This document shows, piece by piece, positions 1-64,000 of a DNA stretch of 64,000 bases. The DNA comes from an uncultured Planctomycetia bacterium (GTDB lineage: Bacteria; Omnitrophota; Gorgyraeia; 2-02-FULL-51-18; JAGOUK01): the NCBI GenBank assembly GCA_964430735.1, contig CAYSFB010000001.1, positions 232,674 through 296,673 of the forward strand. The letters run 5' to 3'. The position numbers and the translations under genes were made by a program. How positions within the stretch are numbered: position 1 is the stretch's first letter; the number at the start of each line of letters is the position of its first letter. The notes beneath the pieces are model-generated. The model worked only from the letters and a program-made list of their open reading frames with translations, did no database searches and was not told the origin of the DNA.

Positions 1-778
1 GGCCGCCGGGCCAGGAATGGGCGAAGTTCTTGATCGTGTAAAAAATGACTTCCGCTCCGCCGCGGCCGTTCGAGAACTGCTCGCGGACAAAGTCGGCGTT
101 CTCGGTGCGGGCCGGGTCGTTGACGCAGCCGTTCGCCCGCACCCAAATATCGATCCCGTCGCGCACCGGCCGGTCGGCGCGCTTAAACAGAGACTTCTCG
201 CCCGTCCCGCCGTCATACGGCGCGTGGCGGTCGGTCAGACCATGGAACGTGATCACCGACACCGGCCCGGCCGGCGTCACGCCGTCGATATTAAACCCGC
301 CCGCCACCGGCGCGATCGCCGCGATCCGGTCCGCGTGCTCGGCCGCAACGCGATGCGTCATCATCGCGCCGTTCGACAGGCCCGTGACGAACACGCGCTT
401 CGGGTCCACGGCGAACCGCTCGATGAAGAAGTCGATCATCGCGATCAGGAACCCCGAGTCGTCCGCGTTAGTCTCCAGCGCATACGCACAGCAGCGGCCG
501 GCGTTCCAGGTGAACACGCGGTCCCCCGGCCTGCCCGTGCCGTCGGGATAAAGCAGAATGAAGTCGTCGCGGTCGGCGAGCGCTTCCATGTCCGCCATGC
601 GCATCGCGTTCTCGCCGTTGGCGCCGCCGCCGTGCAGCACAAGCACCAAAGGCCGCGCGCGGTCCGGCGCAGATTCATATGACTCAGGGAGATAGTGAAG
701 GTAGGAGCGGTCGACGCCGCTGTACCGGAACAGCGACTTGTCGGAAAAACGGATCAGACGATCGATGTCGCCGGCCAT
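1..778 (-). CDS. alpha/beta-hydrolase esterase, PHB-depolymerase/LpqC-like (3' end lies beyond window start)
   Basis: Open minus-strand frame running off coordinate 1, hence absent from the ORF track. Translation from ATG at 778 reads MAGDIDRLIRFSDKSLFRYSGVDRSYLHYLPESYESAPDRARPLVLVLHGGGANGE...VFVTGLSNGAMMTHR, with an HGGG oxyanion motif and a G-L-S-N-G nucleophile elbow. Confidence 0.6.
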   Translation of the reverse strand, partial: MAGDIDRLIRFSDKSLFRYSGVDRSYLHYLPESYESAPDRARPLVLVLHGGGANGENAMRMADMEALADRDDFILLYPDGTGRPGDRVFTWNAGRCCAYALETNADDSGFLIAMIDFFIERFAVDPKRVFVTGLSNGAMMTHRVAAEHADRIAAIAPVAGGFNIDGVTPAGPVSVITFHGLTDRHAPYDGGTGEKSLFKRADRPVRDGIDIWVRANGCVNDPARTENADFVREQFSNGRGGAEVIFYTIKNFAHSWPGG

Positions 779-814
779 TGAGACAACGAAGCGGGTGGGA
801 CTTTGTTCGGTCGG

Positions 815-1051
815 CTATTCCAGGAAGGCCATGGCTTCGTTGATGATCGGAAGCACGCCCTGCACTTCGGCCTTGGTCATGCGTCCGAGTTTGGCAAAAC
901 GGGTTTCGCCTTCGGCGCTGAGGCCCTCGCGCGAAAGCTGAAGCTTTTTCACGCCCTTGTTGTAGGAATAAACGCTCACGACCACGCGGTCGTTCTCGCC
1001 TTCGTAGAACTTGGAAAAAAGCTTTTCATCGAGCTTCGCGTCATACGGCAT
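815..1051 (-). CDS. small PC4/YdbC-like protein (putative ssDNA-binding), hypothetical
   Basis: 78-aa ORF with good codon usage; GGAGG upstream of the ATG and a CATAAT -10-like box in the 58-nt gap after pirin. Pattern VVVSVYSYNKGVKKLQLSREG...KLGRMTKAEV resembles bacterial PC4-like proteins; assignment is tentative. Confidence 0.35.
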   Translation of the reverse strand: MPYDAKLDEKLFSKFYEGENDRVVVSVYSYNKGVKKLQLSREGLSAEGETRFAKLGRMTKAEVQGVLPIINEAMAFLE

Positions 1052-1109
1052 GGGACCTCCTGGGTGTAAGCATCATTATGCCATATCCGGCACGGCAGTC
1101 GTGAGCGGG

Positions 1110-1805
1110 TCAGGCGAGGTCAAAAAGCAGGAATTCAGCCGTTTCCGGCGCACGCAGGACGATTTCCCCGCCCATCTCGCCGTACAGACCGTCGCCGGCG
1201 GAACCGGTGACTCCGCCCGCTTCGACGGATCCGGAGATGACCTGGATCCAGACGGCGCGGCCGGGCTTCAGCGTATGGCGGACCGACTGTCCGGCGTCCA
1301 GGCGTGAGTCGTACAGGCGCACGTCCTGATGGATCTTGACCGCTTCCCCGCCCTCGGGTGACGCGACCAGCCGGAGCGTGTTGCGCTTGCCGGCCAACGG
1401 GAACATCTTCTGCTCGTAGCCGGGCGTAATCGACCGCCGTTCGGGCATGATCCAGATCTGCAGCAGATGCACCGGCTCCAGACTCATGTGGTTGTATTCG
1501 CTGTGGGTGACGCCCGTTCCGGCGCTCATCCGCTGGACTTCGCCGGGCTTGATCTCCGAAGCGTTGCCCATCGAATCCTTGTGGGCCAGCACGCCCTTGA
1601 GAACATACGTGATGATTTCCATATCGCGATGGCTGTGGGGCGGAAACCCCTCTCCCGGCGCGACCCAGTCTTCGTTGATCACGCGGAGGGTCCGGAAGCC
1701 CATCCACTTGGGGTCACGGTAATCCCCGAACGAAAACGAATGGTAGGTCTTGAGCCAGCCGTGATCAAAGAACCCGCGCTCGCCGGACGGACGTACAGAA
1801 ATCAT
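1110..1805 (-). CDS. pirin family protein
   Basis: HSHRDMEIITYVLKG cupin metal-binding motif. ORF track extends to 2096, but the start was trimmed to ATG at 1805 (MISVRPSGERGFF), which is preceded by AAGGAG. Confidence 0.85.
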   Translation of the reverse strand: MISVRPSGERGFFDHGWLKTYHSFSFGDYRDPKWMGFRTLRVINEDWVAPGEGFPPHSHRDMEIITYVLKGVLAHKDSMGNASEIKPGEVQRMSAGTGVTHSEYNHMSLEPVHLLQIWIMPERRSITPGYEQKMFPLAGKRNTLRLVASPEGGEAVKIHQDVRLYDSRLDAGQSVRHTLKPGRAVWIQVISGSVEAGGVTGSAGDGLYGEMGGEIVLRAPETAEFLLFDLA

Positions 1806-1831
1806 CGTCTCAAACTCCTTTATATCGCGGA

Positions 1832-2518
1832 TCAGCCGCGGGCCTTGACCCGCGGATACAGTTGAACCACGGGGTCCGATTGCCAGAACTGCTTCGTCTC
1901 GACGTCCATCAAGGTCAGCCGGCCGCTCCAGCCGGCCCCCGTATCGAGCATCCACAGATTTGCCAGATTCAAGGGCTGATCCGTTCCGAACTTGAGCGTC
2001 GGCGTATGACCCACATAAATTTCTTGGTAAGCACCAATCCGGCCCCCGCCGCCGAGAGCCAGGTTCTTGGCCGTTTCGACAAGCGAGCGGTCCCATGCCA
2101 GCTCTTTAAGACTGTGCTCGCCGAGCGGCCGTTCCGGATCAAACCCGCCGTGCACAAACAGCCGCCCCGCTTCCTCCAGGTAAGACCGGCCCGCCGACAA
2201 GAACTCGATATGCGCCGCCGGCATCGGCTTGCCGCCGTAGGCCTTGATCGTGTTGCGTCCGCCTTCGGCCAGCCACATCTCCGGCTTGAGACCCTCCCGG
2301 GCCCAGCCCAGAGCCCACAAATCGTGATTCCCCGTAATGAGCTCCAGCCGGGGAAGCCCGCGCAACTCATCGATGCAGGCCTTCACATCCGGATACCCGT
2401 CGCAGATATCCCCCAGCGCGATCAGCCGGTCGGCTTGGCGGTCAAAGCCCGACCGCTCCAAACACTGCAACAGCGCCTTGTGCGCTCCGTGTAAATCGCC
2501 AAGGACAAAGGTCTTCAT
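1832..2518 (-). CDS. metallophosphoesterase (Ser/Thr phosphatase / ApaH-like)
   Basis: MKTFVLGDLHGAHKA...GDICDGYPD...GNHD motifs. Trimmed from the track's 2746 to ATG 2518. Confidence 0.8.
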   Translation of the reverse strand: MKTFVLGDLHGAHKALLQCLERSGFDRQADRLIALGDICDGYPDVKACIDELRGLPRLELITGNHDLWALGWAREGLKPEMWLAEGGRNTIKAYGGKPMPAAHIEFLSAGRSYLEEAGRLFVHGGFDPERPLGEHSLKELAWDRSLVETAKNLALGGGGRIGAYQEIYVGHTPTLKFGTDQPLNLANLWMLDTGAGWSGRLTLMDVETKQFWQSDPVVQLYPRVKARG

Positions 2519-2522
2519 CGGA

Positions 2523-2903
2523 TTACGAGTTTTCTTTGGCGTGTAACTGAATGAGCTCGAGCAGATAAGGCCTGTCTTCTTCGGACAAGGATTCGAATTC
2601 GGCTCCGATTTCGTAGATTCTTTCGGACCCACCGATCCATGCGCACCAGCGGATGCGCACCGAAGCGGCGATATCGCGGCGGAGCGTGTGGAGACGGACC
2701 GGATAGACCTCACCCGGATCGAGCCGGACGGAAGTTCTGAAGCCAATGCCGCACTCCGAAAGATCCGTGATGTTGAGCACGAGAGGACCTTGAGGCAATC
2801 CCTTGGTATCGATCCGGATCAGGTTGACCGCGGCGACTCTCAGGTGCCGCCTCCGATGGTCCGTACCCGCTTCGATATCCAGGAACCAGTTTTTGATACT
2901 CAT
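2523..2903 (-). CDS. PilZ domain protein (c-di-GMP receptor candidate)
   Basis: RRRHLR (RxxxR) and DLSECGIGF (D/NxSxxG) PilZ motifs. Its ATG overlaps the TGA of the upstream priming GT (ATGA at 2900-2903). Confidence 0.75.
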   Translation of the reverse strand: MSIKNWFLDIEAGTDHRRRHLRVAAVNLIRIDTKGLPQGPLVLNITDLSECGIGFRTSVRLDPGEVYPVRLHTLRRDIAASVRIRWCAWIGGSERIYEIGAEFESLSEEDRPYLLELIQLHAKENS

Positions 2904-4042
2904 ATTTGACCGCCGATCTTATGTGAACCCGACGCGCTCATCTCGCCCGAATGGCGGGCGGAATGATACTCCAGGATGGCGATGATCATCAGCAGCATGC
3001 AGTAGATGGCCACAATGATCGCATTGCCCTTCAGCGATGCGATTTGCGTCGAAAGAACCCCGATGAGTCCGGTCGTGATTCCGACCATGTAAGAGAAAAA
3101 AACCGCGTCGTTTCCGTCCAGACCCATCCGGATCAGCCGGTGCGCGAAGTGGTTGCGGTCCCCGCGCCAGGGCGGCAGCCCGCGGTACAGCCGCACGCAA
3201 ACCACGCTCACAAAATCGTAAATCGGAACGCCGAATATGAAGAGAGGGACAAAGGGCGTGAGCGATACGGGCTGCAGAATCCGGTAGGTCGCCTGCAGCG
3301 AAGCGACCGCCATCATATACCCCAGGAACAGGCTTCCGTTGTCGCCCAGGAACGCCTTGGCCTTGTTAAAATTGTACGGCAAAAATCCGAGGATGGCGCC
3401 GCCGAGAATCACCATCATGATCCCCAGAATCGGCTGGTACATCGCCTGCGAGATCAAAAAAAACGCCCCGCATGCGATAAACACGATCCCGGCGCAATGC
3501 CCGTTGATCGAGTCGATAAAATTAAACGCGTTGAGCAGCAGGACGATCCAGAACACCGTGATGACACGGCCGAACGGACCCAGGTCCAGCATGAACTCCG
3601 CGATAAAGCCGGATTGAACGAGATACGCAGCCACCAGGATTTGGCCCGCGAACTTGACCGACGGCTTCAGGGCAAATCGGTCGTCGATCAACCCCAAAAC
3701 GAGAATCATCACTCCACCCGCAAACATCGGGAGCATCTGGTCTTTGAAGCGCGCGTATTCCGTCAGAGTGGCGGTGCTGAAAAATGACAGAAACGTCCCC
3801 GAATACCCTTCCGAGTTCAGTATCAGCAGACAGGCCCCAAAAACGGCCCAAAACGCCGTAAAGATGGCCAGGCCGCCCAGATAGGGCGTGGGACCGGGAT
3901 GCAGCTTGATCTTGCCGGGGTAATCCAAAAATCCCACCCGGTGGGCCAGCTGGATGCACAGGGCGCTGCACACAAACGACAGGGTCATGGCGAGGCAAAA
4001 AAGCGCGCTCAAGGTTCCCAGAGAGCCATAGGACGACGTCAT
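2900..4042 (-). CDS. WecA/MraY-family polyprenol-phosphate sugar-1-phosphate transferase (glycosyltransferase family 4 priming enzyme)
   Basis: Polytopic membrane protein with the LDYPGKIKLHPGPTPYLGGLAIF motif of WecA/WbpL-type enzymes. Confidence 0.85.
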   Translation of the reverse strand: MTSSYGSLGTLSALFCLAMTLSFVCSALCIQLAHRVGFLDYPGKIKLHPGPTPYLGGLAIFTAFWAVFGACLLILNSEGYSGTFLSFFSTATLTEYARFKDQMLPMFAGGVMILVLGLIDDRFALKPSVKFAGQILVAAYLVQSGFIAEFMLDLGPFGRVITVFWIVLLLNAFNFIDSINGHCAGIVFIACGAFFLISQAMYQPILGIMMVILGGAILGFLPYNFNKAKAFLGDNGSLFLGYMMAVASLQATYRILQPVSLTPFVPLFIFGVPIYDFVSVVCVRLYRGLPPWRGDRNHFAHRLIRMGLDGNDAVFFSYMVGITTGLIGVLSTQIASLKGNAIIVAIYCMLLMIIAILEYHSARHSGEMSASGSHKIGGQI

Positions 4043-6003
4043 GGCTGCCTCCCGTCTTCCGGATGTTCGTCCGAATACTTCTCCGCAACGGCGAGGTATT
4101 CCTTCCAGTATCTTCTCTGAGGCTCATTGCTCATCCGCACGTCCCGGATCTTGATTTTGGATGCGGTGGTAAGCCGCTTGATCGATTCGTACAATTCCCT
4201 GGCCCTCAGATTCCAGCGGTTGCGCCGAAGAAGCGAATCGGTGTTTTTGGCCTCAAAGACGTACATCAGCATGAGGTCGGCCTTGAATTTGATGTTCGGG
4301 CTCGACAGCTCAACAGCCCGTTCCATCAGTTCGAGAGCCTGCTCGATGTTCCGCTGCGCGTAAAGAATCTGGCCCTGCAGATAATAGTACGGACCGTATT
4401 CAGGCATGAGGTTCAACGCCCGGTCCGCGGCCTGCTCCGCCTGCCCCAGCATCTCCCGTCGGGTGACAAGGTCCTTGGAGCGCGTGGCGGTCCGCAACAA
4501 CTCTCCGGCATAGGCGCTCCAACGCTCCGGATTGTGCGCGTCGACCCGGGTCAGGATCTGCAGGGTCTCAAGCTTGCTCGTGTTCAGTATTTTAGCGCGG
4601 TAGATCTGCAGTTGAAATACGGTTTCTACCCCCAAGGTGGCGATCAGCGCCGCGAGGATGCAGGCGATCACCGGAGTTCTCAGCAGGGGTTTTTCGGTGG
4701 CGGCGGGGTACCGACCGGCGGACGGGCGCTCCTCCTGAATATAGGGGTCCCGCGACCGCGCGAGCAGTCCCAGCTGCAGAACAAAATGCATGGCGACAAT
4801 CGGCACCCGAAGCAGCGAATCCGACAGCAGCATGAACCCGAACGGAATCAAAGCCAGAGCCGCCTGCGTCCGGATCATCCTCCGCTGCGAACCCGGCTGA
4901 TCGCCATTCGGCTTGAGCAGAGGCGGCACAATCAAAAAGCCCAGCATGAGCACGATCAAAACGGCTCCGACCACCCCCGCCTCGGTCAGCAGATCCAGAT
5001 AGCTGCTGTGCGCATGCTCGTAATGCCCCCAGGAATTGATCACATCGCCGACCACTGTCTCATAGGCGGGCGAAACAAACCCGAACATTCCCATCCCCCA
5101 CCCGAACAAAGGCTGTTCAACAAAGATTCTAAAATTGGTTTGAGCCAGGGACAAGCGAAGCAGAATGGACTGCTGTATGGCTTCGGCATCAAAAGCACCG
5201 CGCCACTCAGGCCCCAGATACCGGCTGCCCGCGTAAACGGCGGCAATCCCGCCGCCCGCGACCACGAGCATGATGCCTTTGAACTTGCGGAATCCGCCGA
5301 CCAATAGGACCAGGATGTAAAAAACCGTCATGACAATCAGGGCAAAACGGGCTCCGGACCAGATAAGTCCCGCCGTCAGCACGAGAGCCGACAGACCCAG
5401 CAATAAGGAAACGCCGGAGAACTTCCGCCGGAACAGGAGAGCGAAGACGATCGGAAGCGTCAGGGCCGCATAGGCCCCGTAGGCGTTTTCGTAATAAAAC
5501 ACGCCGAAGGATCGGGAAGAGATGGATGCCAGTTCCGTCCCCGCCAGGTTCCAGGTTCCGGAATACCGGTGCGCCAAACCCGACGCGGTCCCGAACAATC
5601 CGATCATCAAGCCGCCGATCAGAAGCCGGAACATCCGCTTGGGCCGCGAAAGAATCGGCAACAACGTCACCCCGAAGGCGCAAAACCCGATCCAGGCCAC
5701 GAAGGCCCTATAAATCGGGGCGTGTCCCGACCGAATGGCCGTGGTCAAAACATAAAAGGCGAAGAGGCACCCGATCAATAATGCGATCAGAATATGGGAG
5801 GGATACTCGTCTTTGGCCTTGCGGGGCGAGAGGAAGCTGATTTGCAGAGCGAGAGCAAGTATCAGGAGGGGCGGCAATAAGGCGTTGGCCCATTGAGGAG
5901 ATCCGCTCGAGGCGTACAGGCCTGCGAACAGGGCCATCCATACCGCCGCTTCATGGAGATTTCGACGCGTGATCGCGTTGTCAAAAGCCGCTGCCGGAGA
6001 CAT
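4039..6003 (-). CDS. O-antigen-ligase-like (Wzy_C) polytopic membrane protein with C-terminal TPR domain
   Basis: About 10-12 TM segments; NSWGHYEHAHSSYLDLLTEAGVVG matches the Wzy_C/O-antigen-ligase motif. C-terminal roughly 200 aa are soluble TPR-like helices. Start overlaps upstream stop by 4 nt. Confidence 0.7.
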   Translation of the reverse strand: MSPAAAFDNAITRRNLHEAAVWMALFAGLYASSGSPQWANALLPPLLILALALQISFLSPRKAKDEYPSHILIALLIGCLFAFYVLTTAIRSGHAPIYRAFVAWIGFCAFGVTLLPILSRPKRMFRLLIGGLMIGLFGTASGLAHRYSGTWNLAGTELASISSRSFGVFYYENAYGAYAALTLPIVFALLFRRKFSGVSLLLGLSALVLTAGLIWSGARFALIVMTVFYILVLLVGGFRKFKGIMLVVAGGGIAAVYAGSRYLGPEWRGAFDAEAIQQSILLRLSLAQTNFRIFVEQPLFGWGMGMFGFVSPAYETVVGDVINSWGHYEHAHSSYLDLLTEAGVVGAVLIVLMLGFLIVPPLLKPNGDQPGSQRRMIRTQAALALIPFGFMLLSDSLLRVPIVAMHFVLQLGLLARSRDPYIQEERPSAGRYPAATEKPLLRTPVIACILAALIATLGVETVFQLQIYRAKILNTSKLETLQILTRVDAHNPERWSAYAGELLRTATRSKDLVTRREMLGQAEQAADRALNLMPEYGPYYYLQGQILYAQRNIEQALELMERAVELSSPNIKFKADLMLMYVFEAKNTDSLLRRNRWNLRARELYESIKRLTTASKIKIRDVRMSNEPQRRYWKEYLAVAEKYSDEHPEDGRQP

Positions 6004-7823
6004 TACCGGTCGGTTTTTGAATTCCGAGAGTAGTAGTGGTACCCCTGATAATAATCCCGGTTCAGAGTCGTCATACGGTTCAAGATCGTTCCGTAGAGAA
6101 TGGTGTTCATCAGCTTCAGTTTTTCAATCGCCCGCATCAGCACTTTGCGCTTCAGCATCCCGCAGCCGACGACAAAGAGGGTTCCGTGCATTTTCTGGGA
6201 AATGATCGCGGCTTCCGGAATGCTGAGGAAAGGAGGCGAATCAAAAATGATCCGCTCGTACTTCGATTCGACCGCTTTGATCAGCTCGTCAAACGTCTTT
6301 GAAGTGAACAATCCTTCGGGATTTTTGGAAGCGGTGCCTGCGGAGATGATGTCGACGTTGGGCTGGCCGATGATGGGGCGGATGATCTGCTGAAGGGTCG
6401 CCGCGCCGGTCAAATAATCGGCCAAGCCCGGGGCCGACGGATCCGCGAGATCCAAGCGTCCGGTGAGCCCGGGTCTGCGGATATCGGCCTCAACCAGAAG
6501 GATCCGCTGCTCCGGCAGCCGCTCCGCCGCTCCTTTGCCGGCACCCAGATTCGCCATCGTAAACGCCAGGAGGGCGCTGATGGATGACTTCCCTTCCCCG
6601 GGTATGCAGCTCGTGATCATGATGAGCTTGTTCCGATCCTTGGGCATCGAAAAAATAAACGCCGTATGCAGCATGGCCATCGAGTCCCGGACGGCCTGAA
6701 CGTTCAGAAGATCTTCAAATTTTTCGGACTTGCAGACCTTCGAGTCGATGACGGGCATATGCCCCAGATACGGGACATTCACCATTCTCGCGAGGTCCTC
6801 CTCGCTGTTCACCGTCACGACCAGCGCGCCCATGAACATGATGAACATAAAAGAAACTATGATCCCCGCGGCGCCGAAGACCAAAACGAGCTTGGTGCGG
6901 TTCGGAGCAAAGGGCTCGTCCGCGGGCTTGGCCCGTTCAAAGATGCTCATGTTGGTGGACTTGAACTCGCTGGCGAGGTTCCGCTTGAGGCCGGCGACCA
7001 CACCGGCGGTCTCGATCTTGGTCTGCTGTTCGTTGTGCTCAATCTGGCGGAGCATTTCGATCACGGCGGGATTTTCGTCCGTGTACCGGGTCTTGAGCTG
7101 CGCGAGTTCGCTGTTCAGCCGCAATTTTTCGCGTTTGAGCTCTTGGATCGTCGGATTGTCCTGTACGCTCGGAAGACTTTCGATAAAATACGGATCGGCC
7201 ATTTTTTCCATCAGAACCGTCGGATCCGATTCCGCGCCGCCGGGAAGCAGCTTCAGCAGCTCCTGATTGCTCCTGAGACTCTGACGAAGACTCTCCTCAA
7301 TAAAGTTCTCGGCGGTCGCATTCGCGAGCTTGGACGCCCACACGGCATCGCCGTCATCCACTTGAATGTAAAAAATATTGGTTTTTTTGTACTGGAAGGA
7401 GCGGGTGTTTGCCTGCAAAAGGCCGGCTGCCTGCTGGTCGGTTGCCACGGCATAGTGGGTCTTGGCGTCCGTATCCTTCGCCGCCTGGAGGAGCACGGGC
7501 ATGCTGGTCGCTATGGCGATCTGCGTGTCAATCAGCCCCCTCACCTCGCCCGACATATTGCCGCTGATCGCTTCTCGATAGGTCGTGGTCTGTGTTTTGG
7601 CGTTGTCGACAAGGATGCTGGCGGAGGACTGATATCGGTCTTTGAGCGCGGAGGCGTAAAAAATTCCGAGGAGAACGAAGGCAAAAACAATAGTGGCGAC
7701 ATACCAGCGGTACCGCATGAACGATTCCGCGAGTTGAATAATCCCGGTTATCTCGCCCGAATCACCTTCATGTGATCCGTGATGCGGGTGATGCTCGGCG
7801 CCCCCGCTGTTCACGTTCAACAC
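6003..7823 (-). CDS. wzc: polysaccharide co-polymerase / BY-kinase (Wzc-like tyrosine autokinase)
   Basis: N-terminal TM followed by a periplasmic coiled-coil, second TM, Walker A CIPGEGKSSISALLA, ILLVEADIRRPG, and a C-terminal Tyr cluster YYQGYHYYSRN. GTG start at 7823; His-rich N-terminus. Confidence 0.85.
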   Translation of the reverse strand: MLNVNSGGAEHHPHHGSHEGDSGEITGIIQLAESFMRYRWYVATIVFAFVLLGIFYASALKDRYQSSASILVDNAKTQTTTYREAISGNMSGEVRGLIDTQIAIATSMPVLLQAAKDTDAKTHYAVATDQQAAGLLQANTRSFQYKKTNIFYIQVDDGDAVWASKLANATAENFIEESLRQSLRSNQELLKLLPGGAESDPTVLMEKMADPYFIESLPSVQDNPTIQELKREKLRLNSELAQLKTRYTDENPAVIEMLRQIEHNEQQTKIETAGVVAGLKRNLASEFKSTNMSIFERAKPADEPFAPNRTKLVLVFGAAGIIVSFMFIMFMGALVVTVNSEEDLARMVNVPYLGHMPVIDSKVCKSEKFEDLLNVQAVRDSMAMLHTAFIFSMPKDRNKLIMITSCIPGEGKSSISALLAFTMANLGAGKGAAERLPEQRILLVEADIRRPGLTGRLDLADPSAPGLADYLTGAATLQQIIRPIIGQPNVDIISAGTASKNPEGLFTSKTFDELIKAVESKYERIIFDSPPFLSIPEAAIISQKMHGTLFVVGCGMLKRKVLMRAIEKLKLMNTILYGTILNRMTTLNRDYYQGYHYYSRNSKTDR

Positions 7824-8474
7824 TTAGAACAGGGACTCCGGAACGTAAATGGAATCACCCCGGGAAATGGCCGGATCTTCCGCGCGTCCTTCGAGCACAT
7901 CGAACAGATTGTACACCTTGGTCTGGCGGGTTCCGGTCGCATACGACACGACTTTAACGGCACGCGGATTGGCGGAAACGCCGAATCCACCAGCCTGCGC
8001 AATCGCCTGAAGGAGGGTTGAACCCTCGGGATTCAGGGCTTGAAGCCCCTGGCTCTTCACCTGGCCGAGCACGATCACCGTATTGGCGTCCGCCGCTTGC
8101 GAGCCGTTGCTATTGATCGCCTCTTCGACATGGTCGATCCGGACCAGCGGATCTTTGATGAACTTTTTAAGACCCTCGGTCAGCGCCACCCTGAAGCTTT
8201 CCATCGACAGTCCGGCCGCCTGGGCTTCTCCGATCATCGGAAAAATGATCTTCCCTGTTTCGTTGACGCGGTACTGGCCGGTCAGATTCTTTTCGTTAAA
8301 GACATCAATGGCCAGCAGATCCCCCGTCGAAATGACTCGGTGGGCGGCTTGCGCGGTGGCGGACACAGGAGCCGTTTCGCCCGCGTCGGCGGCGCAGAGG
8401 GAGGCCGAAAACACCACAAGTCCGGATAGGGCCAGACCGAAAAATCGGCTGAGGCCTTTAGAATTTTTTTTCAT
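7824..8474 (-). CDS. short outer-membrane polysaccharide export (OPX/Wza-family, Poly_export+SLBB) protein
   Basis: Signal peptide MKKNSKGLSRFFGLALSGLVVFSASLCAA, then a Poly_export-like region and an SLBB-like C-terminus. Only 216 aa, so it lacks the Wza C-terminal OM helix. Track start 8534 trimmed to ATG 8474. Confidence 0.75.
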   Translation of the reverse strand: MKKNSKGLSRFFGLALSGLVVFSASLCAADAGETAPVSATAQAAHRVISTGDLLAIDVFNEKNLTGQYRVNETGKIIFPMIGEAQAAGLSMESFRVALTEGLKKFIKDPLVRIDHVEEAINSNGSQAADANTVIVLGQVKSQGLQALNPEGSTLLQAIAQAGGFGVSANPRAVKVVSYATGTRQTKVYNLFDVLEGRAEDPAISRGDSIYVPESLF

Positions 8475-9897
8475 AACTGATCTCGCATATTTGGTTGGTG
8501 CGGTCACTCGTTTTAATGGTGGTATCGACATCAAGGAACATGTAATTCAATTGAAGGCTCGAAGTGGAGTCGATGGCGTAAACAAGAGAGACATTGGTGT
8601 CCCAGCGGACATCCTGCCGCGAAACATTGACCGTGCTGTTCGGATAATCCGGATCCTGAAATATGACGGGATCTGCGTCGTAATCGATCAAACGCACCGA
8701 CTGCCCCGCCCGAAGCGAGATGTGGCGCGTTGCTTGATAGTCGACCGACAGTCCGAACGTGTAGTTAAGAGGGTCGGTGGCTGTTTGCGTGACCTGCGGG
8801 ACATAGTCGGATTGCGAAGTCAGCGTAAAGCGGGTCTTGGCCGAATACAGATAAGTCAGAGCCGCCGCGTAAAGAAAAGCGTCCCGCGACTCAGTCCCGT
8901 CCAGATCCCCCTCGGTGATTTGGTAAATCAAGCGGGTGCGGTACAACAACTTGTCCGTAAACTTGCCGTTAAAGCCGGTGTAGATATTGTCGAAGTCCAC
9001 ATCGACCATGACGCCCTCCGGCGGCCGGCTGAGACGCTTGGTGTAACCGTTGACCCATTCGATTCTGTCCGAAAGATCGTATGCGAGGTTCAAGTCGAGG
9101 TCGTGGGCGCGGGAACTGATGTTGCTCTTGGTGTCGGACAAAAATGAGCGTGCGCTCAGTCCGTAGCTCGCCTTCAGTCGCATTTTGTCCGATACGGTGA
9201 ACAGCGACTCCACGGAATAGGAATGAGTCATGTACTGGGAAGGCTTCTGAGTATCGAGTTCGGTCCGAATGGCGGACATCCCAAAATTGCCGGTGAAGTT
9301 CCACGCGATCCTCCCCCCGCGCGAAAGCGACTGGGTCCAATCATGATCCGCCCGGTCGTTGTGGTCAAAGTTCTGGTGCAGCAGCCGTGTCAGCTCGTAA
9401 TCGCTGCGGTAAGTCCAGCCGTTCCAGCGGCCGGTCGCTTCGATGCCGGGGCTGTAGGAATAAATGATTTCGGGCTCGGCATCAATGCGCTTTTCGAAGA
9501 CGTTGCTCTCGGCCCGCGTCTTCATCCCGATGGTCGGATGCAGATCCAAGGGCACATTCGTCCGTTCCGCGCTCGCCTGCAAGCCAAAAAGCTCTTTGAG
9601 ATTATCCTTGGGAATAACCGGCTGTTGCGAATCGACCGTGGTCAGACCCTTGTCCTGCGGGCTTTTTTTTCCTGCGGTGCCGGCGGGGCTCTCGGTTCGG
9701 ATGCTTTCTTCGATCTGCCGGGAGGTCAGGGCGAGCTCTTCAAGCTGGGTGTCAATATCCTTCCGAAAGTCTTCCAGCACCTTCGAGGATTGTTTGCGGT
9801 TCAGGCTTTCGAGCTCGCTTTCGAACGACGCGTGAGCGGTCCACGAAAAGGCGAACGAACCTGCCAGCAGAAGGAATGCGGTTTTTTTATGCATCAA
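8458..9897 (-). CDS. outer-membrane beta-barrel protein, likely partner of the short OPX protein
   Basis: Signal peptide MMHKKTAFLLLAGSFAFSWTAHA; alternating amphipathic beta-strand pattern throughout; C-terminal ...YEKKF aromatic terminus typical of OM barrels. Encoded immediately upstream of the short OPX gene with a 17-nt overlap. Confidence 0.55.
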   Translation of the reverse strand: MMHKKTAFLLLAGSFAFSWTAHASFESELESLNRKQSSKVLEDFRKDIDTQLEELALTSRQIEESIRTESPAGTAGKKSPQDKGLTTVDSQQPVIPKDNLKELFGLQASAERTNVPLDLHPTIGMKTRAESNVFEKRIDAEPEIIYSYSPGIEATGRWNGWTYRSDYELTRLLHQNFDHNDRADHDWTQSLSRGGRIAWNFTGNFGMSAIRTELDTQKPSQYMTHSYSVESLFTVSDKMRLKASYGLSARSFLSDTKSNISSRAHDLDLNLAYDLSDRIEWVNGYTKRLSRPPEGVMVDVDFDNIYTGFNGKFTDKLLYRTRLIYQITEGDLDGTESRDAFLYAAALTYLYSAKTRFTLTSQSDYVPQVTQTATDPLNYTFGLSVDYQATRHISLRAGQSVRLIDYDADPVIFQDPDYPNSTVNVSRQDVRWDTNVSLVYAIDSTSSLQLNYMFLDVDTTIKTSDRTNQICEISYEKKF

Positions 9898-9924
9898 AAA
9901 TGACGGCTGTTTTCAGCCCCCTGA

Positions 9925-10353
9925 TTACGGAGTTACGATGGTGCCGGACGGCGTTTCGACCAGCAGCAGGTTTTGGTTCGCCTCGACAATCTCGTCTTCT
10001 TGCGCGGCCGTGAGGTTCTCGCCCAGCGCCGCGATCGATTGCTGCTCCAGAGTCGCTTCTTCGATCTGAGTTTGCGCCTCTTCAACTGCCGCATTGAGCG
10101 CCGCGCGCTCGGAGTCCGTAATGCTGGAATCCGCCAATTTCGTCATTACCGCCGCCAAAGCCTCTTCCGCAAGCACACGGCCGTAGGACTTCAATCCGGC
10201 TTGGGCGTCCGCCTGGGTGTAGGGGCGGTAGGTCCCTGAGCCCTCGTCAAAAAACACCTTGTACGGGTTCTCGAAGGTCGGCTTCAGCGAAGCGGCCATC
10301 CCGGGCGCCGCGATTCCCAAACACAGAGCGAGAATCAATGCTGATTTTTTCAT
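9925..10353 (-). CDS. secreted hypothetical protein
   Basis: Signal peptide MKKSALILALCLGIAAPGMAAS; Ala/Glu-rich helical C-terminal half; no recognisable family. Confidence 0.5.
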   Translation of the reverse strand: MKKSALILALCLGIAAPGMAASLKPTFENPYKVFFDEGSGTYRPYTQADAQAGLKSYGRVLAEEALAAVMTKLADSSITDSERAALNAAVEEAQTQIEEATLEQQSIAALGENLTAAQEDEIVEANQNLLLVETPSGTIVTP

Positions 10354-11225
10354 GATTTGCTCCCGGTAGTCTTTTCATCCATGCTCAAGCTGAACATCAG
10401 TTCACCAGAAAAATTATGCACCTTTGTGCTGCCGTCCGGCTCAAGTGTTCCCACGGACATGACAGAATCGGGTCCCTCCAAACGGAACGTGAGCGGCGCA
10501 AAATCCGGTTGCAGCACCAACGTTTCCCCCGGAATCAGGCTTCTAAATTCACGGCCGGAAGCCGTAGGAACCGCGATCTCGGCCTTCTGTGCATGCAACA
10601 CGCGAAGGGTTTCTTGTGACTTCCTGTCGGAGCGCAAATAGTCAATCGCGGGACCCAGCTTGGCGATGACTTTGGCCGCACCGCGGGGAATCAATGAATG
10701 CGTCTTGATCTTTTCGGATCCGGAAACCAGCGCCGTGCTGCCGGACTCGAGGCTGATTTCCGGCTCACCGCCGACGGGGCGGATTCGGGCAGGGCGGCTG
10801 GAGTTGGCCAGCGAAACGAACGTGCTGTTCGCGCGGCTGAAAAGATAAATGTCGCCGAATCCGTTATCGGTCACGACCTCGAACTTTTCGGTCGCCAACG
10901 CGAGTCTTGGAGCGTCGCGGACGATCAGCTCGCCGACACGGAGTGTAATCTTGGTCTCCTGGAGCAATAGGGAGGAATTCTGAAATATTTGAAGATATCC
11001 ACCGCTGGCTTTTTGAAGAAAAAGCACCCCGCCCACATCGACGGTAATGCGCTCATCATCCAGCTTGGTCTGGGGAAGTAGCGTGCTGACCGCCTTACCC
11101 TGAACATCCGTGGTATAAGCGCCCGAAGCATACAAAACCTCGTACTCGGCTGCCTGGGCTGGCGCCGTTAGTCCAAGACTTATTAAAAACAAACCGATCG
11201 AGAAGCGTAAGGCCTTCATACTCAT
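10350..11225 (-). CDS. secreted hypothetical protein (alternative leaderless start at 11219)
   Basis: Signal peptide MKALRFSIGLFLISLGLTAPAQAA. The first ATG (11225) lies 1 nt after a TATAAT box; the third codon (ATG 11219) is 7 nt after it. Confidence 0.5.
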   Translation of the reverse strand: MSMKALRFSIGLFLISLGLTAPAQAAEYEVLYASGAYTTDVQGKAVSTLLPQTKLDDERITVDVGGVLFLQKASGGYLQIFQNSSLLLQETKITLRVGELIVRDAPRLALATEKFEVVTDNGFGDIYLFSRANSTFVSLANSSRPARIRPVGGEPEISLESGSTALVSGSEKIKTHSLIPRGAAKVIAKLGPAIDYLRSDRKSQETLRVLHAQKAEIAVPTASGREFRSLIPGETLVLQPDFAPLTFRLEGPDSVMSVGTLEPDGSTKVHNFSGELMFSLSMDEKTTGSKS

Positions 11226-11226
11226 A

Positions 11227-11254
11227 ATTATACATTTTTGTATATTAGAGTCAA
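11227..11254 (-). promoter_or_regulatory. near-consensus sigma70 promoter TTGACT-16-TATAAT
   Basis: Minus-strand reading gives ccaTTGACTctaatatacaaaaatgTATAATtATGAGTATG. The -10 ends 7 nt before ATG 11219, suggesting a leaderless transcript. Confidence 0.45.
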
Positions 11255-11295
11255 TGGAAGATTACTATAATATTAAATGTAAAAGCGGGTGGGCT

Positions 11296-13155
11296 CTAAG
11301 CGAACTTTTGCTCTTGCCAGGCCTGGTAGAACTTCCCCCTTAGAGCGAGCAGGTCGTCCATCGCGCCGGATTCCAGAGCTTTACCGTCTTCCATGTAGAC
11401 GATATGGTCGGCGTTTCGGATGGTCGAGAGCCGATGGGCAACCACAACGGCTGTTTGACCATGCATTAGCTCGTTTAACGCTTCTTGGACCAAGTTCTCT
11501 GTTCCCGAATCCAAAGCGCTGGTGGCTTCATCTAAAAGAAGGATTTGGGACTTTTTTAACATCGCGCGAGCGATCGATACGCGCTGACGTTCTCCTCCAG
11601 ACAGCGTAACGCCCCGCTCGCCAATCACGGTATGGATCCCGTCAGGGAGCTTCTGGACCACATCCAAAAGCCGGGCGCGTCGGATCGCTTCTTCGAGTTC
11701 GCCCGCATCCACGTCGCGCTCGATACCGAAGAGGAGATTGTTTTTGAGGGTGTCCGCAAAAATCACCACATCCTGACTGACCCAGGCAACCCTCCTTCGC
11801 AGCGAGTCGATCGAATATTCCCGGATATCGATCCCGTCAATCAGAATCGCGTCCGGCGCGCAGTCATAGAAGCGCAGTAAAAGATGAATGATGGTTGATT
11901 TGCCGGCCCCACTGGGTCCGACCAGCGCCGTCATTTTTCCGCGCGGCAGCTTGAGATGAAGCCGCTTCAAAATCGGCTGACCGCCGCCGTAGCCGAATGT
12001 AAGATCTTTGACCTCGATCCCCTGCTTCAGAGACTCGAACTCCCGGACTCCGCCCTTCACATACGGTTTTCCCTCATCTTCCAAAACCTCGAGCACTTCG
12101 CGGATCGGGCTGGCAACCGATGCCAAATCGGCCTTGAACTGGTTGAAGACATGGACGGTGTAAATCATGCGTCTGAGAATATAAAAGAAGACGATGTAGG
12201 AAGCCGCCGATGCGGCCTGATGCCGGGCCATCAGCACCGACATGAAGCCGAGCATGATCAGCAAAAAAACCAGCGAAAGAATTTCCTGGGCCGGCGGAAC
12301 GATCAGCCGCTTTTGATCAATGCTGAATTCGGCGGTGAGGAGCCGCTCGCTCAGGCGACGGTATTCGGCCGTCTCGAGCTTTTCGGAACACTGGGATTGG
12401 ATCAGCGGAATCCCTTGAAGGATATTCACCGTTTTTTGGCTGAGAGCGGCGCGCGCCGAGCGGTCGGCTTCCGAGGATGTTTTAATCCGGTTGATGAGCG
12501 ATCGAAGTGAGAGCATGAGGAGCGGGATCATCAGCAACGCCACCAGCGTCAGCTGCCAGGAGATGATGCAGATCCCCGCCGCATAAATCAGAATCAGGAA
12601 CACGGCGCTCAACAGTCCGTTCAGACCAGAAAGCGCCTGCATGATGCGGACCGGATGGGTCATCAGCACTTGAGCCACTTCGCCGGTGCCGGCGCGGTCA
12701 AAATAAAGCTTTCCGAATTTGAGGTACCGATCGATCAGGAGTATCCGGAGATCGTGATTGAGCTTTCTGGCCTGATGCCAAAGAATAATTTGACTGAGGT
12801 AGGTCGCCAGACTCTTCAGAGTCATGGCCGCCACGAGCGCCAGAATCAGCAGTGCAAAAAGAGCGGTATTGGAAGACTGGGCCTCCGCCGGAAGCAGAGC
12901 GGTCACGTGCCGGATCATCGACGATTGATTCACGAATGAATAGTCGTGGGCCAAAAAACCCTGGATCAGCGGCGTCATCACAATCAGGGCCATCGCCTCG
13001 AAGGCGGAAGCGGCCAGCGCAAAGAACACCGGAACCATGATGTGTTCCGGACGCGCTTTGAGCGCCGACAAGAACTTGACTACTTTGATCGAGCCCTCGT
13101 AGAGCGCGTTCTTATTTTTCATGTTTGAAGACAAACTGGGGTAGTTTTTGAACAT
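11296..13155 (-). CDS. fused TMD-NBD ABC exporter (MsbA/PglK-like) within polysaccharide locus
   Basis: Six-TM N-terminal domain; Walker A GPSGAGKST; signature LSGGERQRVSIARAML; Walker B ILLLDEATSALD. An alternative ATG at 13122 (MKNKNALYEG) would reduce overlap with the upstream GT2 gene. Confidence 0.8.
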   Translation of the reverse strand: MFKNYPSLSSNMKNKNALYEGSIKVVKFLSALKARPEHIMVPVFFALAASAFEAMALIVMTPLIQGFLAHDYSFVNQSSMIRHVTALLPAEAQSSNTALFALLILALVAAMTLKSLATYLSQIILWHQARKLNHDLRILLIDRYLKFGKLYFDRAGTGEVAQVLMTHPVRIMQALSGLNGLLSAVFLILIYAAGICIISWQLTLVALLMIPLLMLSLRSLINRIKTSSEADRSARAALSQKTVNILQGIPLIQSQCSEKLETAEYRRLSERLLTAEFSIDQKRLIVPPAQEILSLVFLLIMLGFMSVLMARHQAASAASYIVFFYILRRMIYTVHVFNQFKADLASVASPIREVLEVLEDEGKPYVKGGVREFESLKQGIEVKDLTFGYGGGQPILKRLHLKLPRGKMTALVGPSGAGKSTIIHLLLRFYDCAPDAILIDGIDIREYSIDSLRRRVAWVSQDVVIFADTLKNNLLFGIERDVDAGELEEAIRRARLLDVVQKLPDGIHTVIGERGVTLSGGERQRVSIARAMLKKSQILLLDEATSALDSGTENLVQEALNELMHGQTAVVVAHRLSTIRNADHIVYMEDGKALESGAMDDLLALRGKFYQAWQEQKFA

Positions 13156-13870
13156 TTTTCAAAAAAACCGTCCACATAGGATGAGGAATGCCGGCTGCCC
13201 TGCAAATCCTGAGGTCCTCCAGGGACTTTTGCGCCATGGCGCCGATGTTACGGTTGCTGGCTCCGCCGAGTCTCATGCGCACGCAAAGCCGGTCCAGGTA
13301 ATGCGTCGAAATCCCCTCCCGGTACAAAAGCCGGAGCATCAGCTCGTAATCCGCGGCGATCCGGTACCGGACGTCGTATCCGCCGTAATCGCTGTACAGC
13401 TGGCGCTTCACAAAAAATGCCGGATGCGGAGGCATCCACCCGCGGAGCATCTGCCGCTTGCCGCCAATTCCTGATTTCCAGTACCGCACCGTGCGCTGGA
13501 GATCGGTCCGGCGCACATACGCCACATCACCGTACACACAATCGGCGCCCGTGACCTCAAATGCTTTGACGACGTCGGCAAGGACGGATGGATCGGCGTA
13601 AGCGTCGTCTCCATTCAAGACGGCGATCACGTCGCCGGTCGCGCACCCGATCCCCTTATTGATTCCTTCGTACATCCCGCCGTCTTTTTCCCGGACATAC
13701 CCGGCCAGCCGGCTCCCGTACTCTCGCACCACCTCCGGAGTGTTATCCGTCGAACAGGCGTCAATCACCCAATGCTCGATATCGGGGTGCGTCTGATCGC
13801 GAACGCTCTGAAGGCAGGACGCAAGCGCCGGGCCGCAGTTGAGAGACGCGGTGATGACCGATACCTTCAA
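13112..13870 (-). CDS. glycosyltransferase family 2
   Basis: MKVSVITASLNCGPAL...DACSTDNT...NGDD (DxD-type) GT-A fold motifs. TTG is the only in-frame start after the upstream stop. Confidence 0.8.
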   Translation of the reverse strand: MKVSVITASLNCGPALASCLQSVRDQTHPDIEHWVIDACSTDNTPEVVREYGSRLAGYVREKDGGMYEGINKGIGCATGDVIAVLNGDDAYADPSVLADVVKAFEVTGADCVYGDVAYVRRTDLQRTVRYWKSGIGGKRQMLRGWMPPHPAFFVKRQLYSDYGGYDVRYRIAADYELMLRLLYREGISTHYLDRLCVRMRLGGASNRNIGAMAQKSLEDLRICRAAGIPHPMWTVFLKNVQKLPQFVFKHEK

Positions 13871-13877
13871 CGGGAGA

Positions 13878-14429
13878 TCACGCGCTCATTTTTCTCGGTC
13901 GAACCGCTTGCGCCGGATTGCCCGCATAAATGGTCCAGGCCTCCAGATGGCCGGTAGCCACACTGCCGATGGCCAGCACGGCGCCCTCTCCGACGGTGAC
14001 GCCGGACGCGACGATGGAGCGGGCGCAGATCCAGCACCCCTTCTCCAAACGGATGGGAGATGCGGTCAGGCGGAAGGCCGGGTCGGTCCAATCATGATTG
14101 CCGTTTCCGATATACGCGCCTTGCGAAATGCAAACGTCCGAACCGATCTTCACGGACACGATATTATCAATCCATACGCGCTCGCCGATCCAGGAGTCGT
14201 CGCCGATCTCAAGCTTCCAGGGATATTTGACGTGCACGGACGGCTTGATCACGACTCCCCGCCCGATTTTGGCGCCAAAGCCGGTCAACACCGCCCGTTT
14301 GACTCCGCTCCAGACGCAGAGCGGGTTCCGCAGCGTCAACAGGCTTGTGATTTGCCAGCAGGCGTCGATCAGGATCGAGCGCCCCCGAACACCGGGTTCC
14401 GGTCTAAAATTTTTATTGTTGATCTGCAT
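13878..14429 (-). CDS. hexapeptide-repeat acetyltransferase (WcaF-like)
   Basis: Left-handed beta-helix repeats (IGDDSWIGERVWI, IGSDVCISQGAYIG). Trimmed to ATG 14429 (MQINNKN). Confidence 0.75.
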   Translation of the reverse strand: MQINNKNFRPEPGVRGRSILIDACWQITSLLTLRNPLCVWSGVKRAVLTGFGAKIGRGVVIKPSVHVKYPWKLEIGDDSWIGERVWIDNIVSVKIGSDVCISQGAYIGNGNHDWTDPAFRLTASPIRLEKGCWICARSIVASGVTVGEGAVLAIGSVATGHLEAWTIYAGNPAQAVRPRKMSA

Positions 14430-14514
14430 GTGCCGGCCTCCGCTCCGCATATTTGATCTTCATCCCTGCCGCATCCATCATATCCCACGAAGCTCTGTTT
14501 TGGGACGGGCGCCG

Positions 14515-15696
14515 TCAGGACGCCAACCGCTCCAGCGCTTCGGCGGCGGGATTGCTCCGCTCGTCCCAACTCAAATGTTCGAGAACATAGTCGTGCCCGG
14601 TTCGGCCCATCGCTTCGGCGCGAAGCGGATCGGCGAGTAAACGGTTCACCGCTTCCACAAGCGCCTCCGGGTCCGGCGACGCAATCAGCCCCATCGCGCC
14701 GTCCAGCTGCGGCCAGCCGCATCCGGGAGACGCAACGACCGGAATGCCGTAGCTGAGGGCCTCGGGGATCGTCAACGGCTTATCGTCCGCTGACGGCAAT
14801 ACGAACAAATCCGCCGAGCAGAACATTTCCTCTTTGGCTTTGCCGGCCACCGCGCCGGCAAAAGTCACGCTCCGGTCCAGTCCGAGCCGGGCGACCTCGT
14901 TCCGGATCTGCCGCATGTAATCCTTGTCTTCGACGGGTCCCGCGGCGATCAGCCTGGCATCAGGATTCTTCGCCAAAATCCCCGGCATGGCGCCAATCAG
15001 ATGAACGAGTCCTTTCTTCGGGTGAATCCGCCCCAGATAAAGAATGACGGATTCGCCGGCCTGGCGGCTGTGACGGGCGGCTTCGCGCTTTTCGCGGGCG
15101 GCCTTCACGGCGGCGCGATGTGTGCGCGGCAGATAGACACTCCGGTCGGGGTGCCGGATTCCGCTGCGATCCATGATGCCGAACTCGTCCTCGCGCATGA
15201 CAAAAACGGCACGTGCACGGTCGAGATTGTTTTTTTCGAACAGATTCCAATAAATTTTTTTCCGCAAAGGCTTCTGAGCCAGACTCCAGGGGGTCAGCAT
15301 GTTGTGTGTGAACACAACGTACGGAATACCCCTTCGGGCGCACTCGGCGGCGGCAAACGTGCACGGAAATCTCCACAAGCCGTGGATGCACACCATTTGA
15401 GAGCGCTCCGCCAGCACCCGGAACCGGCTCACAAAATCGGGCGAATACGCCAAAGGCAAGCCTGAAGCACCAGCCAGCCGGACCGGAATATCGACGGTCC
15501 GGCCGCCGGCCGGACGGATGCAAACACGCTCGGTTCCGCCCAAGCCCGGGGCTCCGATCGCCAGAATCGTCACCGCGTGACCGCGGGTTCGCAATGCCGC
15601 GGACAATTCGCCGATCAGCTCGACGGGCCCGCCGACCTGCGGCCCCCAATAGGAGACCACCTGAAGCACGTTCAGACGGCGCGCGTCCGGACTCAT
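14515..15696 (-). CDS. glycosyltransferase family 4 (GT-B)
   Basis: N-terminal domain LNVLQVVSYWGPQVGG and C-terminal EGLG-like motif. Start set at the ATGA overlap (15693-15696) with the upstream gene's stop. Confidence 0.8.
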   Translation of the reverse strand: MSPDARRLNVLQVVSYWGPQVGGPVELIGELSAALRTRGHAVTILAIGAPGLGGTERVCIRPAGGRTVDIPVRLAGASGLPLAYSPDFVSRFRVLAERSQMVCIHGLWRFPCTFAAAECARRGIPYVVFTHNMLTPWSLAQKPLRKKIYWNLFEKNNLDRARAVFVMREDEFGIMDRSGIRHPDRSVYLPRTHRAAVKAAREKREAARHSRQAGESVILYLGRIHPKKGLVHLIGAMPGILAKNPDARLIAAGPVEDKDYMRQIRNEVARLGLDRSVTFAGAVAGKAKEEMFCSADLFVLPSADDKPLTIPEALSYGIPVVASPGCGWPQLDGAMGLIASPDPEALVEAVNRLLADPLRAEAMGRTGHDYVLEHLSWDERSNPAAEALERLAS

Positions 15697-17015
15697 GTCC
15701 GCAAGCCTGCGGCCCATTTTCGGCCGCGCTTGGTCATTCCAAAATAATCACGGCGAACCCACAGCAGCAAAAAACACGGCCAAAACGCCATCCCCGTCCA
15801 CGCGATGACTCCGGGCAGATCGCCTCCGCGCAAGAGCGGTATCAGCACCGCGCAAAAAATGGCCTGCACCATAAGACCCGGGAACGGCCGGATCTCAAGG
15901 CTGTAATTCATAATCGCGGCAAAAAGCGCTCCATAAATCACGGACAGCAGCAAAATACCGATCCATCCGCCCTCCGCATAAAATGTTCCGATCAAAGTCG
16001 GAGAAATTCCCACCGTCCCCTGCCCGTCATCGATCGTCCAGCCCAATTTATTCATATACCCGCCGACGGGTTTGTTGTGCCACCAGGCGCGCGGAATCGG
16101 TCTCAGGAGCACTTCCAGATGCTCGCCTCCTTTGGAGTACGGAAGCATCTTGGGGTAAATTTGCCGCAACATGACGAACCCGTCCAGCATATTGGCGTCT
16201 TCCGCCTGGATGGCCCGCTGTATCGACAAGTCTTTGAGAGCTTGAGATTGGTCGTAAGTTTTAATGGTGCGCACGCTTCCAGAAGCCGAAAAAGCCGTCA
16301 ACGCCGCGACGCCGACCAAGGCATAAACGATGACCTTGATGCGGGGCTGAAGCCCCGCGGTCACGACCATTGCAGACGCGATGATCCATCCCAGTAATTG
16401 GAAACGTCCGTAAGGCTGGAACGTCTGAAAAATAAAGGCGATCACAACCATGAGCCCGAGAGACTGGGTCAGCGGAATCCTGAAATATCCGAACTTCCAC
16501 AGCAAAACGGTCAGCAGCATGATGCCGATCATGACCATGGGAAACAGGGACAGGTATCCGCTGATATCAAACGCCTGCGAAGCGCCTTGAATCACCTGCT
16601 CCATCACCTGGCGGCGCAGCATGATCACCATAGGCAGACATGCCGCCCCGAACAGCAGAACTTGGGGTCCAAGCCAGTTTAAAAAAGCCCGGTCCGGCAC
16701 CGTTCGCAAAATATGCACCGGCTTTCGGCGTGCAAAACAGTACGTGATCAGTAAAATCGTCTGCCCGAGGATGATATAGAGCAGCGCTTCGCGGGCCGCC
16801 TCGGAAGAGATTGGATCAAAACTCCATTCGTCTGACATGACCACCCAACGGCCGATGCCCGACGTCGCCGAAAAATAACGGTAAGCGCCCGAATACAAAA
16901 GGAAGCTGCTGATGATGAGCGGGACGACGTCGTTCATGCTAATCAACCAATACATCCCAAAAACCGTCAGAACGACCTGGATCCCTAGAAGAATGTCAAA
17001 ATCAAGTATGGGCAT
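15693..17015 (-). CDS. wzy: Wzy-like oligosaccharide repeat-unit polymerase (polytopic membrane protein)
   Basis: About 10-11 TM helices plus one large periplasmic loop with RPIPRAWWHNKP; no nucleotide-binding motifs. Trimmed to ATG 17015 (MPILDFDILLG), which overlaps the upstream stop. Confidence 0.6.
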   Translation of the reverse strand: MPILDFDILLGIQVVLTVFGMYWLISMNDVVPLIISSFLLYSGAYRYFSATSGIGRWVVMSDEWSFDPISSEAAREALLYIILGQTILLITYCFARRKPVHILRTVPDRAFLNWLGPQVLLFGAACLPMVIMLRRQVMEQVIQGASQAFDISGYLSLFPMVMIGIMLLTVLLWKFGYFRIPLTQSLGLMVVIAFIFQTFQPYGRFQLLGWIIASAMVVTAGLQPRIKVIVYALVGVAALTAFSASGSVRTIKTYDQSQALKDLSIQRAIQAEDANMLDGFVMLRQIYPKMLPYSKGGEHLEVLLRPIPRAWWHNKPVGGYMNKLGWTIDDGQGTVGISPTLIGTFYAEGGWIGILLLSVIYGALFAAIMNYSLEIRPFPGLMVQAIFCAVLIPLLRGGDLPGVIAWTGMAFWPCFLLLWVRRDYFGMTKRGRKWAAGLRT

Positions 17016-18225
17016 CGCATGCTCCGATAAGTTGACGCCCCAACCGGCTGATTCCGGACCCGGATGGCAAAACCGACCGGTCCGACTGTGCCTTGAGCCG
17101 GGAAGGATTAAGGAGATAGGACCGCAGCGCATCGGCGACGGCCTTCCCGCTGATCTCCCTGAGAACCGTGCCGTTTTCTCCGTCCCTCACAACAGCGCCG
17201 CAACGATCCGAAACGATCAGCGGCAGACGGTGCGCCTGCGCTTCAAGCTGCGTCAGGGCAAACCCGTCGGAGTGCGTCGGCAAAATAAAGACGTCCGCAG
17301 CCCGGTAATGGCCGGCCGCTTCCAACCGGCTCACCCGGCCCCGAAGACGCACGTTGGCGCATCCGGCAAAAAGCCCGTTCACGGCCGCATCCGCCGGACC
17401 CACGACGGAGAATTCAACCGGCTGCCCCTCAAGCATCCGGGCCGCCTCCGCCAACTCGGCCGCACCTTTCCGGAGACCCACCTGGCCCAAAAAAAGAACG
17501 CGCAAAGGGCGGTCGTGCGAAAAAGTCGGAGGATAGGAACGGGGGGCTAAGGATGCGGATCCGGCAGAATCATAAGCCAGCGGGATGGTGACGATTTTAC
17601 GCGCCGGCACTCCGGCCCGCCGCAATCCCTGGGCGGACCAATCGGAATTGACGATGATGATGTCGGCGAGGGCAGTTTCTTCGCGCCAATCGTCCCAATA
17701 GCCGGACGGGACGGGGTCAGGGGCCGGGACAATCCCAGCGTACTTGGCGTACAACTCGCGGACAATCTCTTCCTCATACGGACCTGGATCGATTTGACCC
17801 AGCACCGTCGTCCAGCCCGAGGCCTTGGCAAAACGGAACGGCTTCAGCGCCGTATAGCTGTAAGAAAATAGAATCTGGCGATTTTTTTTTGATTCCGAAA
17901 CGAGCCCGGACAATCGGGCAACACACCGGTCCTGGAACCAGCGGTTGCGGGCCAGAACCTGCGCCCAGCCCCGGACACCTTTGAGCCGCAACCCGCCTTC
18001 GAGCGCAAGCAGACGGCCGGTGAATGCGTGGACAGGGGCCGACGCCAGAGCGGAATCGAACCGTCCCTTTAAGGCGTTTGAATGGGCCCACACGGATTTG
18101 GGCCGAACCCAAGCGTCGGTAAGCAAAGCGCTGAGCCGGGACTCGAGATGCAGCGCGCGGGGAATCGCATAATGCTCCCGCGCGCCCAACTGGCAACAAA
18201 TCCAGGATCGGGACCGGTCAGACAT
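17002..18225 (-). CDS. glycosyltransferase family 4 (GT-B)
   Basis: GT-B C-terminal domain with ...FILPTHSDGFALTQLEAQAHRLPLIVSDRCG. Trimmed to ATG 18225 (MSDRSRSWICC). Confidence 0.75.
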   Translation of the reverse strand: MSDRSRSWICCQLGAREHYAIPRALHLESRLSALLTDAWVRPKSVWAHSNALKGRFDSALASAPVHAFTGRLLALEGGLRLKGVRGWAQVLARNRWFQDRCVARLSGLVSESKKNRQILFSYSYTALKPFRFAKASGWTTVLGQIDPGPYEEEIVRELYAKYAGIVPAPDPVPSGYWDDWREETALADIIIVNSDWSAQGLRRAGVPARKIVTIPLAYDSAGSASLAPRSYPPTFSHDRPLRVLFLGQVGLRKGAAELAEAARMLEGQPVEFSVVGPADAAVNGLFAGCANVRLRGRVSRLEAAGHYRAADVFILPTHSDGFALTQLEAQAHRLPLIVSDRCGAVVRDGENGTVLREISGKAVADALRSYLLNPSRLKAQSDRSVLPSGSGISRLGRQLIGACDAHT

Positions 18226-19342
18226 GGTCCGCGGCGGGTTGGTGCATGTTTCCAAAAATGTTCTGATCGATGGCCTCAAACCAGCCGACAGCCAATTCGC
18301 GCGTACCGGCTTCGTTGAAATGTACGAAGAGGGGGCCCTCCCGGTACCGGGCTTCCGCCAGACGGTCCGTGTCGGGCCCGCAGATGACCGTTCCGTCCAG
18401 GCATAGCTGCCGCTGCGCGGTCCGAACCGATTCAGAAGTCACGCGTCCGTTGTAGGTCGAAACCGCGACCATCCAGGGAATGTCGACGTCCGACCGGTCG
18501 CGGGCAGACTTGATGATTTGAACGAGGCGGTCCCGGTACTCTTCGGTGCTCATGTGCCCGTCCGACTCGCCCTGCGCCCACAACACGGCTCTCGCGCCGT
18601 TGGGACCCGCGGCCTTCATCGCCTTCACGAGGCGATTGAAGTTTGCGCTGCCCGGCTCCCATTTGCGGATACTGCTTCCACCCTCGGCGACATTGATCCA
18701 TCCCACCGGCACACCGAGTTTTTGAACCAACAGATCTCCCGTCAGCGGCCAATGCGATCCGCCTCCTCCGCGAATCTGCGGATCATCCCCCCGCATCCAC
18801 CGCAGACTCCCGTCCGCCTGAACCTGCCCCTTCCGCACGTCATCGCTCGTTGCCTGAAAAAGGGTCGAGCTGCTTCCGGAGGCATTCGATTGACCCGCCA
18901 CCAGAAACACCTCCCCCGCTCCCAACATAAGACTGTTGGCGGACCGAAATCCCTCGCCATGACTGCGGCCGAAGATACGGCTCCATCCGTCTTGAACCTG
19001 GACATTGCCGGCAAAACGCGACATCTTGGGTGCGGCATCCAAAGATACCCAATCCTCCGGCCGGACAGGGTCTTGAGCACGGGCTGGCGGCATGACGCAA
19101 ACTTCCACGGACTTGGCCCGGATTCCGCACCGGCCCAAAAGACTCACAACGGTTCTTTCGCCGTCGGAACGCTGGATCACCTGGCCGTCCTGAATATCCC
19201 AGGAATAAATCTTCGTACCCAGACAGAACCGATCGCGGAGAACTTCGTCGTACTTCAGGATTCCCAGAAAGGCCGCGAATGCGGTGACGGTCAACAACGC
19301 CGGGACAGCCAAACGCGCAGGGGTCCGGTGGGACGTTGGCAT
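18218..19342 (-). CDS. membrane-anchored carbohydrate esterase (DUF303/sialate-O-acetylesterase-like, SGNH-type)
   Basis: N-terminal TM anchor and the FLVAGQSNASG motif (GQSNMxG-like) of DUF303 esterases. Confidence 0.55.
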   Translation of the reverse strand: MPTSHRTPARLAVPALLTVTAFAAFLGILKYDEVLRDRFCLGTKIYSWDIQDGQVIQRSDGERTVVSLLGRCGIRAKSVEVCVMPPARAQDPVRPEDWVSLDAAPKMSRFAGNVQVQDGWSRIFGRSHGEGFRSANSLMLGAGEVFLVAGQSNASGSSSTLFQATSDDVRKGQVQADGSLRWMRGDDPQIRGGGGSHWPLTGDLLVQKLGVPVGWINVAEGGSSIRKWEPGSANFNRLVKAMKAAGPNGARAVLWAQGESDGHMSTEEYRDRLVQIIKSARDRSDVDIPWMVAVSTYNGRVTSESVRTAQRQLCLDGTVICGPDTDRLAEARYREGPLFVHFNEAGTRELAVGWFEAIDQNIFGNMHQPAADHV

Positions 19343-19872
19343 TACTGGAGGCGGTAGGTCAAATTCTTGTTGCGGGTGCCGATGGGGCGGGCGGGATTAC
19401 CGGCGACGATCGTATAGGGGTCCACGTTCTTTGTCACCACGGCGCCGGCGCCGATCACCGCGCCTTCGCCGATGGTCACGCCGGGGAGAATCACGGCGCG
19501 GTAACCGATCCATGCCCGGTCGCCGATGACGACGTCGCCTCCCCGGTCTTCGAATCCGGGTGACTGCGGATCGTGCCCCAATGTCAGTATGGAAGCTTCG
19601 GGCCCGATCGAAACGTCGGACCCGGTGATGATGCGATAAGTGCGTCCGTCAAGCATGCATCCGGAGTTCACGACATTGCGCTCTCCGAGAAACACCTTGC
19701 GTCCGTTCAGAAAATTGCAGCCCCTCAGAACGTCGGTGCCGGCGCCGAGTCGGCCCAGATACATCCCCAAATACACGCGGCGCAAGATACGGCTCGGAAA
19801 TTTGCCGATCCAGCCGGCGTACAGATAGCTGGCCAAAGACCCGAACATCAGTCTGAAGTTCATCGCCGCCAT
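19342..19872 (-). CDS. hexapeptide-repeat O-acetyltransferase (WbbJ/maltose-acetyltransferase-like)
   Basis: [38 protein letters not shown]. The first ATG overlaps a TATAAT box; the 4th codon (ATG 19863) lies 7 nt after it, making it a leaderless candidate. Confidence 0.75.
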
Positions 19873-19914
19873 TATAGCACCAACGGGACGACGGGCAGAC
19901 CGGCTGCCGGCGGT

Positions 19915-21126
19915 CTAGAATTTGTAAACGACCAGGCCGGACAGGAGCTTCGGGTAGAAGTAGGTCGACTTCTGCGGCAGTTTGATGCCGAGGTCGGAGA
20001 CGCGCATCATTTCGGACACGGGCATGTACGGAAGGATAAAGGCGAGATCCGCGCCTTCCTTGCGCACGGCGGTGTCCGCTTCCTTGGGATCGCGGCTGAA
20101 CCGGATCTTGTCGGATTTGGCGACTTCCTCGCCGAGGAGCTTGGAGATGAGGAGCTTCTGGAGGACGGTCACATCGAGGTCGCGCGTTTTGGTCTTGAGC
20201 GTGAGCTTGCGGTATTCGCCGCAGCAGATCATGCCGATCGTGAGCCCGCCCTTGGGCTTCTTCTCGATCGCGGCGACCAGTGCCGCCAGCGACGCGACTT
20301 TTTCGGACTTGAAGTGTTTGGCGACGACTTTGGTGACCGTGGCCTTCCAGTCCCCCTCGAGCCCTTTGAGGATGCGGTGCGTCGGATAGATCGTGAAGTC
20401 GTTGCGGAACGCGTCGCAGAGGTATGTCAGGACGACGCCTTTGCCGCCGACGCGGTCCTTGGCGTGGCGTTTGTAATACTCGGTGGCGACTTCGAAGCGG
20501 TGATGGCCGTCGGCGATGTACATGTTCTGCGGACCGACCGCCTGCGAGATCTTCGCGATCGCCTTCACATCGGCCACGGGGAAAAAGCGGTGCCGCACGC
20601 CGGACACGGTCACGTCGATCGCGGGTTCGGCCTTGGCGAGCTTCTTGAGCTCGGCGTGGGCCGTGCCTTTGGGGTCGCGGAACATGCCGAAGATCGGCGA
20701 GAGCTGCGCGCGCAGCGTCTCCATGAGCGCGGTGCGGTCGACCTTGGGTCCGGCCAGCGTATGCTCGTGCTTCTTGACCTTGCTCTGATCGATTTTCATC
20801 AAAGAGATGAATCCGACGCGCGACGCGGGTTTGCCGGCGAGGTTCTTGTAATCCTGGGCGTACACGTAAATCGTCGGAGTCGCGTCCTGCTTGAGGACTT
20901 CGTCGGTGATCCAGCGGTCGATCACGCCGGCGGTCGCGCGATAGGCGTCCTGGCCGGTGACTTTTTTGGAAAGGTCGACACGCACAAAATTGTAAGGGCT
21001 TTTGGCGTAGAGCGCTTCCTGCTCCTTCTGCGAGATGACGTCGTAAGGAGGGCTCAGAACGTCGTCGAACTTCTTGATCTTGGCGGAATTATAGCGGTAA
21101 CCATGGAACGGCAGGATCTGCGGCAC
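19915..21126 (-). CDS. DUF1015 family protein
   Basis: Conserved ...NMYIADGHHRFEVA... block typical of DUF1015; 403 aa. Confidence 0.7.
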   Translation of the reverse strand: MPQILPFHGYRYNSAKIKKFDDVLSPPYDVISQKEQEALYAKSPYNFVRVDLSKKVTGQDAYRATAGVIDRWITDEVLKQDATPTIYVYAQDYKNLAGKPASRVGFISLMKIDQSKVKKHEHTLAGPKVDRTALMETLRAQLSPIFGMFRDPKGTAHAELKKLAKAEPAIDVTVSGVRHRFFPVADVKAIAKISQAVGPQNMYIADGHHRFEVATEYYKRHAKDRVGGKGVVLTYLCDAFRNDFTIYPTHRILKGLEGDWKATVTKVVAKHFKSEKVASLAALVAAIEKKPKGGLTIGMICCGEYRKLTLKTKTRDLDVTVLQKLLISKLLGEEVAKSDKIRFSRDPKEADTAVRKEGADLAFILPYMPVSEMMRVSDLGIKLPQKSTYFYPKLLSGLVVYKF

Positions 21127-21192
21127 GTGGGCTCCTTGATAAAAGTGGTTGAAACGAAGGGGTTATTCTAGCGCAAAAAGACCGGCGCTGCG

Positions 21193-21441
21193 TTATTTGC
21201 AGGCGGGCTTGCCGCAACCGCCGCCGGGACCGCAGGCGCCGGAGGACCCGGAAGCGCCCGCGCGCTTGTAGTCGGTGACGTAGAAGCCCGTGCCTTGATA
21301 CGTGACTCCCGCGCCGGCGCCGAAAAGGCGTTGGACTTTTTTACGGCACTGGGGACACTTGGTGGCGGGCTTTTCGGTGATGCCCTGAAAAAGTTCGTAT
21401 TCGTGTCCACAGGACAGGCAGCGGTAATCGTAATTCGGCAT
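21193..21441 (-). CDS. FmdB-family zinc-ribbon protein
   Basis: MPNYDYRCLSCGHEYE...KCPQCRKK CxxC...CxxC motif; AAGGAG RBS. Trimmed from 21777. Confidence 0.7.
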   Translation of the reverse strand: MPNYDYRCLSCGHEYELFQGITEKPATKCPQCRKKVQRLFGAGAGVTYQGTGFYVTDYKRAGASGSSGACGPGGGCGKPACK

Positions 21442-21458
21442 GGCGTCTCCTTTGGTCC

Positions 21459-22577
21459 TCAGACCTTCAAGAGGTCTTTCATTTTTTTCATGAACGAATG
21501 CGAAATCGGATGGGCCTTCTCGCCCGAAATTTCTGCGAATTGCTGCAGAAGCTCCTTCTGCTTGGAGCTCAACGCGGTCGGCGTCTCGACGACGACGCGA
21601 ACATGCTCGTCGCCGCGCCCGTCGCCCTTGATCGAGTGAATCCCCTTGCCCTTGAGGCGGAACACCTTGCCGGTCTGCGTGCCCGCCGGGACCTTGAGCT
21701 CGGTCGGACCTTCGAGCGTCGGGACTTTGATCTCGGCACCCAATGCGGCCTGCGCGAAGCTGATCGGCACGTCGCACAGGATGTCCGACCCGCTGCGTTT
21801 AAAAATCTCGTGCTCGTCGACGTGGATGTCCACGTAAAGGTCGCCCCGGTGGCCGCCTTTATGCCCTGCCTCGCCCTCGCCGGACACGCGCAGCCGCATC
21901 CCCGAATCCACGCCAGCCGGAACCTTGACCGTGATGGTCCGCTCAGTCGACTCGCGTCCGGAACCGCGGCAGGAACCGCAGGGTTTTTCGATGATCGACC
22001 CCTGCCCCGCGCAGGACGGACAGGGCCGGCGGATCTGAAAAAATCCGCTCGACGCCAGGACTTCCCCGGCGCCGCGGCAGGTCGTACAAACTTTTTTCTG
22101 GGTTCCGGGAGCGGCGCCCTGGCCGGCGCAGGTGCGGCAGACTTCTTCACGGCGGACGGGAACTTTTTTATCGCAACCATGGACGGCTTCCAAAAATGTG
22201 AGCTCCAGCTCGACGCCCAGGTCCGCGCCGCGCGCGGCGCGCTGGGTGCGGTGCTGGCCGCCGCGGCCGCCGCCGAAAAAGTCTTCGAAGATGTCCGAAA
22301 AAACGTCCGAAAAACCTTCCGCCCCTCCCGCGCCGCCGAACCCGGCTCCGCCGTTCACGCCGTCCATTCCGTAGCGGTCGTACGCCGCGCGCTTTTCGGG
22401 ATCCGAGAGGATCTCGTAGGCGCGGGAGTACTCTTTGAACTTTTCCTCGGCGTGTTTGTCGCCGGGGTTGCGGTCCGGATGGTGTTTGAGCGCGTGCTTG
22501 CGGAACGCGCTCTTGATCTCTTCGGCCGAAGCCGTCTTGGCGACGCCGAACAGAACGTACAAATCCTGAGTGGACAT
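21459..22577 (-). CDS. dnaJ: chaperone DnaJ
   Basis: J-domain HPD, G/F region, four CxxCxGxG zinc-finger repeats, and a C-terminal domain. Confidence 0.95.
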   Translation of the reverse strand: MSTQDLYVLFGVAKTASAEEIKSAFRKHALKHHPDRNPGDKHAEEKFKEYSRAYEILSDPEKRAAYDRYGMDGVNGGAGFGGAGGAEGFSDVFSDIFEDFFGGGRGGQHRTQRAARGADLGVELELTFLEAVHGCDKKVPVRREEVCRTCAGQGAAPGTQKKVCTTCRGAGEVLASSGFFQIRRPCPSCAGQGSIIEKPCGSCRGSGRESTERTITVKVPAGVDSGMRLRVSGEGEAGHKGGHRGDLYVDIHVDEHEIFKRSGSDILCDVPISFAQAALGAEIKVPTLEGPTELKVPAGTQTGKVFRLKGKGIHSIKGDGRGDEHVRVVVETPTALSSKQKELLQQFAEISGEKAHPISHSFMKKMKDLLKV

Positions 22578-22634
22578 ATCTGCCTATCTTATTGAAAAAC
22601 TGTTAAACCTAAAGATTCTAAAAAAACTTAACCA

Positions 22635-22756
22635 CAGTTCGTTCAAAAAGCCGCATATGCGAGGCGCCGGCGATGCGACCGCGGAGGCGTAGCAGCGCTA
22701 CGCCGCACAAGGGAGCGAGCCGGCAACGAAGCAGATGCGGCTTTTTCAACGAACTG
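22635..22756. repeat. 122-bp nested palindromic element (22-bp terminal inverted repeats around a GC-rich core), copy A
   Basis: CAGTTCGTTCAAAAAGCCGCAT...(78 nt)...ATGCGGCTTTTTCAACGAACTG with 21/22 arm complementarity. Inner hairpin GGCGTAGCagcGCTACGCC. Abuts the dnaK stop codon. Confidence 0.6.
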
Positions 22757-24673
<1,917 letters not shown>

Positions 24674-24713
24674 GACTCCAATCCTCCGTTAATGTCAGCG
24701 GAAAAATTTCCGC

Positions 24714-25217
24714 TTATGATTTTTTGCTAATCTTCACTTTGCTCGGACGCACGAGGCGGCCGTGCAGCGTAAAACCTTTTTGAACTTCCTCGATCACCGT
24801 CTCCTCGTCGCGCGACGCGTCCGTGACTTCCGCGACCGCTTCGTGCAGATTCGCATCGAAGGGCTGGTTGACGCTCGCGATCACTTCGACGCCGTTCTGC
24901 TCGAGAATCTTGTGGAACGTGTTCTGCGCCAGGTGCAGCCCCTTGAGGACCGTCTTCGGGTCGTGGCCCTGGTCGAGGCTCGAGATCGCGCGGTCGAAGT
25001 CGTCCACGACGAGCAGGAAGTCCGTGACGACCTTTTCGATCGCGTACTTCACCGATTCGTCGGCGCGCTTCTGGAGGCGCTTTTTCATGTTTTCGAAATC
25101 GGCGGCGGCCAGGAGATACTTTTCCTCCGCCTCTTTGAGCTTCTGCTGCAGCGCGTCCCACTCCGCCTGGGGAACGGTGACGGTCGGCTGCTGCTCGGCC
25201 TGTGATTCGTGCGTCAT
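24714..25217 (-). CDS. grpE: nucleotide exchange factor GrpE
   Basis: GrpE coiled-coil plus C-terminal beta domain; position between hrcA and dnaK. Confidence 0.9.
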   Translation of the reverse strand: MTHESQAEQQPTVTVPQAEWDALQQKLKEAEEKYLLAAADFENMKKRLQKRADESVKYAIEKVVTDFLLVVDDFDRAISSLDQGHDPKTVLKGLHLAQNTFHKILEQNGVEVIASVNQPFDANLHEAVAEVTDASRDEETVIEEVQKGFTLHGRLVRPSKVKISKKS

Positions 25218-25236
25218 GGTATGACCAACCTTCGGT

Positions 25237-26046
25237 TTAAATTTCGTCGAGCGTTTCGCTGACTTCGTCCGCCAGCCGCGACACGATGCCCACGGTGCGG
25301 TCGTAACGCATCCGGATCGGGCCCATCACGGCAAGGCAGCCGATCGGGCGGCCGTGGAACGTGTAGCGCTTCACGATCATGCTCACTTCGCGCAAACCCT
25401 CGCAGGTGATCTCTTCGCCGATGTAGACGTGCGTCGCGTCGTCGTCGATGTCCTTTTCGAGGAATTGCATGAGCGCCCGCTTGATCTCCAGTGCCCGGAG
25501 CAGCGCCTGCGCCCGCTGAATGTCGCTGAACTCCGGCTGTCCGAACACGTGCCGCGCGCCGTCGACATAGAGCCGGTGGAAGTCCCCCGTCCGGCGGGCC
25601 GCCGCGGCATCCGCCGCTCCGCCGCGCGCGTCCAAGTCCTGAATATACGAAAAGCGCGAAAGGTTCCGGACAAAGGCGAGCCCCGCGTTCTGGGTCAGCT
25701 CGGCCAGGATCTGCGCGGCCGTTTCGGCCACGTCTTCGATATCGTTGGCCCGGGCCAGCGTTTCATGGGCTTCCGGAAGATCGGCGGGCTGCTTGGCCTC
25801 GCCGGCAATCATCCGGTCGACGTAATAACGGTAACCGCGCGCGGTCGGGATGCGGCCGGCGGAGGTATGTGGCTGCTGGATGAAGCCCATTTCTTCGAGA
25901 TCCGCCATCACGTTGCGGATGGATGCCGGCGAAAGGCCTGCCGGGTACATGCGCGAAACAGTCCTCGACCCGACCGGCTCAGCGGTCTGGATATAGGCCT
26001 CGACGATGCATTTAAAGATACCGTCTAAACGGTCGTCTTGGTACAT
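25237..26046 (-). CDS. hrcA: heat-inducible transcription repressor HrcA
   Basis: N-terminal wHTH (IVEAYIQTAEPVGSRTVS); CIRCE operators immediately upstream; first gene of the hrcA-grpE-dnaK-dnaJ operon. Confidence 0.85.
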   Translation of the reverse strand: MYQDDRLDGIFKCIVEAYIQTAEPVGSRTVSRMYPAGLSPASIRNVMADLEEMGFIQQPHTSAGRIPTARGYRYYVDRMIAGEAKQPADLPEAHETLARANDIEDVAETAAQILAELTQNAGLAFVRNLSRFSYIQDLDARGGAADAAAARRTGDFHRLYVDGARHVFGQPEFSDIQRAQALLRALEIKRALMQFLEKDIDDDATHVYIGEEITCEGLREVSMIVKRYTFHGRPIGCLAVMGPIRMRYDRTVGIVSRLADEVSETLDEI

Positions 26047-26079
26047 GGCTTGCGTCAGATCCTCTCGTGTAAATGGTTT

Positions 26080-26106
26080 TTAGCACTCTTGACTGTCGAG
26101 TGCCAG
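26080..26106. promoter_or_regulatory. CIRCE operator 1 (TTAGCACTC-N9-GAGTGCCAG)
   Basis: Left arm perfect, right arm 7/9 to the CIRCE consensus TTAGCACTC-N9-GAGTGCTAA. Lies just downstream of the predicted -10 of hrcA. Confidence 0.7.
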
Positions 26107-26110
26107 AGGT

Positions 26111-26138
26111 AGTTTATCACGAGGGAAAAAGTTGTCAA
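26111..26138 (-). promoter_or_regulatory. hrcA promoter TTGACA-16-TAAACT (TG-extended -10)
   Basis: Minus-strand reading gives caacTTGACAactttttccctcgTGaTAAACTacct; positioned between the two CIRCE elements. Confidence 0.45.
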
Positions 26139-26142
26139 GTTG

Positions 26143-26169
26143 CTGGCACTCCAAAAAGTGGAGTGCTAG
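26143..26169. promoter_or_regulatory. CIRCE operator 2 (CTGGCACTC-N9-GAGTGCTAG)
   Basis: 7/9 and 8/9 arm matches to CIRCE. Lies immediately upstream of the -35 and overlaps the hflX stop codon. Confidence 0.6.
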
Positions 26170-27470
26170 CTGCGTTTGGAGACCGGCTTCTTGGAGGACC
26201 GGACGGGCTTAGCGGACTTGGGCTGGAGGGCCTTCACTTGGGCACGGATGGAGTCGCCGATGGCAGGCGCCAAAGCGACCTTTAGGTTCACGAATTGACC
26301 GTCATCCGAACGAGTGATCACCCGGCCTTCCTGGTAGATCCGATGGATGAGCTTCGCCTCCCCGGCCGGGATCTTGAACCGGTATTCATGGATCCAGGGC
26401 TTGAGCCCTTGGGCGACATGCTTGGCCAAGGTATCAAATCCGGTGCGATTGACGGCCGACACCCAAACCCCGTCACCCCATTGCCTGGCGAGTTTTTTTT
26501 GGTCCGCTTCGGTCACTTGATCGGCCTTGTTCAGAACCGTGATGAGGGGCTTGGTCGAAGCGCCCATTTCGTCGAGAATGCCGCGCACCGAGCGCTCAAG
26601 GATCACAGCCTTAGAGTCTGCCACGTCCATGACATGCAGCAGGAGGTCCGCGTTCATCACCTCTTCGAGCGTCGCCTTGAACGCGTCAATCAAATGATGC
26701 GGCAGGAGATGCAAAAAACCGACCGTGTCCACGAGCATGACCTTTTGTCCGCCTGGGATCTCGAACACGCGCACCGTCGAGTCGAGCGTGCTGAACAGCT
26801 GGTTCTTCGCGATGACTTCCGAACCGGTCAGCGCGTTAAAAAGCGTCGACTTCCCCGCATTGGTGTAGCCGACCAGCGCAACCACCGGCAATTCGTGCTC
26901 GCGGCGGCGTTCGCGATAGCTCTCGCGGCGGTCCTGCATTTTTTGAAGTTCTTTTTTGAGGAAGACAATGCGGTCGCGAAGACGGCGGCGGTCGACTTCG
27001 AGTTTTTGTTCGCCCGGACCGCGCGTACCGATGCCGCCGCCCTGCCGGGTGAGCATGACGCCCTGGCCGGCAAGACGCGGCATGAGGTAGGAGAGCTGCG
27101 CGAGCTCGACCTGCACCTTGCCTTCGTTGGAACGGGCGCGCTTGGCGAAGATGTCGAGGATGAGCTGGGTCCGGTCGATGGTCTTGCGGCCCACCAGCTC
27201 TTCGAGATTGCGCTGCTGGGTCCCCGAGATGTCGCGGTTGAGGATGACGACGTCGGCTTCGACGGCTTCCGCGCGGCGGCGGATTTCGTCCGCCTGCCCC
27301 GGCCCCATGTACATGCGGGGCTGCGGCGCCTTCATGACGAAGGTGAGCTCCAGCACGGCGGAGACGCCGGCGGATTTGGCGAGCTCCGCCAGCTCGCGCG
27401 CAGAATCCTGCGCCGACCAGCCGTCAGCCCGGTCCGCGAACATCAAGGTGACTAGAACCGCCTTTTCCAT
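26166..27470 (-). CDS. hflX: GTPase HflX
   Basis: N-terminal HflX domain followed by G-domain GYTNAGKST...DTVGF...NKAD. Confidence 0.9.
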   Translation of the reverse strand: MEKAVLVTLMFADRADGWSAQDSARELAELAKSAGVSAVLELTFVMKAPQPRMYMGPGQADEIRRRAEAVEADVVILNRDISGTQQRNLEELVGRKTIDRTQLILDIFAKRARSNEGKVQVELAQLSYLMPRLAGQGVMLTRQGGGIGTRGPGEQKLEVDRRRLRDRIVFLKKELQKMQDRRESYRERRREHELPVVALVGYTNAGKSTLFNALTGSEVIAKNQLFSTLDSTVRVFEIPGGQKVMLVDTVGFLHLLPHHLIDAFKATLEEVMNADLLLHVMDVADSKAVILERSVRGILDEMGASTKPLITVLNKADQVTEADQKKLARQWGDGVWVSAVNRTGFDTLAKHVAQGLKPWIHEYRFKIPAGEAKLIHRIYQEGRVITRSDDGQFVNLKVALAPAIGDSIRAQVKALQPKSAKPVRSSKKPVSKRS

Positions 27471-27499
27471 AAGGCGGTTATTGTATCAGAGGCGGACGA

Positions 27500-28156
27500 T
27501 CACCCCTCGATCGGAATCTGCACCTTCCGCGCCGCCTCGCCTTTGGGAACGCGCAACGTCAACACGCCGTCCTTGAGACTGGCCTTGATCTTCTTGGGAT
27601 CGACTCCCGATCCCACACGGAACCGGCGCTCGGTCGTGCCGTAGGAGCGTTCGCGGTAGTGGTACTTTTGGCCGCCCTCGTCGCCTGACCGTTCGACGCC
27701 GGAATCGCGGACCGCGCGGACGAGCAGCACGCTGCCGTCCACGTCGATCTGAATCCGGTCTTTGGGCACGCCCGGCAGCTCACAGGTAATGATGAACTCC
27801 TTGTCGGTCTCGGCGACATCGGCGTGCATTTCGGTGTTGGAATAGCTGTAGACCGAGGTGTGCGTCGGGCGGCTCAATCCACCGCCGGACCAGCCCCAAC
27901 CGCCCATCGAACTCAGCATCGACTGGTGCATCCGGTTCATCTCTTCCCACATGCTCTGCAAATCGTCTTCGGCGTCATAGGCAGCGGCCGGAGGCGGGGC
28001 GGATTCCTGGGATGACGGGGCGGCAGGCGCTTCCCATCGGATGGACTCGTCGGCCTTGCCCTTGTCTTTGTCGGCCGCTCCGGCGCATCCGGCACCGGCA
28101 AAAGCCGCAACAAGAAGAACCGCGCTGACGGCGGTTAATTTGGCATGTGTTTTCAT
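27500..28156 (-). CDS. signal-peptide-bearing small heat-shock protein (Hsp20/alpha-crystallin domain)
   Basis: MKTHAKLTAVSAVLLVAAFAGAGCAGA signal/lipoprotein-like leader, then an alpha-crystallin domain (...EFIITCELPGVPKDRIQIDVDGSVLLVRAV...KDGVLTLRVPK). Confidence 0.65.
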   Translation of the reverse strand: MKTHAKLTAVSAVLLVAAFAGAGCAGAADKDKGKADESIRWEAPAAPSSQESAPPPAAAYDAEDDLQSMWEEMNRMHQSMLSSMGGWGWSGGGLSRPTHTSVYSYSNTEMHADVAETDKEFIITCELPGVPKDRIQIDVDGSVLLVRAVRDSGVERSGDEGGQKYHYRERSYGTTERRFRVGSGVDPKKIKASLKDGVLTLRVPKGEAARKVQIPIEG

Positions 28157-28233
28157 CTCGATTTCCTCCTTACTCATTAAAGATGGATGTCGGATAAAAA
28201 CCGGTCAGGACCGGTCGAAGCTATTTTGTATTT

Positions 28234-28623
28234 TTAGAACGAAACGCCGCCCGGCGTCGAAACGCCGGGAAGCTCGGGGGCCTGGTAGGTGACGGAATAT
28301 TTTTTCTCGGCAGTCTCGCCGTCCAAGTCGTCTCCGCGCACCCATCCGGTAATGCCCTCGTACGTGACCAAATACCAATTTTCTTTGAACTTGCCGAGCT
28401 GGATCACCCGCATGTCCTCGATCGCGATCTCGGTCGCGGGTGGGATCTTGGCCAGCGACTTGAAGCTGTCCGGCTCCGGCCTCAGCTGCGTCGGAAAGTC
28501 CGCGTTCGTTGTCCGGGTCCGGGACTCGGAAGCGGCGGAATCCGCGCTGGCCGGGGCTGAGCCCAAGCCGGCGGCGGACAAGAATACCGCCAGAACCATC
28601 ATGACGAGTCGGGATGAAGACAT
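28234..28623 (-). CDS. secreted SH3b-domain protein
   Basis: Signal peptide followed by NWYLVTYEGITGWVRGDDL, a bacterial SH3 signature. Confidence 0.55.
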   Translation of the reverse strand: MSSSRLVMMVLAVFLSAAGLGSAPASADSAASESRTRTTNADFPTQLRPEPDSFKSLAKIPPATEIAIEDMRVIQLGKFKENWYLVTYEGITGWVRGDDLDGETAEKKYSVTYQAPELPGVSTPGGVSF

Positions 28624-28647
28624 GGGCAGTATTCTAGTGCCGCTTCC

Positions 28648-31272
28648 TCATACGGTCAAATCCGCAGGTTTACGGCCGGCGGCCGCGCCGGCCTGAAGCT
28701 CGAATTCCCCGTCCTTGCCCACGGCGACCGTGACCGTCTGTCCGGCTTTGAGCGTGCCCTTCAGGATATCGAGCGCCAGCCGGTCCTGGATCTCCTGCTG
28801 GATGAGGCGGCGCAAGGGCCTGGCCCCGTAGATCGGGTCGTAGCCGTCCTGAGCGAGCTTGGCCTTGGCTTCCTTCGACAGGACGAGCTTCATCCCGCGC
28901 GCCTCGACCTTCTTGGCAAGCTCGGCGATCTGGATATCGACGATCTTCACCAGGTCCTCTTCCGACAACCGGTTGAACACGACGATGTCGTCGACACGGT
29001 TCAGGAGCTCGGGACGGAAGAACTTCTTCAGCTCCGCGCGCACCTGGTCCTTCACACCCTGACTCATTTTGGGCGCTTCCTGCAGGATTTGACTCCCGAC
29101 ATTGGATGTCATGATGACGACCGTGTTCTTAAAGTTCACGACGCGGCCCTGACCGTCCGTGAGGCGGCCGTCTTCCAGGATCTGGAGCAGCACGTTGAAC
29201 ACGTCCGGATGCGCTTTTTCGATCTCGTCGAAGAGGACGATGGAATACGGCCGGCGGCGGACTTTTTCGGTGAGCTGGCCGCCCTCTTCGAACCCGACAT
29301 AGCCGGGCGGTGCGCCGATGAGGCGCGAGACCGAATGCTTTTCCATATACTCCGACATGTCGATGCGCGTCACGGCGTTTTCGTCATTGAACAGGAACCA
29401 CGCGAGCGACTTGGCCAGATGCGTTTTGCCGACGCCGGTGGAACCGAGGAAGATAAAGGAACCGATCGGGCGGCGTTCGTCGCCGAGCCCCGAGCGCGAC
29501 CGGCGGATCGCGTTGGCGATTGATCGCACGGCTTCTTCCTGGCCGACGACGCGTTTGGCGACTTCGTCTTCCATGCGGACGAGCTTTTCCATCTCGCCTT
29601 CCATGAGCTTGGAGACGGGAATGCCGGTCCATTTGGAAACGACTTCGGCAATATCCTCCTCGTCGACTTCTTCCTTCAGCATCTTCCCCTGCTTCTGGAC
29701 CTCGGCGAGGCGCGCGTTCTCGGTCTCGACGGTTCGCTCGAGCTCCTTGAGCTTGCCGTAACGGATTTCCGCGACGCGGTCGAGCTTGCCCTCGCGCTCG
29801 TAACGCTCTTCCTCGGAACGCGCCTTGTCCATCTCGGCCTTCGCCTTGCGGATCCGGTCGATCACGTCTTTTTCCTTTTTCCAGCGGGCTTTGAGCGTAT
29901 CGGACTGAGACTTGAGCTCCGCGATCTCGCGGGTGACCTTGTCCAACTGCCCCTTGGCTCCGGCGTCTTTTTCTTTTTGGAGCGCCTGCTTTTCGATCTC
30001 CAGCTGCGTGGTGCGGCGTTCCAGCTCGTCGATCTCGGTGGGCATGCTGTCGATCTCGATGCGCAGCTTGGACGTCGCCTCGTCAATGAGGTCGATCGCC
30101 TTATCCGGGAGGAAGCGGTCCGAAATATACCGATGACTCAGGTTCACCGCGGCCAGGATCGCAGAATCCTTGATCCGCACGCCGTGATAGACCTCGTACT
30201 TGTCCTTGAGGCCGCGCAGAATGCCGACCGCGTCCTCCGGCGTGGGCTCGGTCACGAACACCGGCTGGAAGCGCCGTTCGAGCGCCTTGTCTTTTTCGAT
30301 GTATTGGCGGTACTCGTCGAGCGTCGTCGCGCCGATGCAGCGCAGCTCGCCGCGCGCAAGCGCGGGCTTGAGCATGTTGGACGCGTCCATCGCGCCGTCG
30401 GATTTACCCGCGCCGACCAGCGTGTGCAGCTCGTCAATGAAGAGAATGACTTCGCCGGCCCTGGACTGAACTTCCTTGAGGACGGCCTTGAGCCGCTCCT
30501 CGAATTCGCCGCGGTACTTGGCGCCGGCGATGAGCGCGCCCAGATCCAGCGAAATGAGGCGCTTGTTCTTGAGCGTCGTCGGCACGTCGCCGTCGGTGAT
30601 GCGTTTGGCCAGGCCTTCGACGATGGCGGTCTTGCCGGTGCCGGGCTCGCCGATGAGAACAGGATTGTTCTTCGTGCGGCGGGACAGCACCTGGATCGCG
30701 CGGCGGATTTCCTGGTCGCGGCCGATCACGGGATCGAGCTTGCCCGTGCGGGCCGCTTCGGTGAGGTCGCGGCCGTATTTTTCGAGCGCCTGGAATTTAG
30801 ATTCGGGGTCCTGGTCGGTGACGCGCTGGGAGCCGCGGATGTCCTTGAGCGCCGCCAAAACCGCGGGCTTGGTGATCTTGTGCCGGCGGATCAGATCGCC
30901 CGTGGCGTCCTTGGCTTCCTGAACCAGTCCGAGCAGAAGATGTTCGACGCTGACATAGTCGTCCTTCAGATCCCGGGCTTCGGCTTCCGCCCGTGCGAGC
31001 ACGGCCTTGGCCTGGGATGACAGGTAACGCTCGACGCCGTCGCCCTGCACGCGCGGCCGGACCTTGAGCGCCGACTCCAGATCCTGGGCGATACGCTCCG
31101 GATCGGCGCCGATTTTTCCGAGCACCGAACCGATGATGGTGTCCGGGACCGTGATCAGCGCCAGAAACAAATGGTCCGCGCCGACTTCCTGATGCCCGAA
31201 TTCCTCGGCCGACCGGACAGCGCCCTGTACGGCCTCCTGCGCCTTGATCGTAAATTTATCGAGTTGAGCCAT
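28648..31272 (-). CDS. clpB: chaperone ClpB (Hsp100 disaggregase)
   Basis: Two AAA+ modules ([12 protein letters not shown]; [12 protein letters not shown]) with the middle coiled-coil domain; 874 aa. Confidence 0.95.
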
Positions 31273-31302
31273 GGGCCACCTCTTCTTCCGGCCCGGGCCG
31301 GA

Positions 31303-31995
31303 TCATGCTTTTTTATTGATGCGAATCTGAACCAATAGGTCGCCGTTTTTGCCGCAGCATTTGCATTCGCGGCCTTGATTGGCCAACCGCAGCTTCTGAC
31401 CGTCCTTGATCCCCATCGGGACCTTCACGGTGAACTGCTGCCCTGAACGCGTCTTGAACTTCACCTCGCCGCCCTTCTGCGCCAAAGCCGGCGGCACCGT
31501 CACTTCGGTTTGAATATCCGTGTCCTCGCGGTCCCCTTCGACTCCGTCGAACCCGCCGTCCGAGCCGCCGGGAGCATTCGAATAATAAAACTGCTGACCT
31601 CCGCTCCGACCGCCCGTCCCCTTGAACAGATCGCCCAAAATATCCTCGAACGCCCCGAATCCGGCCCCGCCGCGCGCGCCGCCCGCTCCGCCCCGCGCCC
31701 CGCCGCCCGACCGGAAAAAATTCATGAACTCGCCGGGATCAAACCCCTGCGCACCCTGATACGACCCGCCGCCAAACCCGCCCTTGCGGACCATGTCGTA
31801 CTCGTCGCGGCGCTTCTTGTCGCTCAGGACGTAATACGCCTCCGAGATCTCTTTGAACTTTTCCTCAGCGGCCTTGTTCCCGGGGTTCTTGTCCGGATGA
31901 TGCTTGAGCGCCAGCTTCCGGTACGCCGATTTGATCTCGGCTTCCGCCGCTGTCTCTCCGACCCCGAGAATTTTGTAATAGTCTTTCTGACTCAC
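31303..31995 (-). CDS. J-domain co-chaperone (CbpA/DnaJ-like, no zinc finger)
   Basis: J-domain YYKILGV...HPDKN, G/F-rich linker, and C-terminal beta domain. Confidence 0.8.
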
Positions 31996-32037
31996 GTGCT
32001 GCCTTTCGTGTACCGGGCCGGACCGGGCCGCGCGGCC

Positions 32038-32059
32038 GGCGGATGATCGCTCATCCGCC
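32038..32059 (-). terminator. stable hairpin GGCGGATGA-tcgc-TCATCCGCC downstream of hsp20 (putative attenuator/partial terminator)
   Basis: 9-bp perfect stem with a 4-nt loop, located 10 nt after the hsp20 stop. No U-tract, so readthrough into the J-protein/clpB genes is likely. Confidence 0.3.
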
Positions 32060-32068
32060 GCCGAACCG

Positions 32069-32425
32069 TCACTTGATCTCGACTCTGCGGGCTGTGGACT
32101 TGACCTCTTCGCGCTTCGGAAGGGTCACTTCAAGGACCCCGTCTTTATACTGCGCCGAGACCTTCGCTTCGTCAACCTCCACCGGAAGCTCCAGAACCCG
32201 GGCGAAGCTGCCGTGCACGCGTTCCGTGCGCAGATAATCCCGGTCCTCGACCCTGGCTTCTTCCTTCTTCTCGCCGCGGATGACGAGCGTGGCACCCTCG
32301 ACCGAGACCTCGACGTCCTTCCGGTCGATACCGGGAAGGTCCGCCTTGACCACGATCTTGTCCGCAGCCTCCTGGACGTCCACTGCGGGCCCCCAGAAGC
32401 AATTCCGACGTGTGATGATATGCAT
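32069..32425 (-). CDS. small heat-shock protein Hsp20
   Basis: Alpha-crystallin domain. Start trimmed to ATG 32425 because the longer TTG-initiated form would encode the CIRCE element; AAGGGGG RBS. Confidence 0.8.
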
Positions 32426-32451
32426 GCTAACCCCCTTTGTTATTGGTAACT

Positions 32452-32478
32452 TTGGCACTCTCAAATACCGAGTGCTAA
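32452..32478. promoter_or_regulatory. CIRCE operator 3 (TTGGCACTC-N9-GAGTGCTAA)
   Basis: 8/9 and 9/9 arm matches; lies 27 nt upstream of the hsp20 ATG. Confidence 0.7.
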
Positions 32479-32495
32479 TTCATGGACAAAAAAAT

Positions 32496-32795
32496 TTACC
32501 GGGTTTTCCGGACCTTCAAAATCTGCTGCTCCATCTCGAGAACCACCTTGACCCCCTGCACTTTGAGCTTCTTGGTTTTCATGTAATGCCAGATCTTTCT
32601 CAGAACGACCATCTCGCGCTTGGAGTACAGCCGCGAACAACCCTCGCTCGGCCGCGGCGGACAGACCACGCATTCCCGATCCAGCTGCTTCAAGACCCAG
32701 ACCGGAATCCCGATGAGACGCGTCACCACCCCGGTCGTGAATACCGGCTCGTCCATGTCGAACTCAAAATCCTCTTCGGCCGGACGACGCTTCAT
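32496..32795 (-). CDS. MerR-family transcriptional regulator (HspR-like)
   Basis: N-terminal MerR HTH (FTTGVVTRLIGIPVWVLKQLDRE...RLYSKREMVVLRKI) plus a short coiled-coil. AGGAG RBS; sits upstream of the hsp20/J-protein/clpB genes. Confidence 0.7.
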   Translation of the reverse strand: MKRRPAEEDFEFDMDEPVFTTGVVTRLIGIPVWVLKQLDRECVVCPPRPSEGCSRLYSKREMVVLRKIWHYMKTKKLKVQGVKVVLEMEQQILKVRKTR

Positions 32796-32827
32796 CGGTG
32801 ACTCCTGTACCCCTTGAGCACACCCAC

Positions 32828-32856
32828 AGTATGCCCCCGCCCCGCCGGAATGTCAA
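32828..32856 (-). promoter_or_regulatory. promoter of MerR/HspR-like gene: TTGACA-17-CATACT
   Basis: Minus-strand reading gives agTTGACAttccggcggggcgggggCATACTgtggg; the -35 hexamer is perfect. Confidence 0.45.
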
Positions 32857-32858
32857 CT

Positions 32859-32884
32859 ATAATCGAAATATTTTTTTCGATTAT
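32859..32884. promoter_or_regulatory. 10-bp perfect inverted repeat ATAATCGAAA-N6-TTTCGATTAT (candidate operator)
   Basis: Lies 3 nt upstream of the -35 of the MerR-like gene and is followed by a third half-site copy (ATCGAAAATA). AT-rich within a GC-rich genome. Confidence 0.45.
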
Positions 32885-32895
32885 CGAAAATACCT

Positions 32896-33648
32896 TCAAG
32901 CCAGCTCCAGCCCCACCGGGCAATGGTCCGACCCCTTCACGTCCTTGAGGATCCAGGCCCGTTTGAGCTTCCCCTTGAGCCGGGGCGAAACCACAAAGTA
33001 GTCGATCCGCCACCCGATATTCCGCGCCCGGCAATTCGACAACCGGCTCCACCAGGTGTAATGTCCGCCGCCCTTCTCAAACTCCCGGAACGTGTCGATG
33101 AACCCCGCCTTCACGAGCGCGTCGAACCCCGCCCGTTCCTCGGGCGTGAACCCGTGGTTCTTCACGTTGGCCTTCGGGTTGGCCAGGTCGATTTCGCGGT
33201 GCGCGACGTTCAGATCCCCGCAAAAAATCACCGGCTTCTTCTTATCGAGCTTCTTCACATACGCCAAAAAATCCTTGTCCCACTCCTTCGTCCGGTACGG
33301 CAGCCGCTCCAGCCCCCGCTTGGAATTGGGTACGTAAACGCTGATCACATAAAACCCCGCAAACTCCGCCGTGAGCACCCGCCCCTCGCCGTCGTGCTTC
33401 GCCGCGCCGATCCCGCGCGTCACCTTGAGCGGCTCCTGCCGGCTGAACAGCGCCGTGCCCGCATACCCCGGCTTCACGGCGTCGTTCCAGAACTCGCGGT
33501 ACCCGGGCAAATCGAGCTTCATCCCGCCCGCCGGGGCCTTGGTCTCCTGAAGGCACAGCACGTCCGGCTTCTCGGCCGCGACGAATTCCCTGAGTCCGGC
33601 CTTCACGGCAGCCCGCACCCCGTTGACGTTCCAAGAAATCAGCTTCAC
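32896..33648 (-). CDS. xth: exodeoxyribonuclease III
   Basis: MKLISWNVNG...LCLQETK...SDHCPV endonuclease/exonuclease/phosphatase-fold motifs. Confidence 0.9.
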   Translation of the reverse strand: MKLISWNVNGVRAAVKAGLREFVAAEKPDVLCLQETKAPAGGMKLDLPGYREFWNDAVKPGYAGTALFSRQEPLKVTRGIGAAKHDGEGRVLTAEFAGFYVISVYVPNSKRGLERLPYRTKEWDKDFLAYVKKLDKKKPVIFCGDLNVAHREIDLANPKANVKNHGFTPEERAGFDALVKAGFIDTFREFEKGGGHYTWWSRLSNCRARNIGWRIDYFVVSPRLKGKLKRAWILKDVKGSDHCPVGLELA

Positions 33649-33692
33649 CCGACCCGTCCTCCCAAATCCCCGATTTTTAGTACAATGGGCCC

Positions 33693-34118
33693 ATGAACAA
33701 GGCCGTGCTCATCAAAGAATTCATGGTCACCAACCCCAAGTCCGTCCGCGACACGGACAGCCTCTACGAGGCCTATCAGCTGATGCGCCTCTATGGCATC
33801 CGCCACCTGCCGGTCGTCGACCGCGACGACAAAGTCATCGGCATCTTCACGCACACCGACCTCAACAAGTGCTATCCGCCCAAGGAAAATGAAGACAGCT
33901 GGTATTACGAAAAGGACGAATTGAGCGCGATGCGGGTCGGCATGCACATGACCAAGGAGCCGGCGGTTCTCATCCCGGAAGACACGCTCCGCGAGGCCGC
34001 CCTGACCATGGTCCGCGGCAAATACGCCTGCGTTCCCATCATCTCCCCCCAGACCCGCAAGCTGGTCGGGATCATCACCTACATCGACGTCCTCAAAAAA
34101 GTCGCCGACCTCGTCTAG
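33693..34118 (+). CDS. CBS-domain pair protein
   Basis: Two CBS motifs (IRHLPVVD; ACVPIISPQTRKLVGIIT). TACAAT box 6 nt upstream of the ATG. Confidence 0.75.
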   Translation: MNKAVLIKEFMVTNPKSVRDTDSLYEAYQLMRLYGIRHLPVVDRDDKVIGIFTHTDLNKCYPPKENEDSWYYEKDELSAMRVGMHMTKEPAVLIPEDTLREAALTMVRGKYACVPIISPQTRKLVGIITYIDVLKKVADLV

Positions 34119-34141
34119 CTTCTTCTGGAAAAAGCTTCCGC

Positions 34142-35569
34142 TTAGAACCCCGTCTGGACCTTGTACTTGAGCGTCGTGCTGGAATTCGCCGGCACCGTCA
34201 CTTCGAACCGCACGTTGAAGGCGTCCAGCTTCTTGTAAGGGATCGACGAACTCAAAATCTTCCAATTGGTCCCCAGCGGCTCGTCCACGAGCACCGTCAC
34301 CGGCACATCCTTCGCATTCTTCAGCGTGATCTCCCACTCGGATTCGTTCATCCGCGTCGTCAGCTGCTGGAAGCTCATCTGTTTGCGCTTGAAGTTGACG
34401 TCAAACGCGCGGCCGACATTGAGCTTGAGCTCATCGTCCTTGGGCGTATGCTGGATCCTGTCCTCGCCCACGAACTGCAGCCCGCCCTCCTTGTCTTCCT
34501 TGTACATCCGGATGATGCCCGCCGGCAGCGGAAGCCCGAGACCGTTGGTCTTGGCGTTGAGGAAGCGGATCGACACGTTCACCGGCTGCGGCTGGTCGTT
34601 GCCGGACCACTGCTGCATGAAAAAGTAATTCTCCGACCGGACCGTGTATTCCTTTTGGAGCTTGAGCGGCGTCGACGGCAGGAAGCTGATCTGCTTGGTC
34701 TGATTGTTCTTGAGCGTCGTCCGGCGCTTCAGGTCGTACGTGTGGTATTCGAACATCGCCTGCTCCGAGAACTGCGCCGCGCCCGCGTCCATCGCCATGA
34801 CGCCGCGCATCATCATCGCCTTGGGCGCGTATTCGGGCGCCGACACGCGGTTGACGTCCCCCGCGACGAGCTTGAGCTTGGCGTTTTTGTAAGTCGCGCC
34901 GGTGTTGTTGTCGATCGTGACCCAACCGGACAATTCGCCCGCCGCGTCGTCCTTGCCGACCGTGAGCACGTAGTCGGCCTTCCAGCCGAAGCCGTTCGTG
35001 AGATAGGTCGCCTCGACTTCGTGCGCGGCGGCCGACTGGTTCTTGTACTGCCAGGTGAGCGTGGGCTTGGTGATGAGGTCTTCGGGGATCTCGGGCAGGA
35101 CGTGATAGCCCGGATGCCCGATCCAGATGTTGTCGTTGATCTTGTAGACGCGCTGACCCGCCGTGGACAAGAGCGTCGCGGTCACCTGCTCCTTGCGGTC
35201 CTGGAACTCGTTCTCGGTGAGGATCTGGATGTCCTTGCCGATGTATTTTTCGAGGAGCTTTTCGGGATCGATGAGGTCGTATTCGTAGTTCTGCTCGATC
35301 AGGGCGAGTCCGGCGGGCTGGTTGAGCGACTTCACGCGCACCGTCTCGGGCTGCACAAGCTGCGCGACGTCCATGAACCGCAGCTCCCCTTCACCGACCG
35401 GGAGAAGGATCGTCCGGGTGTCCTTGATGAGCCCCAGCTGATTGTTGTAAACGGTGACTTGGAGGTTTTTTTGGTCGGCTAGCGTCGAACTCTGCGTTTC
35501 GCCGGCGATTGCCGTCGAAGCGGCCGTCAAAAAAGTCAGGAACGAAAAAAGCGGGGGGTTTTTCATCAA
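34142..35569 (-). CDS. DUF4139/DUF4140 family secreted protein (MuiA-like)
   Basis: Signal peptide MMKNPPLFSFLTFLTAASTAIAG; length and composition match the conserved DUF4139 family. TATAAT and GGAGG elements lie upstream. Confidence 0.6.
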   Translation of the reverse strand: MMKNPPLFSFLTFLTAASTAIAGETQSSTLADQKNLQVTVYNNQLGLIKDTRTILLPVGEGELRFMDVAQLVQPETVRVKSLNQPAGLALIEQNYEYDLIDPEKLLEKYIGKDIQILTENEFQDRKEQVTATLLSTAGQRVYKINDNIWIGHPGYHVLPEIPEDLITKPTLTWQYKNQSAAAHEVEATYLTNGFGWKADYVLTVGKDDAAGELSGWVTIDNNTGATYKNAKLKLVAGDVNRVSAPEYAPKAMMMRGVMAMDAGAAQFSEQAMFEYHTYDLKRRTTLKNNQTKQISFLPSTPLKLQKEYTVRSENYFFMQQWSGNDQPQPVNVSIRFLNAKTNGLGLPLPAGIIRMYKEDKEGGLQFVGEDRIQHTPKDDELKLNVGRAFDVNFKRKQMSFQQLTTRMNESEWEITLKNAKDVPVTVLVDEPLGTNWKILSSSIPYKKLDAFNVRFEVTVPANSSTTLKYKVQTGF

Positions 35570-35748
35570 AGGCCTCCGTGGTGAAGCGCTATTATAAACG
35601 ATTCTCCCCCATTAGACGCCCCCAACCCCTACAAGGTTTAGTCCCTAGACCGAGCGCCGCCCCAGCGGCGTAACTCCCCCACACGAGCGCCGCGTGCAAC
35701 GCGGCGTACGCAAAAAAACCGATTCCCAATATGCCCCAACTCAGGCCC

Positions 35749-35856
35749 ATTTTTTCCAAATAACAGGTTCAGATGCAAGGCGCGAGGGAGCGCCGCGCAC
35801 TCTACGGTGCGCAAGCTCCCGAGCAACGCAGCAGATGAGCCTGTTATTTGGAAAAA
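35749..35856. repeat. 108-bp nested palindromic element (18-bp perfect terminal inverted repeats), copy B
   Basis: TTTTTTCCAAATAACAGG...(72 nt)...CCTGTTATTTGGAAAAAA. The core has nested hairpins GGGAGC.../GCGCACcgtagaGTGCGC and the motif GCAACGCAGCAGATG shared with copy A. Ends 1 nt from the tRNA-Lys 3' end. Confidence 0.6.
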
Positions 35857-35857
35857 A

Positions 35858-35933
35858 TGGTGAGACCGCTGGGGATCGAACCCAGGACACCTTCCTTAAA
35901 AGGGAAGTGCTCTACCAACTGAGCTACGGTCTC
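35858..35933 (-). tRNA. tRNA-Lys (anticodon UUU), CCA encoded
   Basis: Minus-strand sequence GAGACCGTAGCTCAGTTGGTAGAGCACTTCCCTTTTAAGGAAGGTGTCCTGGGTTCGATCCCCAGCGGTCTCACCA folds as a canonical cloverleaf: 7-bp acceptor, GCTC/GAGC D-stem, CTTCC/GGAAG anticodon stem, loop CTTTTAA, TTCGATC T-loop. Confidence 0.9.
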
Positions 35934-35991
35934 GTGAAGATTGCGCGGGCCGTTCGAGGCCCGATCGGGCGGGGCGAAAAACAGGTCCGGA

Positions 35992-36549
35992 CTAGACGGT
36001 CATCAATTCCTTTTCCTTGGCCGTCGCAAGTTCGTCGACCGCCTTGGTCTGCGCGTCGGTGGCCTTCTGGATCATGTCCTCAGCCTTCTTGCGGTCGTCT
36101 TCGGTGATCTTCTTGTCCTTCTCGAGCTTCTTGATCTCTTCGTTGCCTTCGCGGCGGGCGTTGCGGATCGAGACACGGCCGTCTTCGGCGACTTTTTTGA
36201 CGACCTTCACGAGTTCTTCGCGGCGTTCCTTGGACAGCGCCGGCACGGGCACGCGGATCATTTTGCCTTCGATGATCGGGGTCAATCCCAGATCCCCCGA
36301 CTGGATGGCCTGACCGATGGCCGCGACGCTTCCCGCGTCGAACGGCTGGATGACCATCATCCGGGGTTCCGGCGCGCTGATCGTCGCCAGCTGCTTCAGG
36401 GGGGTCATGGCCCCGTAGTAATCGACGCGCAGCGTATCGAGCAGGGACGGGTTGGCGCGGCCGGTGCGCAGGCGCGCGAATTCGTGAACGGTCGCTTCGA
36501 CCGCCTTTTTCATTTTGGACTCAAAATTTTTGACCGTATCCTGCCACAT
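35992..36549 (-). CDS. frr: ribosome recycling factor
   Basis: MWQDTVKNFE... 185 aa, AAGGAG RBS. The track ORF extends artificially to 37029. Confidence 0.95.
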   Translation of the reverse strand: MWQDTVKNFESKMKKAVEATVHEFARLRTGRANPSLLDTLRVDYYGAMTPLKQLATISAPEPRMMVIQPFDAGSVAAIGQAIQSGDLGLTPIIEGKMIRVPVPALSKERREELVKVVKKVAEDGRVSIRNARREGNEEIKKLEKDKKITEDDRKKAEDMIQKATDAQTKAVDELATAKEKELMTV

Positions 36550-36586
36550 ATTCCGCTCCTTGCCGGCTGCGAAGCCGGCGGTACGT

Positions 36587-37303
36587 TTACTCTTTGACCA
36601 GCGTTCCGATTTTTTCGCCGAGAACGGCGCGCTTGATGTTGCCCGGTTTAGACAGGTCGAACACCAGGATCGGAAGCTTGTTGTCCATGCACAGACTGAT
36701 CGCGGTCGAATCCATGACCTTGAGGCCGCGCTTAAGCACTTCCATGTAACGGATCTCTTTAAAGCGCTTGGCCTTGGGATCCTTCTTCGGGTCCGCCGTA
36801 TAGATGCCGTCGACCTGCGTGGCCTTGAGAATGATGTCGGCGCCGATCTCGGTGGCGCGCAGCGCGGCGGTCGTGTCGGTCGTAAAGTAAGGGTTGCCCG
36901 TTCCGCAGACGAGGATGACGACGCGGCGCTTTTCCAGGTGGCGGATCGCGCGGCGGCGGATGTACGGCTCGGCGATCGTCGCCATCGGGATCGCGGTCTG
37001 GACCCGGGTGAACACGCCGACGCGCTCAAGCGCGTCCTGCATCGCCAACCCGTTGATCACGGTCGCCAGCATGCCCATGTAATCGGCGGTGGCGCGCTCA
37101 ATCCCCTTGGCGGACGCGTTGGTCCCGCGGAGGATGTTGCCGCCGCCGACGACGACGGCCGTCTGGACGCCGAGCTCGTGGATCTCTTTGATTTGTTTGG
37201 CGAGGCTGAGGGCGACTTCGGGACTGATCCCGTACCCGTCCTTGCCGCCGAGGTATTCTCCGCTGATTTTGAGGAGGATGCGGCGGTAGGCGGGTTTGGC
37301 CAT
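36587..37303 (-). CDS. pyrH: UMP kinase
   Basis: [16 protein letters not shown]...VVVGGGN... Trimmed from 37441. Confidence 0.95.
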
Positions 37304-37311
37304 GACGGAAC

Positions 37312-37899
37312 TTACTCGCCCAGGACGAAGCGGCTGAAACGCTTGATGACCATGTTCTCGCCGGTCTTGGCGATCACTTCGGTCAGGTACTCCTGGATGG
37401 TTTTTTTGTCGTCTTTGACGAAGGCTTGTTCGAGCAGGCAATTCTCTTTGTAGAACTTGTCGAGCTTGCCTTCGAGGATCTTATCGACCACGTTGGCCGG
37501 CTTGCCCTTGACGCTCTCGAGGAAGATCGCCTTCTCGCGCTCGACGGCGGCGGCCGGAACGTCTTCGCGGCGGATGCAGATGGGGTTCGTCGCCGCGATC
37601 TGCATGGCCACGTTGCGGCAGAATTCGGCGAACTGATCGGTGCGGCCGACAAAGTCGGTTTCGCAGTTGATCTCGACGAGCACGCCGATCTTGCCGCCCA
37701 TGTGGATGTAGCTCTCGACGCGGCCGTTGTTGGTCTCGCGGCCGGCCTTCTTGCCGGCGATCTGGGCGCCCTTCTTGCGAAGTTCGTCCACGGCCTTTTC
37801 GACGTTCCAGGAGGTTTCCACGAGCGCCTTGCGGCAGTCGAGGATCCCGGCGCCGGTCTTCTCGCGCAGTTCTTTGACCAGTTCCGCTTCGTTGGCCAT
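37312..37899 (-). CDS. tsf: elongation factor Ts
   Basis: [26 protein letters not shown] (UBA-like N-terminus) followed by the EF-Ts core; short 195-aa form. Confidence 0.9.
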
Positions 37900-37900
37900 T

Positions 37901-38665
37901 TTAGGCTTCCTTGGCGACGGCGACCGCGGGCCGGACGCGTTCGATGACCTTGGGGGCCTTCGAGTCGATGAGCGGGGTGGTGCGACCGCCGTGGCCTTCG
38001 ATGGCCGCATCGGCGATGGACTTGGAAATGAGACGGATCGAGCGCAGCGCGTCGTCGTTGCCCGGGATCACATAGTTGACGATTTCGGGATCGGAATCCG
38101 TGTCGGCAAGACCGATGACCGGGATGTCGAGGCGGATGGCTTCCTTGACCGCGATGATCTCATGCTTCACGTCGACGACAAAAACCGCCGCGGGAAGCTT
38201 GTCCATCTGGGCCACGCCCGCCAGGTTCTTCTCGAACTTGACGATTTCCTTGCGGATGCCGGCGGCTTCCTTCTTGGTGATCTTTTCGAACGTGCCGTCG
38301 GTCGTCATCGTCAGGAGTTCCTGATAACGCGCGACGCTCTTGCGGATGGTGTTGAAGTTGGTGAGGAATCCGCCGAGCCAGCGGTTCACGACGTAGGGCA
38401 TTCCGGAACGGATCGCCTCTTCCTTCATGATCTCGCGGGCCTGGGGCTTGGTTCCGACGAAGAGGATCTTGCCGCCCTGGGAGGCCGTCTTCCGTGCGAA
38501 CTCACGCGCAAGCTCAAGCTTGCTGACCGTCTTTTCGAGGTCGATGATGTGAACCCCGTTCTTGATGCCGTAGATGAAACGCTTCATCTTGGGGTTCCAC
38601 TTACGCGTCTGGTGGCCGAAATGCACGCCGGCTTCCAAGAGATTGTTCGCTAATTCAGTAGACAA
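37901..38665 (-). CDS. rpsB: 30S ribosomal protein S2
   Basis: GVHFGHQTRKWNPKM motif. Start placed at the TTG 8 nt after a GGAGG; the track's longer form (38680) starts inside the SD. Confidence 0.88.
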   Translation of the reverse strand: MSTELANNLLEAGVHFGHQTRKWNPKMKRFIYGIKNGVHIIDLEKTVSKLELAREFARKTASQGGKILFVGTKPQAREIMKEEAIRSGMPYVVNRWLGGFLTNFNTIRKSVARYQELLTMTTDGTFEKITKKEAAGIRKEIVKFEKNLAGVAQMDKLPAAVFVVDVKHEIIAVKEAIRLDIPVIGLADTDSDPEIVNYVIPGNDDALRSIRLISKSIADAAIEGHGGRTTPLIDSKAPKVIERVRPAVAVAKEA

Positions 38666-38800
38666 AAACACGTCCTCCAATTCGAATCCGGCACGCAGCG
38701 TTCGCTTGCGCGCCGGTACACGACAGTGATGATCTTACGACTATAAAAGATGACGAGAAGCGGTGAGACTTCCGCGGCCCCGAGTTTTCGAGGTCCGGGC

Positions 38801-38829
38801 ATTATACCGACCGGGACTCATCCCTGCAA
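38801..38829 (-). promoter_or_regulatory. rpsB-tsf-pyrH-frr promoter TTGCAG-17-TATAAT
   Basis: Minus-strand reading gives acTTGCAGggatgagtcccggtcggTATAATgcc; yields a roughly 128-nt leader. Confidence 0.5.
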
Positions 38830-38900
38830 GTCTATTTCACAGGGAAAAGGATTACAAGGCACGGGACGAAAAAGGTATTTGTTAGTAGAACAAAAACTAA

Positions 38901-40715
38901 TTAGGCGTTGAACTGCATCTCGTACAGGCGCGCGTAGAGCCCCGGCTGTTTCACGAGGTCGTCGTGACGGCCTTCCTGGACGATGGCGCCGTTCTGCAGC
39001 ACGAGGATGCGGTCGGCGTTCTTGACCGTGCTGAGGCGGTGGGCAATCACGAGGACGGTGCGGCCGACCATGAGTTTGTGGATGGCATCCTGAACCAGCC
39101 GCTCGGACTCGGTGTCGAGCGCGGAAGTCGCTTCGTCGAGGATGAGAATGGGCGGGTTCTTGAGGACGGCACGGGCGATCGCGAGGCGCTGCTTTTCACC
39201 GCCGGAAAGCTTGAATCCCCTGTCCCCGATCCGGGTGTTGTAGCCCTCGGGGAGCTTTTGGATGAAGTCATGCGCGTTGGCGACGCGGGCCGCTTCTTCG
39301 ATGAGGGCGGGATCGAAGTCGCTTTTGCCGTAGGCGATGTTGGCGCTCACGGTGTCGTTGAAGAGGATGGTCTCCTGCGTCACGATGCCGATCTGTCCGC
39401 GCAGCGACTGGATCGCGGCCTGGGTCAGCGGACGGCCGTCCATGCGCACCTCCCCCTCGGTCGGGTCATAAAAACGCGGCAACAGATTGAGCAGCGTCGT
39501 CTTGCCCGAGCCGCTCGGACCCACGAGCGCGACGATTTCACCCTTCTTCACCGTGAAGCTGACGCCGTCGACCACCTTGCGGGACGGCTCGTAGGAAAAG
39601 GAGATATTCCGGTATTCGATCGTGTCGGCGAGCTTGGGCAGATACACGGGGTTGGCCGGCTCGAGGATCTCCTCCTTTTCGTCCAGCACCTGGAACACGC
39701 GTTCGGCCGCGGCCATCGAAGTCTGGTTGATCGCGTGGAGGCGCGACAGGCGCTTCAGCGGCCGGAACAGCGAGAACAGCGCCGTCGCGAATGCGAGGAA
39801 GGCGCCGGCGGACATTTCGTGATTGATGACGCGCGTCGCGCCGATCCAGGCGACCGCGCATCCGCAAAAAATTCCGATGAGCTCCGTGACCGGCGCGATC
39901 AACTGGTTGCGCGCGACCAGGCTCATCGTGGAGCGGTAGAACTCGTCGTTGAATTTGCCGAAGCGGCTCTTTTCGTACCCTTCCATACCGAAGGCCTGCA
40001 CGACGCGGACGCCCGTGACCGTTTCGTACAGGGACGCGTTGATGTCGGCCATCGCCTGCTGCGAGCTGCGGCTCATTTTTTTGAGCATCTTGCCGATCTG
40101 GACGACCGGAACGATGACGAGCGGCGTCACGACGGTGATCAGGATGACGAGCGACCAGGGGATGCCGAAGATCCAGCGGATCGACAGGAGCATCGCGATG
40201 TTCACGACGAGTTCGATCGGCTGGAAGATGAGGTCCATGAGACCTTCGGAGATCGCGTCGCGGACGATGCCGGTGTCGTGCGTCACGCGCGACACCAGTT
40301 CCCCCGACCGGCGCTTCGCGAAGAAGCTCAAAGGGCTGTGGATGAGCTTCGCATACAGATCTTTGCGCATGTCGTGGATCACGCGGTGGCTCATGTCGTT
40401 CATGAGGTAGGTCTGCCAGTACATGAACAGGGATTTGAACAGCGTCATGAAGACGGCCGCGGCGATGATGATGTTGAGCATCGTCGTGCGGGGCATGGCG
40501 TTGATCTGATCGATCCAGCCGAGGACAAAATCGGGGATGCCTTGAGTCTGCGGGACGACGACGGGCCGGTCGGCGATGATGCGGTCGATGAGCGGAATGA
40601 GCATCGCGATGGGCGAGGCCTTGAACAGGGATGTGAGCAGCATCGCGACGACCGAAAGGACGAAGATGCGCGTGTGCTGGCGGATGTATTGGAGCAGGCG
40701 CAGATACGGGTTCAT
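38901..40715 (-). CDS. msbA: MsbA-like fused ABC exporter (lipid A/lipid flippase candidate)
   Basis: Six-TM domain plus NBD (GPSGSGKTT, LSGGEKQRLAIARAVL, ILILDEATSALD). Divergently adjacent to the Gfo/Idh/MocA-lpxB pair. Confidence 0.8.
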   Translation of the reverse strand: MNPYLRLLQYIRQHTRIFVLSVVAMLLTSLFKASPIAMLIPLIDRIIADRPVVVPQTQGIPDFVLGWIDQINAMPRTTMLNIIIAAAVFMTLFKSLFMYWQTYLMNDMSHRVIHDMRKDLYAKLIHSPLSFFAKRRSGELVSRVTHDTGIVRDAISEGLMDLIFQPIELVVNIAMLLSIRWIFGIPWSLVILITVVTPLVIVPVVQIGKMLKKMSRSSQQAMADINASLYETVTGVRVVQAFGMEGYEKSRFGKFNDEFYRSTMSLVARNQLIAPVTELIGIFCGCAVAWIGATRVINHEMSAGAFLAFATALFSLFRPLKRLSRLHAINQTSMAAAERVFQVLDEKEEILEPANPVYLPKLADTIEYRNISFSYEPSRKVVDGVSFTVKKGEIVALVGPSGSGKTTLLNLLPRFYDPTEGEVRMDGRPLTQAAIQSLRGQIGIVTQETILFNDTVSANIAYGKSDFDPALIEEAARVANAHDFIQKLPEGYNTRIGDRGFKLSGGEKQRLAIARAVLKNPPILILDEATSALDTESERLVQDAIHKLMVGRTVLVIAHRLSTVKNADRILVLQNGAIVQEGRHDDLVKQPGLYARLYEMQFNA

Positions 40716-40767
40716 AGGCCGGCTATTTTAGCATCGCCTCCAACACCCGTGTTATAATTCACCGATT

Positions 40768-41715
40768 ATGTCCCGACTTCGAGTGGGTGTGGTCGGATGC
40801 GGAGTCCTCGGCTCCCGCCACGCCGAAATTTATCGCCAGCTTCCGGACGTCGACGTCGTCGCCGTCGTGGATCCCCTTCCCGAAAAAGCCGAAGCGCTCG
40901 CCAAGGCCGTCGGCGCGCGGGCTTTTTCGCGCATCGAGGACTGCATCGGTCTGATCGACGCGGCCAGCGTCTGCACGCCGGCCGTCAGCCACCACCAGGT
41001 CACCCGCCCCCTGCTCCAGGCCGGCGTGCACGTGCTGGTCGAAAAGCCCATCACCACGCGCCTCGAGGACGCCGACGACCTCATCGCCCTCGCCGGGGCC
41101 AAAAAGGCGATCCTCCAGATCGGCCACATCGAACGCTTCAACGGCGCCGTCAGCACCGTCAAAAAACTCGCACAGGATCCCGTCTTCATCGAATGCGACC
41201 GCATCGGCCCTTACGACCCGCGCATCAGCGACGTCGGCGTCGTCCTGGACCTCATGATCCACGACATCGACATCGTCCTCGACCTGGTCCAGTCGCCGGT
41301 GACTTCGGTCGAAGCGGTCGGCATGAACCTTTTTTCGGAACGCGAAGACTTCGCCCACGGCCGCATCCTCTTCCGGAACGGCGCGGTCGCCAGTCTGACC
41401 GCCAGCCGCATGGCCCAGAAGCGCCTGCGCAAGATCCGCATCTTCGACAAACATCAGTACTTCTCGCTCGACTACTTCCAGCAGGAGCTCATGACCCTCA
41501 CCCGCCAGCGTGCGGCCGAAGGCCGGACCGCGTACGAGCCCGTCCCCGTCACCAAGTCCCAGCCGCTCGAAGAAGAAGTGAAGAACTTCGTTTCCTGCGT
41601 CCGCGGCGGTCAGGTGCGCGGCGTTTCGGGTGCCGACGGACGCGCGGCGCTGGCCGTCGCCCTCCAGATCCTCGACCAGATCCAGCGCAAAAAAGTTGAA
41701 AAAATCTCCGTCTGA
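40768..41715 (+). CDS. Gfo/Idh/MocA-family NAD(P)-dependent oxidoreductase
   Basis: Rossmann N-terminus VGVVGCGVLGSRHAEIY plus the EKP motif (VLVEKPIT). Confidence 0.8.
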   Translation: MSRLRVGVVGCGVLGSRHAEIYRQLPDVDVVAVVDPLPEKAEALAKAVGARAFSRIEDCIGLIDAASVCTPAVSHHQVTRPLLQAGVHVLVEKPITTRLEDADDLIALAGAKKAILQIGHIERFNGAVSTVKKLAQDPVFIECDRIGPYDPRISDVGVVLDLMIHDIDIVLDLVQSPVTSVEAVGMNLFSEREDFAHGRILFRNGAVASLTASRMAQKRLRKIRIFDKHQYFSLDYFQQELMTLTRQRAAEGRTAYEPVPVTKSQPLEEEVKNFVSCVRGGQVRGVSGADGRAALAVALQILDQIQRKKVEKISV

Positions 41716-42838
41716 CGGAAAAAAAATCCTGATCATCACCGGCGAAGCGTCCGGCGACCAGCTCGGCGCCGCGCTTGCCGTTTCGCTCCGGGAGATCGAT
41801 CCGGCCGTCCGGCTGCACGGCGTCGGCGGCTCCAAGATGGAAGCGCTCCGCCTGGACAGCTTCCGGTCGAGCGGAACCTCGCACGCCACGGGACTCACCG
41901 AAGTGCTCAAGCATCTGCCCGAATACTTCCGGCTGTTCCAACAGATCCTCGAAGACATCCGCACGATCCGTCCCGACCTCATCGTTCTGGTCGACAACCC
42001 CGGCTTCAACCTGCGCCTCGCCAAAAAATTGCTGCCGTCCGGAATTCCCGTCGTCGGCTACGTCTCCCCCCAGGTCTGGGCCTGGAAGGAAGGCCGGACC
42101 CGGACGATGGCCAAAGTTTTCAAAAAAGTCCTGACGCTGTTCGACTTCGAAGAGGATTTTTTGGAAAAGCGCGGCGTGAAGGCCAAGTGGGTGGGACATC
42201 CGATCGTCGAAGCCTGGCCGGCCGACCCGGGCCGCGCCCCCGAGCGGGATGCCGCTCCGGCGCAACGAATCCTGCTCCTGCCGGGCTCGCGTCCGCACGA
42301 AGTCCGGAAGCTCCTCCCGGTCATGCTGGAAGCCGCCGGGCGTATTTCCAAAAAATATCCGGACATCCGGTGGTCGCTCCTGGAAGCCGACACGCTGCCC
42401 GACGCTTTTTACGCGCCTCTTTTGGCCCCGGCTGCCGGCCCCCGCCTCGAACGCGTCCGCGGCGGCGACAAGCAAAAGCTTTTTCTAAAGTCCGACCTGG
42501 CCTGGGCCTGCTCCGGCACCGTCACGCTCGAATGCGCGCTCGCCCAGCTCCCCAGCATCATCGGCTACCGCACCTCCACAATCACCGTCGTCATCGCCCG
42601 CTTCCTGGTGAAGGTCAAATATCTCGGCATGCCCAACCTCCTGGCCGGCAAAGAAATCATGCCCGAACTCCTCCAAGAAAAATTCACCCCGGAAAATCTA
42701 GAGTCCCTGACGCTGAACTGGCTCCAAAACCCCTCCGCCCTCGCCCTCTCCCGCTCTTCTCTCTCGTCCATCCGCCCCCACCTAGGCGCCCCCGGCTCTG
42801 CGCAGCGCGCCGCCCACGAACTCCTCTCGCTCATCTGA
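41696..42838 (+). CDS. lpxB: lipid-A-disaccharide synthase
   Basis: KKILIITGEASGDQLGAALAVSLRE N-terminal motif and GT-B fold. Start tentatively the TTG at 41696, a 20-nt overlap with the oxidoreductase; the track maximum is 41630. Confidence 0.8.
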   Translation: MKKSPSDGKKILIITGEASGDQLGAALAVSLREIDPAVRLHGVGGSKMEALRLDSFRSSGTSHATGLTEVLKHLPEYFRLFQQILEDIRTIRPDLIVLVDNPGFNLRLAKKLLPSGIPVVGYVSPQVWAWKEGRTRTMAKVFKKVLTLFDFEEDFLEKRGVKAKWVGHPIVEAWPADPGRAPERDAAPAQRILLLPGSRPHEVRKLLPVMLEAAGRISKKYPDIRWSLLEADTLPDAFYAPLLAPAAGPRLERVRGGDKQKLFLKSDLAWACSGTVTLECALAQLPSIIGYRTSTITVVIARFLVKVKYLGMPNLLAGKEIMPELLQEKFTPENLESLTLNWLQNPSALALSRSSLSSIRPHLGAPGSAQRAAHELLSLI

Positions 42839-42842
42839 CCCA

Positions 42843-42993
42843 AGGACGCCCTGCGGCAGATGCAGGTCTTCTACGAACAGAGCCGCTCGCGCGCTGTCAA
42901 AGACTAGGCGCGCTTGCTCCTTGCTCCTCCTCGGCGGGGACGCCTCGTCGGAGCAAAAGTTCTACGAAGACCTACATCTGCCGCAGGGCGTCC
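42843..42993. repeat. 151-bp nested palindromic unit 1 (about 35-bp imperfect terminal inverted repeats)
   Basis: AGGACGCCCTGCGGCAGATGCAGGTCTTCTACGAAC ... GTTCTACGAAGACCTACATCTGCCGCAGGGCGTCCT. Interior holds GCGCGC...GCGCGC, TTGCTCC...GGAGCAA and the 23-mer CCTCGGCGGGGACGCCTCGTCGG. Begins 5 nt after the lpxB stop. Confidence 0.6.
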
Positions 42994-43025
42994 TAAATCT
43001 ATTCGCTTGAACGCAGTTGCTGGGT

Positions 43026-43176
43026 GCCCGCAGGGAGGAAGCGGTATGGCTTCGAAGGGCTTTTTGTCCGACGAGGCGTCCCCGCCGAGGAGGACAAATG
43101 GAGCGGGCGCGCCTCGTCTTAGACAGCGCGCCCGCGGCTATGCCCGGAAAAGCCATGCTGCTTCCTCCCTGCGGGC
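43026..43176. repeat. 151-bp nested palindromic unit 2 (17-bp perfect terminal inverted repeats), with interior similar to the reverse complement of unit 1
   Basis: GCCCGCAGGGAGGAAGC...GCTTCCTCCCTGCGGGC. Interior holds CCGACGAGGCGTCCCCGCCGAGG (exact reverse complement of the unit-1 23-mer) and GCGCGCctcgtcttagacaGCGCGC (about 85% to the reverse complement of the unit-1 counterpart). Ends 22 nt before the glnA stop. Confidence 0.6.
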
Positions 43177-43197
43177 AAACCGATCAACGAAGAGAAA

Positions 43198-44583
43198 TTA
43201 TAGTGTGGGAAGGTCTTTCTTGAGCTCGTACTGGGAGATGTGGTGGCGGTAGTTTTCCCACTCGATTTCTTTGTTTTCGATCAGCGAGTGGAAAATGTGG
43301 TCGCCCAGCGCCTCGCGGAGGAACTTGGACTTGCGTGCGACTTCGATCGCTTCGCCCAGGCTCGTCGGCATTTCTTCGACGCCGGCCTTCGCTTTTTCTT
43401 CGCGGGACCAGCTGACGACGTCGCCTTCGGCGGCTTTGGGAAGCTTGTACTTTTGCTCGATGCCCTTCAGACCCGCGGCCAGCATCGTGCTGAACGCGAG
43501 GTACGGGTTGCAGGCCGGGTCCGGCGAGCGGAATTCGGCGCGGGCCGTTTCGTCGCGGCCGGCCTTGTTGGCCGGGATGCGGACGAGGGCAGAGCGGTTT
43601 TTCTGCCCCCAGAGGATGTGCGTGGGCGCTTCGTAGCCGGTCACGAGCCGCTTGTAGGAATTGACCCACTGGTTGGTCACGATCGCCATTTCGCGCGAGT
43701 GGCGGAGGAGGCCGGCGACATAGGCCTTGGCCACCGGCGACATCTGGGCCTTGTCGCGCGCGTCGTAGAACGCGTTGCGCTCGGCGACGCCCTTGCGCGC
43801 CGCGTGGAACAGCGACTGGTGCACGTGCATGCCGCTGCCGTTCTGGCCTTCGATCGGCTTGGGCATGAAGGTCGCGTGAACGCCGTTGCGCAGCGCGATC
43901 TCTTTGGCGGTCAGGCGGTACGTCATCACGCTGTCGGCCATCGTGAGCGCGTCCATGTGCTTGAGGTCAATCTCGTGCTGGCCCGGGGCCACTTCGTGGT
44001 GGCTCGAATGGACGGGAATCCCCATCTCCTCGAGCGTCAGCACCGTCTGGCGGCGCATGTCGCTGCCGGTATCGAGCGGCGTCAGGTCAAAATAGCCGCC
44101 CTGGTCGGTGGGCTCGGGCTTGTCGGTCGACTTGAAATAAAAGAACTCGATTTCGGGTCCGACGTAAAACGTGAAGCCGAGCTGGGCCGCGCGCTTGAGC
44201 TGGCGCTTGAGGCAGTGCCGCGGGTCGCCCTCGAAGGGGCGGCCGTCCATGTGATGGATGTCAGCGAACATGCGGGCCACGGCGTTCTCGCGCGGGCGCC
44301 ACGGCAGGACCTGGAAGGTCTTCGGGTCGCAGACGGCGATCATGTCGTGCTCTTCGGCGCGGGCGAAGCTTTCGATCGACGAGCCGTCGACGCCGACGCC
44401 CTCCTCGAGGGCCTTGTCGAGCGCGTCGATGGTGATCGCGAAGCTTTTCAGGAAGCCGAGGATGTCGGTGAACCAGATGCGGATGAATTTGACGTCATGC
44501 TCACGGGCCTGCTGGGTCAAAAAGACGGCGGCGTCGCGGCGGGCTTTGGCTCCGGAACGGGAAGGGCTGGTTTGGGGGCTCAT
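43198..44583 (-). CDS. glnA: glutamine synthetase type I
   Basis: VKFIRIWFTDILG beta-grasp N-terminus, catalytic core ...NGSGMHVHQSLF..., and adenylylation-region-like C-terminus. Start set at ATG 44583 (AAGGAAAC RBS); an alternative ATG is at 44598. Confidence 0.9.
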   Translation of the reverse strand: MSPQTSPSRSGAKARRDAAVFLTQQAREHDVKFIRIWFTDILGFLKSFAITIDALDKALEEGVGVDGSSIESFARAEEHDMIAVCDPKTFQVLPWRPRENAVARMFADIHHMDGRPFEGDPRHCLKRQLKRAAQLGFTFYVGPEIEFFYFKSTDKPEPTDQGGYFDLTPLDTGSDMRRQTVLTLEEMGIPVHSSHHEVAPGQHEIDLKHMDALTMADSVMTYRLTAKEIALRNGVHATFMPKPIEGQNGSGMHVHQSLFHAARKGVAERNAFYDARDKAQMSPVAKAYVAGLLRHSREMAIVTNQWVNSYKRLVTGYEAPTHILWGQKNRSALVRIPANKAGRDETARAEFRSPDPACNPYLAFSTMLAAGLKGIEQKYKLPKAAEGDVVSWSREEKAKAGVEEMPTSLGEAIEVARKSKFLREALGDHIFHSLIENKEIEWENYRHHISQYELKKDLPTL

Positions 44584-44611
44584 AAGTTTCCTTTTCATGC
44601 TCCAGAAGGGG

Positions 44612-45301
44612 TCAGTCGGAGTCGGGTTGAATGAATTTGTAGCCGATGTTCCGGACCGTCTCGATAAAGGCGCGCTTCTTGATCTCGATCTTGGACCGCA
44701 GGCGGCGGACGTGAACGTCGACCGTCCGGGCTCCGCCGAAGTACTCATAACCCCAGACCTTGTTGAGCAGCGCGTCGCGGTCGAAGACCTGGCCCGGATG
44801 GCTGGCCAGGAACTTGAGCAATTGATATTCGGTGTAGGTCAGATCGACCTTGTCCCCGCCCACGCGGACTTCATAACGGCCGATGTCGATTTCGAGGTCG
44901 CCGGAGATGATGACGTTTTTGTCGGTGATCCGGTGGAATTTTTTGTAGGCAAGGACGAGGCGCGCGACGCATTCCTCGACCCGGAGCGGACGGGTGAACA
45001 CATCGTACACGCCGGCCGGGATCTGAAAGGACGGATGCGCCAGCTCCTTCACGTCGAGCACGGCGAACAGCGGAAGTTCGGCGAGCGCTTTTTCGGACTT
45101 GATGCGCTCGCAGACGGCGAGAAGGGCGGCGGAAGAAGCGGCGGAAGCCACGAGAAGCTCGGGCTTGGCTTTGGCGGCCAGATCGGCCGTGACGTCTTTG
45201 ACGGCCGCCTGACGGCTGACAAAATGCGGCGAGTCTTTGAGCGCCTGCTGAAGGGCTTTGAGGTCGTCGGAATCCGATATCAACAAAACTTTGGCGTTCA
45301 T
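44612..45301 (-). CDS. OmpR-family winged-helix regulator with atypical (Asp-less) receiver domain
   Basis: C-terminal trans_reg_C domain (LTYTEYQLLKFLASHPGQVFDRDALLNKVWG...RTVDVHVRRLR). In the receiver-like N-terminus the acidic pocket DSDD is present, but the phospho-acceptor position reads PELLVAS instead of DLVLLD. Confidence 0.7.
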   Translation of the reverse strand: MNAKVLLISDSDDLKALQQALKDSPHFVSRQAAVKDVTADLAAKAKPELLVASAASSAALLAVCERIKSEKALAELPLFAVLDVKELAHPSFQIPAGVYDVFTRPLRVEECVARLVLAYKKFHRITDKNVIISGDLEIDIGRYEVRVGGDKVDLTYTEYQLLKFLASHPGQVFDRDALLNKVWGYEYFGGARTVDVHVRRLRSKIEIKKRAFIETVRNIGYKFIQPDSD

Positions 45302-45311
45302 GCTGCTTTTC

Positions 45312-46154
45312 CTATGATCCGATGAGAACGATTCCGAGCCGGTCGGCCAGAGTGACCATTTTACCCGGATCCGCCAGAAGTGTCCTTCCTTTTTCGGCGC
45401 ACACGGCGGCGAACCCGGCGCGGGCGGCGCGCTCGATCGTCTCTTCGCCGAGCACGGGCATGTCGAATCGGAGGTCCTGTTGGGGTTTGGCCGTCTTGAC
45501 CAGCACCGCGCCATGGATCCCCAGCGCTCCGACCCGGTCGATCATCGCGTCCGTGCCCTCGATCCCTTCGACCGCGATCACAGTCCCGCCGCGGATCGCG
45601 ACGGCCTGACCGATGTCGAGGCGGCCCACGGCACGGGCTTTTTTGAGACCGACGGCGATGTCCGACTTCATCTGGTCGTCCGGAGCGAGGCGGCCGAGGA
45701 TACGGCCGGGCGCGATCCACTGAGGCAGAAGCTCGTGAATCCCGAACACGCGAATCCCCTGCACGCGCAGAAAAGCCGAGAGCGCCTTGAGGATCTGATG
45801 GTCGCCTTTTTCGCGGCCGGCGGTCCGGATCACGGTCCCGGACACTTCGTCGGGCTTGAATCCGGGGTCATAAATTTTGCGTTTGACGATTTTACCCACG
45901 AACGTCACCCGGCGGATCGCCCGCGACTTGACGGCTTCCAGCGCCTTGGCGCCCTCGCTCACGGATACTTCAAGGAGCTCATCCGCGAACGGACCAAACA
46001 CATCGCTCGAATCCCGCTCCACGCTGATGACAAGCACCTTAGCCCCGGCGCGGCGCAATTCCTCGGCGGCGCGCACGGCGAACCCGCCGCGGCCCGCGAC
46101 CAGCGCGACCCGCTCGCCTTTTTTGATCGGTTGGGCTCCCCGCCAGACCGGCAT
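45312..46154 (-). CDS. lpxI: UDP-2,3-diacylglucosamine pyrophosphatase LpxI (DUF1009)
   Basis: DUF1009 two-domain architecture (VALVAGRGGFAVRAAEE ... GTDAMIDRVG); located immediately downstream of lpxA. Confidence 0.7.
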   Translation of the reverse strand: MPVWRGAQPIKKGERVALVAGRGGFAVRAAEELRRAGAKVLVISVERDSSDVFGPFADELLEVSVSEGAKALEAVKSRAIRRVTFVGKIVKRKIYDPGFKPDEVSGTVIRTAGREKGDHQILKALSAFLRVQGIRVFGIHELLPQWIAPGRILGRLAPDDQMKSDIAVGLKKARAVGRLDIGQAVAIRGGTVIAVEGIEGTDAMIDRVGALGIHGAVLVKTAKPQQDLRFDMPVLGEETIERAARAGFAAVCAEKGRTLLADPGKMVTLADRLGIVLIGS

Positions 46155-46166
46155 GGCGCGCTTCCG

Positions 46167-46961
46167 CTATTCCTCGCCCGAGCCGACGGCCCTGGGCGCG
46201 ATGCCGCGTTTGGATGCGGCCACAAAATCCAGGATCCGCCGGACATCCGGCGACTGGGATGCGAGCGGCGCAACCGCCTGCAGCGCGTCGCCTCTCAAAA
46301 GCCCTGAAAAGTACAGGATCTGGATCGCTTGCTTGATGTAACGAACGCGGTCCGACGGGAACTTGGCCCGGCGCAGACCGATGGAATTGACGCCGCGGAC
46401 CCGGGCGGGGTTGCCGTCACACAGGGCGAAAGGGATGACATCCGTGACCAGCTTGGTGAGCCCGCCGACCATGGCGTACTCGCCGATCTTCACAAACTGA
46501 TGGACTCCCAAAAGACCGCTCAAAAAGACGTGATCACTGACCTCCACATGCCCGGACAACTGGGTCCCGTTGGCGATGACGATGTCGTTGCCCAGCCGGC
46601 AATCGTGCGCCACGTGAACGCCGGACATGATGTAATTGCGGTCGCCGACGACGGTCGCGGCTCCCTGGGTGCCGGAGGCATGGATTGTCGCGTACTCGCG
46701 GAACGTGTTGGCGGCGCCGATCCGGAGCGCGCCGACGGCGTGCGCGGCCTTGATCTGGGAGTCTCCTCCGACGATGCAGCCGGCGCCGATCATGTTCCCG
46801 GGCCCGATCTGCGTGTCTCCGGACAGGACCGCGTGCGGTCCGATGCGGGTTCCGGCACCGACCCGGACCCCGTCTCCAACGATCGCATAAGGACCGACTT
46901 CGACGTCCGGTTCCAGAACGGCTTTGGAAGAAACGATGGCGGTCGGGTGGATTGCAGTCAC
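46167..46961 (-). CDS. lpxA: acyl-ACP--UDP-GlcNAc O-acyltransferase
   Basis: IHPTAIV... hexapeptide left-handed helix plus the C-terminal helical domain. Confidence 0.9.
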   Translation of the reverse strand: MTAIHPTAIVSSKAVLEPDVEVGPYAIVGDGVRVGAGTRIGPHAVLSGDTQIGPGNMIGAGCIVGGDSQIKAAHAVGALRIGAANTFREYATIHASGTQGAATVVGDRNYIMSGVHVAHDCRLGNDIVIANGTQLSGHVEVSDHVFLSGLLGVHQFVKIGEYAMVGGLTKLVTDVIPFALCDGNPARVRGVNSIGLRRAKFPSDRVRYIKQAIQILYFSGLLRGDALQAVAPLASQSPDVRRILDFVAASKRGIAPRAVGSGEE

Positions 46962-46968
46962 GGGATTG

Positions 46969-47400
46969 TTATTCCGCCAGAAAAAGCATCAGCTCGGCTT
47001 CGCAGGCCAGCTTGCCGTTGACGGTCGCCGAGGCCTGGGCGATGTAGAACTTGGTTTTGTCTTTGACGTGGACCGCTTCGAGGCGAAGCTCGTCGCCGGG
47101 GCGGACCAGCTCGCGAAAACGGACGTTGTTGATCGAGGCGAAGTAGCCGAGCTTGCCCTTGTGCTCCGGCCGCATGAGCACCATGACACCCATCGTCTGC
47201 GCCAGCGCTTCCAGCATCAGGACGCCCGGCATGATCGGGTTGCCCGGAAAGTGTCCCGCGAGGTAATACTCGTCCGGAAGCACTTTTTTCCAGCCGACGA
47301 CATGTTTGTCGTCGAGCTCGGTGATCCGGTCGACGAGCAGAAACGGCTCGCGGTGCGGGATGATCGATTTGATCGCGTCACGGTCCATCGGAAGATTCAT
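46969..47400 (-). CDS. fabZ: 3-hydroxyacyl-ACP dehydratase FabZ
   Basis: IPHREPFLLVDRI...GHFPGNPIMPGVL hot-dog motifs. Confidence 0.95.
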   Translation of the reverse strand: MNLPMDRDAIKSIIPHREPFLLVDRITELDDKHVVGWKKVLPDEYYLAGHFPGNPIMPGVLMLEALAQTMGVMVLMRPEHKGKLGYFASINNVRFRELVRPGDELRLEAVHVKDKTKFYIAQASATVNGKLACEAELMLFLAE

Positions 47401-47427
47401 GAACGTCCCCTTCTTTATTTGAATCGT

Positions 47428-48279
47428 CTAAGAAGCGGCGGCCTGGGCGGCCAGCGCTTCGCGAAGCTTGTGATTGAGCGCGTGTCCGCTGCGCACCGCG
47501 ACGATGTGCGCGCGCAGATCGCTGCCCAAAAGACTCAAGTCCCCGATCAGATCCAGAATTTTGTGCCGGGCGCATTCGTCGCGGAAGCGCAGCCGGTTGT
47601 CCAAAGGCCCGTCCGCTGTCATGACGAGCGTGTTCGCCGTCGTCGCGCCCTTGCCGAACCCTTGCGCCCGCAGCCGCTCCGCCTCTTCGCGCGCGCAGAA
47701 CGTACGGGCCGGAGCGATCGCTTCCGCGAACCGTTCCGGCGTGAGGTCGATCGAAACGGTCTGCGCCTCGAGGCCCGGATACGGGTAGTCCAGCGTGTAC
47801 GTCACCCGGAACCCGTCGTGCGGAAGCGCGAGAATCGCGCTGCGCTCGCCGCTGACAAAAACCGGTTCCCGGACGATCAACGATCCGATCGGGGCGCGCT
47901 GATCCTCGAGCCCCGCGGCAGTGAAGGGCTCAATGAAGCCGGCCGCGCTGCCGTCCAGGATGGGAAGCTCGGGTCCGGTCAACTCCGCCTTCAGGTTCGC
48001 GATTCCCAAGGCCCACAACGCCGCCAAAAAGTGTTCGACCGTCTCCACCGATCCGCCGGCGCCCGACAGGAGTGTCCGCCGGCCGGCGCCCTGTTGAACC
48101 GCGTCAGCCGCCAACCCGCCGGTGAGATTCCAGCGCGGCTCCCCGGCCAAATCGGTCCGCGACAGGACGATACCTGTCCCCTCGGCGGCCGGACGGCATA
48201 CGAGCCGGGAGGGTTCCCCCGTATGGATGCCGATCCCTTCGATCACCGCCTCGCGGCGCAACGTCCTCTGGAAGCGCAC
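47428..48279 (-). CDS. lpxC: UDP-3-O-acyl-GlcNAc deacetylase
   Basis: QRTLRREAVIEGIGIHTGE...HKILDLIGD... ; GTG start overlapping the lpxD stop. Confidence 0.9.
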   Translation of the reverse strand: MRFQRTLRREAVIEGIGIHTGEPSRLVCRPAAEGTGIVLSRTDLAGEPRWNLTGGLAADAVQQGAGRRTLLSGAGGSVETVEHFLAALWALGIANLKAELTGPELPILDGSAAGFIEPFTAAGLEDQRAPIGSLIVREPVFVSGERSAILALPHDGFRVTYTLDYPYPGLEAQTVSIDLTPERFAEAIAPARTFCAREEAERLRAQGFGKGATTANTLVMTADGPLDNRLRFRDECARHKILDLIGDLSLLGSDLRAHIVAVRSGHALNHKLREALAAQAAAS

Positions 48280-49331
48280 TAGCGGTCCTGGAGCTTTTTC
48301 TGAATTTCTTTGAAGTCTTTGAAGAGCTTGGGCAGGCGCGAGATATAGATGATCCGCTCCTTTTCCTCGCGGAACGGAAGCGGCGGGCTGCCCAACAGGG
48401 TCGACTGCTCGGGAACGTCGGTGAAGACACCGCTCTGCGCGCCGATGATGGACCGCGCGCCGACGGTCACATGGCCCACGACGCCGACCTGGCCGGCGAG
48501 AATGACGTTGTCGCCCAGCTTGGCGGAGCCGGCGATGCCGACCTGCGCGATGATGAGGCAGTTCTCACCGATTTCGACGTTGTGGGCGATCTGAACGAGG
48601 TTGTCGACCTTGGTCCCCCGCTTGATGAGCGTCGTGCCGAACCGGGCGCGGTCCACGCAGGAATTCGCGCCGATCTCGACGTCGTCCTGGATCCAGACGT
48701 TGCCCCGCTGCGGCACTTTGATGTAGCGGCCGCCGATGTTCTCGTAGCCGAATCCGTCGGCGCCGATGACGGCGCCGGCATGCAGCACGACCCGGTCGTC
48801 GATCCGCGAACGGTCGCGCACCGAAACGTTTTCGTAAATGAGTGTGTCTTTGCCGATACGGCAATCGTCGCCGATGACGGCGCCGGACATGATGCTCGAG
48901 CCTTCGCCGACCTGGGTCCGCTCACCGACCACGGCTCCGGCGCCGACATAAACGCCTTTTGCCAGCACGGCGGTCGGGGCGACCGACGCGGAGGGATGAA
49001 CGCCCGTGCGGGCCAGATCCTCTTTGCCGGTGGTCCAGACGGAAAGCACCTGGAGAAACGCTTGCGCGGGATTGTCCGTGACGACCACGGGCCGTTCGCG
49101 GTAGGCGGAATCGCGGCCGACGATGACGGCGCCGGCGCGGCTCTTCTGGAGAGCCGGGAGATGCTTGGCGTCCCTTAAAAAAGTAATTTCCGCGGGACCG
49201 GCTTCCTGAATACCACAGGCGCCGGACACGCGGAAATGTGGGTCGCCGACGACCTCGCCCCCGACCAGCGCGGCGACTTGCGCCAGCGTCAGGTCGGAAA
49301 CGGGAGCGGCTTCTGAATTACTTTTTTGCAT
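48279..49331 (-). CDS. lpxD: UDP-3-O-acylglucosamine N-acyltransferase
   Basis: LTLAQVAALVGGEVVG N-terminus plus long hexapeptide-repeat helix. Confidence 0.9.
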   Translation of the reverse strand: MQKSNSEAAPVSDLTLAQVAALVGGEVVGDPHFRVSGACGIQEAGPAEITFLRDAKHLPALQKSRAGAVIVGRDSAYRERPVVVTDNPAQAFLQVLSVWTTGKEDLARTGVHPSASVAPTAVLAKGVYVGAGAVVGERTQVGEGSSIMSGAVIGDDCRIGKDTLIYENVSVRDRSRIDDRVVLHAGAVIGADGFGYENIGGRYIKVPQRGNVWIQDDVEIGANSCVDRARFGTTLIKRGTKVDNLVQIAHNVEIGENCLIIAQVGIAGSAKLGDNVILAGQVGVVGHVTVGARSIIGAQSGVFTDVPEQSTLLGSPPLPFREEKERIIYISRLPKLFKDFKEIQKKLQDR

Positions 49332-49818
49332 TCAGGCGGGCGGTGATTTCCTTGGACAGATCGCTCTGGTCCTTCTTGAAGACCAGCACGCGGTCGTTGT
49401 AGATGTAATCGTAGCCCTTTTCCTTGCCGTAAGCCTGGATGACCTCGTCGATCTCCTTGAGGATGTCGCGGATCATGTCGTCGCGCTTCTTGCGGAGCGT
49501 GAGACGGGCGTCGCGGTCGAAGGCCTGGAGCTCCTGAACTTTCTGGTCCATCTGGCGCTGCTTCTCTTCGCGCGCTTCGGGGGCCATAAGCTCGACTTCG
49601 TCGCGGAGCTTCTTGATCGCGTTGACCAGCGTATCGCGCTGGACGCGCTTGGATTCGGATTCCTTCTGGAGGTCGGCGTCGAACTGCTTGGTCTTCTCAT
49701 AGGAATCGAACACCTGCGAGATATTGATGAAGCCGATCTTGGCTTCGGCGAACGCGGAACCCGCGGTGAGAAAAACGGCCAGCACAAGTAAACTCAGGAC
49801 GCGCAACTGTGACTTCAT
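49318..49818 (-). CDS. skp: periplasmic chaperone Skp/OmpH
   Basis: Signal peptide then coiled-coil OmpH family; positioned between bamA and lpxD. Confidence 0.8.
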   Translation of the reverse strand: MKSQLRVLSLLVLAVFLTAGSAFAEAKIGFINISQVFDSYEKTKQFDADLQKESESKRVQRDTLVNAIKKLRDEVELMAPEAREEKQRQMDQKVQELQAFDRDARLTLRKKRDDMIRDILKEIDEVIQAYGKEKGYDYIYNDRVLVFKKDQSDLSKEITARLNAKK

Positions 49819-49857
49819 GGTCTCATATCTCCTTGTTAATTGATGGGATCAAAAATG

Positions 49858-52176
49858 TTAGAAGCCGCGGCTCATGTTGAAGTAGAACCGCACTTCCTTG
49901 CTCTCGCCTTCCACGTCATCGAGCGGGTAACCCGCGTCGACCTTGAGGGGGCCGATCGGAGTTTTGACCCGGATGCCGACGCCGACGCCGGAATAAAGTC
50001 CCTGGTCGCCGATGTCGTCGATCGTGGCGTCCACGGTACCCATGTCGTAGAAAGCAGCGCCCTTGATCACTCCGGGAAACACCGGGAAGGTGTACTCGAC
50101 GTTGCCGACCCAATAGGCGTTGCCGCCGATGGGGTCCTGGGTGCCGGTGTCACGGGGACCGATGCGGCGCTCGCGGTAACCGCGGATCGTGTTCGCACCG
50201 CCCGCATAGTAACGCTCGAAGATGGGCACCTTCTCGGAGTCGTCATAAGCGTCCGCGATACCGCCGCGCAGCTTGAGTTCCAGCACGTTGTCTTTGAAGA
50301 GTTCGCGGTACGCCGCGCCCAAGCCGGTGACTTTCCAGAAGTCGCGGTCGCCGCCGAACATGCCGCCGGCCAATTCGCCGCCGCCCTGCAGCAGGACGCC
50401 TTCGGTCGGAACAAAGCGGTTGTCGCGGGTATCGTGCGTCAGCATCGCACCGACGCGCGAAATATTGGTCTTGCCGAGTTCGGCCTTGAGGTCCGCGGAG
50501 GCCTCGTCGGGAATGTCGGAAATTTCGACCTGCTCATAGCCGTAGAAGGTGCTGAGCGTGTCGTAGTCGGTGAGCTCCTTGCCGACGCGGATGCGGCCGC
50601 CGGTCTGCTCCTGATCGAAGAAGAGACCCGAGCTGCGGGTCTTGTTGAACTCGCGGCGGTACACGTCGAAGCCCAGCGAGAAGGGGTTGCCCATGAACCA
50701 GGGGTCGGTCCAGGACAGCTCGCCCTGCGAACGGACGGAGCCGAGCTGAATGCGCGCGGTCAGGTCCTGTCCGGCGCCGGTGAACGAAGGCCAGTCAGCG
50801 ATGTTGAAATTGGACTGGCGCACCTGGACAAATCCGACCGCTTTGTCGATGGAGCTGAATCCGCCGCCGAAGCTGAATTCGCCGGTCTTGGTCTCCTTGA
50901 CCGTGACGACAAGATCCTTGGAGTCGGGGTTTTCGGTGTCCTGCGTGTCGAGCTGAACTTCTTCGAAGTAGCCGAGGTTGAAGAGGCGTTCCTTGGAGCG
51001 CTTGAGGGCCGCGCCGTTGAACGGTTCGCCGGGATAAACCCGCAGTTCGCGGCGGATGACGATGTCCTGGGTCTTGTTGTTGCCGCGGATGATGATGCGG
51101 TTCACGGAGGTCACATTGTTCTCGGTGATCCGGTACGAAACGTCGACCTTCTGGGTCTGCTCGTTGTAGACGGAATCGAACGCGACCTTGGCGTTCATAT
51201 AACCTTTTTCGAAATAAAGGTCCTGGATGTTCGTCACGCTCTGGCGGAGGCCCTTGCGCGAGAATGCCGAACCGCTCTTGAGCTCCATCGCCTTGAGAAT
51301 TTCTTCGTTGGTGAAGACCTTGTTGCCCTTGAACGTCACATCGCCGACCTGGTAGAGGCGGCCTTCTTCGACCACGAAGATGAGCCGGATGTCGCCCTTG
51401 TCGTTCAGGTTCTCGGTCTTGTACGTGGCTTTCGCGTCGCTGTAGCCGTATTCGTCGTACAGGGCCTGGATGCGCTGGAGATCGAGGTCGAGCGCGTCCT
51501 TCTTCAGCACGCCCGAGATCCAGAACCACTGGGCGGCCTTCGTCTCAATCTTGGAACGGATATCCCCTTCCTTGACGGACTTCACGCCCTCGAAGTCGAT
51601 CCGCTTGACGACGAGCTTGGCGCCTTCGTCGGCGATGATCGAAAGCTTGGCCTGGTTCGCGGTCGGGTCGAAGTCCATTTTGTAGCGGACGCCGGCGTCG
51701 TAATAACCTTTTTCTTCGTAGAGCTTCTTGACGGCGTCGACGTCGCGGCGGACCTGCTGTTCGTCGAAGAAGTCGCCGGCTTTGGATTTGACCTTGGCTT
51801 CAATGTCCTTGAGCTTGATCTTCACGTTGCCCACGATTTCGACTTCGCGCAGGACGGGCTTTTCTTTGACGATGAAGAGAACCTTGACCTTGCCGGTGGC
51901 GGGGTCCGTCTCCTGCTTGATCTGGACGTCCTTGAAGTAACCGAGGCTGTAGAGACGCTTCAAGTCTTCGCTCAGCACCTGCGGCGAGACGGGCTTGCCG
52001 GCGACGGTGCGCAGCTGGGTCAGGATGGTCTGAAGGGCGACGGTCTCGTTGCCCTGGACGACGACCTCGGAGACCGAGGAGCCGGAGTCATCGGCGAAGG
52101 CGCCGGCGGACAAAGCCCCGGAGCCCGTGAAAAGGATCGCGGCGGCCATCAACAAACGAAGGTATTTGAGCATCAT
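49858..52176 (-). CDS. bamA: outer membrane protein assembly factor BamA
   Basis: Signal peptide, five POTRA-like repeats, and C-terminal 16-strand barrel ending ...FYFNMSRGF. Trimmed to ATG 52176 (GAGGA RBS). Confidence 0.9.
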   Translation of the reverse strand: MMLKYLRLLMAAAILFTGSGALSAGAFADDSGSSVSEVVVQGNETVALQTILTQLRTVAGKPVSPQVLSEDLKRLYSLGYFKDVQIKQETDPATGKVKVLFIVKEKPVLREVEIVGNVKIKLKDIEAKVKSKAGDFFDEQQVRRDVDAVKKLYEEKGYYDAGVRYKMDFDPTANQAKLSIIADEGAKLVVKRIDFEGVKSVKEGDIRSKIETKAAQWFWISGVLKKDALDLDLQRIQALYDEYGYSDAKATYKTENLNDKGDIRLIFVVEEGRLYQVGDVTFKGNKVFTNEEILKAMELKSGSAFSRKGLRQSVTNIQDLYFEKGYMNAKVAFDSVYNEQTQKVDVSYRITENNVTSVNRIIIRGNNKTQDIVIRRELRVYPGEPFNGAALKRSKERLFNLGYFEEVQLDTQDTENPDSKDLVVTVKETKTGEFSFGGGFSSIDKAVGFVQVRQSNFNIADWPSFTGAGQDLTARIQLGSVRSQGELSWTDPWFMGNPFSLGFDVYRREFNKTRSSGLFFDQEQTGGRIRVGKELTDYDTLSTFYGYEQVEISDIPDEASADLKAELGKTNISRVGAMLTHDTRDNRFVPTEGVLLQGGGELAGGMFGGDRDFWKVTGLGAAYRELFKDNVLELKLRGGIADAYDDSEKVPIFERYYAGGANTIRGYRERRIGPRDTGTQDPIGGNAYWVGNVEYTFPVFPGVIKGAAFYDMGTVDATIDDIGDQGLYSGVGVGIRVKTPIGPLKVDAGYPLDDVEGESKEVRFYFNMSRGF

Positions 52177-52245
52177 GGTATGGGTTTGTCCTCGGTGATT
52201 AAGCGAATAATATAGCACAGGACCGGGCTGTCAAGAAGCCCGGAC

Positions 52246-53625
52246 TTACGCTCCCGATTCGTCCGGCGACCTGCGGACCAGGTCGAGGTTCTGGAAGCGC
52301 GTGAATTCCTTGACGAAGGCCAGTTTGATCGTCCCGACCGGGCCGTTACGCTGCTTGCCGATGATGACTTCGGCCATGCCGCGGTTCTCCTCGGTGGGCT
52401 TGTAATATTCTTCGCGCATCAGCATGATCACCATGTCGGCGTCCTGTTCGATCGCGCCCGATTCGCGCAGGTCGGACAGCTGCGGACGGTGGTCCGTGCG
52501 GCTCTCCACGGCGCGCGACAGCTGACTGACCGCGATCACGGGGCAGTGCAGCTCGCGGGCCAGCGCCTTGAGCGAACGGCTGATGGTCGAAATTTCCTGC
52601 TGACGGCTCTCGAAGCTGTCGTCCCCCCGCATGAGCTGCAGGTAGTCGATGATGACGAGCTGGATGTTGTGCTGGGCCTTGAGGCGGCGGGCCTTGGCGC
52701 GCAGCTCCAGGACCGAAATGCCGGGAGTGTCGTCGATAAAAATGGGGGCCTTGCTGAGCTTGGCGGCCGCGTCGGTCAGCTTGGGCCAGTCGGCCTGGGC
52801 CAAAAAGCCCGTGCGGACCTTGTGCGCGTTGACGCGCGCCTGGGAGCACAGCATGCGCTGCGTCAGCTGCTCCTTGGACATTTCGAGCGAGAAGATCGCG
52901 GTCGGTATTTTTTCGACGATGCCGACGTGTTCGGTGATGTTGGTGACGAACGCGCTCTTTCCCATCGACGGACGCGCCGCGATGATGATGAGGTCGGACG
53001 GCTGGAGACCGGCCGTCTGGATGTCGAATTCGTGGAAGCCGGTCGGGACGCCGGTGATGTTTTCTTTACGCTGGTAGAGCCGGTCGATGGTCTCGATGCA
53101 GTTCTTGACGATGTCCTTGATTGCGATCATCTCGCTGCCGAAGCGGTGGCCGGCGATTTCGAAGATCGCCTTCTCCGCCCGGTCGAGGAGGGCGTCGGCA
53201 GTATCGGACGCCTCGTAGCCGTCCTGAACGATCTGCGTCGCCGAATGAATGAGGCTGCGCAGGATGAACTTCTCATGGACGATCTTGATGTAGTAGCCGA
53301 TGTTCGCGCTGGTCGGGACCGCCGCAGAAAGTTCGGAAATGTACGAGGCGCCGCCGACCGCGTCGAGCGTCTGGTCCTGCGCGAGCGCTTCGGTCAGCGT
53401 GACGAGGTCGACCGCGCGGTTGCCTTCGAACAGCGTGACGAGCGCGCGGAAAATCTGCTTGTGCGGGGGGTGATAAAAACTTTCTGGGCGGAGCTTTTCG
53501 ATCGCCTGGGGGATGGCGAGGTCGTCGATCAGCATCGAGCCGATGACGGCCGCTTCGGCTTCGATGTTGTGCGGCAGCGTCTTGGACCGGGCGAGCTCGG
53601 CCGTTTGGGAAAATTGAAGTGCCAT
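52246..53625 (-). CDS. dnaB: replicative DNA helicase DnaB
   Basis: N-terminal NIEAEAAVIGSML; Walker A ARPSMGKSAF; ...IIDYLQLM.. Trimmed to ATG 53625. Confidence 0.92.
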   Translation of the reverse strand: MALQFSQTAELARSKTLPHNIEAEAAVIGSMLIDDLAIPQAIEKLRPESFYHPPHKQIFRALVTLFEGNRAVDLVTLTEALAQDQTLDAVGGASYISELSAAVPTSANIGYYIKIVHEKFILRSLIHSATQIVQDGYEASDTADALLDRAEKAIFEIAGHRFGSEMIAIKDIVKNCIETIDRLYQRKENITGVPTGFHEFDIQTAGLQPSDLIIIAARPSMGKSAFVTNITEHVGIVEKIPTAIFSLEMSKEQLTQRMLCSQARVNAHKVRTGFLAQADWPKLTDAAAKLSKAPIFIDDTPGISVLELRAKARRLKAQHNIQLVIIDYLQLMRGDDSFESRQQEISTISRSLKALARELHCPVIAVSQLSRAVESRTDHRPQLSDLRESGAIEQDADMVIMLMREEYYKPTEENRGMAEVIIGKQRNGPVGTIKLAFVKEFTRFQNLDLVRRSPDESGA

Positions 53626-53846
53626 AGTCGTCAAACCCCCGGGGGATCGGGTAAGGAGCCGGTTGCCGCGGGGGATGTCCCGCGGCAACTGCGGCGAATT
53701 CGTCGTGATCACTCAAAACCCGTGCTCGACCGGTCTGGCCGGCGCCTCCGTTACCGCGGAACATCCCCCGCGGCTTCGTGCGCAAGCCCCGAATCCGCAG
53801 TGCTGGTGTCAGTCAGACGCCAGGCACTCGGAAACAGCTGGATAAG

Positions 53847-54425
53847 TTACTTCTTCGAGGCCTTTTTTTCCTTGGCGGCTTTGGGGGCCTTGGCTTCGGG
53901 AGCTTCGGCGGCTTCCGCGACGACCTTGGGTTCCTTGGGCTGCTTCGGTTCTTTGGCTTCCTTCACCTCTTTGCCGGCGGACTTCTTCGTGGTGACCTGC
54001 ACCTTGAGGAGCGCGCGGACGTTCTGGTGGAGGCGGAGTTCGATGTCGTGGGAACCGGTCTTGCGGATCGCCTTCGGGACGCGGACCTGCTTTTTGTCCA
54101 CTTCGACGCCCAGCGCGGCGAGCGCTTCGGCGATTTCGGCGGACGTGACCGAGCCGAACAGCTTGCCGTCATCGCCGACCGCCGCTTCGATGGCGACGGT
54201 GAGCGTGCGGGCGCGCTTGGCGATTTCTTCGGCCTTGGAGCGGGTCTCTTTTTCCTTCTCGATGGCCTTGGCCTGCTTGATGGCGATCGCGCGGATGTTG
54301 CCGGCGGTCGCGGGGGCGGCCCAGCCCTGGGGGATCAGGTAGTTGCGCGCGAATCCGTCCGAGACCTTGACGACTTCGCCGACGGCGCCGACGTTCTCGA
54401 CGTTCTGGTTCAAAATGACTTTCAT
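53847..54425 (-). CDS. rplI: 50S ribosomal protein L9 with Lys/Ala/Pro-rich C-terminal extension
   Basis: MKVILNQNVENVGAVGEVVKVSDGFARNYLIP... plus a KEPKQPKEPK tail; AAGGAG RBS. Confidence 0.9.
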   Translation of the reverse strand: MKVILNQNVENVGAVGEVVKVSDGFARNYLIPQGWAAPATAGNIRAIAIKQAKAIEKEKETRSKAEEIAKRARTLTVAIEAAVGDDGKLFGSVTSAEIAEALAALGVEVDKKQVRVPKAIRKTGSHDIELRLHQNVRALLKVQVTTKKSAGKEVKEAKEPKQPKEPKVVAEAAEAPEAKAPKAAKEKKASKK

Positions 54426-54443
54426 GGGTTTCTCCTTAATCCC

Positions 54444-54710
54444 TTAGGCCGCGTACGGCAGGAGGGCGATTTCGCGCGCCAGTTTGATGGCGGCGGTCAG
54501 TTCCTGCTGGCAGCCCGTGCAGCTTCCGTTGATCTTGCGGGAAATGATCTTCCCCTTCTCGGTCAGGAAGCGCTGCAGGCGCGGGGTGTCCTTGTAGTCG
54601 ATGATGAAGATCTTGTCCGTGCAGAACTTGCAGACCTTCTTGCGGAAAACTTTTTTCTTCTTGTTCTTGTTCTTAGCCGCGGCTGCGCGGCCGCGTTTGA
54701 TGGGCGGCAT
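54444..54710 (-). CDS. rpsR: 30S ribosomal protein S18
   Basis: ...CKFCTDKIFIIDYKDTPRLQRFLTEKGKI...LPY. Confidence 0.9.
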   Translation of the reverse strand: MPPIKRGRAAAAKNKNKKKKVFRKKVCKFCTDKIFIIDYKDTPRLQRFLTEKGKIISRKINGSCTGCQQELTAAIKLAREIALLPYAA

Positions 54711-54734
54711 GTTTTTCTCCTATCGTTTCTGTAA

Positions 54735-55202
54735 TTAAAAAGGCGCGACGTCTCCGCCGATCCCCGCAGGGGGCTCGGACGGCATATCCAGCGAAATTTC
54801 TTCAAGAGGCCCCTGCCCGGCGGACGCGTGCTGGGGTTCTCCGTACTCTTCGGACGAGCGGCCCGAACCGGGACGTCCGCCGAGGAATTGAACGTTGAGC
54901 GCGTTGACTTCGGTGATCGAACGCTTCTGGCCGTCCGGGGCGTCCCAGCTGCGGCTCTGCAGACGTCCTTCGACGAAGCAGGAGCTGCCCTTCTTCAGGT
55001 ATTCGGCGCAGGTCTCGCCCATCTTGCCCCAGACGACGACGCGGATGAAGCTGACTTCCTCCTTCTTCTCGCCGGACGGCGTCTTGTAGACGCGGTTGAC
55101 GGCGAGCGTGAACGTCGTGACGGCCGTGCCGCTCGGAATGTAACGCAATTCCGGGTCGCGGGTCAGATTGCCGATCAGCATCACGCGGTTGAGACTGGCC
55201 AT
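54735..55202 (-). CDS. ssb: single-stranded DNA-binding protein
   Basis: OB-fold N-terminus NRVMLIGNLTRDPELRY plus Gly/Pro-rich tail ending DVAPF. Confidence 0.9.
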   Translation of the reverse strand: MASLNRVMLIGNLTRDPELRYIPSGTAVTTFTLAVNRVYKTPSGEKKEEVSFIRVVVWGKMGETCAEYLKKGSSCFVEGRLQSRSWDAPDGQKRSITEVNALNVQFLGGRPGSGRSSEEYGEPQHASAGQGPLEEISLDMPSEPPAGIGGDVAPF

Positions 55203-55229
55203 AAATGCTCCTTGAGTTTCCCGTGCGGG

Positions 55230-55583
55230 TTAGGCGTTGACCGGGCTCTCGTACCGGGACTCTTCGCGCGGCGCGTCGGTGACGACCTGGCGCGGGACAC
55301 GGCGGACGATGAGAAAACGCAGGATCTGCTCGTTGAGGATGAACAGGCTGCGCACGCGCGCGATCTTGTCGGGCGCGATGTCGAAGTTGACGAGGACGTA
55401 ATGTCCGTCGGCGTGCTTCTTGACGAGATACGCGAGCTTGCGGCGGCCCCACTCCTCGACGCCGGGATCGACGATCTTGCCGCCTTCGCGGGTCAGGATG
55501 TCCTGGATGTCGGTGACGGTCTTGCGGATCGCGGTCGCGTCCATCGTCGCATTGATGATGAACATGCCTTCGTATTGATTCAT
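55230..55583 (-). CDS. rpsF: 30S ribosomal protein S6
   Basis: MNQYEGMFII...; AAGGAG RBS. Confidence 0.9.
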   Translation of the reverse strand: MNQYEGMFIINATMDATAIRKTVTDIQDILTREGGKIVDPGVEEWGRRKLAYLVKKHADGHYVLVNFDIAPDKIARVRSLFILNEQILRFLIVRRVPRQVVTDAPREESRYESPVNA

Positions 55584-55603
55584 GGGCTCTCCTTCTTACC
55601 TGC

Positions 55604-56188
55604 TTAAGCTTCAGTTCCGTTAAACCGGTTCATGGCTTCGTCGATCCCGCGCTCGGCCCACAGCTGGGCCGCGTCAGCGGCGCGGACGATCGTCTCGTCC
55701 AAAACTTTGTGTTCCTGGGGCGCGAACGCGGCCAGCACGAAGCCGGCCAGATCGCCCCCGGGCCTCTCGGCCCCGACCCCGAACCTCAGCCGCGCGATCT
55801 CCTGCGTGCCGGCCGTGTTCAGGATGTCTTCGAGCCCTTTTTGTCCTCCCGACGAGCCGGCCGGTTTGAACCGGAGCTTGCCGAGCGGGAGGCTGACGTC
55901 GTCCAAGACGACCAGCACGTCCGAGGGCGCGAGACCAAAATCTTTGAGCGCGGCCGCAAAGGCCGAGCCCGACGCGTTCATGAACGTCTGGGGCTTCAAG
56001 GCCGCCATTCCGTTCCCCTGGAGCGCATAACGGTAGCGGACCGTCTGCCCTCCAAACGTGGAGCGTTTTTCGCGCTCCTCGCCCCATCCGCGCCGGCGGA
56101 TGAGTTCGTCGACCACCCGGAAGCCCGCGTTGTGACGCGTCTCCCGGTATTCCGGACCCGGGTTCCCCAAACCGATGATGAGTTTCAT
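55604..56188 (-). CDS. pth: peptidyl-tRNA hydrolase
   Basis: MKLIIGLGNPGPEYRETRHNAGF. Confidence 0.9.
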   Translation of the reverse strand: MKLIIGLGNPGPEYRETRHNAGFRVVDELIRRRGWGEEREKRSTFGGQTVRYRYALQGNGMAALKPQTFMNASGSAFAAALKDFGLAPSDVLVVLDDVSLPLGKLRFKPAGSSGGQKGLEDILNTAGTQEIARLRFGVGAERPGGDLAGFVLAAFAPQEHKVLDETIVRAADAAQLWAERGIDEAMNRFNGTEA

Positions 56189-56223
56189 GGTTGTGAGGCG
56201 GCTCGGGGCCGTTCAGCGGCCGT

Positions 56224-56934
56224 TTACTTTTTCTTTTCCTCAGCCTTCGGCGCAGCGGTCTTCGCGTCGCCGCCCTTCGCCTCGCCTTCCACTTCCTTCT
56301 TCGGCTTCTCGATACGCTCCGGTTCCGTCGCCGCAGCCGCGGTCTCGTCCACCGGCTTCTCGACGAACGGCGCCGCGACGTGCGCGACGACCGCATGCGG
56401 ATCGCTCATGAGTTCCATGCCCTGGCCGAGCTTGACGTCGGCGACGTGGATCGACTGGTTGAGCTTCAGGTTCGTGATGTCGACGTCGATGTGCTCCGGC
56501 AGCTGGGTGACCAGGCAGCGGATCGCGATTTCGCGGGTCGGGGCTTCGAGAACGCCGCCGTCCGTCTTCACGCCGACCGCGTCGCCCTTCAGGACGATCG
56601 GAACGACGAAGCGGGTCTTCTCGGTGAGCGAAATCTGCAGGAAGTCGACGTGGATCGGATGACCGGAAACGGGGTGGTTCTGGATCTCCTTGAGCACCAC
56701 GAGGCGCGGGTCCTTGCGGGCCGCTTCACCGGCGACGGTGAGATTGATCAGCGCGTTGTGGCCCGCGTCCGAGTGGAGGATCTGGCTCAACTCCTTGGAC
56801 GACAGCGACACGCTCTTGGAGGCCTCGCCGCGGTGATAGACCACGCCGGGGATCCGGCCGTCGCGGCGGATGACCTTGTTGGATGATTTGCCGGACGTCG
56901 CCCGCGCTTCGACCGAAAGGGATACCTGTTTCAT
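56224..56934 (-). CDS. rplY: 50S ribosomal protein L25 / general stress protein Ctc, with charged C-terminal tail
   Basis: L25/Ctc N-terminal and beta-domain plus a Lys/Glu/Ala-rich tail. Confidence 0.85.
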   Translation of the reverse strand: MKQVSLSVEARATSGKSSNKVIRRDGRIPGVVYHRGEASKSVSLSSKELSQILHSDAGHNALINLTVAGEAARKDPRLVVLKEIQNHPVSGHPIHVDFLQISLTEKTRFVVPIVLKGDAVGVKTDGGVLEAPTREIAIRCLVTQLPEHIDVDITNLKLNQSIHVADVKLGQGMELMSDPHAVVAHVAAPFVEKPVDETAAAATEPERIEKPKKEVEGEAKGGDAKTAAPKAEEKKK

Positions 56935-56960
56935 GACTTCGTTCCTCCTAAAAAGTTCGT

Positions 56961-57917
56961 TTAAATGACGATCGACCCGAACAGGCCGCTCACCGATTCT
57001 GAATGGTGGATGCGGCGGATCGCCTCACCCAACAGCGGCGCGACCGACAAGACCTTGATCTTGGGGTGCACCTTTTCCTTCGAAAGCGGAATGGAATTCG
57101 TGATGCACAGCTCGTCGATGCAGGACTTTTCGATCCGCTCGATCGCGGGACCCGACAAAATCCCGTGCGTCGCCGCAGCGGTGATGCTCTTCGCCCCTGC
57201 GCGGCGCAGCGCTTCGGCCGCTTCGCACAGCGAGCCGGCGGTCGCGACGATGTCGTCGACCATCAGCACGTTCTTATCCTTCACTTCACCGAGAATATTC
57301 ATCACTTCGACCTTCGTGTCGTCCGTGCGGCGTTTGTCGACTACGGCGAAGTCGCAGTTCATGCGCTTGGCGTAGGCGCGGACCATCTTGATGCCGCCGA
57401 CGTCGGGCGACACGACCACGAGGTCCTTGATGTTCTTGCGCTCCATGTGGTCGATGAACACGTTGACCGCGTACAAATGGTCGAGCGGAATGTCGAAAAA
57501 TCCCTGGAGCTGGCCCGCATGGAGATCCAGCGTCAGCACGCGGTTGGCGCCGGCGACCGTGATCAGATTCGCGACGAGCTTGGCCGTGATCGGAACGCGC
57601 GGGCGGTCCTTGCGGTCCTGGCGCGCGTAACCGTAATACGGCAGCACGGCGGTGATGCGGTCGGCCGACGAGCGGCGCAGCGCGTCGATGAGCGTCAAGA
57701 GCTCCATCAAATTCTTGTTCGGGTCCGGACAGGTCGGCTGGATCACAAAACAATCCGAGCCGCGCACGTCGTCGAGCACCTGGACGCGGATTTCGCCTTC
57801 GGAGAAGGAGTCGACCACAGCTCCGCAGAGCGGGATCGAAAGGTACTTCGCGACTTCCTCCGCGAGGGGCTTGTTCGCGTTTCCGCTGACCAACAGTAAT
57901 CTATCGCCTCTGGGCAT
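56961..57917 (-). CDS. prs: ribose-phosphate pyrophosphokinase
   Basis: PRPP-binding motif VLMVDDIVATAGSL and R5P-binding region. Confidence 0.95.
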   Translation of the reverse strand: MPRGDRLLLVSGNANKPLAEEVAKYLSIPLCGAVVDSFSEGEIRVQVLDDVRGSDCFVIQPTCPDPNKNLMELLTLIDALRRSSADRITAVLPYYGYARQDRKDRPRVPITAKLVANLITVAGANRVLTLDLHAGQLQGFFDIPLDHLYAVNVFIDHMERKNIKDLVVVSPDVGGIKMVRAYAKRMNCDFAVVDKRRTDDTKVEVMNILGEVKDKNVLMVDDIVATAGSLCEAAEALRRAGAKSITAAATHGILSGPAIERIEKSCIDELCITNSIPLSKEKVHPKIKVLSVAPLLGEAIRRIHHSESVSGLFGSIVI

Positions 57918-57918
57918 G

Positions 57919-59184
57919 CTATTTTTTCCTTTTAGCCGGTTTGGCCGGAATCCCGACCACCGTTTGACCGGACTTCACGCGGGTTCCGCGCGTCACCACG
58001 GCGCCTGCGCCCGTGACCGCGCCGTCTCCGACCGTCACCGGCGCCACAAAAATTGTTCCGCTGCCGACCTTGACCTTGCGTCCGATCACGGTGCGGTGCT
58101 TGTTCTTCCCGTCGAAGTTCGCTGTGATCGTTCCGGCGCCGACGTTCGTGTCCGAACCGACCGCCGAGTCGCCGATATACGTCAAATGCTTCACGAGCGT
58201 CCGGTCGCCCACGGTCGAGCGGACCACTTCGACAAAATTTCCGACCGTCACTTCGTTGCCGAGCGTCACGCCCGCGCGGATATGCGCGAACGGTCCGATC
58301 GAGCATTTGCGGCCGATCACCGCCGGTCCGTCGATCACCGTGTTCGGATGAATCACGGTGTCCTGCCCGATCTTGACGCCTTCGCCGATGAACGTCGTCG
58401 CAGGGTCTTCGATCGTGACCCCCTGGTCCATCAGCTGCTCGAGGATCTCGGTCTTCCGGATCTTCGTCACGAGTGCGAGGTCCTTTCGCGTGTTCACGCC
58501 GAGCGTTTCTTCGGGCCGGTCCGTCTCAATCGCTTCGACCCTGCCTTCGGCGGCCAGGATCGCGACCGCGTCGGTCAGATAAATCTCTTTTTTGATCGGG
58601 TCCGGCTTCACCTTCGCCAGCGCCTTGAACAGCGCCTGCGCGTCGAAGCAGTACACGCCCGAATTCACTTCGCGCACTTGCCTTTCGGCCGGAGTCGCGT
58701 TTAATTCTTCGACGATGCGGACGACTCGGCCCTTGGCATCACGGAGGATGCGGCCGTAGCCGGTCGGGCGTTCGGGACTAAAGGTTAAGATGACACAGGA
58801 GGCGGCTTTTGCCTGGCGGAACCGGATGAGGGACTCCAGCGACGAGCGCCTGATTAAAGGAGCGTCGCCGCAGAGCACGAGCACCGAACCGCAGTAAGAC
58901 CGCAATTGCTTGCGCGTCTGCAAAAGAGCATGGCCTGTTCCGCGAGGCGGCCACTGCGTAACCACCTCGGCCCTTTTTCCAATATATGAACGCACCTGGG
59001 CGCGTAAATGCCCGGCGACCACAAGGGTCTTCCGGACGCCCAGCGCTTCAACCGTGCTGAGAACATGTCCCAGCATCGGGACCCCGCAAACGGGGTGCAA
59101 AACTTTGGGAAGATCGCTTTTCATCCGTGTACCCGCCCCGGCGGCGAGAATAACGGCAGCTGCTTCCCGATTGAACTTCACCAA
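57919..59184 (-). CDS. glmU: bifunctional UDP-GlcNAc pyrophosphorylase / GlcN-1-P acetyltransferase
   Basis: AVILAAGAGTRMKSDLPKVLHPV plus C-terminal hexapeptide helix; TTG/GTG start. Confidence 0.9.
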   Translation of the reverse strand: MVKFNREAAAVILAAGAGTRMKSDLPKVLHPVCGVPMLGHVLSTVEALGVRKTLVVAGHLRAQVRSYIGKRAEVVTQWPPRGTGHALLQTRKQLRSYCGSVLVLCGDAPLIRRSSLESLIRFRQAKAASCVILTFSPERPTGYGRILRDAKGRVVRIVEELNATPAERQVREVNSGVYCFDAQALFKALAKVKPDPIKKEIYLTDAVAILAAEGRVEAIETDRPEETLGVNTRKDLALVTKIRKTEILEQLMDQGVTIEDPATTFIGEGVKIGQDTVIHPNTVIDGPAVIGRKCSIGPFAHIRAGVTLGNEVTVGNFVEVVRSTVGDRTLVKHLTYIGDSAVGSDTNVGAGTITANFDGKNKHRTVIGRKVKVGSGTIFVAPVTVGDGAVTGAGAVVTRGTRVKSGQTVVGIPAKPAKRKK

Positions 59185-59300
59185 TGCTTATCTCTTTTTA
59201 CGAGGAGGCGGTGAGACCCGACCTTAGGTCGAGGGCGCGTATATTAGCACAGGGACTTTGCGGGAGGGAAGGAAAAATTTGGGCGGCGGCAAAAAGCCGC

Positions 59301-59699
59301 TTATCGGGTCCAATCCACGATCTGCAGACCGGGAATACGGCTGAACTCGCGCGTATTATGGGTCACCAGGGTCCCATGATGGGCCAGCGCCGTCGCGGCG
59401 ATCACCAAATCTGCCGTGCCGATGATTTGACCTGATTTTGCAAGGATTGAACGGATTTCCGCGTACGCGCCAGCAGCCAGTCCGTCGAAAGGAACAGTTT
59501 CGTAGGGCGCCAAAAAAGTTTCGAGCTCCTGAGCCGATCGCAGGGGGTCGCGGGATGCCCGGACCCCCGTCATGAGTTCCGCTTGGACCATCGAAGGCAT
59601 CTTGACATCACGAGGTGGCAGCTTTGCGAGCTTTTCCTCACAGGAAAACCTTCCACGCAGGATAAAAACGCAAATATCCGTGTCTAAGAAGTAGGTCAC
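59301..59699 (-). CDS. vapC: PIN-domain toxin VapC
   Basis: MTYFLDTDICVF..., conserved acidic residues of the PIN fold. GTG start overlaps the vapB stop (GTGA). Confidence 0.8.
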   Translation of the reverse strand: MTYFLDTDICVFILRGRFSCEEKLAKLPPRDVKMPSMVQAELMTGVRASRDPLRSAQELETFLAPYETVPFDGLAAGAYAEIRSILAKSGQIIGTADLVIAATALAHHGTLVTHNTREFSRIPGLQIVDWTR

Positions 59700-59935
59700 A
59701 GCTTTGGAACCGGGCGGTCGTATTTGGGGTCGATGTCTTCCGGCAACTCAATATCCACGGGATTATTTTTTAATGACCGTAGCCATTCGAAGTACCCCGG
59801 CGGCCACCCCTTGTGAGTCAACGAAGCCTCCAGTTTGGACTTGACCCATTTAGACACAGAAGTCCCCTCCCTCTTCGCTTCCATGTGAATTTTTTTGAAT
59901 GTATTCTCATCTATATAGACGGTCAACTGCGCCAT
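59696..59935 (-). CDS. vapB: antitoxin VapB-like
   Basis: 79-aa ORF translationally coupled to vapC; GAGGTG RBS; palindromic operator in its promoter. Confidence 0.6.
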   Translation of the reverse strand: MAQLTVYIDENTFKKIHMEAKREGTSVSKWVKSKLEASLTHKGWPPGYFEWLRSLKNNPVDIELPEDIDPKYDRPVPKL

Positions 59936-59955
59936 ATTTATTCACCTCTGAAAAA

Positions 59956-59984
59956 ATTATATATCCCTGCATTAAATATATCAA
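59956..59984 (-). promoter_or_regulatory. vapBC promoter TTGATA-17-TATAAT
   Basis: Minus-strand reading gives acTTGATAtatttaatgcagggataTATAATtttttcagaggtgaatATG. Confidence 0.45.
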
Positions 59985-60005
59985 GTATATGTGCACATAT
60001 ACTTG
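59982..60005. promoter_or_regulatory. 24-bp perfect palindrome CAAGTATATGTG|CACATATACTTG (candidate VapB/VapBC operator)
   Basis: Exact dyad symmetry; its promoter-proximal arm overlaps the -35 hexamer. Confidence 0.5.
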
Positions 60006-60056
60006 CATATTCACAAAGTATGACTGGCAGAAAATTGGCGTTCTAAAGAATGGATA

Positions 60057-63000
60057 TTATGCGGCCGAATCGACCGACTGGCGAATGATGTCCAGGTATC
60101 GGACAAGCTCATTGAGCATACGCGCGAGGGTCGGCAGCTCAATCTTCTGAAGGGCTTTAAAATATTCCTCGGTCATTTCTATGTGAAACACCAATCGGAT
60201 CGCTTGAGGTCCGACTTCTCCCAACAAGGATCGGGAGCCCATCTCAAAATCACTGAATTGCTCATAGGCCTTATTCATATCGCCGTTTGTCCGCTTTTTG
60301 ATACCCGCAAATGCAAAACCGCGCAAATGACCAAAAGGCAGATCCGCCATCTCTCCCGGTTCGGCAACCGGCTTTACCGGGCTCACGACCGCATATTTGT
60401 TAATAAACTCGGCCGTCTGAACCGTTGCACCGTCAGCCGCAATGAATTCCGCCGGAAGTTTTTTGAACAACGCCTGGAGCGCATCGGAACTCATGGTGAA
60501 CACAATCATCTCCCCGCGTACCGTGACCGCCTCGTACATTGCTTGAAGAAGATCCGGAATGCCGGGGGTCAGATGATAAGAAACGTCGTATAAGTCCTGA
60601 TGATCTCCTTTCACATCCGTCGTCAAGATCGAGATAGGCGCGCCCAACCGGCTGTCCCAGGAATCTATTTGCTCCTGGACCCGGGCATGCCCTTCCGCTG
60701 AATCCCGACTTGAACCCACATCAGAGAGATCCGAAATCGTCAGGATAGGAACGGGGGGGAGGGACTGCTCAACCCGCTTGAATCTCCGCACCAGATTCGT
60801 GACGCTTCTGCGGATTTCGCCAAACAGACTCCGCGCATAAGAGAGAGACAATTCCGCCGCTCCCGTCGGATCGATGCCCGTCGAACGCATATTCCCCTTG
60901 CGCGGCAGAGGGAAGCGGGTCTTGCCTGACGCAGCGAACATATTGCCGTTTTGATCGATCTCGATTATGACGGTCAATTTTTGAGTCTCGCTCACAGCAA
61001 GCGGCAGCGCCTCCCCCGCCTTCACCGCATCATGTGCGACCGCTTCGGACACAGGCCCTGTTACTACCGCCTCAGCCAGTGCCACGTCTTGATCGGGAAG
61101 TTTTGCTCGATCATCCAAAAGCGCGTGGGGTCCGTCAGCCAGCCGTGCGCCATAACCGATCTGTCTGGCGGATGCCTCAGGCAAAGTCGCAGCTATTTTG
61201 GATAACTTATCCACAAACGTATTCAGCGCGCGGGTGGCGTTCGCTTTGTCAAACTCCGGGTTCGATGCTTCGTAAAAAATGCTTAGCTCATGCCGCTTTG
61301 CGCTTAACGTCACCAAGGCCTCGAATGCGCGGTCTAGTTTTAGATTTTGCAAAGCGGAGATAATGTTGAGCGCGGCGGTCTGATAGGACTCGACTTTGAA
61401 CCGAAGACTGGTGTTGGAATCCGAATCCTGTTCCAAATCGGAAATCGGCGCATGAGCCCTGTCAAACCTGATGCTCGCGGCTAATGCGGCGAGGTTGGAC
61501 AAAGTACCGTAAAGCTTCTGAACATCAGAATCATAGATGGTTCGCAAATCATCCTGGATCTGACTCAGATCCGTCAGTCGGCCCGAAAGGTCCGCCTTCG
61601 ACGGATGCATCCGGATAGTCGAGGGCTTACCAGTCTTCTTATCGATCCGCTGAACCCTCGCGGGCGGAGTCAGGCTGCGAATCGCTAGATCCAAATGAAA
61701 CGTAAGTTTGTGCAAATCCTCGACGGTCTCATCACCCCGCACGCTCTCGGGTCCGTCCTGCACCACCGCCATCCGGGCTCCGCCGGGCATGATTGGCAAT
61801 CCGGCGACAGCGGACTTTATCTGCTCGCCGTCCTTGCTGAGAGTTTGATAGGCGGCGGCTATTTTTTTATTCAGATCCCCGGCCATGGCCGGCTCTTTGT
61901 TGACCAGCCCCAGTTTTGGATCATTAATGTCTCGATAGAGCATGATCAAACGATCAAGCAAAGTGCCCACGTCTCTCCGCTCCTTGTACCCGAGTTCGAT
62001 CCCGCCCCGGGCATTCAAAAGTGTGAGATAACTCAGCAGTATTGTCCGGATCGTCCAAAGACCGTTAGGATTGGGAGCATATCCGGGGGACGTGAGATTG
62101 GGGGATCCGATTACAAACCATGCCAACCATGCCATGTCGGGCTCCGAAAGCATCAGATCCGGCACATTGTCAAATCCGGCCTCACCCCTAACAAAAGTCA
62201 ACCTGGCCGACCCGTCCGCATTCGGCTTAAGCACCGTACTCATATTCTCAACGATGCTTTTATAATCCTGTACCTTAACGATAACATGCATAACCCTGGC
62301 AATCGCAGACTCGACTTGACGGACGGCCTCCTCCACGTCTTTCACATTGTCGGTCACCGCCAGCCGAGAGCCGTCTGTTGTTTTGGGAAGATGCTTCAGC
62401 TGCTCGTCGGCCGCGTGATAGTACATGCTCGACGGGTCGTTGGCCCATTGCTCAAGCAGACCGACTATTTGCCGCCGCTCGTCGCTTTTGCCGGTCCCGA
62501 TGTTCATACGAGTCAGCGGGTCGCTGGCCAGCAGCTCCCGATACCGTCTCATCAAATAATCGGTAAATGCCTTTGCGACCATCGGCTTAAATATGGGGTA
62601 GACCTTGAGGCGACTGGCGGCCCGGACTTCCTCAACGGTGAGATCAGCAGGCATATCCTTCACCGCTCCGACCCGCAGAATTTGCAGAAACAGGTCATAA
62701 TTGACATCCCTCGGCCTTCCTCCGCGCTTCTCCTCAAGAATCCGGCGGGCGTTGGCAATTCCTTCTTTATGAAAAAAGTTGTCCGCCTTCAGGTATTCGG
62801 ACGAACCGGTGTGCGCGTAAAGCTGGACCAAAACTGCATTGAGCGCTTTTTCATCTTCATACCACCGAATCCTCGTGTCGAGAAGCCCGTCCACCGCGCT
62901 GCCCTCCCAGCGATCGTTGGCGACTTCGTATTGAAGCCCTTTGACAACCGCCTCGGACTTGCTCCGCCACTCCGTATTCGGGCTCTCCAAGCCCGCCAGG

Positions 63001-63953
63001 ATAGCGCCCCAATACTCCTCTTGAGACTTAAAGTGAGGATAGGCCCATGTCTCGTCGATCGCGGACACAACTTTATGAGCGTCATTGGTTCGAACGCCTT
63101 CATGCAGTTCATGCAGAACTTGGGACGTCCAGTCCTTTCCGAAGCGTGCTTTGAGGTAAAGCGAATTCGAGTGGAACCACAGCGTTATGGATATCGCCGT
63201 GACACCCAGGAGCATTTCCGCCATCGTAAACTGCAGCCGGGCCCACCTCTTAACCGCGTCAACAGCCCGCAAAGCCAGGCGGGAGCCTTTGGGGAGGAGC
63301 GACTCCAAATGATCGAGCCAGTTGTCGTGGCCCGGGTATCGTCCGTCCGTAACTCGAGTGATGTGGGTCAGAAACTGTGCGGCAGAAACCAGCATCCGCT
63401 CATCGTTGTCGCCATACTCTCCGGCAAGATCGACGTACTCTATGGAGTTGATAAACGTTTCCCATGACATGATGACCCGAAGATCGTCCGTTTGAGAGAG
63501 CACCCGCTCCTCGAATGTCTTCAGCCGCTCATTGATCATTTCCGATAGAAGTTTGCTTGCGCTAGGATTCAAGGAGCCGTCGTACAACGTTTGCATGCTC
63601 TCTATGCTGGCTTTCGTCGCAACAATCCACGTTCTCATGGCATCTGCCGCGTCGCCGTTGATCGGTGTGCCGTCGGGTCGCTTGCCAAAAACTTTTCTCG
63701 ATTCTCGGATCAGCGCCAACTTCATCCCTGGGGTCCAGTGCAGGATAAGTTTCTGAAGCTCTGTCTCTCTGATCAGATTCAATGACAACCCTGACAGCAA
63801 GTCGCTGTCTTGATCGTACATCCTGGAGACCTTCAGCGCGGCGACGATGAGCAGGACCAGCTTGGAGCCGATTTGGCGCTGTTCCTCCGCGGTGATTTCG
63901 TAACCGCCAACAGCCGCCGCTTCTCGCAGCGCCTTCCAAACACTGTGATGCAT
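60057..63953 (-). CDS. very large hypothetical protein (1298 aa or more; frame stays open to the window edge so the N-terminus may lie outside)
   Basis: Single uninterrupted ORF of about 50% GC inside a roughly 65% GC genome. No P-loop, HExxH, GxSxG or other recognisable catalytic motif, only one possible TM segment; mostly alpha-helical composition. Confidence 0.6.
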   Translation of the reverse strand: MHHSVWKALREAAAVGGYEITAEEQRQIGSKLVLLIVAALKVSRMYDQDSDLLSGLSLNLIRETELQKLILHWTPGMKLALIRESRKVFGKRPDGTPINGDAADAMRTWIVATKASIESMQTLYDGSLNPSASKLLSEMINERLKTFEERVLSQTDDLRVIMSWETFINSIEYVDLAGEYGDNDERMLVSAAQFLTHITRVTDGRYPGHDNWLDHLESLLPKGSRLALRAVDAVKRWARLQFTMAEMLLGVTAISITLWFHSNSLYLKARFGKDWTSQVLHELHEGVRTNDAHKVVSAIDETWAYPHFKSQEEYWGAILAGLESPNTEWRSKSEAVVKGLQYEVANDRWEGSAVDGLLDTRIRWYEDEKALNAVLVQLYAHTGSSEYLKADNFFHKEGIANARRILEEKRGGRPRDVNYDLFLQILRVGAVKDMPADLTVEEVRAASRLKVYPIFKPMVAKAFTDYLMRRYRELLASDPLTRMNIGTGKSDERRQIVGLLEQWANDPSSMYYHAADEQLKHLPKTTDGSRLAVTDNVKDVEEAVRQVESAIARVMHVIVKVQDYKSIVENMSTVLKPNADGSARLTFVRGEAGFDNVPDLMLSEPDMAWLAWFVIGSPNLTSPGYAPNPNGLWTIRTILLSYLTLLNARGGIELGYKERRDVGTLLDRLIMLYRDINDPKLGLVNKEPAMAGDLNKKIAAAYQTLSKDGEQIKSAVAGLPIMPGGARMAVVQDGPESVRGDETVEDLHKLTFHLDLAIRSLTPPARVQRIDKKTGKPSTIRMHPSKADLSGRLTDLSQIQDDLRTIYDSDVQKLYGTLSNLAALAASIRFDRAHAPISDLEQDSDSNTSLRFKVESYQTAALNIISALQNLKLDRAFEALVTLSAKRHELSIFYEASNPEFDKANATRALNTFVDKLSKIAATLPEASARQIGYGARLADGPHALLDDRAKLPDQDVALAEAVVTGPVSEAVAHDAVKAGEALPLAVSETQKLTVIIEIDQNGNMFAASGKTRFPLPRKGNMRSTGIDPTGAAELSLSYARSLFGEIRRSVTNLVRRFKRVEQSLPPVPILTISDLSDVGSSRDSAEGHARVQEQIDSWDSRLGAPISILTTDVKGDHQDLYDVSYHLTPGIPDLLQAMYEAVTVRGEMIVFTMSSDALQALFKKLPAEFIAADGATVQTAEFINKYAVVSPVKPVAEPGEMADLPFGHLRGFAFAGIKKRTNGDMNKAYEQFSDFEMGSRSLLGEVGPQAIRLVFHIEMTEEYFKALQKIELPTLARMLNELVRYLDIIRQSVDSAA

Positions 63954-64000
63954 TCCAAAGTAGTGGTTCGGCCTCGGAGCCCGGATGATCAGAGTATTGG

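Follow-up and report, generated by a model that had tools for sequence, protein, structure and literature searches.

A probable composite outer-membrane polysaccharide translocon of the Class-3 OPX/Wzp-porin type containing a divergent barrel

Introduction

Composite translocons, in which a D1D2 OPX protein is coupled to an 18-stranded outer-membrane β-barrel, have been described in Myxococcus xanthus as WzaB/WzpB (BPS), EpsY/EpsX, and ExoA(WzaS)/ExoB(WzpS) (PMC9601211, PMC9603273, PMC12819527). The description of this type dates from 2022, and such systems are widespread; 453 OPX/barrel couples across 10 phyla were counted in one survey (PMC9601211), and the pairing is therefore not rare. Class-3, or D1D2, OPX proteins are defined by a Poly_export domain, SLBB as the only additional domain type, a length of at most 280 aa, and a barrel gene within five genes (PMC9603273, PMC9601211). 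In WzaB, a type-2 signal peptide with N-terminal lipidation is required for oligomerisation, Arg106-Arg107 contacts the PCP, and the C-terminal Phe203-Phe204 tail binds the porin; truncation of the β1-β2 (tyrosine-ring gating) loop is defined in the same study (PMC12819527). Vibrio cholerae VpsN/VpsM, together with VpsO, is alike by published description in coupling a short OPX to a barrel (PMC9601211).

Results

A Class-3 OPX protein encoded beside a barrel gene

Features of the locus within the window (the whole stretch of 64,000 nucleotides analysed) are collected in Table 1. An earlier note had pointed to a Wza-family gene of about 216 aa with Poly_export and one SLBB domain but no C-terminal pore helix, overlapped by 17 nt by an upstream gene whose 479-aa signal-peptide product, ending in ...KKF, was taken for an integral outer-membrane barrel. 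It had likened the pair to the third OPX-system type (EpsY/EpsX, WzaB/WzpB) and linked it to a Wzc BY-kinase. Each of these observations was borne out by the domain scores, structure predictions, profile comparisons, and synteny given below.

Table 1. Coordinates of the translocon genes, their domains, and the surrounding cluster, numbered from the first letter of the window.
Feature	Position	Strand	Basis
D1D2 (Class-3) OPX gene, 216 aa	7824..8474	-	Pfam, NCBIfam, PDB, AF2, Foldseek
OPX domain D1 (Poly_export/PES), residues 48-116, short β1-β2 loop	8127..8333	-	Pfam, PDB alignment, AF2
OPX domain D2 (SLBB), residues 132-216, ends ...VPESLF	7827..8081	-	Pfam, alignment, AF2
Outer-membrane β-barrel gene (Wzp-like porin), 478/479 aa	8458..9897	-	ORF call
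Barrel type-1 signal peptide, residues 1-23, MHKKTAFLLLAGSFAFSWTAHA followed by S	9826..9894	-	Sequence reading
Barrel N-terminal periplasmic amphipathic helix, residues 24-67	9694..9825	-	AF2 and family motif
Low-complexity flexible linker from helix to barrel, residues 68-113	9556..9693	-	AF2 and alignment
18-stranded β-barrel domain, residues 114-478, ends ...YEKKF	8461..9555	-	DSSP, WzpB alignment
Barrel stop/OPX start overlap, 17 nt, TTATGAAAAAAAATTCTAA	8458..8474	-	Sequence
PCP-2a polysaccharide co-polymerase fused to BY-kinase (Wzc-like)	6003..7823	-	NCBIfam, Pfam Wzz, TM, PDB
Wzy_C polytopic membrane protein with C-terminal TPR (polymerase/ligase-like)	4039..6003	-	Pfam Wzy_C 45.4 bits
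WecA/MraY-family phosphoglycosyl transferase (initiating enzyme)	2900..4042	-	Pfam Glycos_transf_4 106 bits
Stand-alone PilZ protein, 126 aa	2523..2903	-	Pfam PilZ 33.3 bits
HepA/MsbA/PglK-like ABC exporter, half-transporter	11296..13155	-	Pfam ABC_membrane and ABC_tran
Sugar-modifying cluster part	13112..19872	-	Family searches and TM reading

The OPX reading frame extends from an ATG at 8474 to a stop at 7824-7826. A mechanical call begins at a TTG (8534) and gives 236 aa, but the ATG is preferred because relatives also begin at an ATG (MKKN/MKRS/MRRN). The product matches Poly_export (PES, PF02563) with 57.9 bits against a cutoff of 28 and contains one SLBB/SLBB_2 domain, with no further Pfam domain detected at E ≤ 0.1; among NCBIfam models EpsY scored best, followed by pepcterm_export, all below cutoff. 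In the AF2 model, D1 and D2 are predicted at pLDDT >90 and the chain ends in a strand, the C-terminal helix being absent. The best PDB sequence match was chain 9n9a of the WzaB crystal structure (E 3.7e-11), with the alignment running from residue 39 through the C-terminal end, and the same chain was the best Foldseek match (E 3.6e-16). Alignment to WzaB is ungapped at the β1-β2 gating loop, whereas alignment to E. coli Wza contains gaps of 3 and 8 residues. The tail ...VPESLF corresponds to ...VPESFF of WzaB, with Leu in place of the first Phe, and 11 of 12 aligned OPX proteins have an ES[LTF]F tail. The nearest relatives (46-53% identity) are 205-206 aa long with matching termini. With a length of 216 aa and a coupled barrel gene that adjoins and overlaps it, the protein is a D1D2 (Class-3) OPX, sharing with WzaB the restriction to D1 and D2, the shortened gating loop, and the ES(F/L)F tail at an identity of ∼25%. 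E. coli Wza, a Class-1 OPX, is alike in having homologous D1 and D2 domains (E about 6e-11). Unlike Wza, however, the protein lacks D3, the D4 helical pore, and the tyrosine-ring loop.

Predicted structure and remote homology of the barrel

Translation of the barrel gene can start at a TTG (9897; 479 aa) or at an ATG one codon downstream (9894; 478 aa), and the product closes with ...ISYEKKF, an OMP-type terminal Phe. An n-region, h-region, and AHA cleavage motif are readable in its signal peptide, of which the -1 Ala is almost invariant across family alignment A1. The AF2 model, like that of the OPX protein, was built on a shallow alignment (15 and 17 sequences), and places 18 strands across residues 114-477 by DSSP, with barrel pLDDT mostly 85-95 and a pTM of 0.73. 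A soluble periplasmic protein, the outcome that the earlier note had set against a barrel, is excluded by this 18-stranded prediction. A crude estimate from strand alternation gives the lumen a net charge of -4, a value too noisy to be informative. Preceding the barrel, a helix is modeled over residues 18-67, and the mature N-terminus contains the motif S/A-F-E-R-E-F-E-x-x-N-R, which is carried by 11 of 15 aligned family members and missing from WzpB. The intervening linker is predicted with pLDDT <50 for residues 68-110 and differs in length and sequence among family members. Relative to WzpB, helix and linker together amount to an extra ∼90 N-terminal residues.

The barrel belongs to a rare subfamily. 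Word-index searches, with the single sequence or a profile, recovered essentially the query itself, and relatives were obtained by exhaustive search, with 19 matches among 1.84 billion representatives; scanning of a genome collection with barrel patterns yielded no relative. HHalign profile-profile comparison with the WzpB family scored 98.75% (E 1.4e-16) over 338 columns, as compared to 0.4-0.6% for reversed-profile controls, and aligned the barrel domain to WzpB residues 43-417. The score fell to 64.6% when one WzpB sequence replaced the WzpB profile. On these profiles, barrel and WzpB are remotely homologous, at an identity of ∼12%. Of the HMM checks suggested in the earlier note, the comparison with WzpB thus succeeded at the profile-profile level, while a plain WzpB HMM did not match the protein directly; kinship with GfcD was not upheld, as neither barrel nor OPX matched the Pfam families for Class-1 Wza, Wzi, GfcD/YjbH, or Alginate_exp at E ≤ 0.1.

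AlgE is the closest solved structure to the barrel (∼8% identity), which accords with the Wzp/EpsX-type criterion of similarity to AlgE or PgaA and, together with the 18 strands, is shared with the M. xanthus Wzp porin. AlgE itself serves a synthase-dependent alginate pathway, and its partners are AlgK and the synthase, not an OPX and a PCP. The only curated families touched by the barrel were BBP2_2 (PF10082; 19.1 against a cutoff of 23.7) and EpsL (TIGR03014; 35.9 against 275, E 4.2e-9), both below cutoff and both matching just a C-terminal stretch of the barrel, not the N-terminal helix region. BBP2_2 was matched by 7 of 15 relatives, at best with E 2.8e-27.

Gene junction and synteny

The 17-nt overlap between the two genes suggests translational coupling, and an overlap of identical length occurs in loci L005 and L007. 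The barrel gene lies directly upstream of an OPX gene in every one of the 11 further loci inspected, namely the Myxococcus wzpB-wzaB locus and 10 loci with barrel-family relatives. The barrel relatives in the latter 10 are only 19-38% identical to the protein considered here; recurrence of the gene order despite such low identity argues that the pairing is not due to chance. PCP, Wzy_C, and PilZ genes often follow the OPX gene in this order. Barrel-then-OPX order and linkage to a PCP-2a BY-kinase are thus shared with M. xanthus WzaB/WzpB, while the gene overlap and the presence of an ABC exporter and a PilZ gene in the cluster set the present locus apart. An A8 homopolymer lies at the junction, at the 5' end of the OPX gene; a role as a programmed slippery or phase-variation site was rejected, as the run is not kept in L005 or L007. 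Secreted proteins of 142 and 291 aa encoded upstream of the barrel were likewise not counted as parts of the system, being unconserved in L007 and marginal at most in L009.

Co-polymerase/kinase and remaining cluster genes

A GTG (7823) directly after the OPX stop opens the PCP reading frame of 606 aa (571 aa from the ATG chosen by the gene caller). Its product matches Pfam Wzz and, with 109.1 bits against a cutoff of 108.05, TIGR01007, and exhibits TM segments at residues 38-62 and 309-341 on either side of a periplasmic domain, a Walker-type kinase domain, and a C-terminal tyrosine cluster, DYYQGYHYYS, in keeping with a Wzc-like PCP-2a. The kinase domain is most similar among solved structures to VpsO (E 2.3e-28), followed by Wzc, with Etk also matched; the VPS system has the known composite translocon VpsN/VpsM (PMC9601211). 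The Wzy_C gene also directly follows the PCP gene in L005, L007, L011, and L093. The WecA-like transferase scored 119 bits, below cutoff, with NCBIfam ECA_wecA. In the PilZ protein, whose gene occupies the equivalent position in L005 and L011, the RxxxR and DxSxxG motifs read RRRHLR and DLSECG in translation. The ABC exporter matched HepA_fam_ABC with 477 bits, under the cutoff of 725, and in L010 an ABC gene lies next to the barrel gene. The sugar-modifying part encodes a GT2, a hexapeptide acyltransferase, a GT4-type GT1, a second GT1, a SASA esterase, and a second hexapeptide transferase, as well as a polytopic protein resembling a repeat-unit polymerase.

Departures from WzaB and the N-terminal helix

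Two features on which WzaB depends differ in the present OPX. By regular expression and inspection, no canonical lipobox is present (SASLC/AAD, with Leu at -1), and the candidate Cys is missing in the closest relatives (P0003, P0004, and L007). In addition, the position of the PCP-contacting Arg-Arg pair of WzaB is occupied by Lys-Asp (FIKDP as compared to YVRRP). Ten helix-bearing barrels were examined, and none of their OPX partners has a canonical lipobox. Across 80 metagenome loci with OPX relatives, an HMM of the helix motif gave zero matches; a barrel was detectable beside the OPX gene in 29, and among these OPX proteins the regular expression found a lipobox in 10, with perhaps 3 more by eye, leaving roughly 16-19 of 29 without one.

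One reading of these data is that the barrel represents a rare Wzp subfamily, with about a dozen representatives among 1.84 billion clusters, in which the tethered conserved helix is a functional module of the translocon. As HMMs based on WzpB fail to detect this subfamily, earlier surveys may have missed it. The helix could then capture or nucleate a non-lipidated OPX ring under the porin, replacing the role of the WzaB lipid anchor, or it could instead plug or gate the channel from the periplasm. We consider this reading unlikely, and replacement of lipidation by the helix was downgraded to low probability because non-lipidated OPX/barrel pairs exist without the helix. With non-lipidated OPX proteins common beside helix-less barrels, any link between helix and lipid anchor is at best specific to this barrel subfamily.

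Discussion

Taken together, the barrel and the OPX protein very probably form a composite translocon for polysaccharide in the outer membrane, of the Class-3 OPX/Wzp-porin type. The third type of polysaccharide exit channel is already described, and this pair is most likely a divergent new instance of it, not a new machine. Three other explanations were considered. The barrel might instead be an accessory outer-membrane protein, such as a lectin or anchor resembling Wzi, which would arrange polymer at the cell surface, or a porin, whether general or substrate-specific, with the polymer leaving elsewhere. This is improbable: the OPX has no membrane-spanning segment, the window holds no second OPX gene or barrel gene from these families (all frames were scanned for OPX-like segments), and the match by profile-profile comparison is to WzpB in particular and spans the whole barrel. 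Pfam gave no match to Wzi, Alginate_exp, or YjbH/GfcD at E ≤ 0.1, and strict adjacency with the conserved overlap argues for a stoichiometric partner. Somewhat less probable still is assignment to the exosortase/PEP-CTERM-associated EPS systems of the EpsL/EpsE type (Methylobacillus-like), which would change the label and leave the mechanism as it is. EpsL is the sole NCBIfam match of the barrel, the OPX scores with pepcterm_export and EpsE come close to its EpsY score, the PCP matches the pepcterm_TyrKin and pepcterm_ChnLen models, and some glycosyltransferases of the cluster weakly match PEP-CTERM-associated models. However, these scores lie far under the equivalog cutoffs, as exemplified by EpsL, and those ORFs of the cluster that were scanned yielded neither an exosortase nor a PEP-CTERM protein.

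The junctional A8 run might also suggest that the 216-aa OPX is the remnant of a longer Wza, through frameshift or pseudogene formation, with the neighboring barrel incidental. The chance of this is negligible. The run is unconserved and sits at the 5' end of the OPX gene, not the 3' end, the protein aligns with WzaB through its final residue, and its relatives share its ends and approximate length. Furthermore, the PCP reading frame begins one base past the OPX stop, leaving no space for a frameshifted D3/D4, and no other OPX-like segment occurs in any frame of the window. The frameshift that the earlier note had considered is thereby excluded.

Shown here are the structure of the genes, their domain content, the predicted folds, the remote homology, and the conserved synteny, while docking of OPX and barrel, their oligomeric state, the substrate, the identity of the flippase, and regulation are inferred. 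Export through the composite translocon is proposed by homology to the M. xanthus systems. Judged from domain families, the WecA-like transferase would start a lipid-linked repeat unit, to be extended by the GT2 and GT4 enzymes. The HepA/PglK-like ABC protein, proposed as flippase because no Wzx was recognised, would probably flip the unit, and the Wzy-type protein would polymerise it under control of the PCP/BY-kinase. As in WzaB/WzpB/WzcB and EpsY/EpsX, the polymer may then move from the PCP cage into a periplasmic OPX ring of D1 and D2, predicted to have neither gating loop nor membrane-spanning helix. This ring would dock via its ...ESLF tail on the barrel's periplasmic rim, with the 18-stranded barrel serving as the sole pore across the outer membrane. 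M. xanthus EpsX and EpsY are mutually stabilising. Synthesis of the two partners may be coupled by their gene overlap, and the presence of a PilZ protein in the cluster points to regulation by c-di-GMP.

The range of the composite OPX/porin translocon is widened by this locus to a poorly sampled diderm lineage, whose ClpB, DnaJ, HflX, and DnaK proteins are all cluster singletons (DnaK at 90% identity), and to a barrel subfamily invisible to HMMs built from Myxococcus porins; since such HMMs miss this subfamily, published counts of the system are probably underestimates. It also provides a natural Class-3 OPX that apparently does without two features essential in WzaB, lipid anchoring and PCP contact through Arg-Arg, which raises the question of how anchor-less rings stay at the outer membrane. 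Otherwise, the analysis amounts to annotation-level confirmation of a known mechanism. The window additionally encodes BamA, LpxD, and LpxI; the host is therefore a diderm with the capacity to assemble such a barrel.

Gene arrangement

Between ~19.9 kb and 2.5 kb every gene is encoded on the minus strand, and neighbouring genes are separated by short gaps or overlap slightly. The earlier note had described a gene for a short OPX protein and, immediately upstream, a gene for a 479-aa protein overlapping it by 17 nt, a description that proved exact. The overlap, which probably couples the two genes, reads TTATGAAAAAAAATTCTAA, and two loci carrying relatives of the barrel protein (L005 and L007) likewise have a 17-nt overlap in which the ATG falls inside the Y-x-K-K-F-stop codons. 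Loss of one A from the A8 homopolymer within the overlap would fuse both reading frames; the run is probably incidental, because a G interrupts it in both L005 and L007. The barrel protein begins with MHKKTAFLLLAGSFAFSWTAHA, followed after signal-peptide cleavage by SFESE..., and ends in ...EISYEKKF; the 478-aa form is the product recorded in public assemblies. A longer mechanical OPX ORF, from TTG 8534, was rejected, since the closest relatives begin with MKRS, MTRN or MRRN at the aligned position.

Features of the export cluster and of other regions of the window
Feature	Position	Strand	Remarks
Metallophosphoesterase	1832-2746	-	Metallophos, called as 228 aa; directly downstream of PilZ gene
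Stand-alone PilZ protein	2523-2903	-	closes cluster; RxxxR (RRRHLR) and DxSxxG (DLSECG) intact
PCP ORF	6003-7823	-	606 aa; start GTG 7823, one base past OPX stop
OPX ORF	ATG 8474, stop 7824-7826	-	216 aa, start MKKNSKGLSRFF...
A8 run in barrel/OPX overlap	8461-8474	-
Barrel ORF	8458-9897	-	479 aa from TTG; 478 aa from next codon, ATG (9894)
N-terminal amphipathic helix	9694-9825	-	barrel residues 24-67, directly after signal-peptide cleavage site
Secreted protein	9925-10353	-	142 aa; between ABC and barrel genes; no family match
Secreted protein	10350-11225	-	291 aa; between ABC and barrel genes; no family match
ABC half-transporter	11296-13155	-	HepA/MsbA/PglK-like; inside otherwise Wzy/PCP-dependent-looking cluster
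Hsp70/DnaK	22757-24673	-	911 bits
ORF opposite dnaK	23123-24730	+	Pfam NAD-GH (PF10712), 576 bits
LpxI, LpxD, BamA	45312-52218	-	outer-membrane biogenesis; BamA with five POTRA domains + Omp85

A short OPX protein related to WzaB

By Pfam, the OPX protein consists of Poly_export (D1; 57.9 bits) and one SLBB domain (D2), and no further domain was detected at E<=0.1. Its top NCBIfam models, EpsY (M. xanthus), pepcterm_export and EpsE, are all short OPX types, every score being under the equivalog cutoff. The best sequence match over all solved structures was 9n9a chain A (E 3.7e-11), which is M. xanthus WzaB (100% identity to M. xanthus AM003 in a genome scan); the alignment spans residue 39 to the final residue and pairs the C-terminal tail ...GDSIYVPESLF with ...GDIVFVPESFF. 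The AF2 model, built from a 17-sequence alignment, likewise had 9n9a as its best Foldseek match (E 3.6e-16). Mean pLDDT was 80.7, with D1 (48-116) and D2 (132-216) >90 and a low-confidence inter-domain linker (119-128); the model has no terminal helix, which, together with the Pfam domain content, upholds the earlier claim that the protein lacks a C-terminal pore helix. The beta1-beta2 loop aligns with that of WzaB ungapped, as compared to gaps of 3 and 8 residues against E. coli Wza; a shortened loop is the defining hallmark of Class-3 OPX proteins, which are without the tyrosine-ring gate (PMC12819527). Truncation or frameshift of a longer Wza can be ruled out as the origin of this short product: the PCP gene abuts the OPX stop, relatives at 46-53% identity are themselves 205-206 aa long, and an OPX HMM run over every frame of the window found no second OPX-like segment.

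A predicted 18-stranded barrel homologous to WzpB

Word-index searches with the barrel protein matched nothing except the protein itself, and an exhaustive search of 1.84 billion representatives yielded 19 matches at E<=1e-3, of which eight reached E<=1e-30. The only Pfam and NCBIfam models to respond were BBP2_2 (19.1 vs 23.7 bits, sub-threshold) and EpsL (35.9 vs 275); BBP2_2 was matched by 7 of 15 aligned relatives (best 2.8e-27). In the AF2 model (15 sequences; pLDDT 77.5, pTM 0.73), the signal peptide leads into a long helix reaching residue 67, a disordered linker spans 68-113, and 18 strands (114-477) follow, connected by eight periplasmic turns of 2-4 residues and nine extracellular loops, and the C-terminal Phe faces the periplasm. 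This predicted fold is in keeping with the earlier view of the upstream product as an integral outer-membrane barrel with a signal peptide and a C-terminal KKF. AlgE is the closest structural homolog of EpsX (PMC9601211).

From 77 Myxococcota wzaB loci, 67 WzpB orthologues were obtained, in every case from a gene lying upstream of wzaB in the same orientation, and their profile was compared with the barrel-family profile by HHalign. The two matched with 98.75% probability (E 1.4e-16, 338 columns), barrel residues 116-474 pairing with WzpB 43-417, i.e., the entire barrel. When either alignment was reversed, with composition and strand periodicity kept, the probability collapsed to 0.4-0.6% (E about 0.1), and the WzpB signal therefore reflects homology rather than generic barrel periodicity. 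The relationship to the WzpB family thus held over the whole barrel between profiles, but a plain WzpB HMM did not detect the barrel protein, and a single WzpB sequence reached only 64.6%. HMMs in a published survey were built from EpsX/ExoB/WzpB and from VpsM (PMC9601211); this barrel subfamily would probably escape similar surveys.

Conservation of the barrel-OPX module

The neighbourhood was readable for ten barrel-family relatives. In nine, the next downstream gene encodes a Poly_export/SLBB protein of 205-404 aa (L005, 206; L007, 205; L009, 292; L011, 302; L089, 301; L090, 314; L091, 317; L092, 404; L093, 303), the L091 barrel, counted here, being a distant member of BBP2_2 type that lacks the N-terminal helix; the product in L010 (211 aa) is cut by the contig end and lies outside this Pfam-based count. 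The Myxococcus wzpB-wzaB locus likewise has barrel then OPX. Wherever the relatives' contigs continue, a PCP of ~595 aa comes next, followed by a Wzy_C protein of ~670 aa in L005, L007, L011 and L093 and then by a small PilZ protein in L005 and L011. A barrel of the same superfamily could be detected beside the OPX gene in 29 of another 80 metagenome loci, which were collected by means of OPX relatives. Barrel and OPX genes form a conserved module rather than a chance pairing.

Proposed export route and differences from WzaB/WzpB

The best-supported reading, and a highly probable one, is that OPX and barrel form a translocon of the published Class-3 scheme, in which an ungated D1D2 ring is tail-docked on a monomeric 18-stranded porin (PMC9601211, PMC12819527). 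The earlier assignment to the third type of OPX/barrel system is in all likelihood correct, given the WzaB homology, the WzpB profile match and the synteny. The PCP cage would pass a presumptive polysaccharide to an open, ungated and putatively octameric ring of D1D2 OPX protomers; the ring would dock via its hydrophobic C-terminal tails onto the periplasmic turns of the porin, which would provide the pore across the outer membrane. The system would work like WzaB/WzpB/WzcB and has the structural characteristics that define a Class-3 OPX protein and a Wzp-type porin, with the curated BBP2_2 and EpsL cutoffs not reached and two WzaB-specific interaction features absent. Since OPX/barrel architecture was published in 2022, with 453 couples counted in 10 phyla (PMC9601211), the locus is one more example of a known translocon rather than a new architecture.

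In the barrel protein, but not in WzpB, the signal peptide is followed by an additional ~90 residues, comprising the amphipathic helix and a variable acidic linker. The helix motif (S/A)-F-E-R-E-F-E-x-x-N-R at the mature N-terminus occurs in 11 of 15 aligned members and is absent from WzpB; the helix is known from only about a dozen representatives. Unlike WzaB, which cannot oligomerise or function unless it is lipidated (PMC12819527), the OPX protein has no canonical lipobox (…SASLC|AAD, Leu at -1), and its closest relatives have no Cys at that position; Lys-Asp replaces the Arg106-Arg107 PCP contact. A non-lipidated OPX protein is not unprecedented, as ~30% of Class-3 members have type-1 signal peptides (PMC9603273). 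Might the tethered helix substitute for the lipid anchor? Where the barrel bears the helix, its OPX partner has no canonical lipobox in any of the 10 cases (LMSC, in one of them, is ambiguous), and a lipobox is present in the partner of the helix-less L091 barrel and in most WzaB orthologues. We nonetheless regard such substitution as quite unlikely, because the ten cases form one clade and are not independent, and because non-lipidated OPX proteins pair with helix-less barrels. The helix motif occurred in 0 of the 80 metagenome loci, and among the 29 with a barrel neighbour a lipobox was present in 10 OPX proteins by regex and in up to 13 by eye. Judging from these sequences, non-lipidated OPX proteins appear to function alongside barrels devoid of this helix.

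The co-polymerase and remaining cluster genes

Linkage to a Wzc-type BY-kinase was also borne out by the adjoining PCP, which has two predicted TM segments (38-62 and 309-341), a Wzz N-terminal piece, a BY-kinase domain above the TIGR01007 cutoff and the tyrosine cluster DYYQGYHYYS. Among solved structures, V. cholerae VpsO is its closest relative, ahead of Wzc and Etk. The protein is compact (571-606 aa, periplasmic part ~245 aa; relatives in barrel-family loci, ~591-598 aa), and Wzc, whose residues 338-719 align with PCP 221-605, has ~120 residues more in its periplasmic part. In published models, short OPX proteins require PCPs with extended periplasmic arms. No Wzb phosphatase partner (LMW-PTP or PHP-type) was seen in the cluster.

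Other cluster products include a WecA/MraY-type initiating transferase, GT2 and GT4-type transferases, two hexapeptide acyltransferases, a SASA esterase, a polytopic protein weakly resembling repeat-unit polymerases and a Wzy_C+TPR protein. Among the cluster ORFs nothing was recognisable as a Wzx-type flippase, and for this reason the ABC half-transporter, which has a counterpart in L010 (145-1731), presumably flips the lipid-linked unit; it could act as an ABC-type flippase, or the cluster could encode a hybrid pathway. The PilZ gene suggests c-di-GMP control of a putative Wzy-type pathway, because a PilZ gene also follows Wzy_C in L005 and L011. The two secreted proteins are not conserved in L007; the position upstream of the barrel gene in L090, L089 and L009 is occupied by a FecR-domain or other unannotated protein.

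Host and other genes of the window

The plus-strand ORF matching NAD-GH was rejected as a glutamate dehydrogenase gene, being a long antisense ORF of full-length dnaK. DnaK, ClpB, DnaJ and HflX of the window are all singletons at 90% identity among ~15 billion proteins, and the host comes from a sparsely sampled lineage. The presence of BamA, LpxD and LpxI shows the host to be a diderm with LPS, equipped to insert a barrel that ends in Phe. Genes for DnaB, a GlmU-like protein and PrsA lie past these outer-membrane biogenesis genes.

Follow-up and report, generated by a model that had tools for sequence, protein, structure and literature searches.

The window analysed here, a 64-kb stretch of Omnitrophota DNA, carries a tightly packed polysaccharide operon on its minus strand (1832-19872; Table 1). 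The original prediction had placed 17 genes at 2.5-19.9 kb. Sixteen genes lie at 2523-19872, and the number reaches 17 once the metallophosphatase gene at 1832-2518 is added. Intergenic gaps do not exceed 105 nt, or the genes overlap. A scan for promoters and terminators gave signals not above the shuffled expectation. The predicted inventory of a WecA-like transferase, three glycosyltransferases (GTs), a Wzy-like polymerase, a Wzy_C/TPR protein, Wzc and OPX was borne out by Pfam and NCBIfam searches. A Wzy-type polymerase, a PCP-2a (Wzc)/BY-kinase and an OPX exporter, three of the components by which a Wzx/Wzy-dependent pathway is recognised, are all encoded.

Wzc has two TM segments and a C-terminal tyrosine cluster, with the tail ...DYYQGYHYYS. 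The structural model of the polymerase has no significant Foldseek match in the PDB, and phmmer searches of the PDB with the polymerase and the Wzy_C-TPR protein gave TPR or chance matches only. The two secreted proteins encoded just downstream of the ABC exporter gene have no Pfam or NCBIfam match, and the longer one is found only in contigs of the same strain. By analogy with a concept described for other systems (PMC9603273), the beta-barrel protein is probably a porin of the Wzp type that acts with the short OPX protein. The same beta-barrel/OPX gene order is repeated in two of the comparison loci (L005 and L006). Like the EPS, BPS and MASC systems of Myxococcus xanthus, the operon combines a priming transferase, GTs, a Wzy-type polymerase, a PCP-2a/BY-kinase and a truncated OPX encoded next to a beta-barrel protein. 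In contrast to these canonical Wzx/Wzy pathways, it holds an ABC exporter and no MOP-family Wzx.

Table 1. Features of the operon, its island and the second ABC half-transporter in the 64-kb window
Feature	Position	Strand	Evidence
Island holding the whole operon	1797..19923		blastn against L127, a sister Omnitrophota genome
Calcineurin-like metallophosphatase, last gene of the island	1832..2518	-	PF00149 36.4 bits; NF008516 Ser/Thr phosphatase 58 bits, below cut-off
PilZ-domain protein, putative c-di-GMP receptor	2523..2903	-	PF07238 33.3 bits; start overlaps WecA stop
WecA/MraY-family polyprenyl-phosphate HexNAc-1-P transferase (priming)	2900..4042	-	PF00953 106.1 bits; TIGR02380 119 bits, below cut-off 326
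Wzy_C-family (polymerase/ligase-like) membrane protein with C-terminal TPR domain	4039..6003	-	PF04932 45.4 bits, PF07719 27.6 bits
Wzc-type PCP-2a co-polymerase/BY-kinase	6003..7718	-	PF02706 28.1 bits; TIGR01007 109.1 bits, above cut-off 108.05
Short OPX, 216 aa, Poly_export and one SLBB domain	7824..8474	-	PF02563 57.9 bits, PF22461 29.5 bits
Outer-membrane beta-barrel, EpsL/BBP2-like	8458..9894	-	TIGR03014 EpsL 35.9 bits, PF10082 19.1 bits, both below cut-offs
Secreted protein, 142 aa, no assigned family	9925..10353	-	N-terminal hydrophobic segment
Secreted protein, 291 aa, no assigned family	10350..11225	-	Signal peptide by inspection
ABC1, fused TMD-NBD type IV ABC half-transporter, 608 aa, proposed lipid-linked repeat-unit flippase	11296..13122	-	PF00664, PF00005
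GT2 glycosyltransferase	13112..13870	-	PF00535 91.8 bits
WcaF-family polysaccharide O-acetyltransferase	13878..14429	-	NF007797 210.8 bits, above cut-off 192
GT4 glycosyltransferase, HpsP-like	14515..15717	-	PF00534, PF13692; NF038295 HpsP 148 bits, below cut-off
Wzy-like repeat-unit polymerase, 440 aa with ~10 TM segments and a large loop in the periplasm	15693..17015	-	
GT4 glycosyltransferase	17002..18225	-	PF13692 69.4 bits, PF00534 59.9 bits
Membrane-anchored SASA/SGNH-type carbohydrate esterase-like protein	18218..19342	-	PF03629 78.6 bits; one N-terminal TM segment
Hexapeptide-repeat acetyltransferase, first gene of the operon	19342..19872	-	PF00132 48.3 bits
ABC2, second ABCB-type half-transporter, outside the operon	38901..40715	-	TIGR02203 MsbA_lipidA 545 bits (cut-off 602), its best family

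The whole operon, including the metallophosphatase gene, lies within an 18.1-kb insertion that the sister genome L127 lacks between its DUF1015 and pirin genes. In blastn alignments, L127 13464-14721 corresponds to window 21178-19924, and L127 14742-15790 to window 1796-784. The GC fraction is 0.55-0.61 at 2-20 kb and 0.61-0.63 in the flanks, and no direct or inverted repeats flank the ends of the island. Because the insertion is missing from the sister genome, the island is probably a self-contained mobile cassette, which would be expected to bring its own flippase.

The predicted lack of a MOP-family (Wzx) flippase at the locus holds across the 64-kb window, in which a six-frame scan combined with Pfam searches found no MOP/Wzx gene. 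All ORFs of at least 200 aa in the six frames were screened for at least five hydrophobic segments. Besides ABC1, which was not flagged at this cut-off, four ORFs emerged: WecA, Wzy_C-TPR, the polymerase-like protein and ABC2. Even when the E-value limit was relaxed, the multi-segment ORFs gave no match to Polysacc_synt, MurJ or MatE.

The ABC1 exporter and its family

As predicted, a half-size exporter with fused TMD and NBD is encoded in the middle of the operon (PF00664 72.5 bits, PF00005 111.6 bits). The ABC1 ORF reaches position 13155, but a start at 13122 (608 aa) is more probable: it agrees with the called protein P0001 and with the length of the N-termini of homologues, and its ATG overlaps the GT2 stop by 11 nt. 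The same overlap between a GT2 and an ABC gene is found in L004, L005 and L094. The Walker A (GPSGAGKST), signature (LSGGERQR), Walker B (LLLDEATSALD, with the catalytic E) and H-loop (AHRLST) motifs are intact. A six-helix ABC_membrane TMD followed by a C-terminal NBD identifies ABC1 as a type IV (ABCB-like) half-transporter. In the AF2 model (pLDDT 89.9), an elbow helix spans residues 2-20, the TMD starts at residue 25, and short helices lie in the TM1-TM2 loop. The best Foldseek match of the model is MsbA (TM 0.74-0.90), and TM scores reach 0.90 with MsbA and TM287/288.

ABC1 is MsbA/HepA-like rather than PglK-like. Its scores are below the trusted cut-offs of all curated families compared, and the highest is that of the HepA family NF045513, which comprises the ABC transporter of the Anabaena/Nostoc heterocyst envelope polysaccharide (477 bits, cut-off 725), although ABC2 scores nearly the same on this model (471 bits). 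The MsbA equivalogs TIGR02203 and NF008381 follow at 378 (cut-off 602) and 313 bits (cut-off 867). The PglK-like character suggested in the original prediction did not survive: the PglK/Wzk model NF050066 gives 201 bits (cut-off 1000), and the best 50 Foldseek matches do not include PglK. The original prediction had named a grouping with peptide or bacteriocin exporters as counter-evidence, and ABC1 stays outside that group. Peptide and type I secretion (T1SS) models, including NHLM (272/256 bits), HlyB (238 bits), bacteriocin_ABC (236 bits) and PCAT, range over 160-272 bits, far below their cut-offs. ABC1 carries no N-terminal C39 or CLD domain, and Pfam and NCBIfam searches of the operon proteins did not reveal a HlyD-like partner. 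A separate-subunit Wzm/Wzt or KpsMT type V transporter was considered as well and rejected: ABC1 is a fused type IV protein, the KpsE family scores 22 bits and the PCP carries a kinase domain.

MsbA of E. coli (PDB 3b5w, 7ph3, 6bpl) resembles ABC1 as a homodimeric type IV half-transporter of about 600 aa, and its structures match the model with 27-30% identity and TMq 0.74-0.85. MsbA flips a lipid-linked oligosaccharide, lipid A-core, and the same kind of cargo is proposed for ABC1. However, the ABC1 gene is embedded in an EPS operon and not among LPS genes. ABC2, a better MsbA candidate and likely the housekeeping lipid A flippase, is encoded in the same window, which argues that ABC1 is not the housekeeping MsbA. 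R78, R148 and K299 of E. coli MsbA, which we take to be the basic ring at the lipid A phosphates, were located in a sequence checked against 3b5w_A. Position 78 is K in all 31 sequences of the ABC1 clade described below. Position 148 is non-basic (N/F/S/T/Y) and position 299 is G in 19 of the 31, its commonest residues including no basic one; of the three basic residues that contact lipid A, two are thus missing from the clade. A TM6 cavity pair, R317/R318, is basic in 74-77% of the clade versus 1-9% of MsbA-like proteins.

PglK of Campylobacter jejuni relies on arginines in its cavity and on an external helix (PMC11706664). ABC1 has the clade-specific TM6 arginines and the short TM1-TM2 loop helices as possible counterparts. 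ATP-driven flipping of Und-PP-linked glycans, the function of PglK and of Wzk in Helicobacter pylori, is proposed for ABC1 from its context, and both settings share a WecA/PglC start and no Wzx. In contrast to the present operon, the PglK and Wzk pathways contain neither Wzy nor Wzz/Wzc nor OPX, and the glycan is transferred in one piece, the acceptor being a protein or lipid A (PMC2841628).

Gene neighbourhoods of the ABC1 clade

The relatives of ABC1 form a monophyletic clade of 31 sequences (NJ bootstrap 95/100) with cyanobacterial sequences as its sister group, in a tree built without PglK, Wzk, HepA, ExsA, NdvA or HlyB references and with MsbA entering only through alignment checks. The cyanobacterial sister group adds to the likeness to HepA. 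HepA and ABC1 are both tied to a secreted envelope polysaccharide, either through a requirement or, as for ABC1, through gene neighbourhood only. A related locus of Leptolyngbya ohadii contains OPX, a WecA-like gene and GTs but no MOP gene. ABC1 differs from HepA in scoring below the equivalog cut-off of 725 and in its non-cyanobacterial host, which the relatives of its DnaK place in the Omnitrophota.

Members of the clade adjoin GTs, Wzy_C proteins, Wzc and OPX on about 35 environmental contigs, a biased sample in that its metagenome loci were recruited by two TMD motifs from a four-sequence alignment. Full operon synteny is seen in L004, L005, L006 and L094. An OPX-Wzc-Wzy_C(TPR) set adjoins the ABC gene in L096, L097, L106 and L118, and a partial set is found in L111 and L121. 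Homologues of the Wzy_C-TPR protein adjoin clade genes in L096, L097, L118 and L121, and Wzy_C lies directly upstream of the ABC gene in L113 and L107. Among multi-TM proteins, those of the Wzy_C family neighbour the clade most often. The 42 immediate neighbours include 13 GTs, 8 NDP-sugar epimerases/dehydratases, 3 AsnB-like proteins, 3 CapD-like proteins and 2 pyruvyl transferases. Some clade members adjoin GT-C (PMT_2) enzymes instead of Wzy, and the substrate of the clade may therefore not be uniform.

No MOP protein was found in the roughly 35 clade loci when ORFs of at least 300 aa with at least six TM segments were scanned with Pfam, over flanks of up to 10 kb per side and many contigs shorter than that. 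The same screen recovered MatE and Polysacc_synt proteins in control loci. An ABC gene with Wzy_C/Wzc/OPX and without MOP is thus an arrangement that recurs in a dedicated clade on about 35 independent contigs. A scan of GTDB with the full-length ABC alignment, which was dominated by NBD motifs, returned at least 80 loci, nearly all of them closer to ABC2 than to ABC1 by phmmer; the genome of the window itself was not among them.

Proposed flippase function and alternative explanations

In textbook schemes, bacterial polysaccharides are assembled by Wzx/Wzy-dependent, ABC-transporter-dependent and synthase-dependent routes. To our knowledge, ABC flippases of lipid-linked glycans (PglK, Wzk) occur only in polymerase-free en-bloc transfer pathways. 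A literature search found no papers on a PglK-like, MsbA-like or ABC-type flippase paired with Wzy. An experimental precedent is given by H. pylori Wzk, with which a wzx mutant of E. coli makes O16 antigen again (PMC2841628). This complementation means that a Wzy pathway can be supplied by an ABC flippase. Geobacter XapD (GSU1501) was dropped as a further precedent, its annotation reading only 'ABC transporter ATP-binding protein'.

The operon may encode a complete Wzy/Wzc/OPX-type EPS pathway in which the repeat-unit flippase is the dedicated MsbA/HepA-like ABC1 and not a MOP-family Wzx, the reading with the best support, to which we assign a probability of about 0.5. The WecA-like enzyme would, by homology, prime undecaprenyl phosphate with HexNAc-1-P. 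The two GT4 enzymes, GT2 and the cytoplasmic acetyltransferases would assemble the Und-PP-linked repeat unit on the inner face. In the key step, a homodimer of ABC1, whose gene appears translationally coupled to the last GT gene, would flip the lipid-linked oligosaccharide to the periplasmic face at the expense of ATP. The SEDS/Wzy-like polymerase, possibly together with Wzy_C-TPR, would polymerise the units under control of the Wzc tyrosine autokinase, as suggested by homology. The polymer may then cross the outer membrane through the short OPX and the beta-barrel, in the manner of the Myxococcus Wza/Wzp systems. More speculatively, the PilZ protein and the metallophosphatase probably have regulatory roles. 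The original prediction that an ABC exporter replaces Wzx retains its footing in the lack of Wzx at the locus, the non-peptide type of the exporter, the recurrent clade and the island. Its PglK likeness falls away, and flipping itself is what we infer from these observations.

It is unlikely that ABC1 is an accessory or modulatory exporter of a lipid anchor, a low-molecular-weight fraction or an Und-P-monosaccharide for decoration, with Wzx encoded elsewhere. ExsA of Sinorhizobium meliloti would be an MsbA-like protein of this kind, which is encoded in the exo cluster and is known only to alter the size of succinoglycan, whereas ExoT is the Wzx. The wzx screen covers 64 kb of a 303-kb contig of a metagenome-assembled genome, so that a wzx may be encoded elsewhere. 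A homologous GT4-polymerase-GT4 module in cyanobacteria (Nostoc) and a Chthoniobacteraceae genome has neither ABC nor Wzx within 10 kb, indicating that flippases can be encoded far from such modules. The GT-C enzymes next to some clade members use Und-P-sugars, which would also fit an accessory role. However, Pfam finds no GT-C enzyme among the genes of the operon, MOP genes were not found in about 35 related loci over flanks of up to 10 kb, and the operon is probably a self-contained insertion. Wzx proteins are substrate-selective, and reliance on a pre-existing Wzx of the host is therefore less likely.

An en-bloc route of the Helicobacter type is improbable. Here the whole glycan or a long oligomer would be built on cytoplasmic Und-PP and flipped by ABC1, after which Wzy_C would transfer it as a WaaL/PglL-like ligase, the polymerase-like protein being secondary. 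PF04932 also covers ligases and O-oligosaccharyltransferases, and Wzy_C is the commonest multi-TM neighbour of the clade. The trio of WecA, ABC exporter and Wzy_C is as in H. pylori, but that organism has neither Wzy nor Wzz (PMC2841628), whereas the locus here has a separate SEDS/Wzy-like polymerase. Together with this polymerase, the PCP-2a Wzc kinase and the OPX/beta-barrel pair typify pathways that polymerise in the periplasm and export a free polymer, and three GTs only would fit a short repeat unit. It is highly improbable that ABC1, although an ABC exporter with two secreted proteins encoded just downstream, exports finished polymer as in classical ABC-dependent systems, or serves type I secretion or the export of a bacteriocin or drug and lies in the operon by chance. 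The transporters of ABC-dependent capsule and O-antigen systems are type V, with Wzm/Wzt or KpsM/KpsT as separate subunits and a PCP-3, and not a fused type IV protein with a PCP-2a kinase. The family scores, the lack of a C39 or CLD domain and the absence of a recognisable HlyD-like partner among the operon genes speak against secretion, the two downstream proteins carry their own Sec signal peptides, and the coupling of the ABC gene to GT genes is tight and conserved.

If ABC1 acts as the flippase, a recurrent MsbA/HepA-like ABC flippase combined with a Wzy polymerase, Wzc and OPX would constitute a true hybrid route, and the apparent lack of a flippase in many environmental EPS loci would be explained. 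A role would also be suggested for cyanobacterial HepA. More tentatively, the ABC1 clade and its HepA-like sister group may represent a widespread, unrecognised fourth route of polysaccharide assembly, in which an ATP-driven MsbA-like half-transporter feeds Wzy/Wzc/OPX, with or without Wzp. Such a route would provide a mechanism for HepA too, for which none was found in the reachable literature. ATP-driven and possibly less substrate-selective flippases would become available for glyco-engineering. The island itself indicates that EPS cassettes move as complete units in the Omnitrophota, for which functional data are very scarce.

Operon content and the search for Wzx

The operon runs on the minus strand from 19872 to 1832, its genes either overlapping or separated by gaps of at most 105 nt. 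Family searches recovered every component listed in the original prediction, and the gene-by-gene assignments bear out its inventory.

Features of the operon and of the rest of the window
Feature	Position	Strand
Inserted island	1797-19923	
Hexapeptide acetyltransferase	19342-19872	-
SASA esterase-like protein, membrane-anchored	18218-19342	-
GT4	17002-18225	-
Multi-TM polymerase-like protein, 440 aa	15693-17015	-
GT4	14515-15717	-
WcaF-family acetyltransferase	13878-14429	-
GT2	13112-13870	-
ABC exporter ABC1	11296-13122	-
Sigma-70-like promoter sequence	11227-11254	-
Secreted protein, 291 aa, no Pfam/NCBIfam family	10350-11225	-
Secreted protein, 142 aa, no Pfam/NCBIfam family	9925-10353	-
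EpsL/BBP2-like beta-barrel, 478 aa	8458-9894	-
OPX, 216 aa, Poly_export and one SLBB	7824-8474	-
Wzc: Wzz domain, BY-kinase domain, tyrosine-rich tail	6003-7718	-
Wzy_C+TPR membrane protein	4039-6003	-
WecA/MraY-family primer	2900-4042	-
PilZ protein	2523-2903	-
Calcineurin-like metallophosphatase, last island gene	1832-2518	-
Site lacking the SNF2/SWIM helicase gene	26151-26527	
tRNA-Lys(TTT), only RNA gene by Rfam/ARAGORN	35858-35933	-
ABC exporter ABC2	38901-40715	-
421-aa ORF without any family	40759-42024	
1298-aa ORF, no Pfam match, at window end, GC lower (0.54-0.57)	60057-63953	-

The 64-kb window was translated in six frames, and hydrophobic segments, with TM prediction by hydropathy only, were counted in ORFs of at least 200 aa. 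Four ORFs contain at least five such segments: WecA, Wzy_C-TPR, the polymerase-like protein and ABC2, an exporter outside the operon. ABC1 itself is not flagged at this cut-off. None of the four matches a MOP family (Polysacc_synt, Polysacc_synt_3/C, MurJ, MatE) at E values up to 5. The six-frame scan of the window thus gives no MOP-family protein, and the predicted absence of Wzx from the locus holds. The polymerase-like protein was considered as a cryptic flippase and rejected on three grounds: in annotation its homologues (45-50% identity, most of them cyanobacterial) carry the names oligosaccharide repeat unit polymerase or O-antigen polymerase, it weakly matches TIGR04370, and its Foldseek TM score against MATE transporters is 0.14. 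This makes it a protein of the polymerase type rather than a MOP flippase.

The OPX and beta-barrel genes overlap translationally, and the same pair occurs in the comparison loci L005 and L006. The PilZ gene overlaps the stop of WecA, and the phosphatase gene comes next; PilZ may feed c-di-GMP signals to the priming enzyme, and the phosphatase may be a non-canonical partner of the Wzc kinase. Neither Wzb nor a PHP phosphatase is present. The two secreted proteins encoded between ABC1 and the beta-barrel turned up only in contigs of this strain, and in none of the syntenic loci L005, L006 and L094. The promoter sequence, close to the consensus (TTGACT-16-TATAAT, 11/12 matches), falls within the 70 nt between the ABC1 stop and the following gene and may serve as an internal promoter of the operon's export half; the promoter count across the region is not above chance.

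Family, fold and relatives of ABC1

The ORF predicted at 11296-13155(-) is real; its product is an ABC exporter of the fused type, in which PF00664 ABC_membrane (72.5 bits) precedes PF00005 ABC_tran (111.6 bits). Public gene calls place the start at 13122, giving a 608-aa protein (P0001) with an N-terminal length equal to that of its homologues and an 11-nt overlap between its ATG and the TAA of the upstream GT2 gene. The sequence has intact Walker A, signature, Walker B (including its catalytic Glu) and H-loop motifs. The AF2 model (pLDDT 89.9) is a classical type IV exporter, and its best PDB matches in Foldseek are MsbA structures (27-30% identity, TMq 0.74-0.85). PCAT1 first appears at rank 41, and PglK is not among the top 50 matches.

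Every NCBIfam score of ABC1 is below the trusted cut-off of its model: HepA_fam 477 bits, MsbA 378, MsbA_rel 306, NdvA 296, NHLM exporters 272 and 256, HlyB 238, bacteriocin_ABC 236 and PglK 201. ABC1 therefore falls short of membership in the MsbA, HepA and PglK families and in every peptide-exporter family. Because PglK scores far below HepA and MsbA and is missing from the top folds, the "PglK-like" label of the original prediction gives way to "MsbA/HepA-like". ABC1 looks most like MsbA, its best match in fold, although it falls below the MsbA cut-off, and in the phylogeny HepA-like proteins stand nearest to it; we infer that its working mode is closest to that of PglK/Wzk. ABC1 lacks a peptidase or CLD domain at its N-terminus, and Pfam/NCBIfam searches recognise no HlyD-like membrane-fusion partner among the operon genes. 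On architecture, fold matches and family scores, ABC1 does not group with peptide or bacteriocin exporters, the grouping named beforehand as counting against a flippase. ABC2 is an ABCB-type half-transporter that scores best against MsbA_lipidA (545 bits, cut-off 602) and is surrounded by housekeeping genes. It is likely the housekeeping lipid A flippase, which leaves ABC1 as a dedicated paralog. The 421-aa ORF lies directly upstream of ABC2.

The closest relatives of ABC1 (57% and 53% identity) are both in syntenic loci, which have AcT-GT2-ABC with the identical start/stop overlap, a polymerase-like protein of 455-462 aa, WecA, beta-barrel, OPX, Wzc and Wzy_C, and no MOP gene. In relatives at 38-40% identity the ABC gene comes after a GT4 gene, and their loci contain AsnB-like, NusG-like and NDP-sugar genes. 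A GTDB scan by full-length ABC alignment listed mainly MsbA-like proteins nearer ABC2 than ABC1. A metagenome scan by TMD-only alignment, with loci recruited by two motifs and flanks of at most 10 kb, gave 33 loci, all 33 nearer ABC1. In a tree of 108 sequences, built by NJ only and without PglK, HepA or ExsA references, 31 ABC1-type sequences form one clade (bootstrap 95/100) with the cyanobacterial sequences L010, L011 and L092 as sister group.

Within the clade, OPX-Wzc-Wzy_C(TPR) lies beside the ABC gene in L096, L097 and L118. The order is OPX-Wzc-Wzy_C-GT4-ABC-GT4...WecA in L106 and GT2-Wzy_C-GT4-GT4-ABC-Bac_transf in L098; Wzy_C is directly upstream in L107 and L113, Wzy_C, Wzc and OPX are nearby in L111 and L121, and GT-C (PMT_2) neighbours occur in L008, L108, L114 and L116. 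Immediate same-strand neighbours are GT4 (8/42), GT2 (5/42), NDP-sugar epimerases/dehydratases (8/42), AsnB-like (3/42), CapD-like (3/42), pyruvyl transferases (2/42) and NusG-like (2/42). In one sub-branch (L096, L099, L100, L101, L118), which shows a recurring locus type, an AsnB-like amidotransferase flanks the ABC gene downstream in L096, L100, L101 and L118, and a NusG/UpxY-like antiterminator gene is directly upstream in L099, L100 and L118. In L096 an NDP-sugar epimerase immediately precedes the ABC gene, with OPX-Wzc-Wzy_C(TPR) further upstream. No MOP protein was found in the clade loci among ORFs of at least 300 aa with at least six hydrophobic segments (flanks up to 10 kb); these matched Wzy_C, weakly O-ag_pol_Wzy, PMT_2, H+-PPase, YidC, PGT or nothing. 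As a positive control, the same screen found one MatE and one Polysacc_synt protein in MsbA-like loci.

The clade was aligned to E. coli MsbA (reference checked as identical to PDB 3b5w_A) at positions 78, 148 and 299, which we take to be lipid A contact residues. The basic residue at 78 is kept (K in 31/31). Position 148 is N/F/S/T/Y, with no basic residue, and position 299 is G in 19/31, its commonest residues including no basic one; among MsbA-like sequences, 40 have K and 12 have R at 299. A TM6 basic pair, R317/R318, is proper to the clade (74-77% basic versus 1-9% in MsbA-likes), and an RYLSFGK motif is conserved. This pattern would fit a different anionic lipid-linked substrate.

Insertion and possible transfer of the operon

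Named relatives of the window's DnaK are Candidatus Omnitrophota (91%, 79% and 76% identity), and that of the sister contig L127 is 90% identical. L127 has the order ClpB...GrpE-DnaK-DnaJ-Zn-ribbon-DUF1015, followed directly by pirin. Because blastn against L127 breaks at window positions 1796/19924 (L127 side 14721-14742) and DUF1015 and pirin are adjacent there, the stretch between is an insertion. Its 18.1 kb is exactly the operon, between the DUF1015 and pirin genes. GC is 0.55-0.61 across 2-20 kb and 0.61-0.63 in the flanks; no flanking repeats or integrase were found at the island. The operon is a mobile island. The two genomes also differ by a second indel: between hflX and hrcA, L127 has a gene for a 1108-aa SNF2/SWIM helicase (L127 4974-8300) that the window lacks.

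The acetyltransferase-GT4-polymerase-GT4-(WcaF) module (13878-19872) is syntenic with L090 4635-15087 and L091 6953-12431, loci of Nostoc and of a Chthoniobacteraceae genome, whose polymerases are 45-50% identical. This suggests that the biosynthetic half of the cassette was transferred between phyla. No ABC or MOP gene lies within 10 kb of the L090/L091 modules.

Proposed pathway and alternatives

At roughly even odds (about 0.5), the island encodes a Wzy/Wzc/OPX pathway with ABC1 as the repeat-unit flippase in place of Wzx, a model in which every activity is inferred from gene content, family assignments, folds and comparative context. A WecA-type enzyme would prime Und-P, and three GTs would assemble a short repeat unit in the cytoplasm, where it would be acetylated. 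An ABC1 homodimer would flip the unit, driven by ATP. The SEDS/Wzy-like polymerase, perhaps with Wzy_C-TPR, would polymerise it in the periplasm under control of Wzc. The polymer would leave through the short OPX and beta-barrel, a pair matching the composite OPX/Wzp porin export model of Myxococcus, as through Wza/Wzp there (PMC9603273). H. pylori Wzk, which is interchangeable with PglK, restores O16 antigen in an E. coli wzx mutant (PMC2841628), an experimental precedent for an ABC flippase serving a Wzy pathway.

That ABC1 is accessory, with wzx elsewhere in the genome, is rather improbable. It gains some weight from the extent of the Wzx search, the 64-kb window, and from the homologous Nostoc and Chthoniobacteraceae GT4-polymerase-GT4 modules, which have no flippase within 10 kb; PMT_2 neighbours hint at Und-P-sugar flipping by some clade members. 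A flippase of its own is to be expected in a cassette that moves in one piece, which strengthens the case for ABC1, short of proof. A Helicobacter-type en-bloc route with Wzy_C as ligase is unlikely, being opposed by the separate polymerase, Wzc kinase and OPX/barrel. Architecture, family scores and context make a classical ABC-dependent polymer exporter or a peptide/drug exporter very improbable.

The pathway shows all the defining features of Wzx/Wzy-dependent systems apart from Wzx. The H. pylori pathway lacks Wzy and Wzz (PMC2841628), whereas the present operon has a polymerase and Wzc. The full-text literature searched, which excludes much of the subscription literature, yielded no description of a Wzy/Wzc/OPX locus whose flippase is an MsbA/HepA-like ABC exporter. 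As proposed, the pathway is a variant on known systems.

Follow-up and report, generated by a model that had tools for sequence, protein, structure and literature searches.

Background

MITEs are small non-autonomous transposons whose generic marks are a length of less than about 300 bp, a lack of coding sequence, terminal inverted repeats, a target-site duplication, dispersed copies that are present in some relatives and absent in others, and a cognate autonomous element with matching ends; like REPs, ERIC and Correia elements, they are usually treated as lineage-specific. The Correia elements of Neisseria (CREE/NEMIS) are cut by RNase III and alter the expression of neighboring genes (PMC10969869, PMC5039591), and the ERIC (IRU) elements of the Enterobacteriaceae alter mRNA stability when inserted at the 3′ ends of genes (PMC10969869). 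A dispersed repeat of another lineage has a sequence resembling an intrinsic terminator (PMC10969869, PMC3049150), and the Chunjie MITE of Geobacter uraniireducens (178–235 bp, A+T-rich, with 21-bp terminal inverted repeats and 9-bp direct repeats) forms a very stable hairpin and has inserted inside an operon without disrupting it (PMC3184786). According to reviews, the cores of small hairpin repeats share nothing (PMC3184786).

Here we describe a hairpin element, E1, in the dnaK–dnaJ spacer of a 64-kb stretch of bacterial DNA (referred to as a whole as the window), together with a second element, E2, next to a tRNA-Lys gene, and the repeat family to which they appear to belong. The family is built much like the Correia elements: both are 100–155 bp long with long terminal inverted repeats, fold as a whole into an mRNA hairpin, and are multicopy, intergenic and often co-transcribed, with long and short forms of the core. 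ERIC elements, about 127 bp long, are likewise imperfect palindromes and lie in intergenic regions that are transcribed. The idea of spreading a terminator-like module is shared with the terminator-like dispersed repeat, which we liken to the family by description only; we know of no conserved cross-phylum core for that repeat. Chunjie was rejected as an identity because its size and 9-bp repeats differ, the family here having duplications of about 6 bp and a G+C-rich core. REP, BIME and REPIN sequences are species-specific palindromic units of 20–40 nt with conserved arms and a variable loop, and the family is the opposite, with a conserved interior and arms that vary.

A hairpin flush with the dnaK stop codon

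The minus-strand genes in this part of the window are dnaK, dnaJ, grpE, hrcA and hflX, with CIRCE-like sites at 26080–26106 and 26143–26169 on both sides of the hrcA promoter. E1 (22634–22757) occupies 124 of the 179 bases of the dnaK–dnaJ spacer, and the claim that it lies flush with the dnaK stop is borne out, as its first base is the last base of the TAA codon. The terminal inverted repeats, initially annotated as 22 bp, are present and extend slightly further: the arms (22634–22660 and 22731–22757) are 27 nt each, 25/27 (93%) complementary, and enclose a 70-nt core. The perfect 8-bp hairpin that had been noted in the core is also there (22686–22693 and 22697–22704, with a 3-nt loop). On the sense (minus) strand the order is arm, CATCTGCTKCGTTGC, variable helices, GCGCCTYGCATMTG and the second arm (Table 1).

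Folding of the sense RNA predicts a single rod of −73 to −76 kcal/mol (z = −5.1 to −7.3), with a G+C-rich base (GCCG...CGGC) and UUUUU immediately 3′ of it. The hairpin measures 124 nt, or about 145 nt if a possible tail is counted, and open reading frames that overlap it are mechanical only. The tail would include 22614–22629, possibly a degenerate third arm of E1, a tentative assignment made by analogy with other subfamilies. The E1 sequence was recovered in independent Logan assemblies, complete in two of them (L001 and L003), while a third contig (L002) begins within E1, and E1 is therefore not an assembly artefact. As a separate observation, hairpins of the E1 type explain assembly breaks at such sites.

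Table 1. Features of the dnaK–dnaJ spacer and of the tRNA-Lys copy (window coordinates)
Feature	Position	Strand	Remarks
dnaK	22757..24673	-	NF001413, 1054 bits; stop codon 22757-22759 adjoins E1
dnaJ	21459..22577	-	NF008035, 505 bits; start 56 nt downstream of E1 3′ arm
P1 5′ arm	22738..22757	-	sense ACAGTTCGTTGAAAAAGCCG; holds family GAAAAA-N4 module; 22757 is last A of dnaK TAA; model positions 9-28
Conserved 5′ core motif	22723..22737	-	CATCTGCTTCGTTGC (plus strand GCAACGAAGCAGATG); columns invariant or nearly so in 74 to 110 members
Variable inner rod (P2, internal loops, P3)	22668..22722	-	P2/P3 covariation; 30/30 bases as in the L136 ortholog
Apical 8-bp hairpin GGCGTAGC-agc-GCTACGCC	22686-22704	-	fits family CGTAC..GTACG apical helix
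Conserved 3′ core motif GCGCCTCGCATATG	22654..22667	-	family alignment and model
P1 3′ arm	22634..22653	-	sense CGGCTTTTTGAACGAACTGT; U5 after G+C-rich rod base; arm kept in L136, L137 and L005
Tentative degenerate third arm	22614..22629	-	sense AAGTTTTTTTAGAATC, 4 nt past 3′ arm; weak similarity; analogy with arm-spacer-arm tails of other subfamilies
E2, second family member, short-core type	35747..35860	-	78.2 bits with family model R1
tRNA-Lys(UUU)	35858-35933		its encoded CCA begins E2 5′ arm

A second copy next to tRNA-Lys

The initial annotation tied the dnaK–dnaJ element to two others in the window, at 35.8 kb and at 42.9 kb, and the two ties fare differently. The first is real. E1 and E2 have both core motifs exactly in common, and their arms are unrelated. 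The 15-nt motif GCAACGAAGCAGATG recurs at 35823–35837 with one mismatch; 0.09 occurrences are expected by chance, none of 100 shuffles gave two, and there are no further matches in the window at up to two mismatches. The window overall shows no enrichment of the hexamers CAGATG/CATCTG. The covariance model of the family, R1, gives 109 bits for E1 and recognizes E2 clearly even though E2 was kept out of model building. The tie to the 42.9-kb element is unsupported: that region holds two copies of another, unrelated hairpin repeat, and R1 run on the cluster matches nothing.

A dispersed family with a conserved core

An exact-pattern scan with CATCTGCTKCGTTGC-N40-70-GCATMTG matched at least 120 stretches. 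Among the matches listed (88 in all) are many different phylum-level labels and one isolate genome, Desulforhopalus sp. IMCC35007. Genomes that carry the 15- and 14-nt core junction are labelled Omnitrophota, Desulfobacterota, Acidobacteriota/Aminicenantes, Bacteroidota, Planctomycetota, Verrucomicrobiota, Chlamydiota, Elusimicrobiota, Nitrospirota, Proteobacteria, Bacillota and one CPR group, and the G+C content of the copies ranges from 31 to 74%. The family is thus much wider than the initial annotation had supposed. Applied to the fetched loci, R1 found 110 plus 35 copies, including some that the exact pattern had missed.

The typical copy has an outer stem of about 17–21 bp of variable sequence, one side of which usually contains GAAAAA-N4 and the opposite side N4-TTTTT. 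Inside it is a conserved, strand-asymmetric core junction, in which CAUCUGCUKCGUUGC is paired imperfectly with GCGCCUYGCAUCUG. The inner helix that follows is variable and is capped by the apical CGUAC/GUACG hairpin, and in many copies the 3′ arm is repeated after a spacer. In a MAFFT alignment 73.7% of cells are paired, compared to 32–47% when the partners are slid, and 516 cells are changed on both sides (215–342 when slid). In the model alignment the corresponding values are 79% (30–48%) and 1021 two-sided changes (257–354), and over the whole family about 81% of P1 cells are paired. Compensatory change is strong: arms and inner helices have changed across the family with pairing kept. Template-switch correction of quasi-palindromes is an established mutational mechanism that yields compensatory change in inverted DNA repeats, and since it can mimic compensation, the covariation is no proof of selection on RNA.

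These patterns bear on a reading of the family as a structured non-coding RNA, with mobility secondary and the core as its functional part (a protein-binding, processing or catalytic motif). Such an RNA could have the conserved, strand-asymmetric internal loops that lie here between covarying helices, a U-G pair kept in 105 of 109 copies, and a core conserved across genomes of so many phylum labels. However, the exact core motifs were set by the search pattern, so that core conservation is overstated, and counts of G-U against A-C at variable pairs give no signal of strand preference, with no G-U excess. Rfam 15 at the gathering score has no match in the window or in 18 family loci; at E values up to 10, E1 gives generic hairpin matches only (microRNA models and the Xoo2 sRNA), E2 only weak chance matches aside from the adjacent tRNA, and the L053 copy none. 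Nor was a promoter of its own found at E1. Taking into account also the contexts and relatives described below, we consider a structured RNA unlikely as the primary identity of the family.

BLAST against plasmids gave no match with E1 or with a consensus-like copy, and for a copy of the beta/gamma type the sole match was an unannotated stretch of a Nitrosomonas plasmid; BLAST against E. coli genomes gave none. There are two matches in 2.9 million viral contigs, and phages are therefore no major carrier. A full-text literature search with the core 15-mers, as DNA or as RNA, matched no paper, a concept search on mobile terminator repeats and Correia-like elements returned nothing relevant, and the family is apparently undescribed.

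Relationship to Correia and ERIC sequences

Correia and ERIC sequences both show some likeness to the family at the sequence level. A short CREE scores 27.6 bits with R1, in an alignment that brings GCGUUG, CGUAC..GUAC and CGCCUUG into register; generic terminators of the same locus reach about 20 bits from their arms alone. CREE differs in its 26-bp terminal inverted repeat (TATAGTGGATTAA(C/A)A..., with variants in PMC5039591), which is unrelated to the arms of E1 or the family, and in duplicating TA as its target, whereas E1 is preceded by TA and followed by GG and one subfamily here duplicates about 6 bp. It also has no CATCTG boxes and is confined to one genus, compared to the many phylum labels of the family. 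The ERIC consensus scores 17.5 bits with R1 and shares 11 of the 12 bases with which the 5′ motif begins. Directly inside the arm it reads CAUGUGCUGCGU, at the place of the family's CAUCUGCUGCGU, and on the other side it has GUCGCCUUCCUG; it differs in its arms, and the search of E. coli was negative as noted above. In the ungapped two-motif shuffle test (p = 0.3–0.4 for the CREE core, p = 0.05 for ERIC) neither likeness is significant, and we report a resemblance to Correia and ERIC, not a demonstrated homology.

Genomic contexts and mobility

One option offered by the initial annotation was that E1 belongs to a mobile family of palindromic repeats and has inserted into the operon, and this is strongly supported by hundreds of dispersed, related copies that share the core and by target-site duplications in one subfamily. 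In this Desulfocapsa-type subfamily, about 8 of the 11 copies with both ends readable are flanked by 4–7 bp A+T-rich direct repeats (e.g. AACCTT, AAATTG, AATTTT, AATTCT, AGATTT, TTGTTT and AACAAT). The repeats lie outside the arm and tail, the arm is single at one end and doubled at the opposite end, and the whole 20 nt of the arm is conserved. These arms are never seen without the core, and we accordingly rejected the core as a parasite of existing MITE hairpins. No target-site duplication is detectable in E1, E2 or the Omnitrophota-type copies, nor is a clear outer terminal repeat identified for E1, and because of this we infer the transposition of E1 from the family, and likewise a transposition mechanism and its enzyme. 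An 8-nt direct repeat, TAACAGTT (22752–22759 and 22598–22605), was rejected as a duplication, since 400 nt should contain about one such repeat by chance.

Copies are found in unrelated gene contexts: when the 788 neighboring ORFs were clustered, only generic sigma-54 activator/kinase and ABC families recurred. In the 8-kb loci searched we saw no transposase beside any copy and no autonomous relative, and no split 5′ and 3′ halves around an ORF except for an unrelated PD-(D/E)XK gene inserted in L024. Copies can be dense, with two in the 64-kb window, four in 8 kb of L059, and further sites in the relative L005. The arms of some copies (L049, L092 and L128) may resemble part of the Tn3 inverted repeat.

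The position of E1 at a stop codon is not peculiar to it. In 15–18 copies the upstream same-strand gene ends 16–21 nt before the core, and stop triplets are most frequent at −22 and −20 relative to the core, in 24 and 17 of 126 copies, where other positions have about 5. Lying flush with a stop codon is characteristic of the family. The sense orientation is favored downstream of genes (39 vs 24), as a structured RNA might be, but both orientations occur, eight copies lie between divergent genes, and these placements, like the duplications and repeated arms of the Desulfocapsa-type subfamily, speak against the RNA reading.

An imperfect hairpin on a 57–141 nt scale that starts at a stop codon also recalls the single-stranded recombination sites (attC) of integrons, all the more as GTTAAGT past the 3′ arm fits GTTRRRY and the E1 5′ arm seems to resemble the aadA attC. 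The complementary RYYYAAC (R″) box is absent, however, the 5′ side reading AAGTAAC; the window has neither cassette array nor integrase, and the copies are single, in housekeeping contexts (dnaK–dnaJ and tRNA-Lys). The conserved internal core is unlike attC sites, where structure alone is conserved, and the A5/U5 module is foreign to them. We find an attC-like identity barely credible. Retron, IS200/IS605-type, dif-like and attC-like readings were all set aside because their defining features are absent.

The dnaK–dnaJ spacer in relatives

Among relatives the dnaK–dnaJ spacer is filled, decayed or empty. L136 has the same core type as E1, with 57 of 64 nt identical (89%), compared to 58% identity at dnaJ third codon positions, and L137 has the E1 3′ arm but a short core. 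In L005 the arms and CATCTG boxes are present and the inner core is absent (21.9 bits); remnants of the 3′ core motif are kept, which fits a deletion and not an empty site. In L138 what remains is a part of the 5′ arm and in L004 the outermost arms, and L135 has no trace of the element. In L005 and L008 a hairpin and U-tract persist even without the core. The initial annotation would have abandoned the family idea for a spacer kept in relatives yet no more like the 35.8-kb and 42.9-kb elements than chance; what we find is relatives with an E1-type copy, and a likeness to the 35.8-kb element that is far beyond chance.

If E1 had evolved in the dnaK operon as a dedicated cis-regulatory element, with other hairpins alike by chance, this would account for the CIRCE/HrcA-controlled setting and for retention at this site by relatives. 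Such a reading is already refuted by the occurrence of the same element by tRNA-Lys and at more than 140 unrelated loci, and some close relatives have no E1 or remnants only; we regard it as very improbable, and E1 is not specific to the dnaK operon.

The variation in this spacer is also relevant to whether the core alone is mobile, integrating site-specifically at CA-TC-TG in the center of existing palindromes such as bidirectional terminators, so that the arms are target DNA and CATCTG is duplicated at the junctions. The two ends of the core do carry CATCTG in direct orientation, E1 and E2 have unrelated arms, with the tRNA CCA included in that of E2, the same arm at the dnaK–dnaJ site encloses a long core in the window and L136 and a short one in L137, and the L005 and L008 arm hairpins have no core. 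However, inner arms such as GAAAAAGCCG are common to copies at unrelated loci, where they adjoin the core. The Desulfocapsa-type arms and the position of their direct repeats also speak against this reading, as does the L005 hairpin, and a double-stranded circle of 65–90 bp would be an implausible substrate for recombination. We think that mobility of the core alone is quite unlikely.

Origin and role of E1

We consider it likely that E1 is an old MITE-like insertion, a copy of a dispersed non-coding hairpin family, and that it probably attenuates or processes the dnaK–dnaJ transcript. The family behaves like a miniature non-autonomous transposon, and a simple account is that an ancestor, probably within the Omnitrophota, gained a copy right after the dnaK stop, which would since have been kept intact in some lineages and have decayed from the center outwards in others. 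A scan found no promoter-like site in the dnaK–dnaJ spacer, and dnaJ must therefore be transcribed through E1. On the transcript E1 would fold into the rod of about −73 kcal/mol with U5 directly after it. Most likely, some transcripts would then terminate intrinsically at E1, the dnaK 3′ end would be protected, or an RNase specific for double strands would cut the long duplex, and each of these would yield less DnaJ than DnaK.

An attenuator, stability or processing role is plausible because of the long hairpin with U5, and because several relatives keep a hairpin and U-tract at this site; such a role would follow from the insertion and would not be the origin of E1. An uninterrupted T5 is missing from about half of the family, and termination therefore cannot be the universal role. 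E1 was not called by a simple terminator scan because the loop limit of the scan leaves out long rods, and its stem-loop is far longer than canonical terminators. The conserved strand-asymmetric core and the 89% identity of the L136 ortholog, unexpected for a decaying MITE, point to a sequence-specific function, and the difference from the dnaJ third codon positions is what a structured RNA might also show.

The same core junction across many phylum labels, with arms that have changed while pairing is kept, implies a conserved, so far unnamed partner or function. A broader proposal, which we put forward tentatively and think somewhat unlikely, is that E1 falls within an ancient, essentially pan-bacterial superfamily of hairpin repeats whose core is kept constant by such a partner, either a widespread transposase or recombinase of folded single strands or a universal factor of the host that binds RNA or DNA. 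On this view ERIC and Correia elements might be divergent branches, and individual copies, E1 among them, would have been domesticated to terminate or process transcripts between cistrons. If true, this would explain the conservation of the ortholog where synonymous sites are saturated. R1 provides a concrete model for annotating many intergenic hairpins in metagenome-assembled genomes. E1 itself lies at a classic stoichiometry control point of the heat-shock operon, and it is a testable case of a selfish hairpin that may serve, or at least be tolerated, as an attenuator between cistrons.

The dnaK-dnaJ spacer is largely occupied by a hairpin

All genes of the dnaK-dnaJ region are transcribed from the minus strand, and hrcA is preceded by a sigma-70-like promoter lying between two CIRCE-like inverted repeats. 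These are two of three such repeats in the window (TTAGCACTC-N9-GAGTGCTAA with one to three mismatches); the third lies away from the hrcA promoter and presumably precedes groES/groEL.

The spacer between dnaK and dnaJ is 179 nt, 124 nt of which is taken by an inverted repeat (E1) with 27-nt arms, complementary at 25 of 27 positions and separated by 70 nt. The initial annotation had described an inverted-repeat element here with a perfect 8-bp hairpin in its core and a boundary flush with the dnaK stop codon, and each of these features is present; pairing extends outward as far as the final base of the dnaK TAA. In the gene-sense strand the order is arm, CATCTGCTTCGTTGC, 55 nt of helices, GCGCCTCGCATATG and the second arm, and the RNA folds as a single rod (−73 to −76 kcal/mol, a stability that none of 200 shuffles reached). 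The sequence was recovered in independent Logan assemblies of three runs, with one contig starting inside the hairpin, and it is thus not an artefact. The element is real and beyond chance. An 8-nt direct repeat, TAACAGTT (sense), coincides with the start of E1 and recurs 154 nt downstream, measured between starts. A past duplication may have left it, but chance alone predicts about one such repeat in the 400-nt region.

Features of the window
Feature	Coordinates	Strand	Remark
hflX	26166-27470	minus	
CIRCE-like repeats	26080-26106, 26143-26169, 32452-32478		
hrcA	25237-26046	minus	
grpE	24714-25217	minus	
dnaK	22757-24673	minus	
E1	22634-22757		dnaK-dnaJ spacer
8-bp hairpin	22686-22704		interior of E1
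8-nt direct repeat	22752-22759, 22598-22605		
dnaJ	21459-22577	minus	
E2	35747-35860	minus	starts at encoded CCA of tRNA-Lys(UUU)
Hairpin pair	42843-42994, 43024-43178		~150 nt each, between convergent genes
G+C-rich inverted repeat	53665-53696 / 53743-53774		32 nt, 88% complementary, 46 nt between

E1 belongs to a dispersed hairpin family

The two core motifs, joined by a 40-70 nt gap, served as a pattern for scanning one representative genome of each species, and at least 120 stretches match. Among the matches listed, record titles name Desulfobacterota, Aminicenantes/Acidobacteriota, Bacteroidales, Kiritimatiellae, Planctomycetota, Verrucomicrobiales, Chlamydiae, Elusimicrobia, Nitrospiria, Rokubacteria/Methylomirabilota, Selenomonadales, Beta- and Gammaproteobacteria, Omnitrophota and Kaiserbacteria, and include one isolate genome, Desulforhopalus sp. 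IMCC35007. The G+C content of the copies ranges from 31 to 74% and the inner helices track host composition, which argues for long residence rather than contamination. Three independent short-read assemblies (L002, L136 and L137) break inside the dnaK-dnaJ spacer hairpin, and family copies probably interrupt contigs systematically in metagenome-assembled genomes (MAGs).

Single-sequence folds of members from different phyla give the same rod throughout, which from the outside in consists of an outer stem (P1), a CA/UG step, a 2×2 mismatch, a UGC/GCA helix, a 3×3 internal loop, a GU/GC step with a bulged U, a variable helix (P2), and an apical CGUAC/GUACG hairpin. When 74 long-type members were aligned with MAFFT alone and given a hand-written structure, 73.7% of cells paired, compared to 32-47% when the partners are slid by 1-3 columns, and both sides are changed in 516 cells (215-342 in the slid controls). 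A covariance model (R1) built on this alignment found 110 and 35 matches over the fetched loci, some missed by the exact pattern and two of them further copies in the genome of a close relative. In the R1-based alignment 79% of cells pair (30-48% slid), with 1021 both-side changes (257-354 slid). Template-switch correction can also yield compensatory change in DNA inverted repeats, and counts of G-U versus A-C in the variable pairs of the family give no strand preference; the structure may matter at the level of RNA, of folded single-stranded DNA, or of the two together.

Within the window R1 recognizes E1 (109 bits) and E2 (78 bits), an element adjoining tRNA-Lys, and nothing else. E2 was outside the training set, and its score bears out the proposed link between the two elements. 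Its layout is arm, CATCTGCTGCGTTGC, 39 nt, GCGCCTTGCATCTG and second arm, with arms wholly unlike those of E1, and the 15-mer noted as common to both has no further site in the window at up to two mismatches (0.09 expected). The first bases of the 21-bp outer stem of E2 are the tRNA's encoded CCA, so the 3′ end of tRNA-Lys would be sequestered in a hairpin of the primary transcript. The initial annotation also included an element at 42.9 kb, but the nested repeats there are undetected by R1 and constitute a different hairpin repeat family. The two hairpins at this site have a common internal core (58-66 nt at 76-83%), which one carries inverted relative to the other, and separate arms pairing at 89-93%, with a joint fold of −220 kcal/mol (z = −13.8).

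Mobility and the conserved core

With the 42.9-kb element set aside, the suggestion of a mobile repeat family holds, both from the dispersal of the copies and from direct repeats flanking one subfamily. The genes neighbouring the copies are unrelated, and clustering of 788 ORFs gave only generic families (sigma-54 activators and kinases, ABC ATPases). Copies of the Desulfocapsa-type subfamily are alignable beyond the hairpin, as a unit of GATGGCGTCGTAAAAACTCTT, core, AAGTTTTTTACTTAGCCATC, an 8-nt spacer and CCTTTTTACGAGTTTATC, such that the left end has a single arm copy and the right end has two in direct orientation. About eight of the 11 with both ends readable are flanked by A+T-rich direct repeats of 4-7 bp (AACCTT, AAATTG, AATTTT, AATTCT, AGATTT, TTGTTT, AACAAT, AGTT), and because of these duplications we infer that the family may move by staggered-cut DNA transposition. 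Four copies lie within one 8-kb locus (L059). No transposase-carrying copy was found among those examined. The sole interrupted copy (L024, 6455-6940) is broken after the 5′ core motif by an unrelated 148-aa ORF of the PD-(D/E)XK nuclease family (PF13366, E = 1e-39), a small gene inserted into a family copy. Two other copies (L053 5374-5564 and L057 ~1960-2160) are enlarged or nested, one with extra G+C-rich hairpins in P2 and the other a tandem or nested pair, which suggests that elements insert into one another. The arms of three copies (L049, L092 and L128) contain GAACGAAAACTCAC, which may correspond to a segment of the 38-bp inverted repeat of Tn3.

The core junction, which is strand-asymmetric and has CATCTG reading the same way on each side, is conserved among copies in which turnover has replaced the arms and helices. 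This is not predicted for a decaying MITE (a small non-autonomous transposon), and is addressed by two other explanations, that the core is a functional RNA motif or that it integrates into the centre of palindromes. However, both fit less well than a MITE to the duplications, to the conservation of arms within a subfamily, and to the lack of core-less arms in the Desulfocapsa-type loci examined.

Relationship to known repeats

Searches of Rfam 15 with thresholds relaxed to E = 10 matched no family to E1, to E2 or to a strong member, and a full-text literature search with the core strings returned no papers; within the reach of the tools used, the family is undescribed. The closest known kinds are the Correia and ERIC elements. 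Our Correia query, a 156-nt sequence, was confirmed at 96.8% identity over its full length and found at no fewer than 40 places in one Neisseria gonorrhoeae chromosome. A short Correia element scores 27.6 bits with R1, with GCGUUG, CGUAC..GUAC and CGCCUUG in register, whereas ordinary terminators of the same locus score ~20 bits on the arms alone. E. coli ERIC scores 17.5 bits and has CAUGUGCUGCGU at the position of the family's CAUCUGCUGCGU. An ungapped two-motif test against dinucleotide shuffles gives p = 0.05 for ERIC and p = 0.3-0.4 for Correia. The architecture is the same as in the family and a few strings coincide, but this does not demonstrate homology; the family has neither the defining TIR sequences nor the TA duplication. 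Chunjie differs in size and in its 9-bp repeats, and attC, REP and Rfam families were rejected on their defining features. We note that ERIC (L139 255-391) and Correia (L129 10132-10246) both have TCGCCTT..CCTG just inside their right arms, strings common to the family; this may hint at a deep relationship among classic MITE-like repeats, which the two-motif test does not support statistically. The unusual traits of the family are its conserved structured core, labelled hosts across many phyla, and abutment of stop codons.

Stop codons and the history of the dnaK-dnaJ copy

The upstream gene on the same strand stops 16-21 nt short of the core, exactly at the start of P1, in 15-18 copies that represent different phyla, and TAA, TAG and TGA are each found at this boundary. 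Stop triplets peak at −22 (24 of 126 copies) and −20 (17 of 126) relative to the core, compared to about five at other positions. In antisense orientation, convergent genes end 44-54 nt past the core, a distance corresponding to the 3′ arm, spacer and third arm. In the subfamily with duplications the stop codon is formed from the last T of the A+T-rich target and the GA opening the arm, and abutment would result from preference for A+T-rich targets combined with selection against gene disruption. Orientation is biased but not fixed, with 39 copies downstream of a sense gene, 24 facing a convergent gene end, and eight between divergent genes. In one Omnitrophota MAG (L043, 4288-4450) a copy with E1-like arms has a stop codon on one side and a canonical intrinsic terminator (CCCCATCGTGCC...GGCACGGTGGGGTTTTT) on the other, and does not replace the native terminator.

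We compared the dnaK-dnaJ spacer in contigs of seven relatives, whose DnaJ proteins are 84-87% identical to that of the window and whose dnaJ third codon positions are 58-63% identical. Two contigs start inside the hairpin. One (L136) has the long core type of E1, matching it at 57 of the 64 nt that extend from apical hairpin to U-tract, among them all 30 in GGCGTAGCGCTGCTACGCCTCCGCGGTCGC, and is unalignable to the window beyond the 3′ arm; the other (L137) has the same 3′ arm with a short, E2-like core. The 116-nt spacer of L005 has homologous arms forming a perfect 17-bp stem (CAGATGCC...GGCATCTG), whose loop retains traces of the 3′ motif and which is followed by U6; its R1 alignment lacks the inner 71 positions (21.9 bits). 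In L008 (90 nt) homologous outer arms enclose an unrelated 20-bp hairpin followed by UUUUGUU, and the remaining spacers retain part of the 5′ arm (L138, 37 nt), the outermost 7 bp of the arms (L004, 58 nt), or nothing recognisable (L135, 31 nt). Long palindromes are known to erode from the centre, and the simplest account would be one old insertion after dnaK that is intact in some lineages and centrally eroded in others. Given one insertion, the different core of L137 would require conversion from another copy or re-insertion. The intact copies are conserved far above synonymous sites, possibly because selection acts on the host at this site, because active copies convert them, or because one subfamily inserted more than once independently.

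Possible effects on dnaK-dnaJ expression

A scan found no promoter-like site in the dnaK-dnaJ spacer, and dnaJ would thus be transcribed through E1. Immediately after the base of the rod (GCCG...CGGC) comes UUUUU, with an A5 tract on the opposite side, giving a symmetric module that resembles a bidirectional terminator; the simple terminator scan is unable to score stems of this length. About half of the family does not have an uninterrupted T5, so a termination reading applies to the E1 copy and not to the whole family. Several relatives keep a hairpin and U-tract at the site after loss of the core. Correia and ERIC elements are RNase III substrates or make RNase E sites accessible, and they alter mRNA levels of flanking genes (PMC10969869). 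From the rod and U5, the hairpins retained in relatives and the likeness to Correia and ERIC, E1 would most likely act through partial termination, protection of the dnaK 3′ end, or duplex cleavage, lowering dnaJ relative to dnaK, and an attenuator role would be a reasonable consequence of the element.
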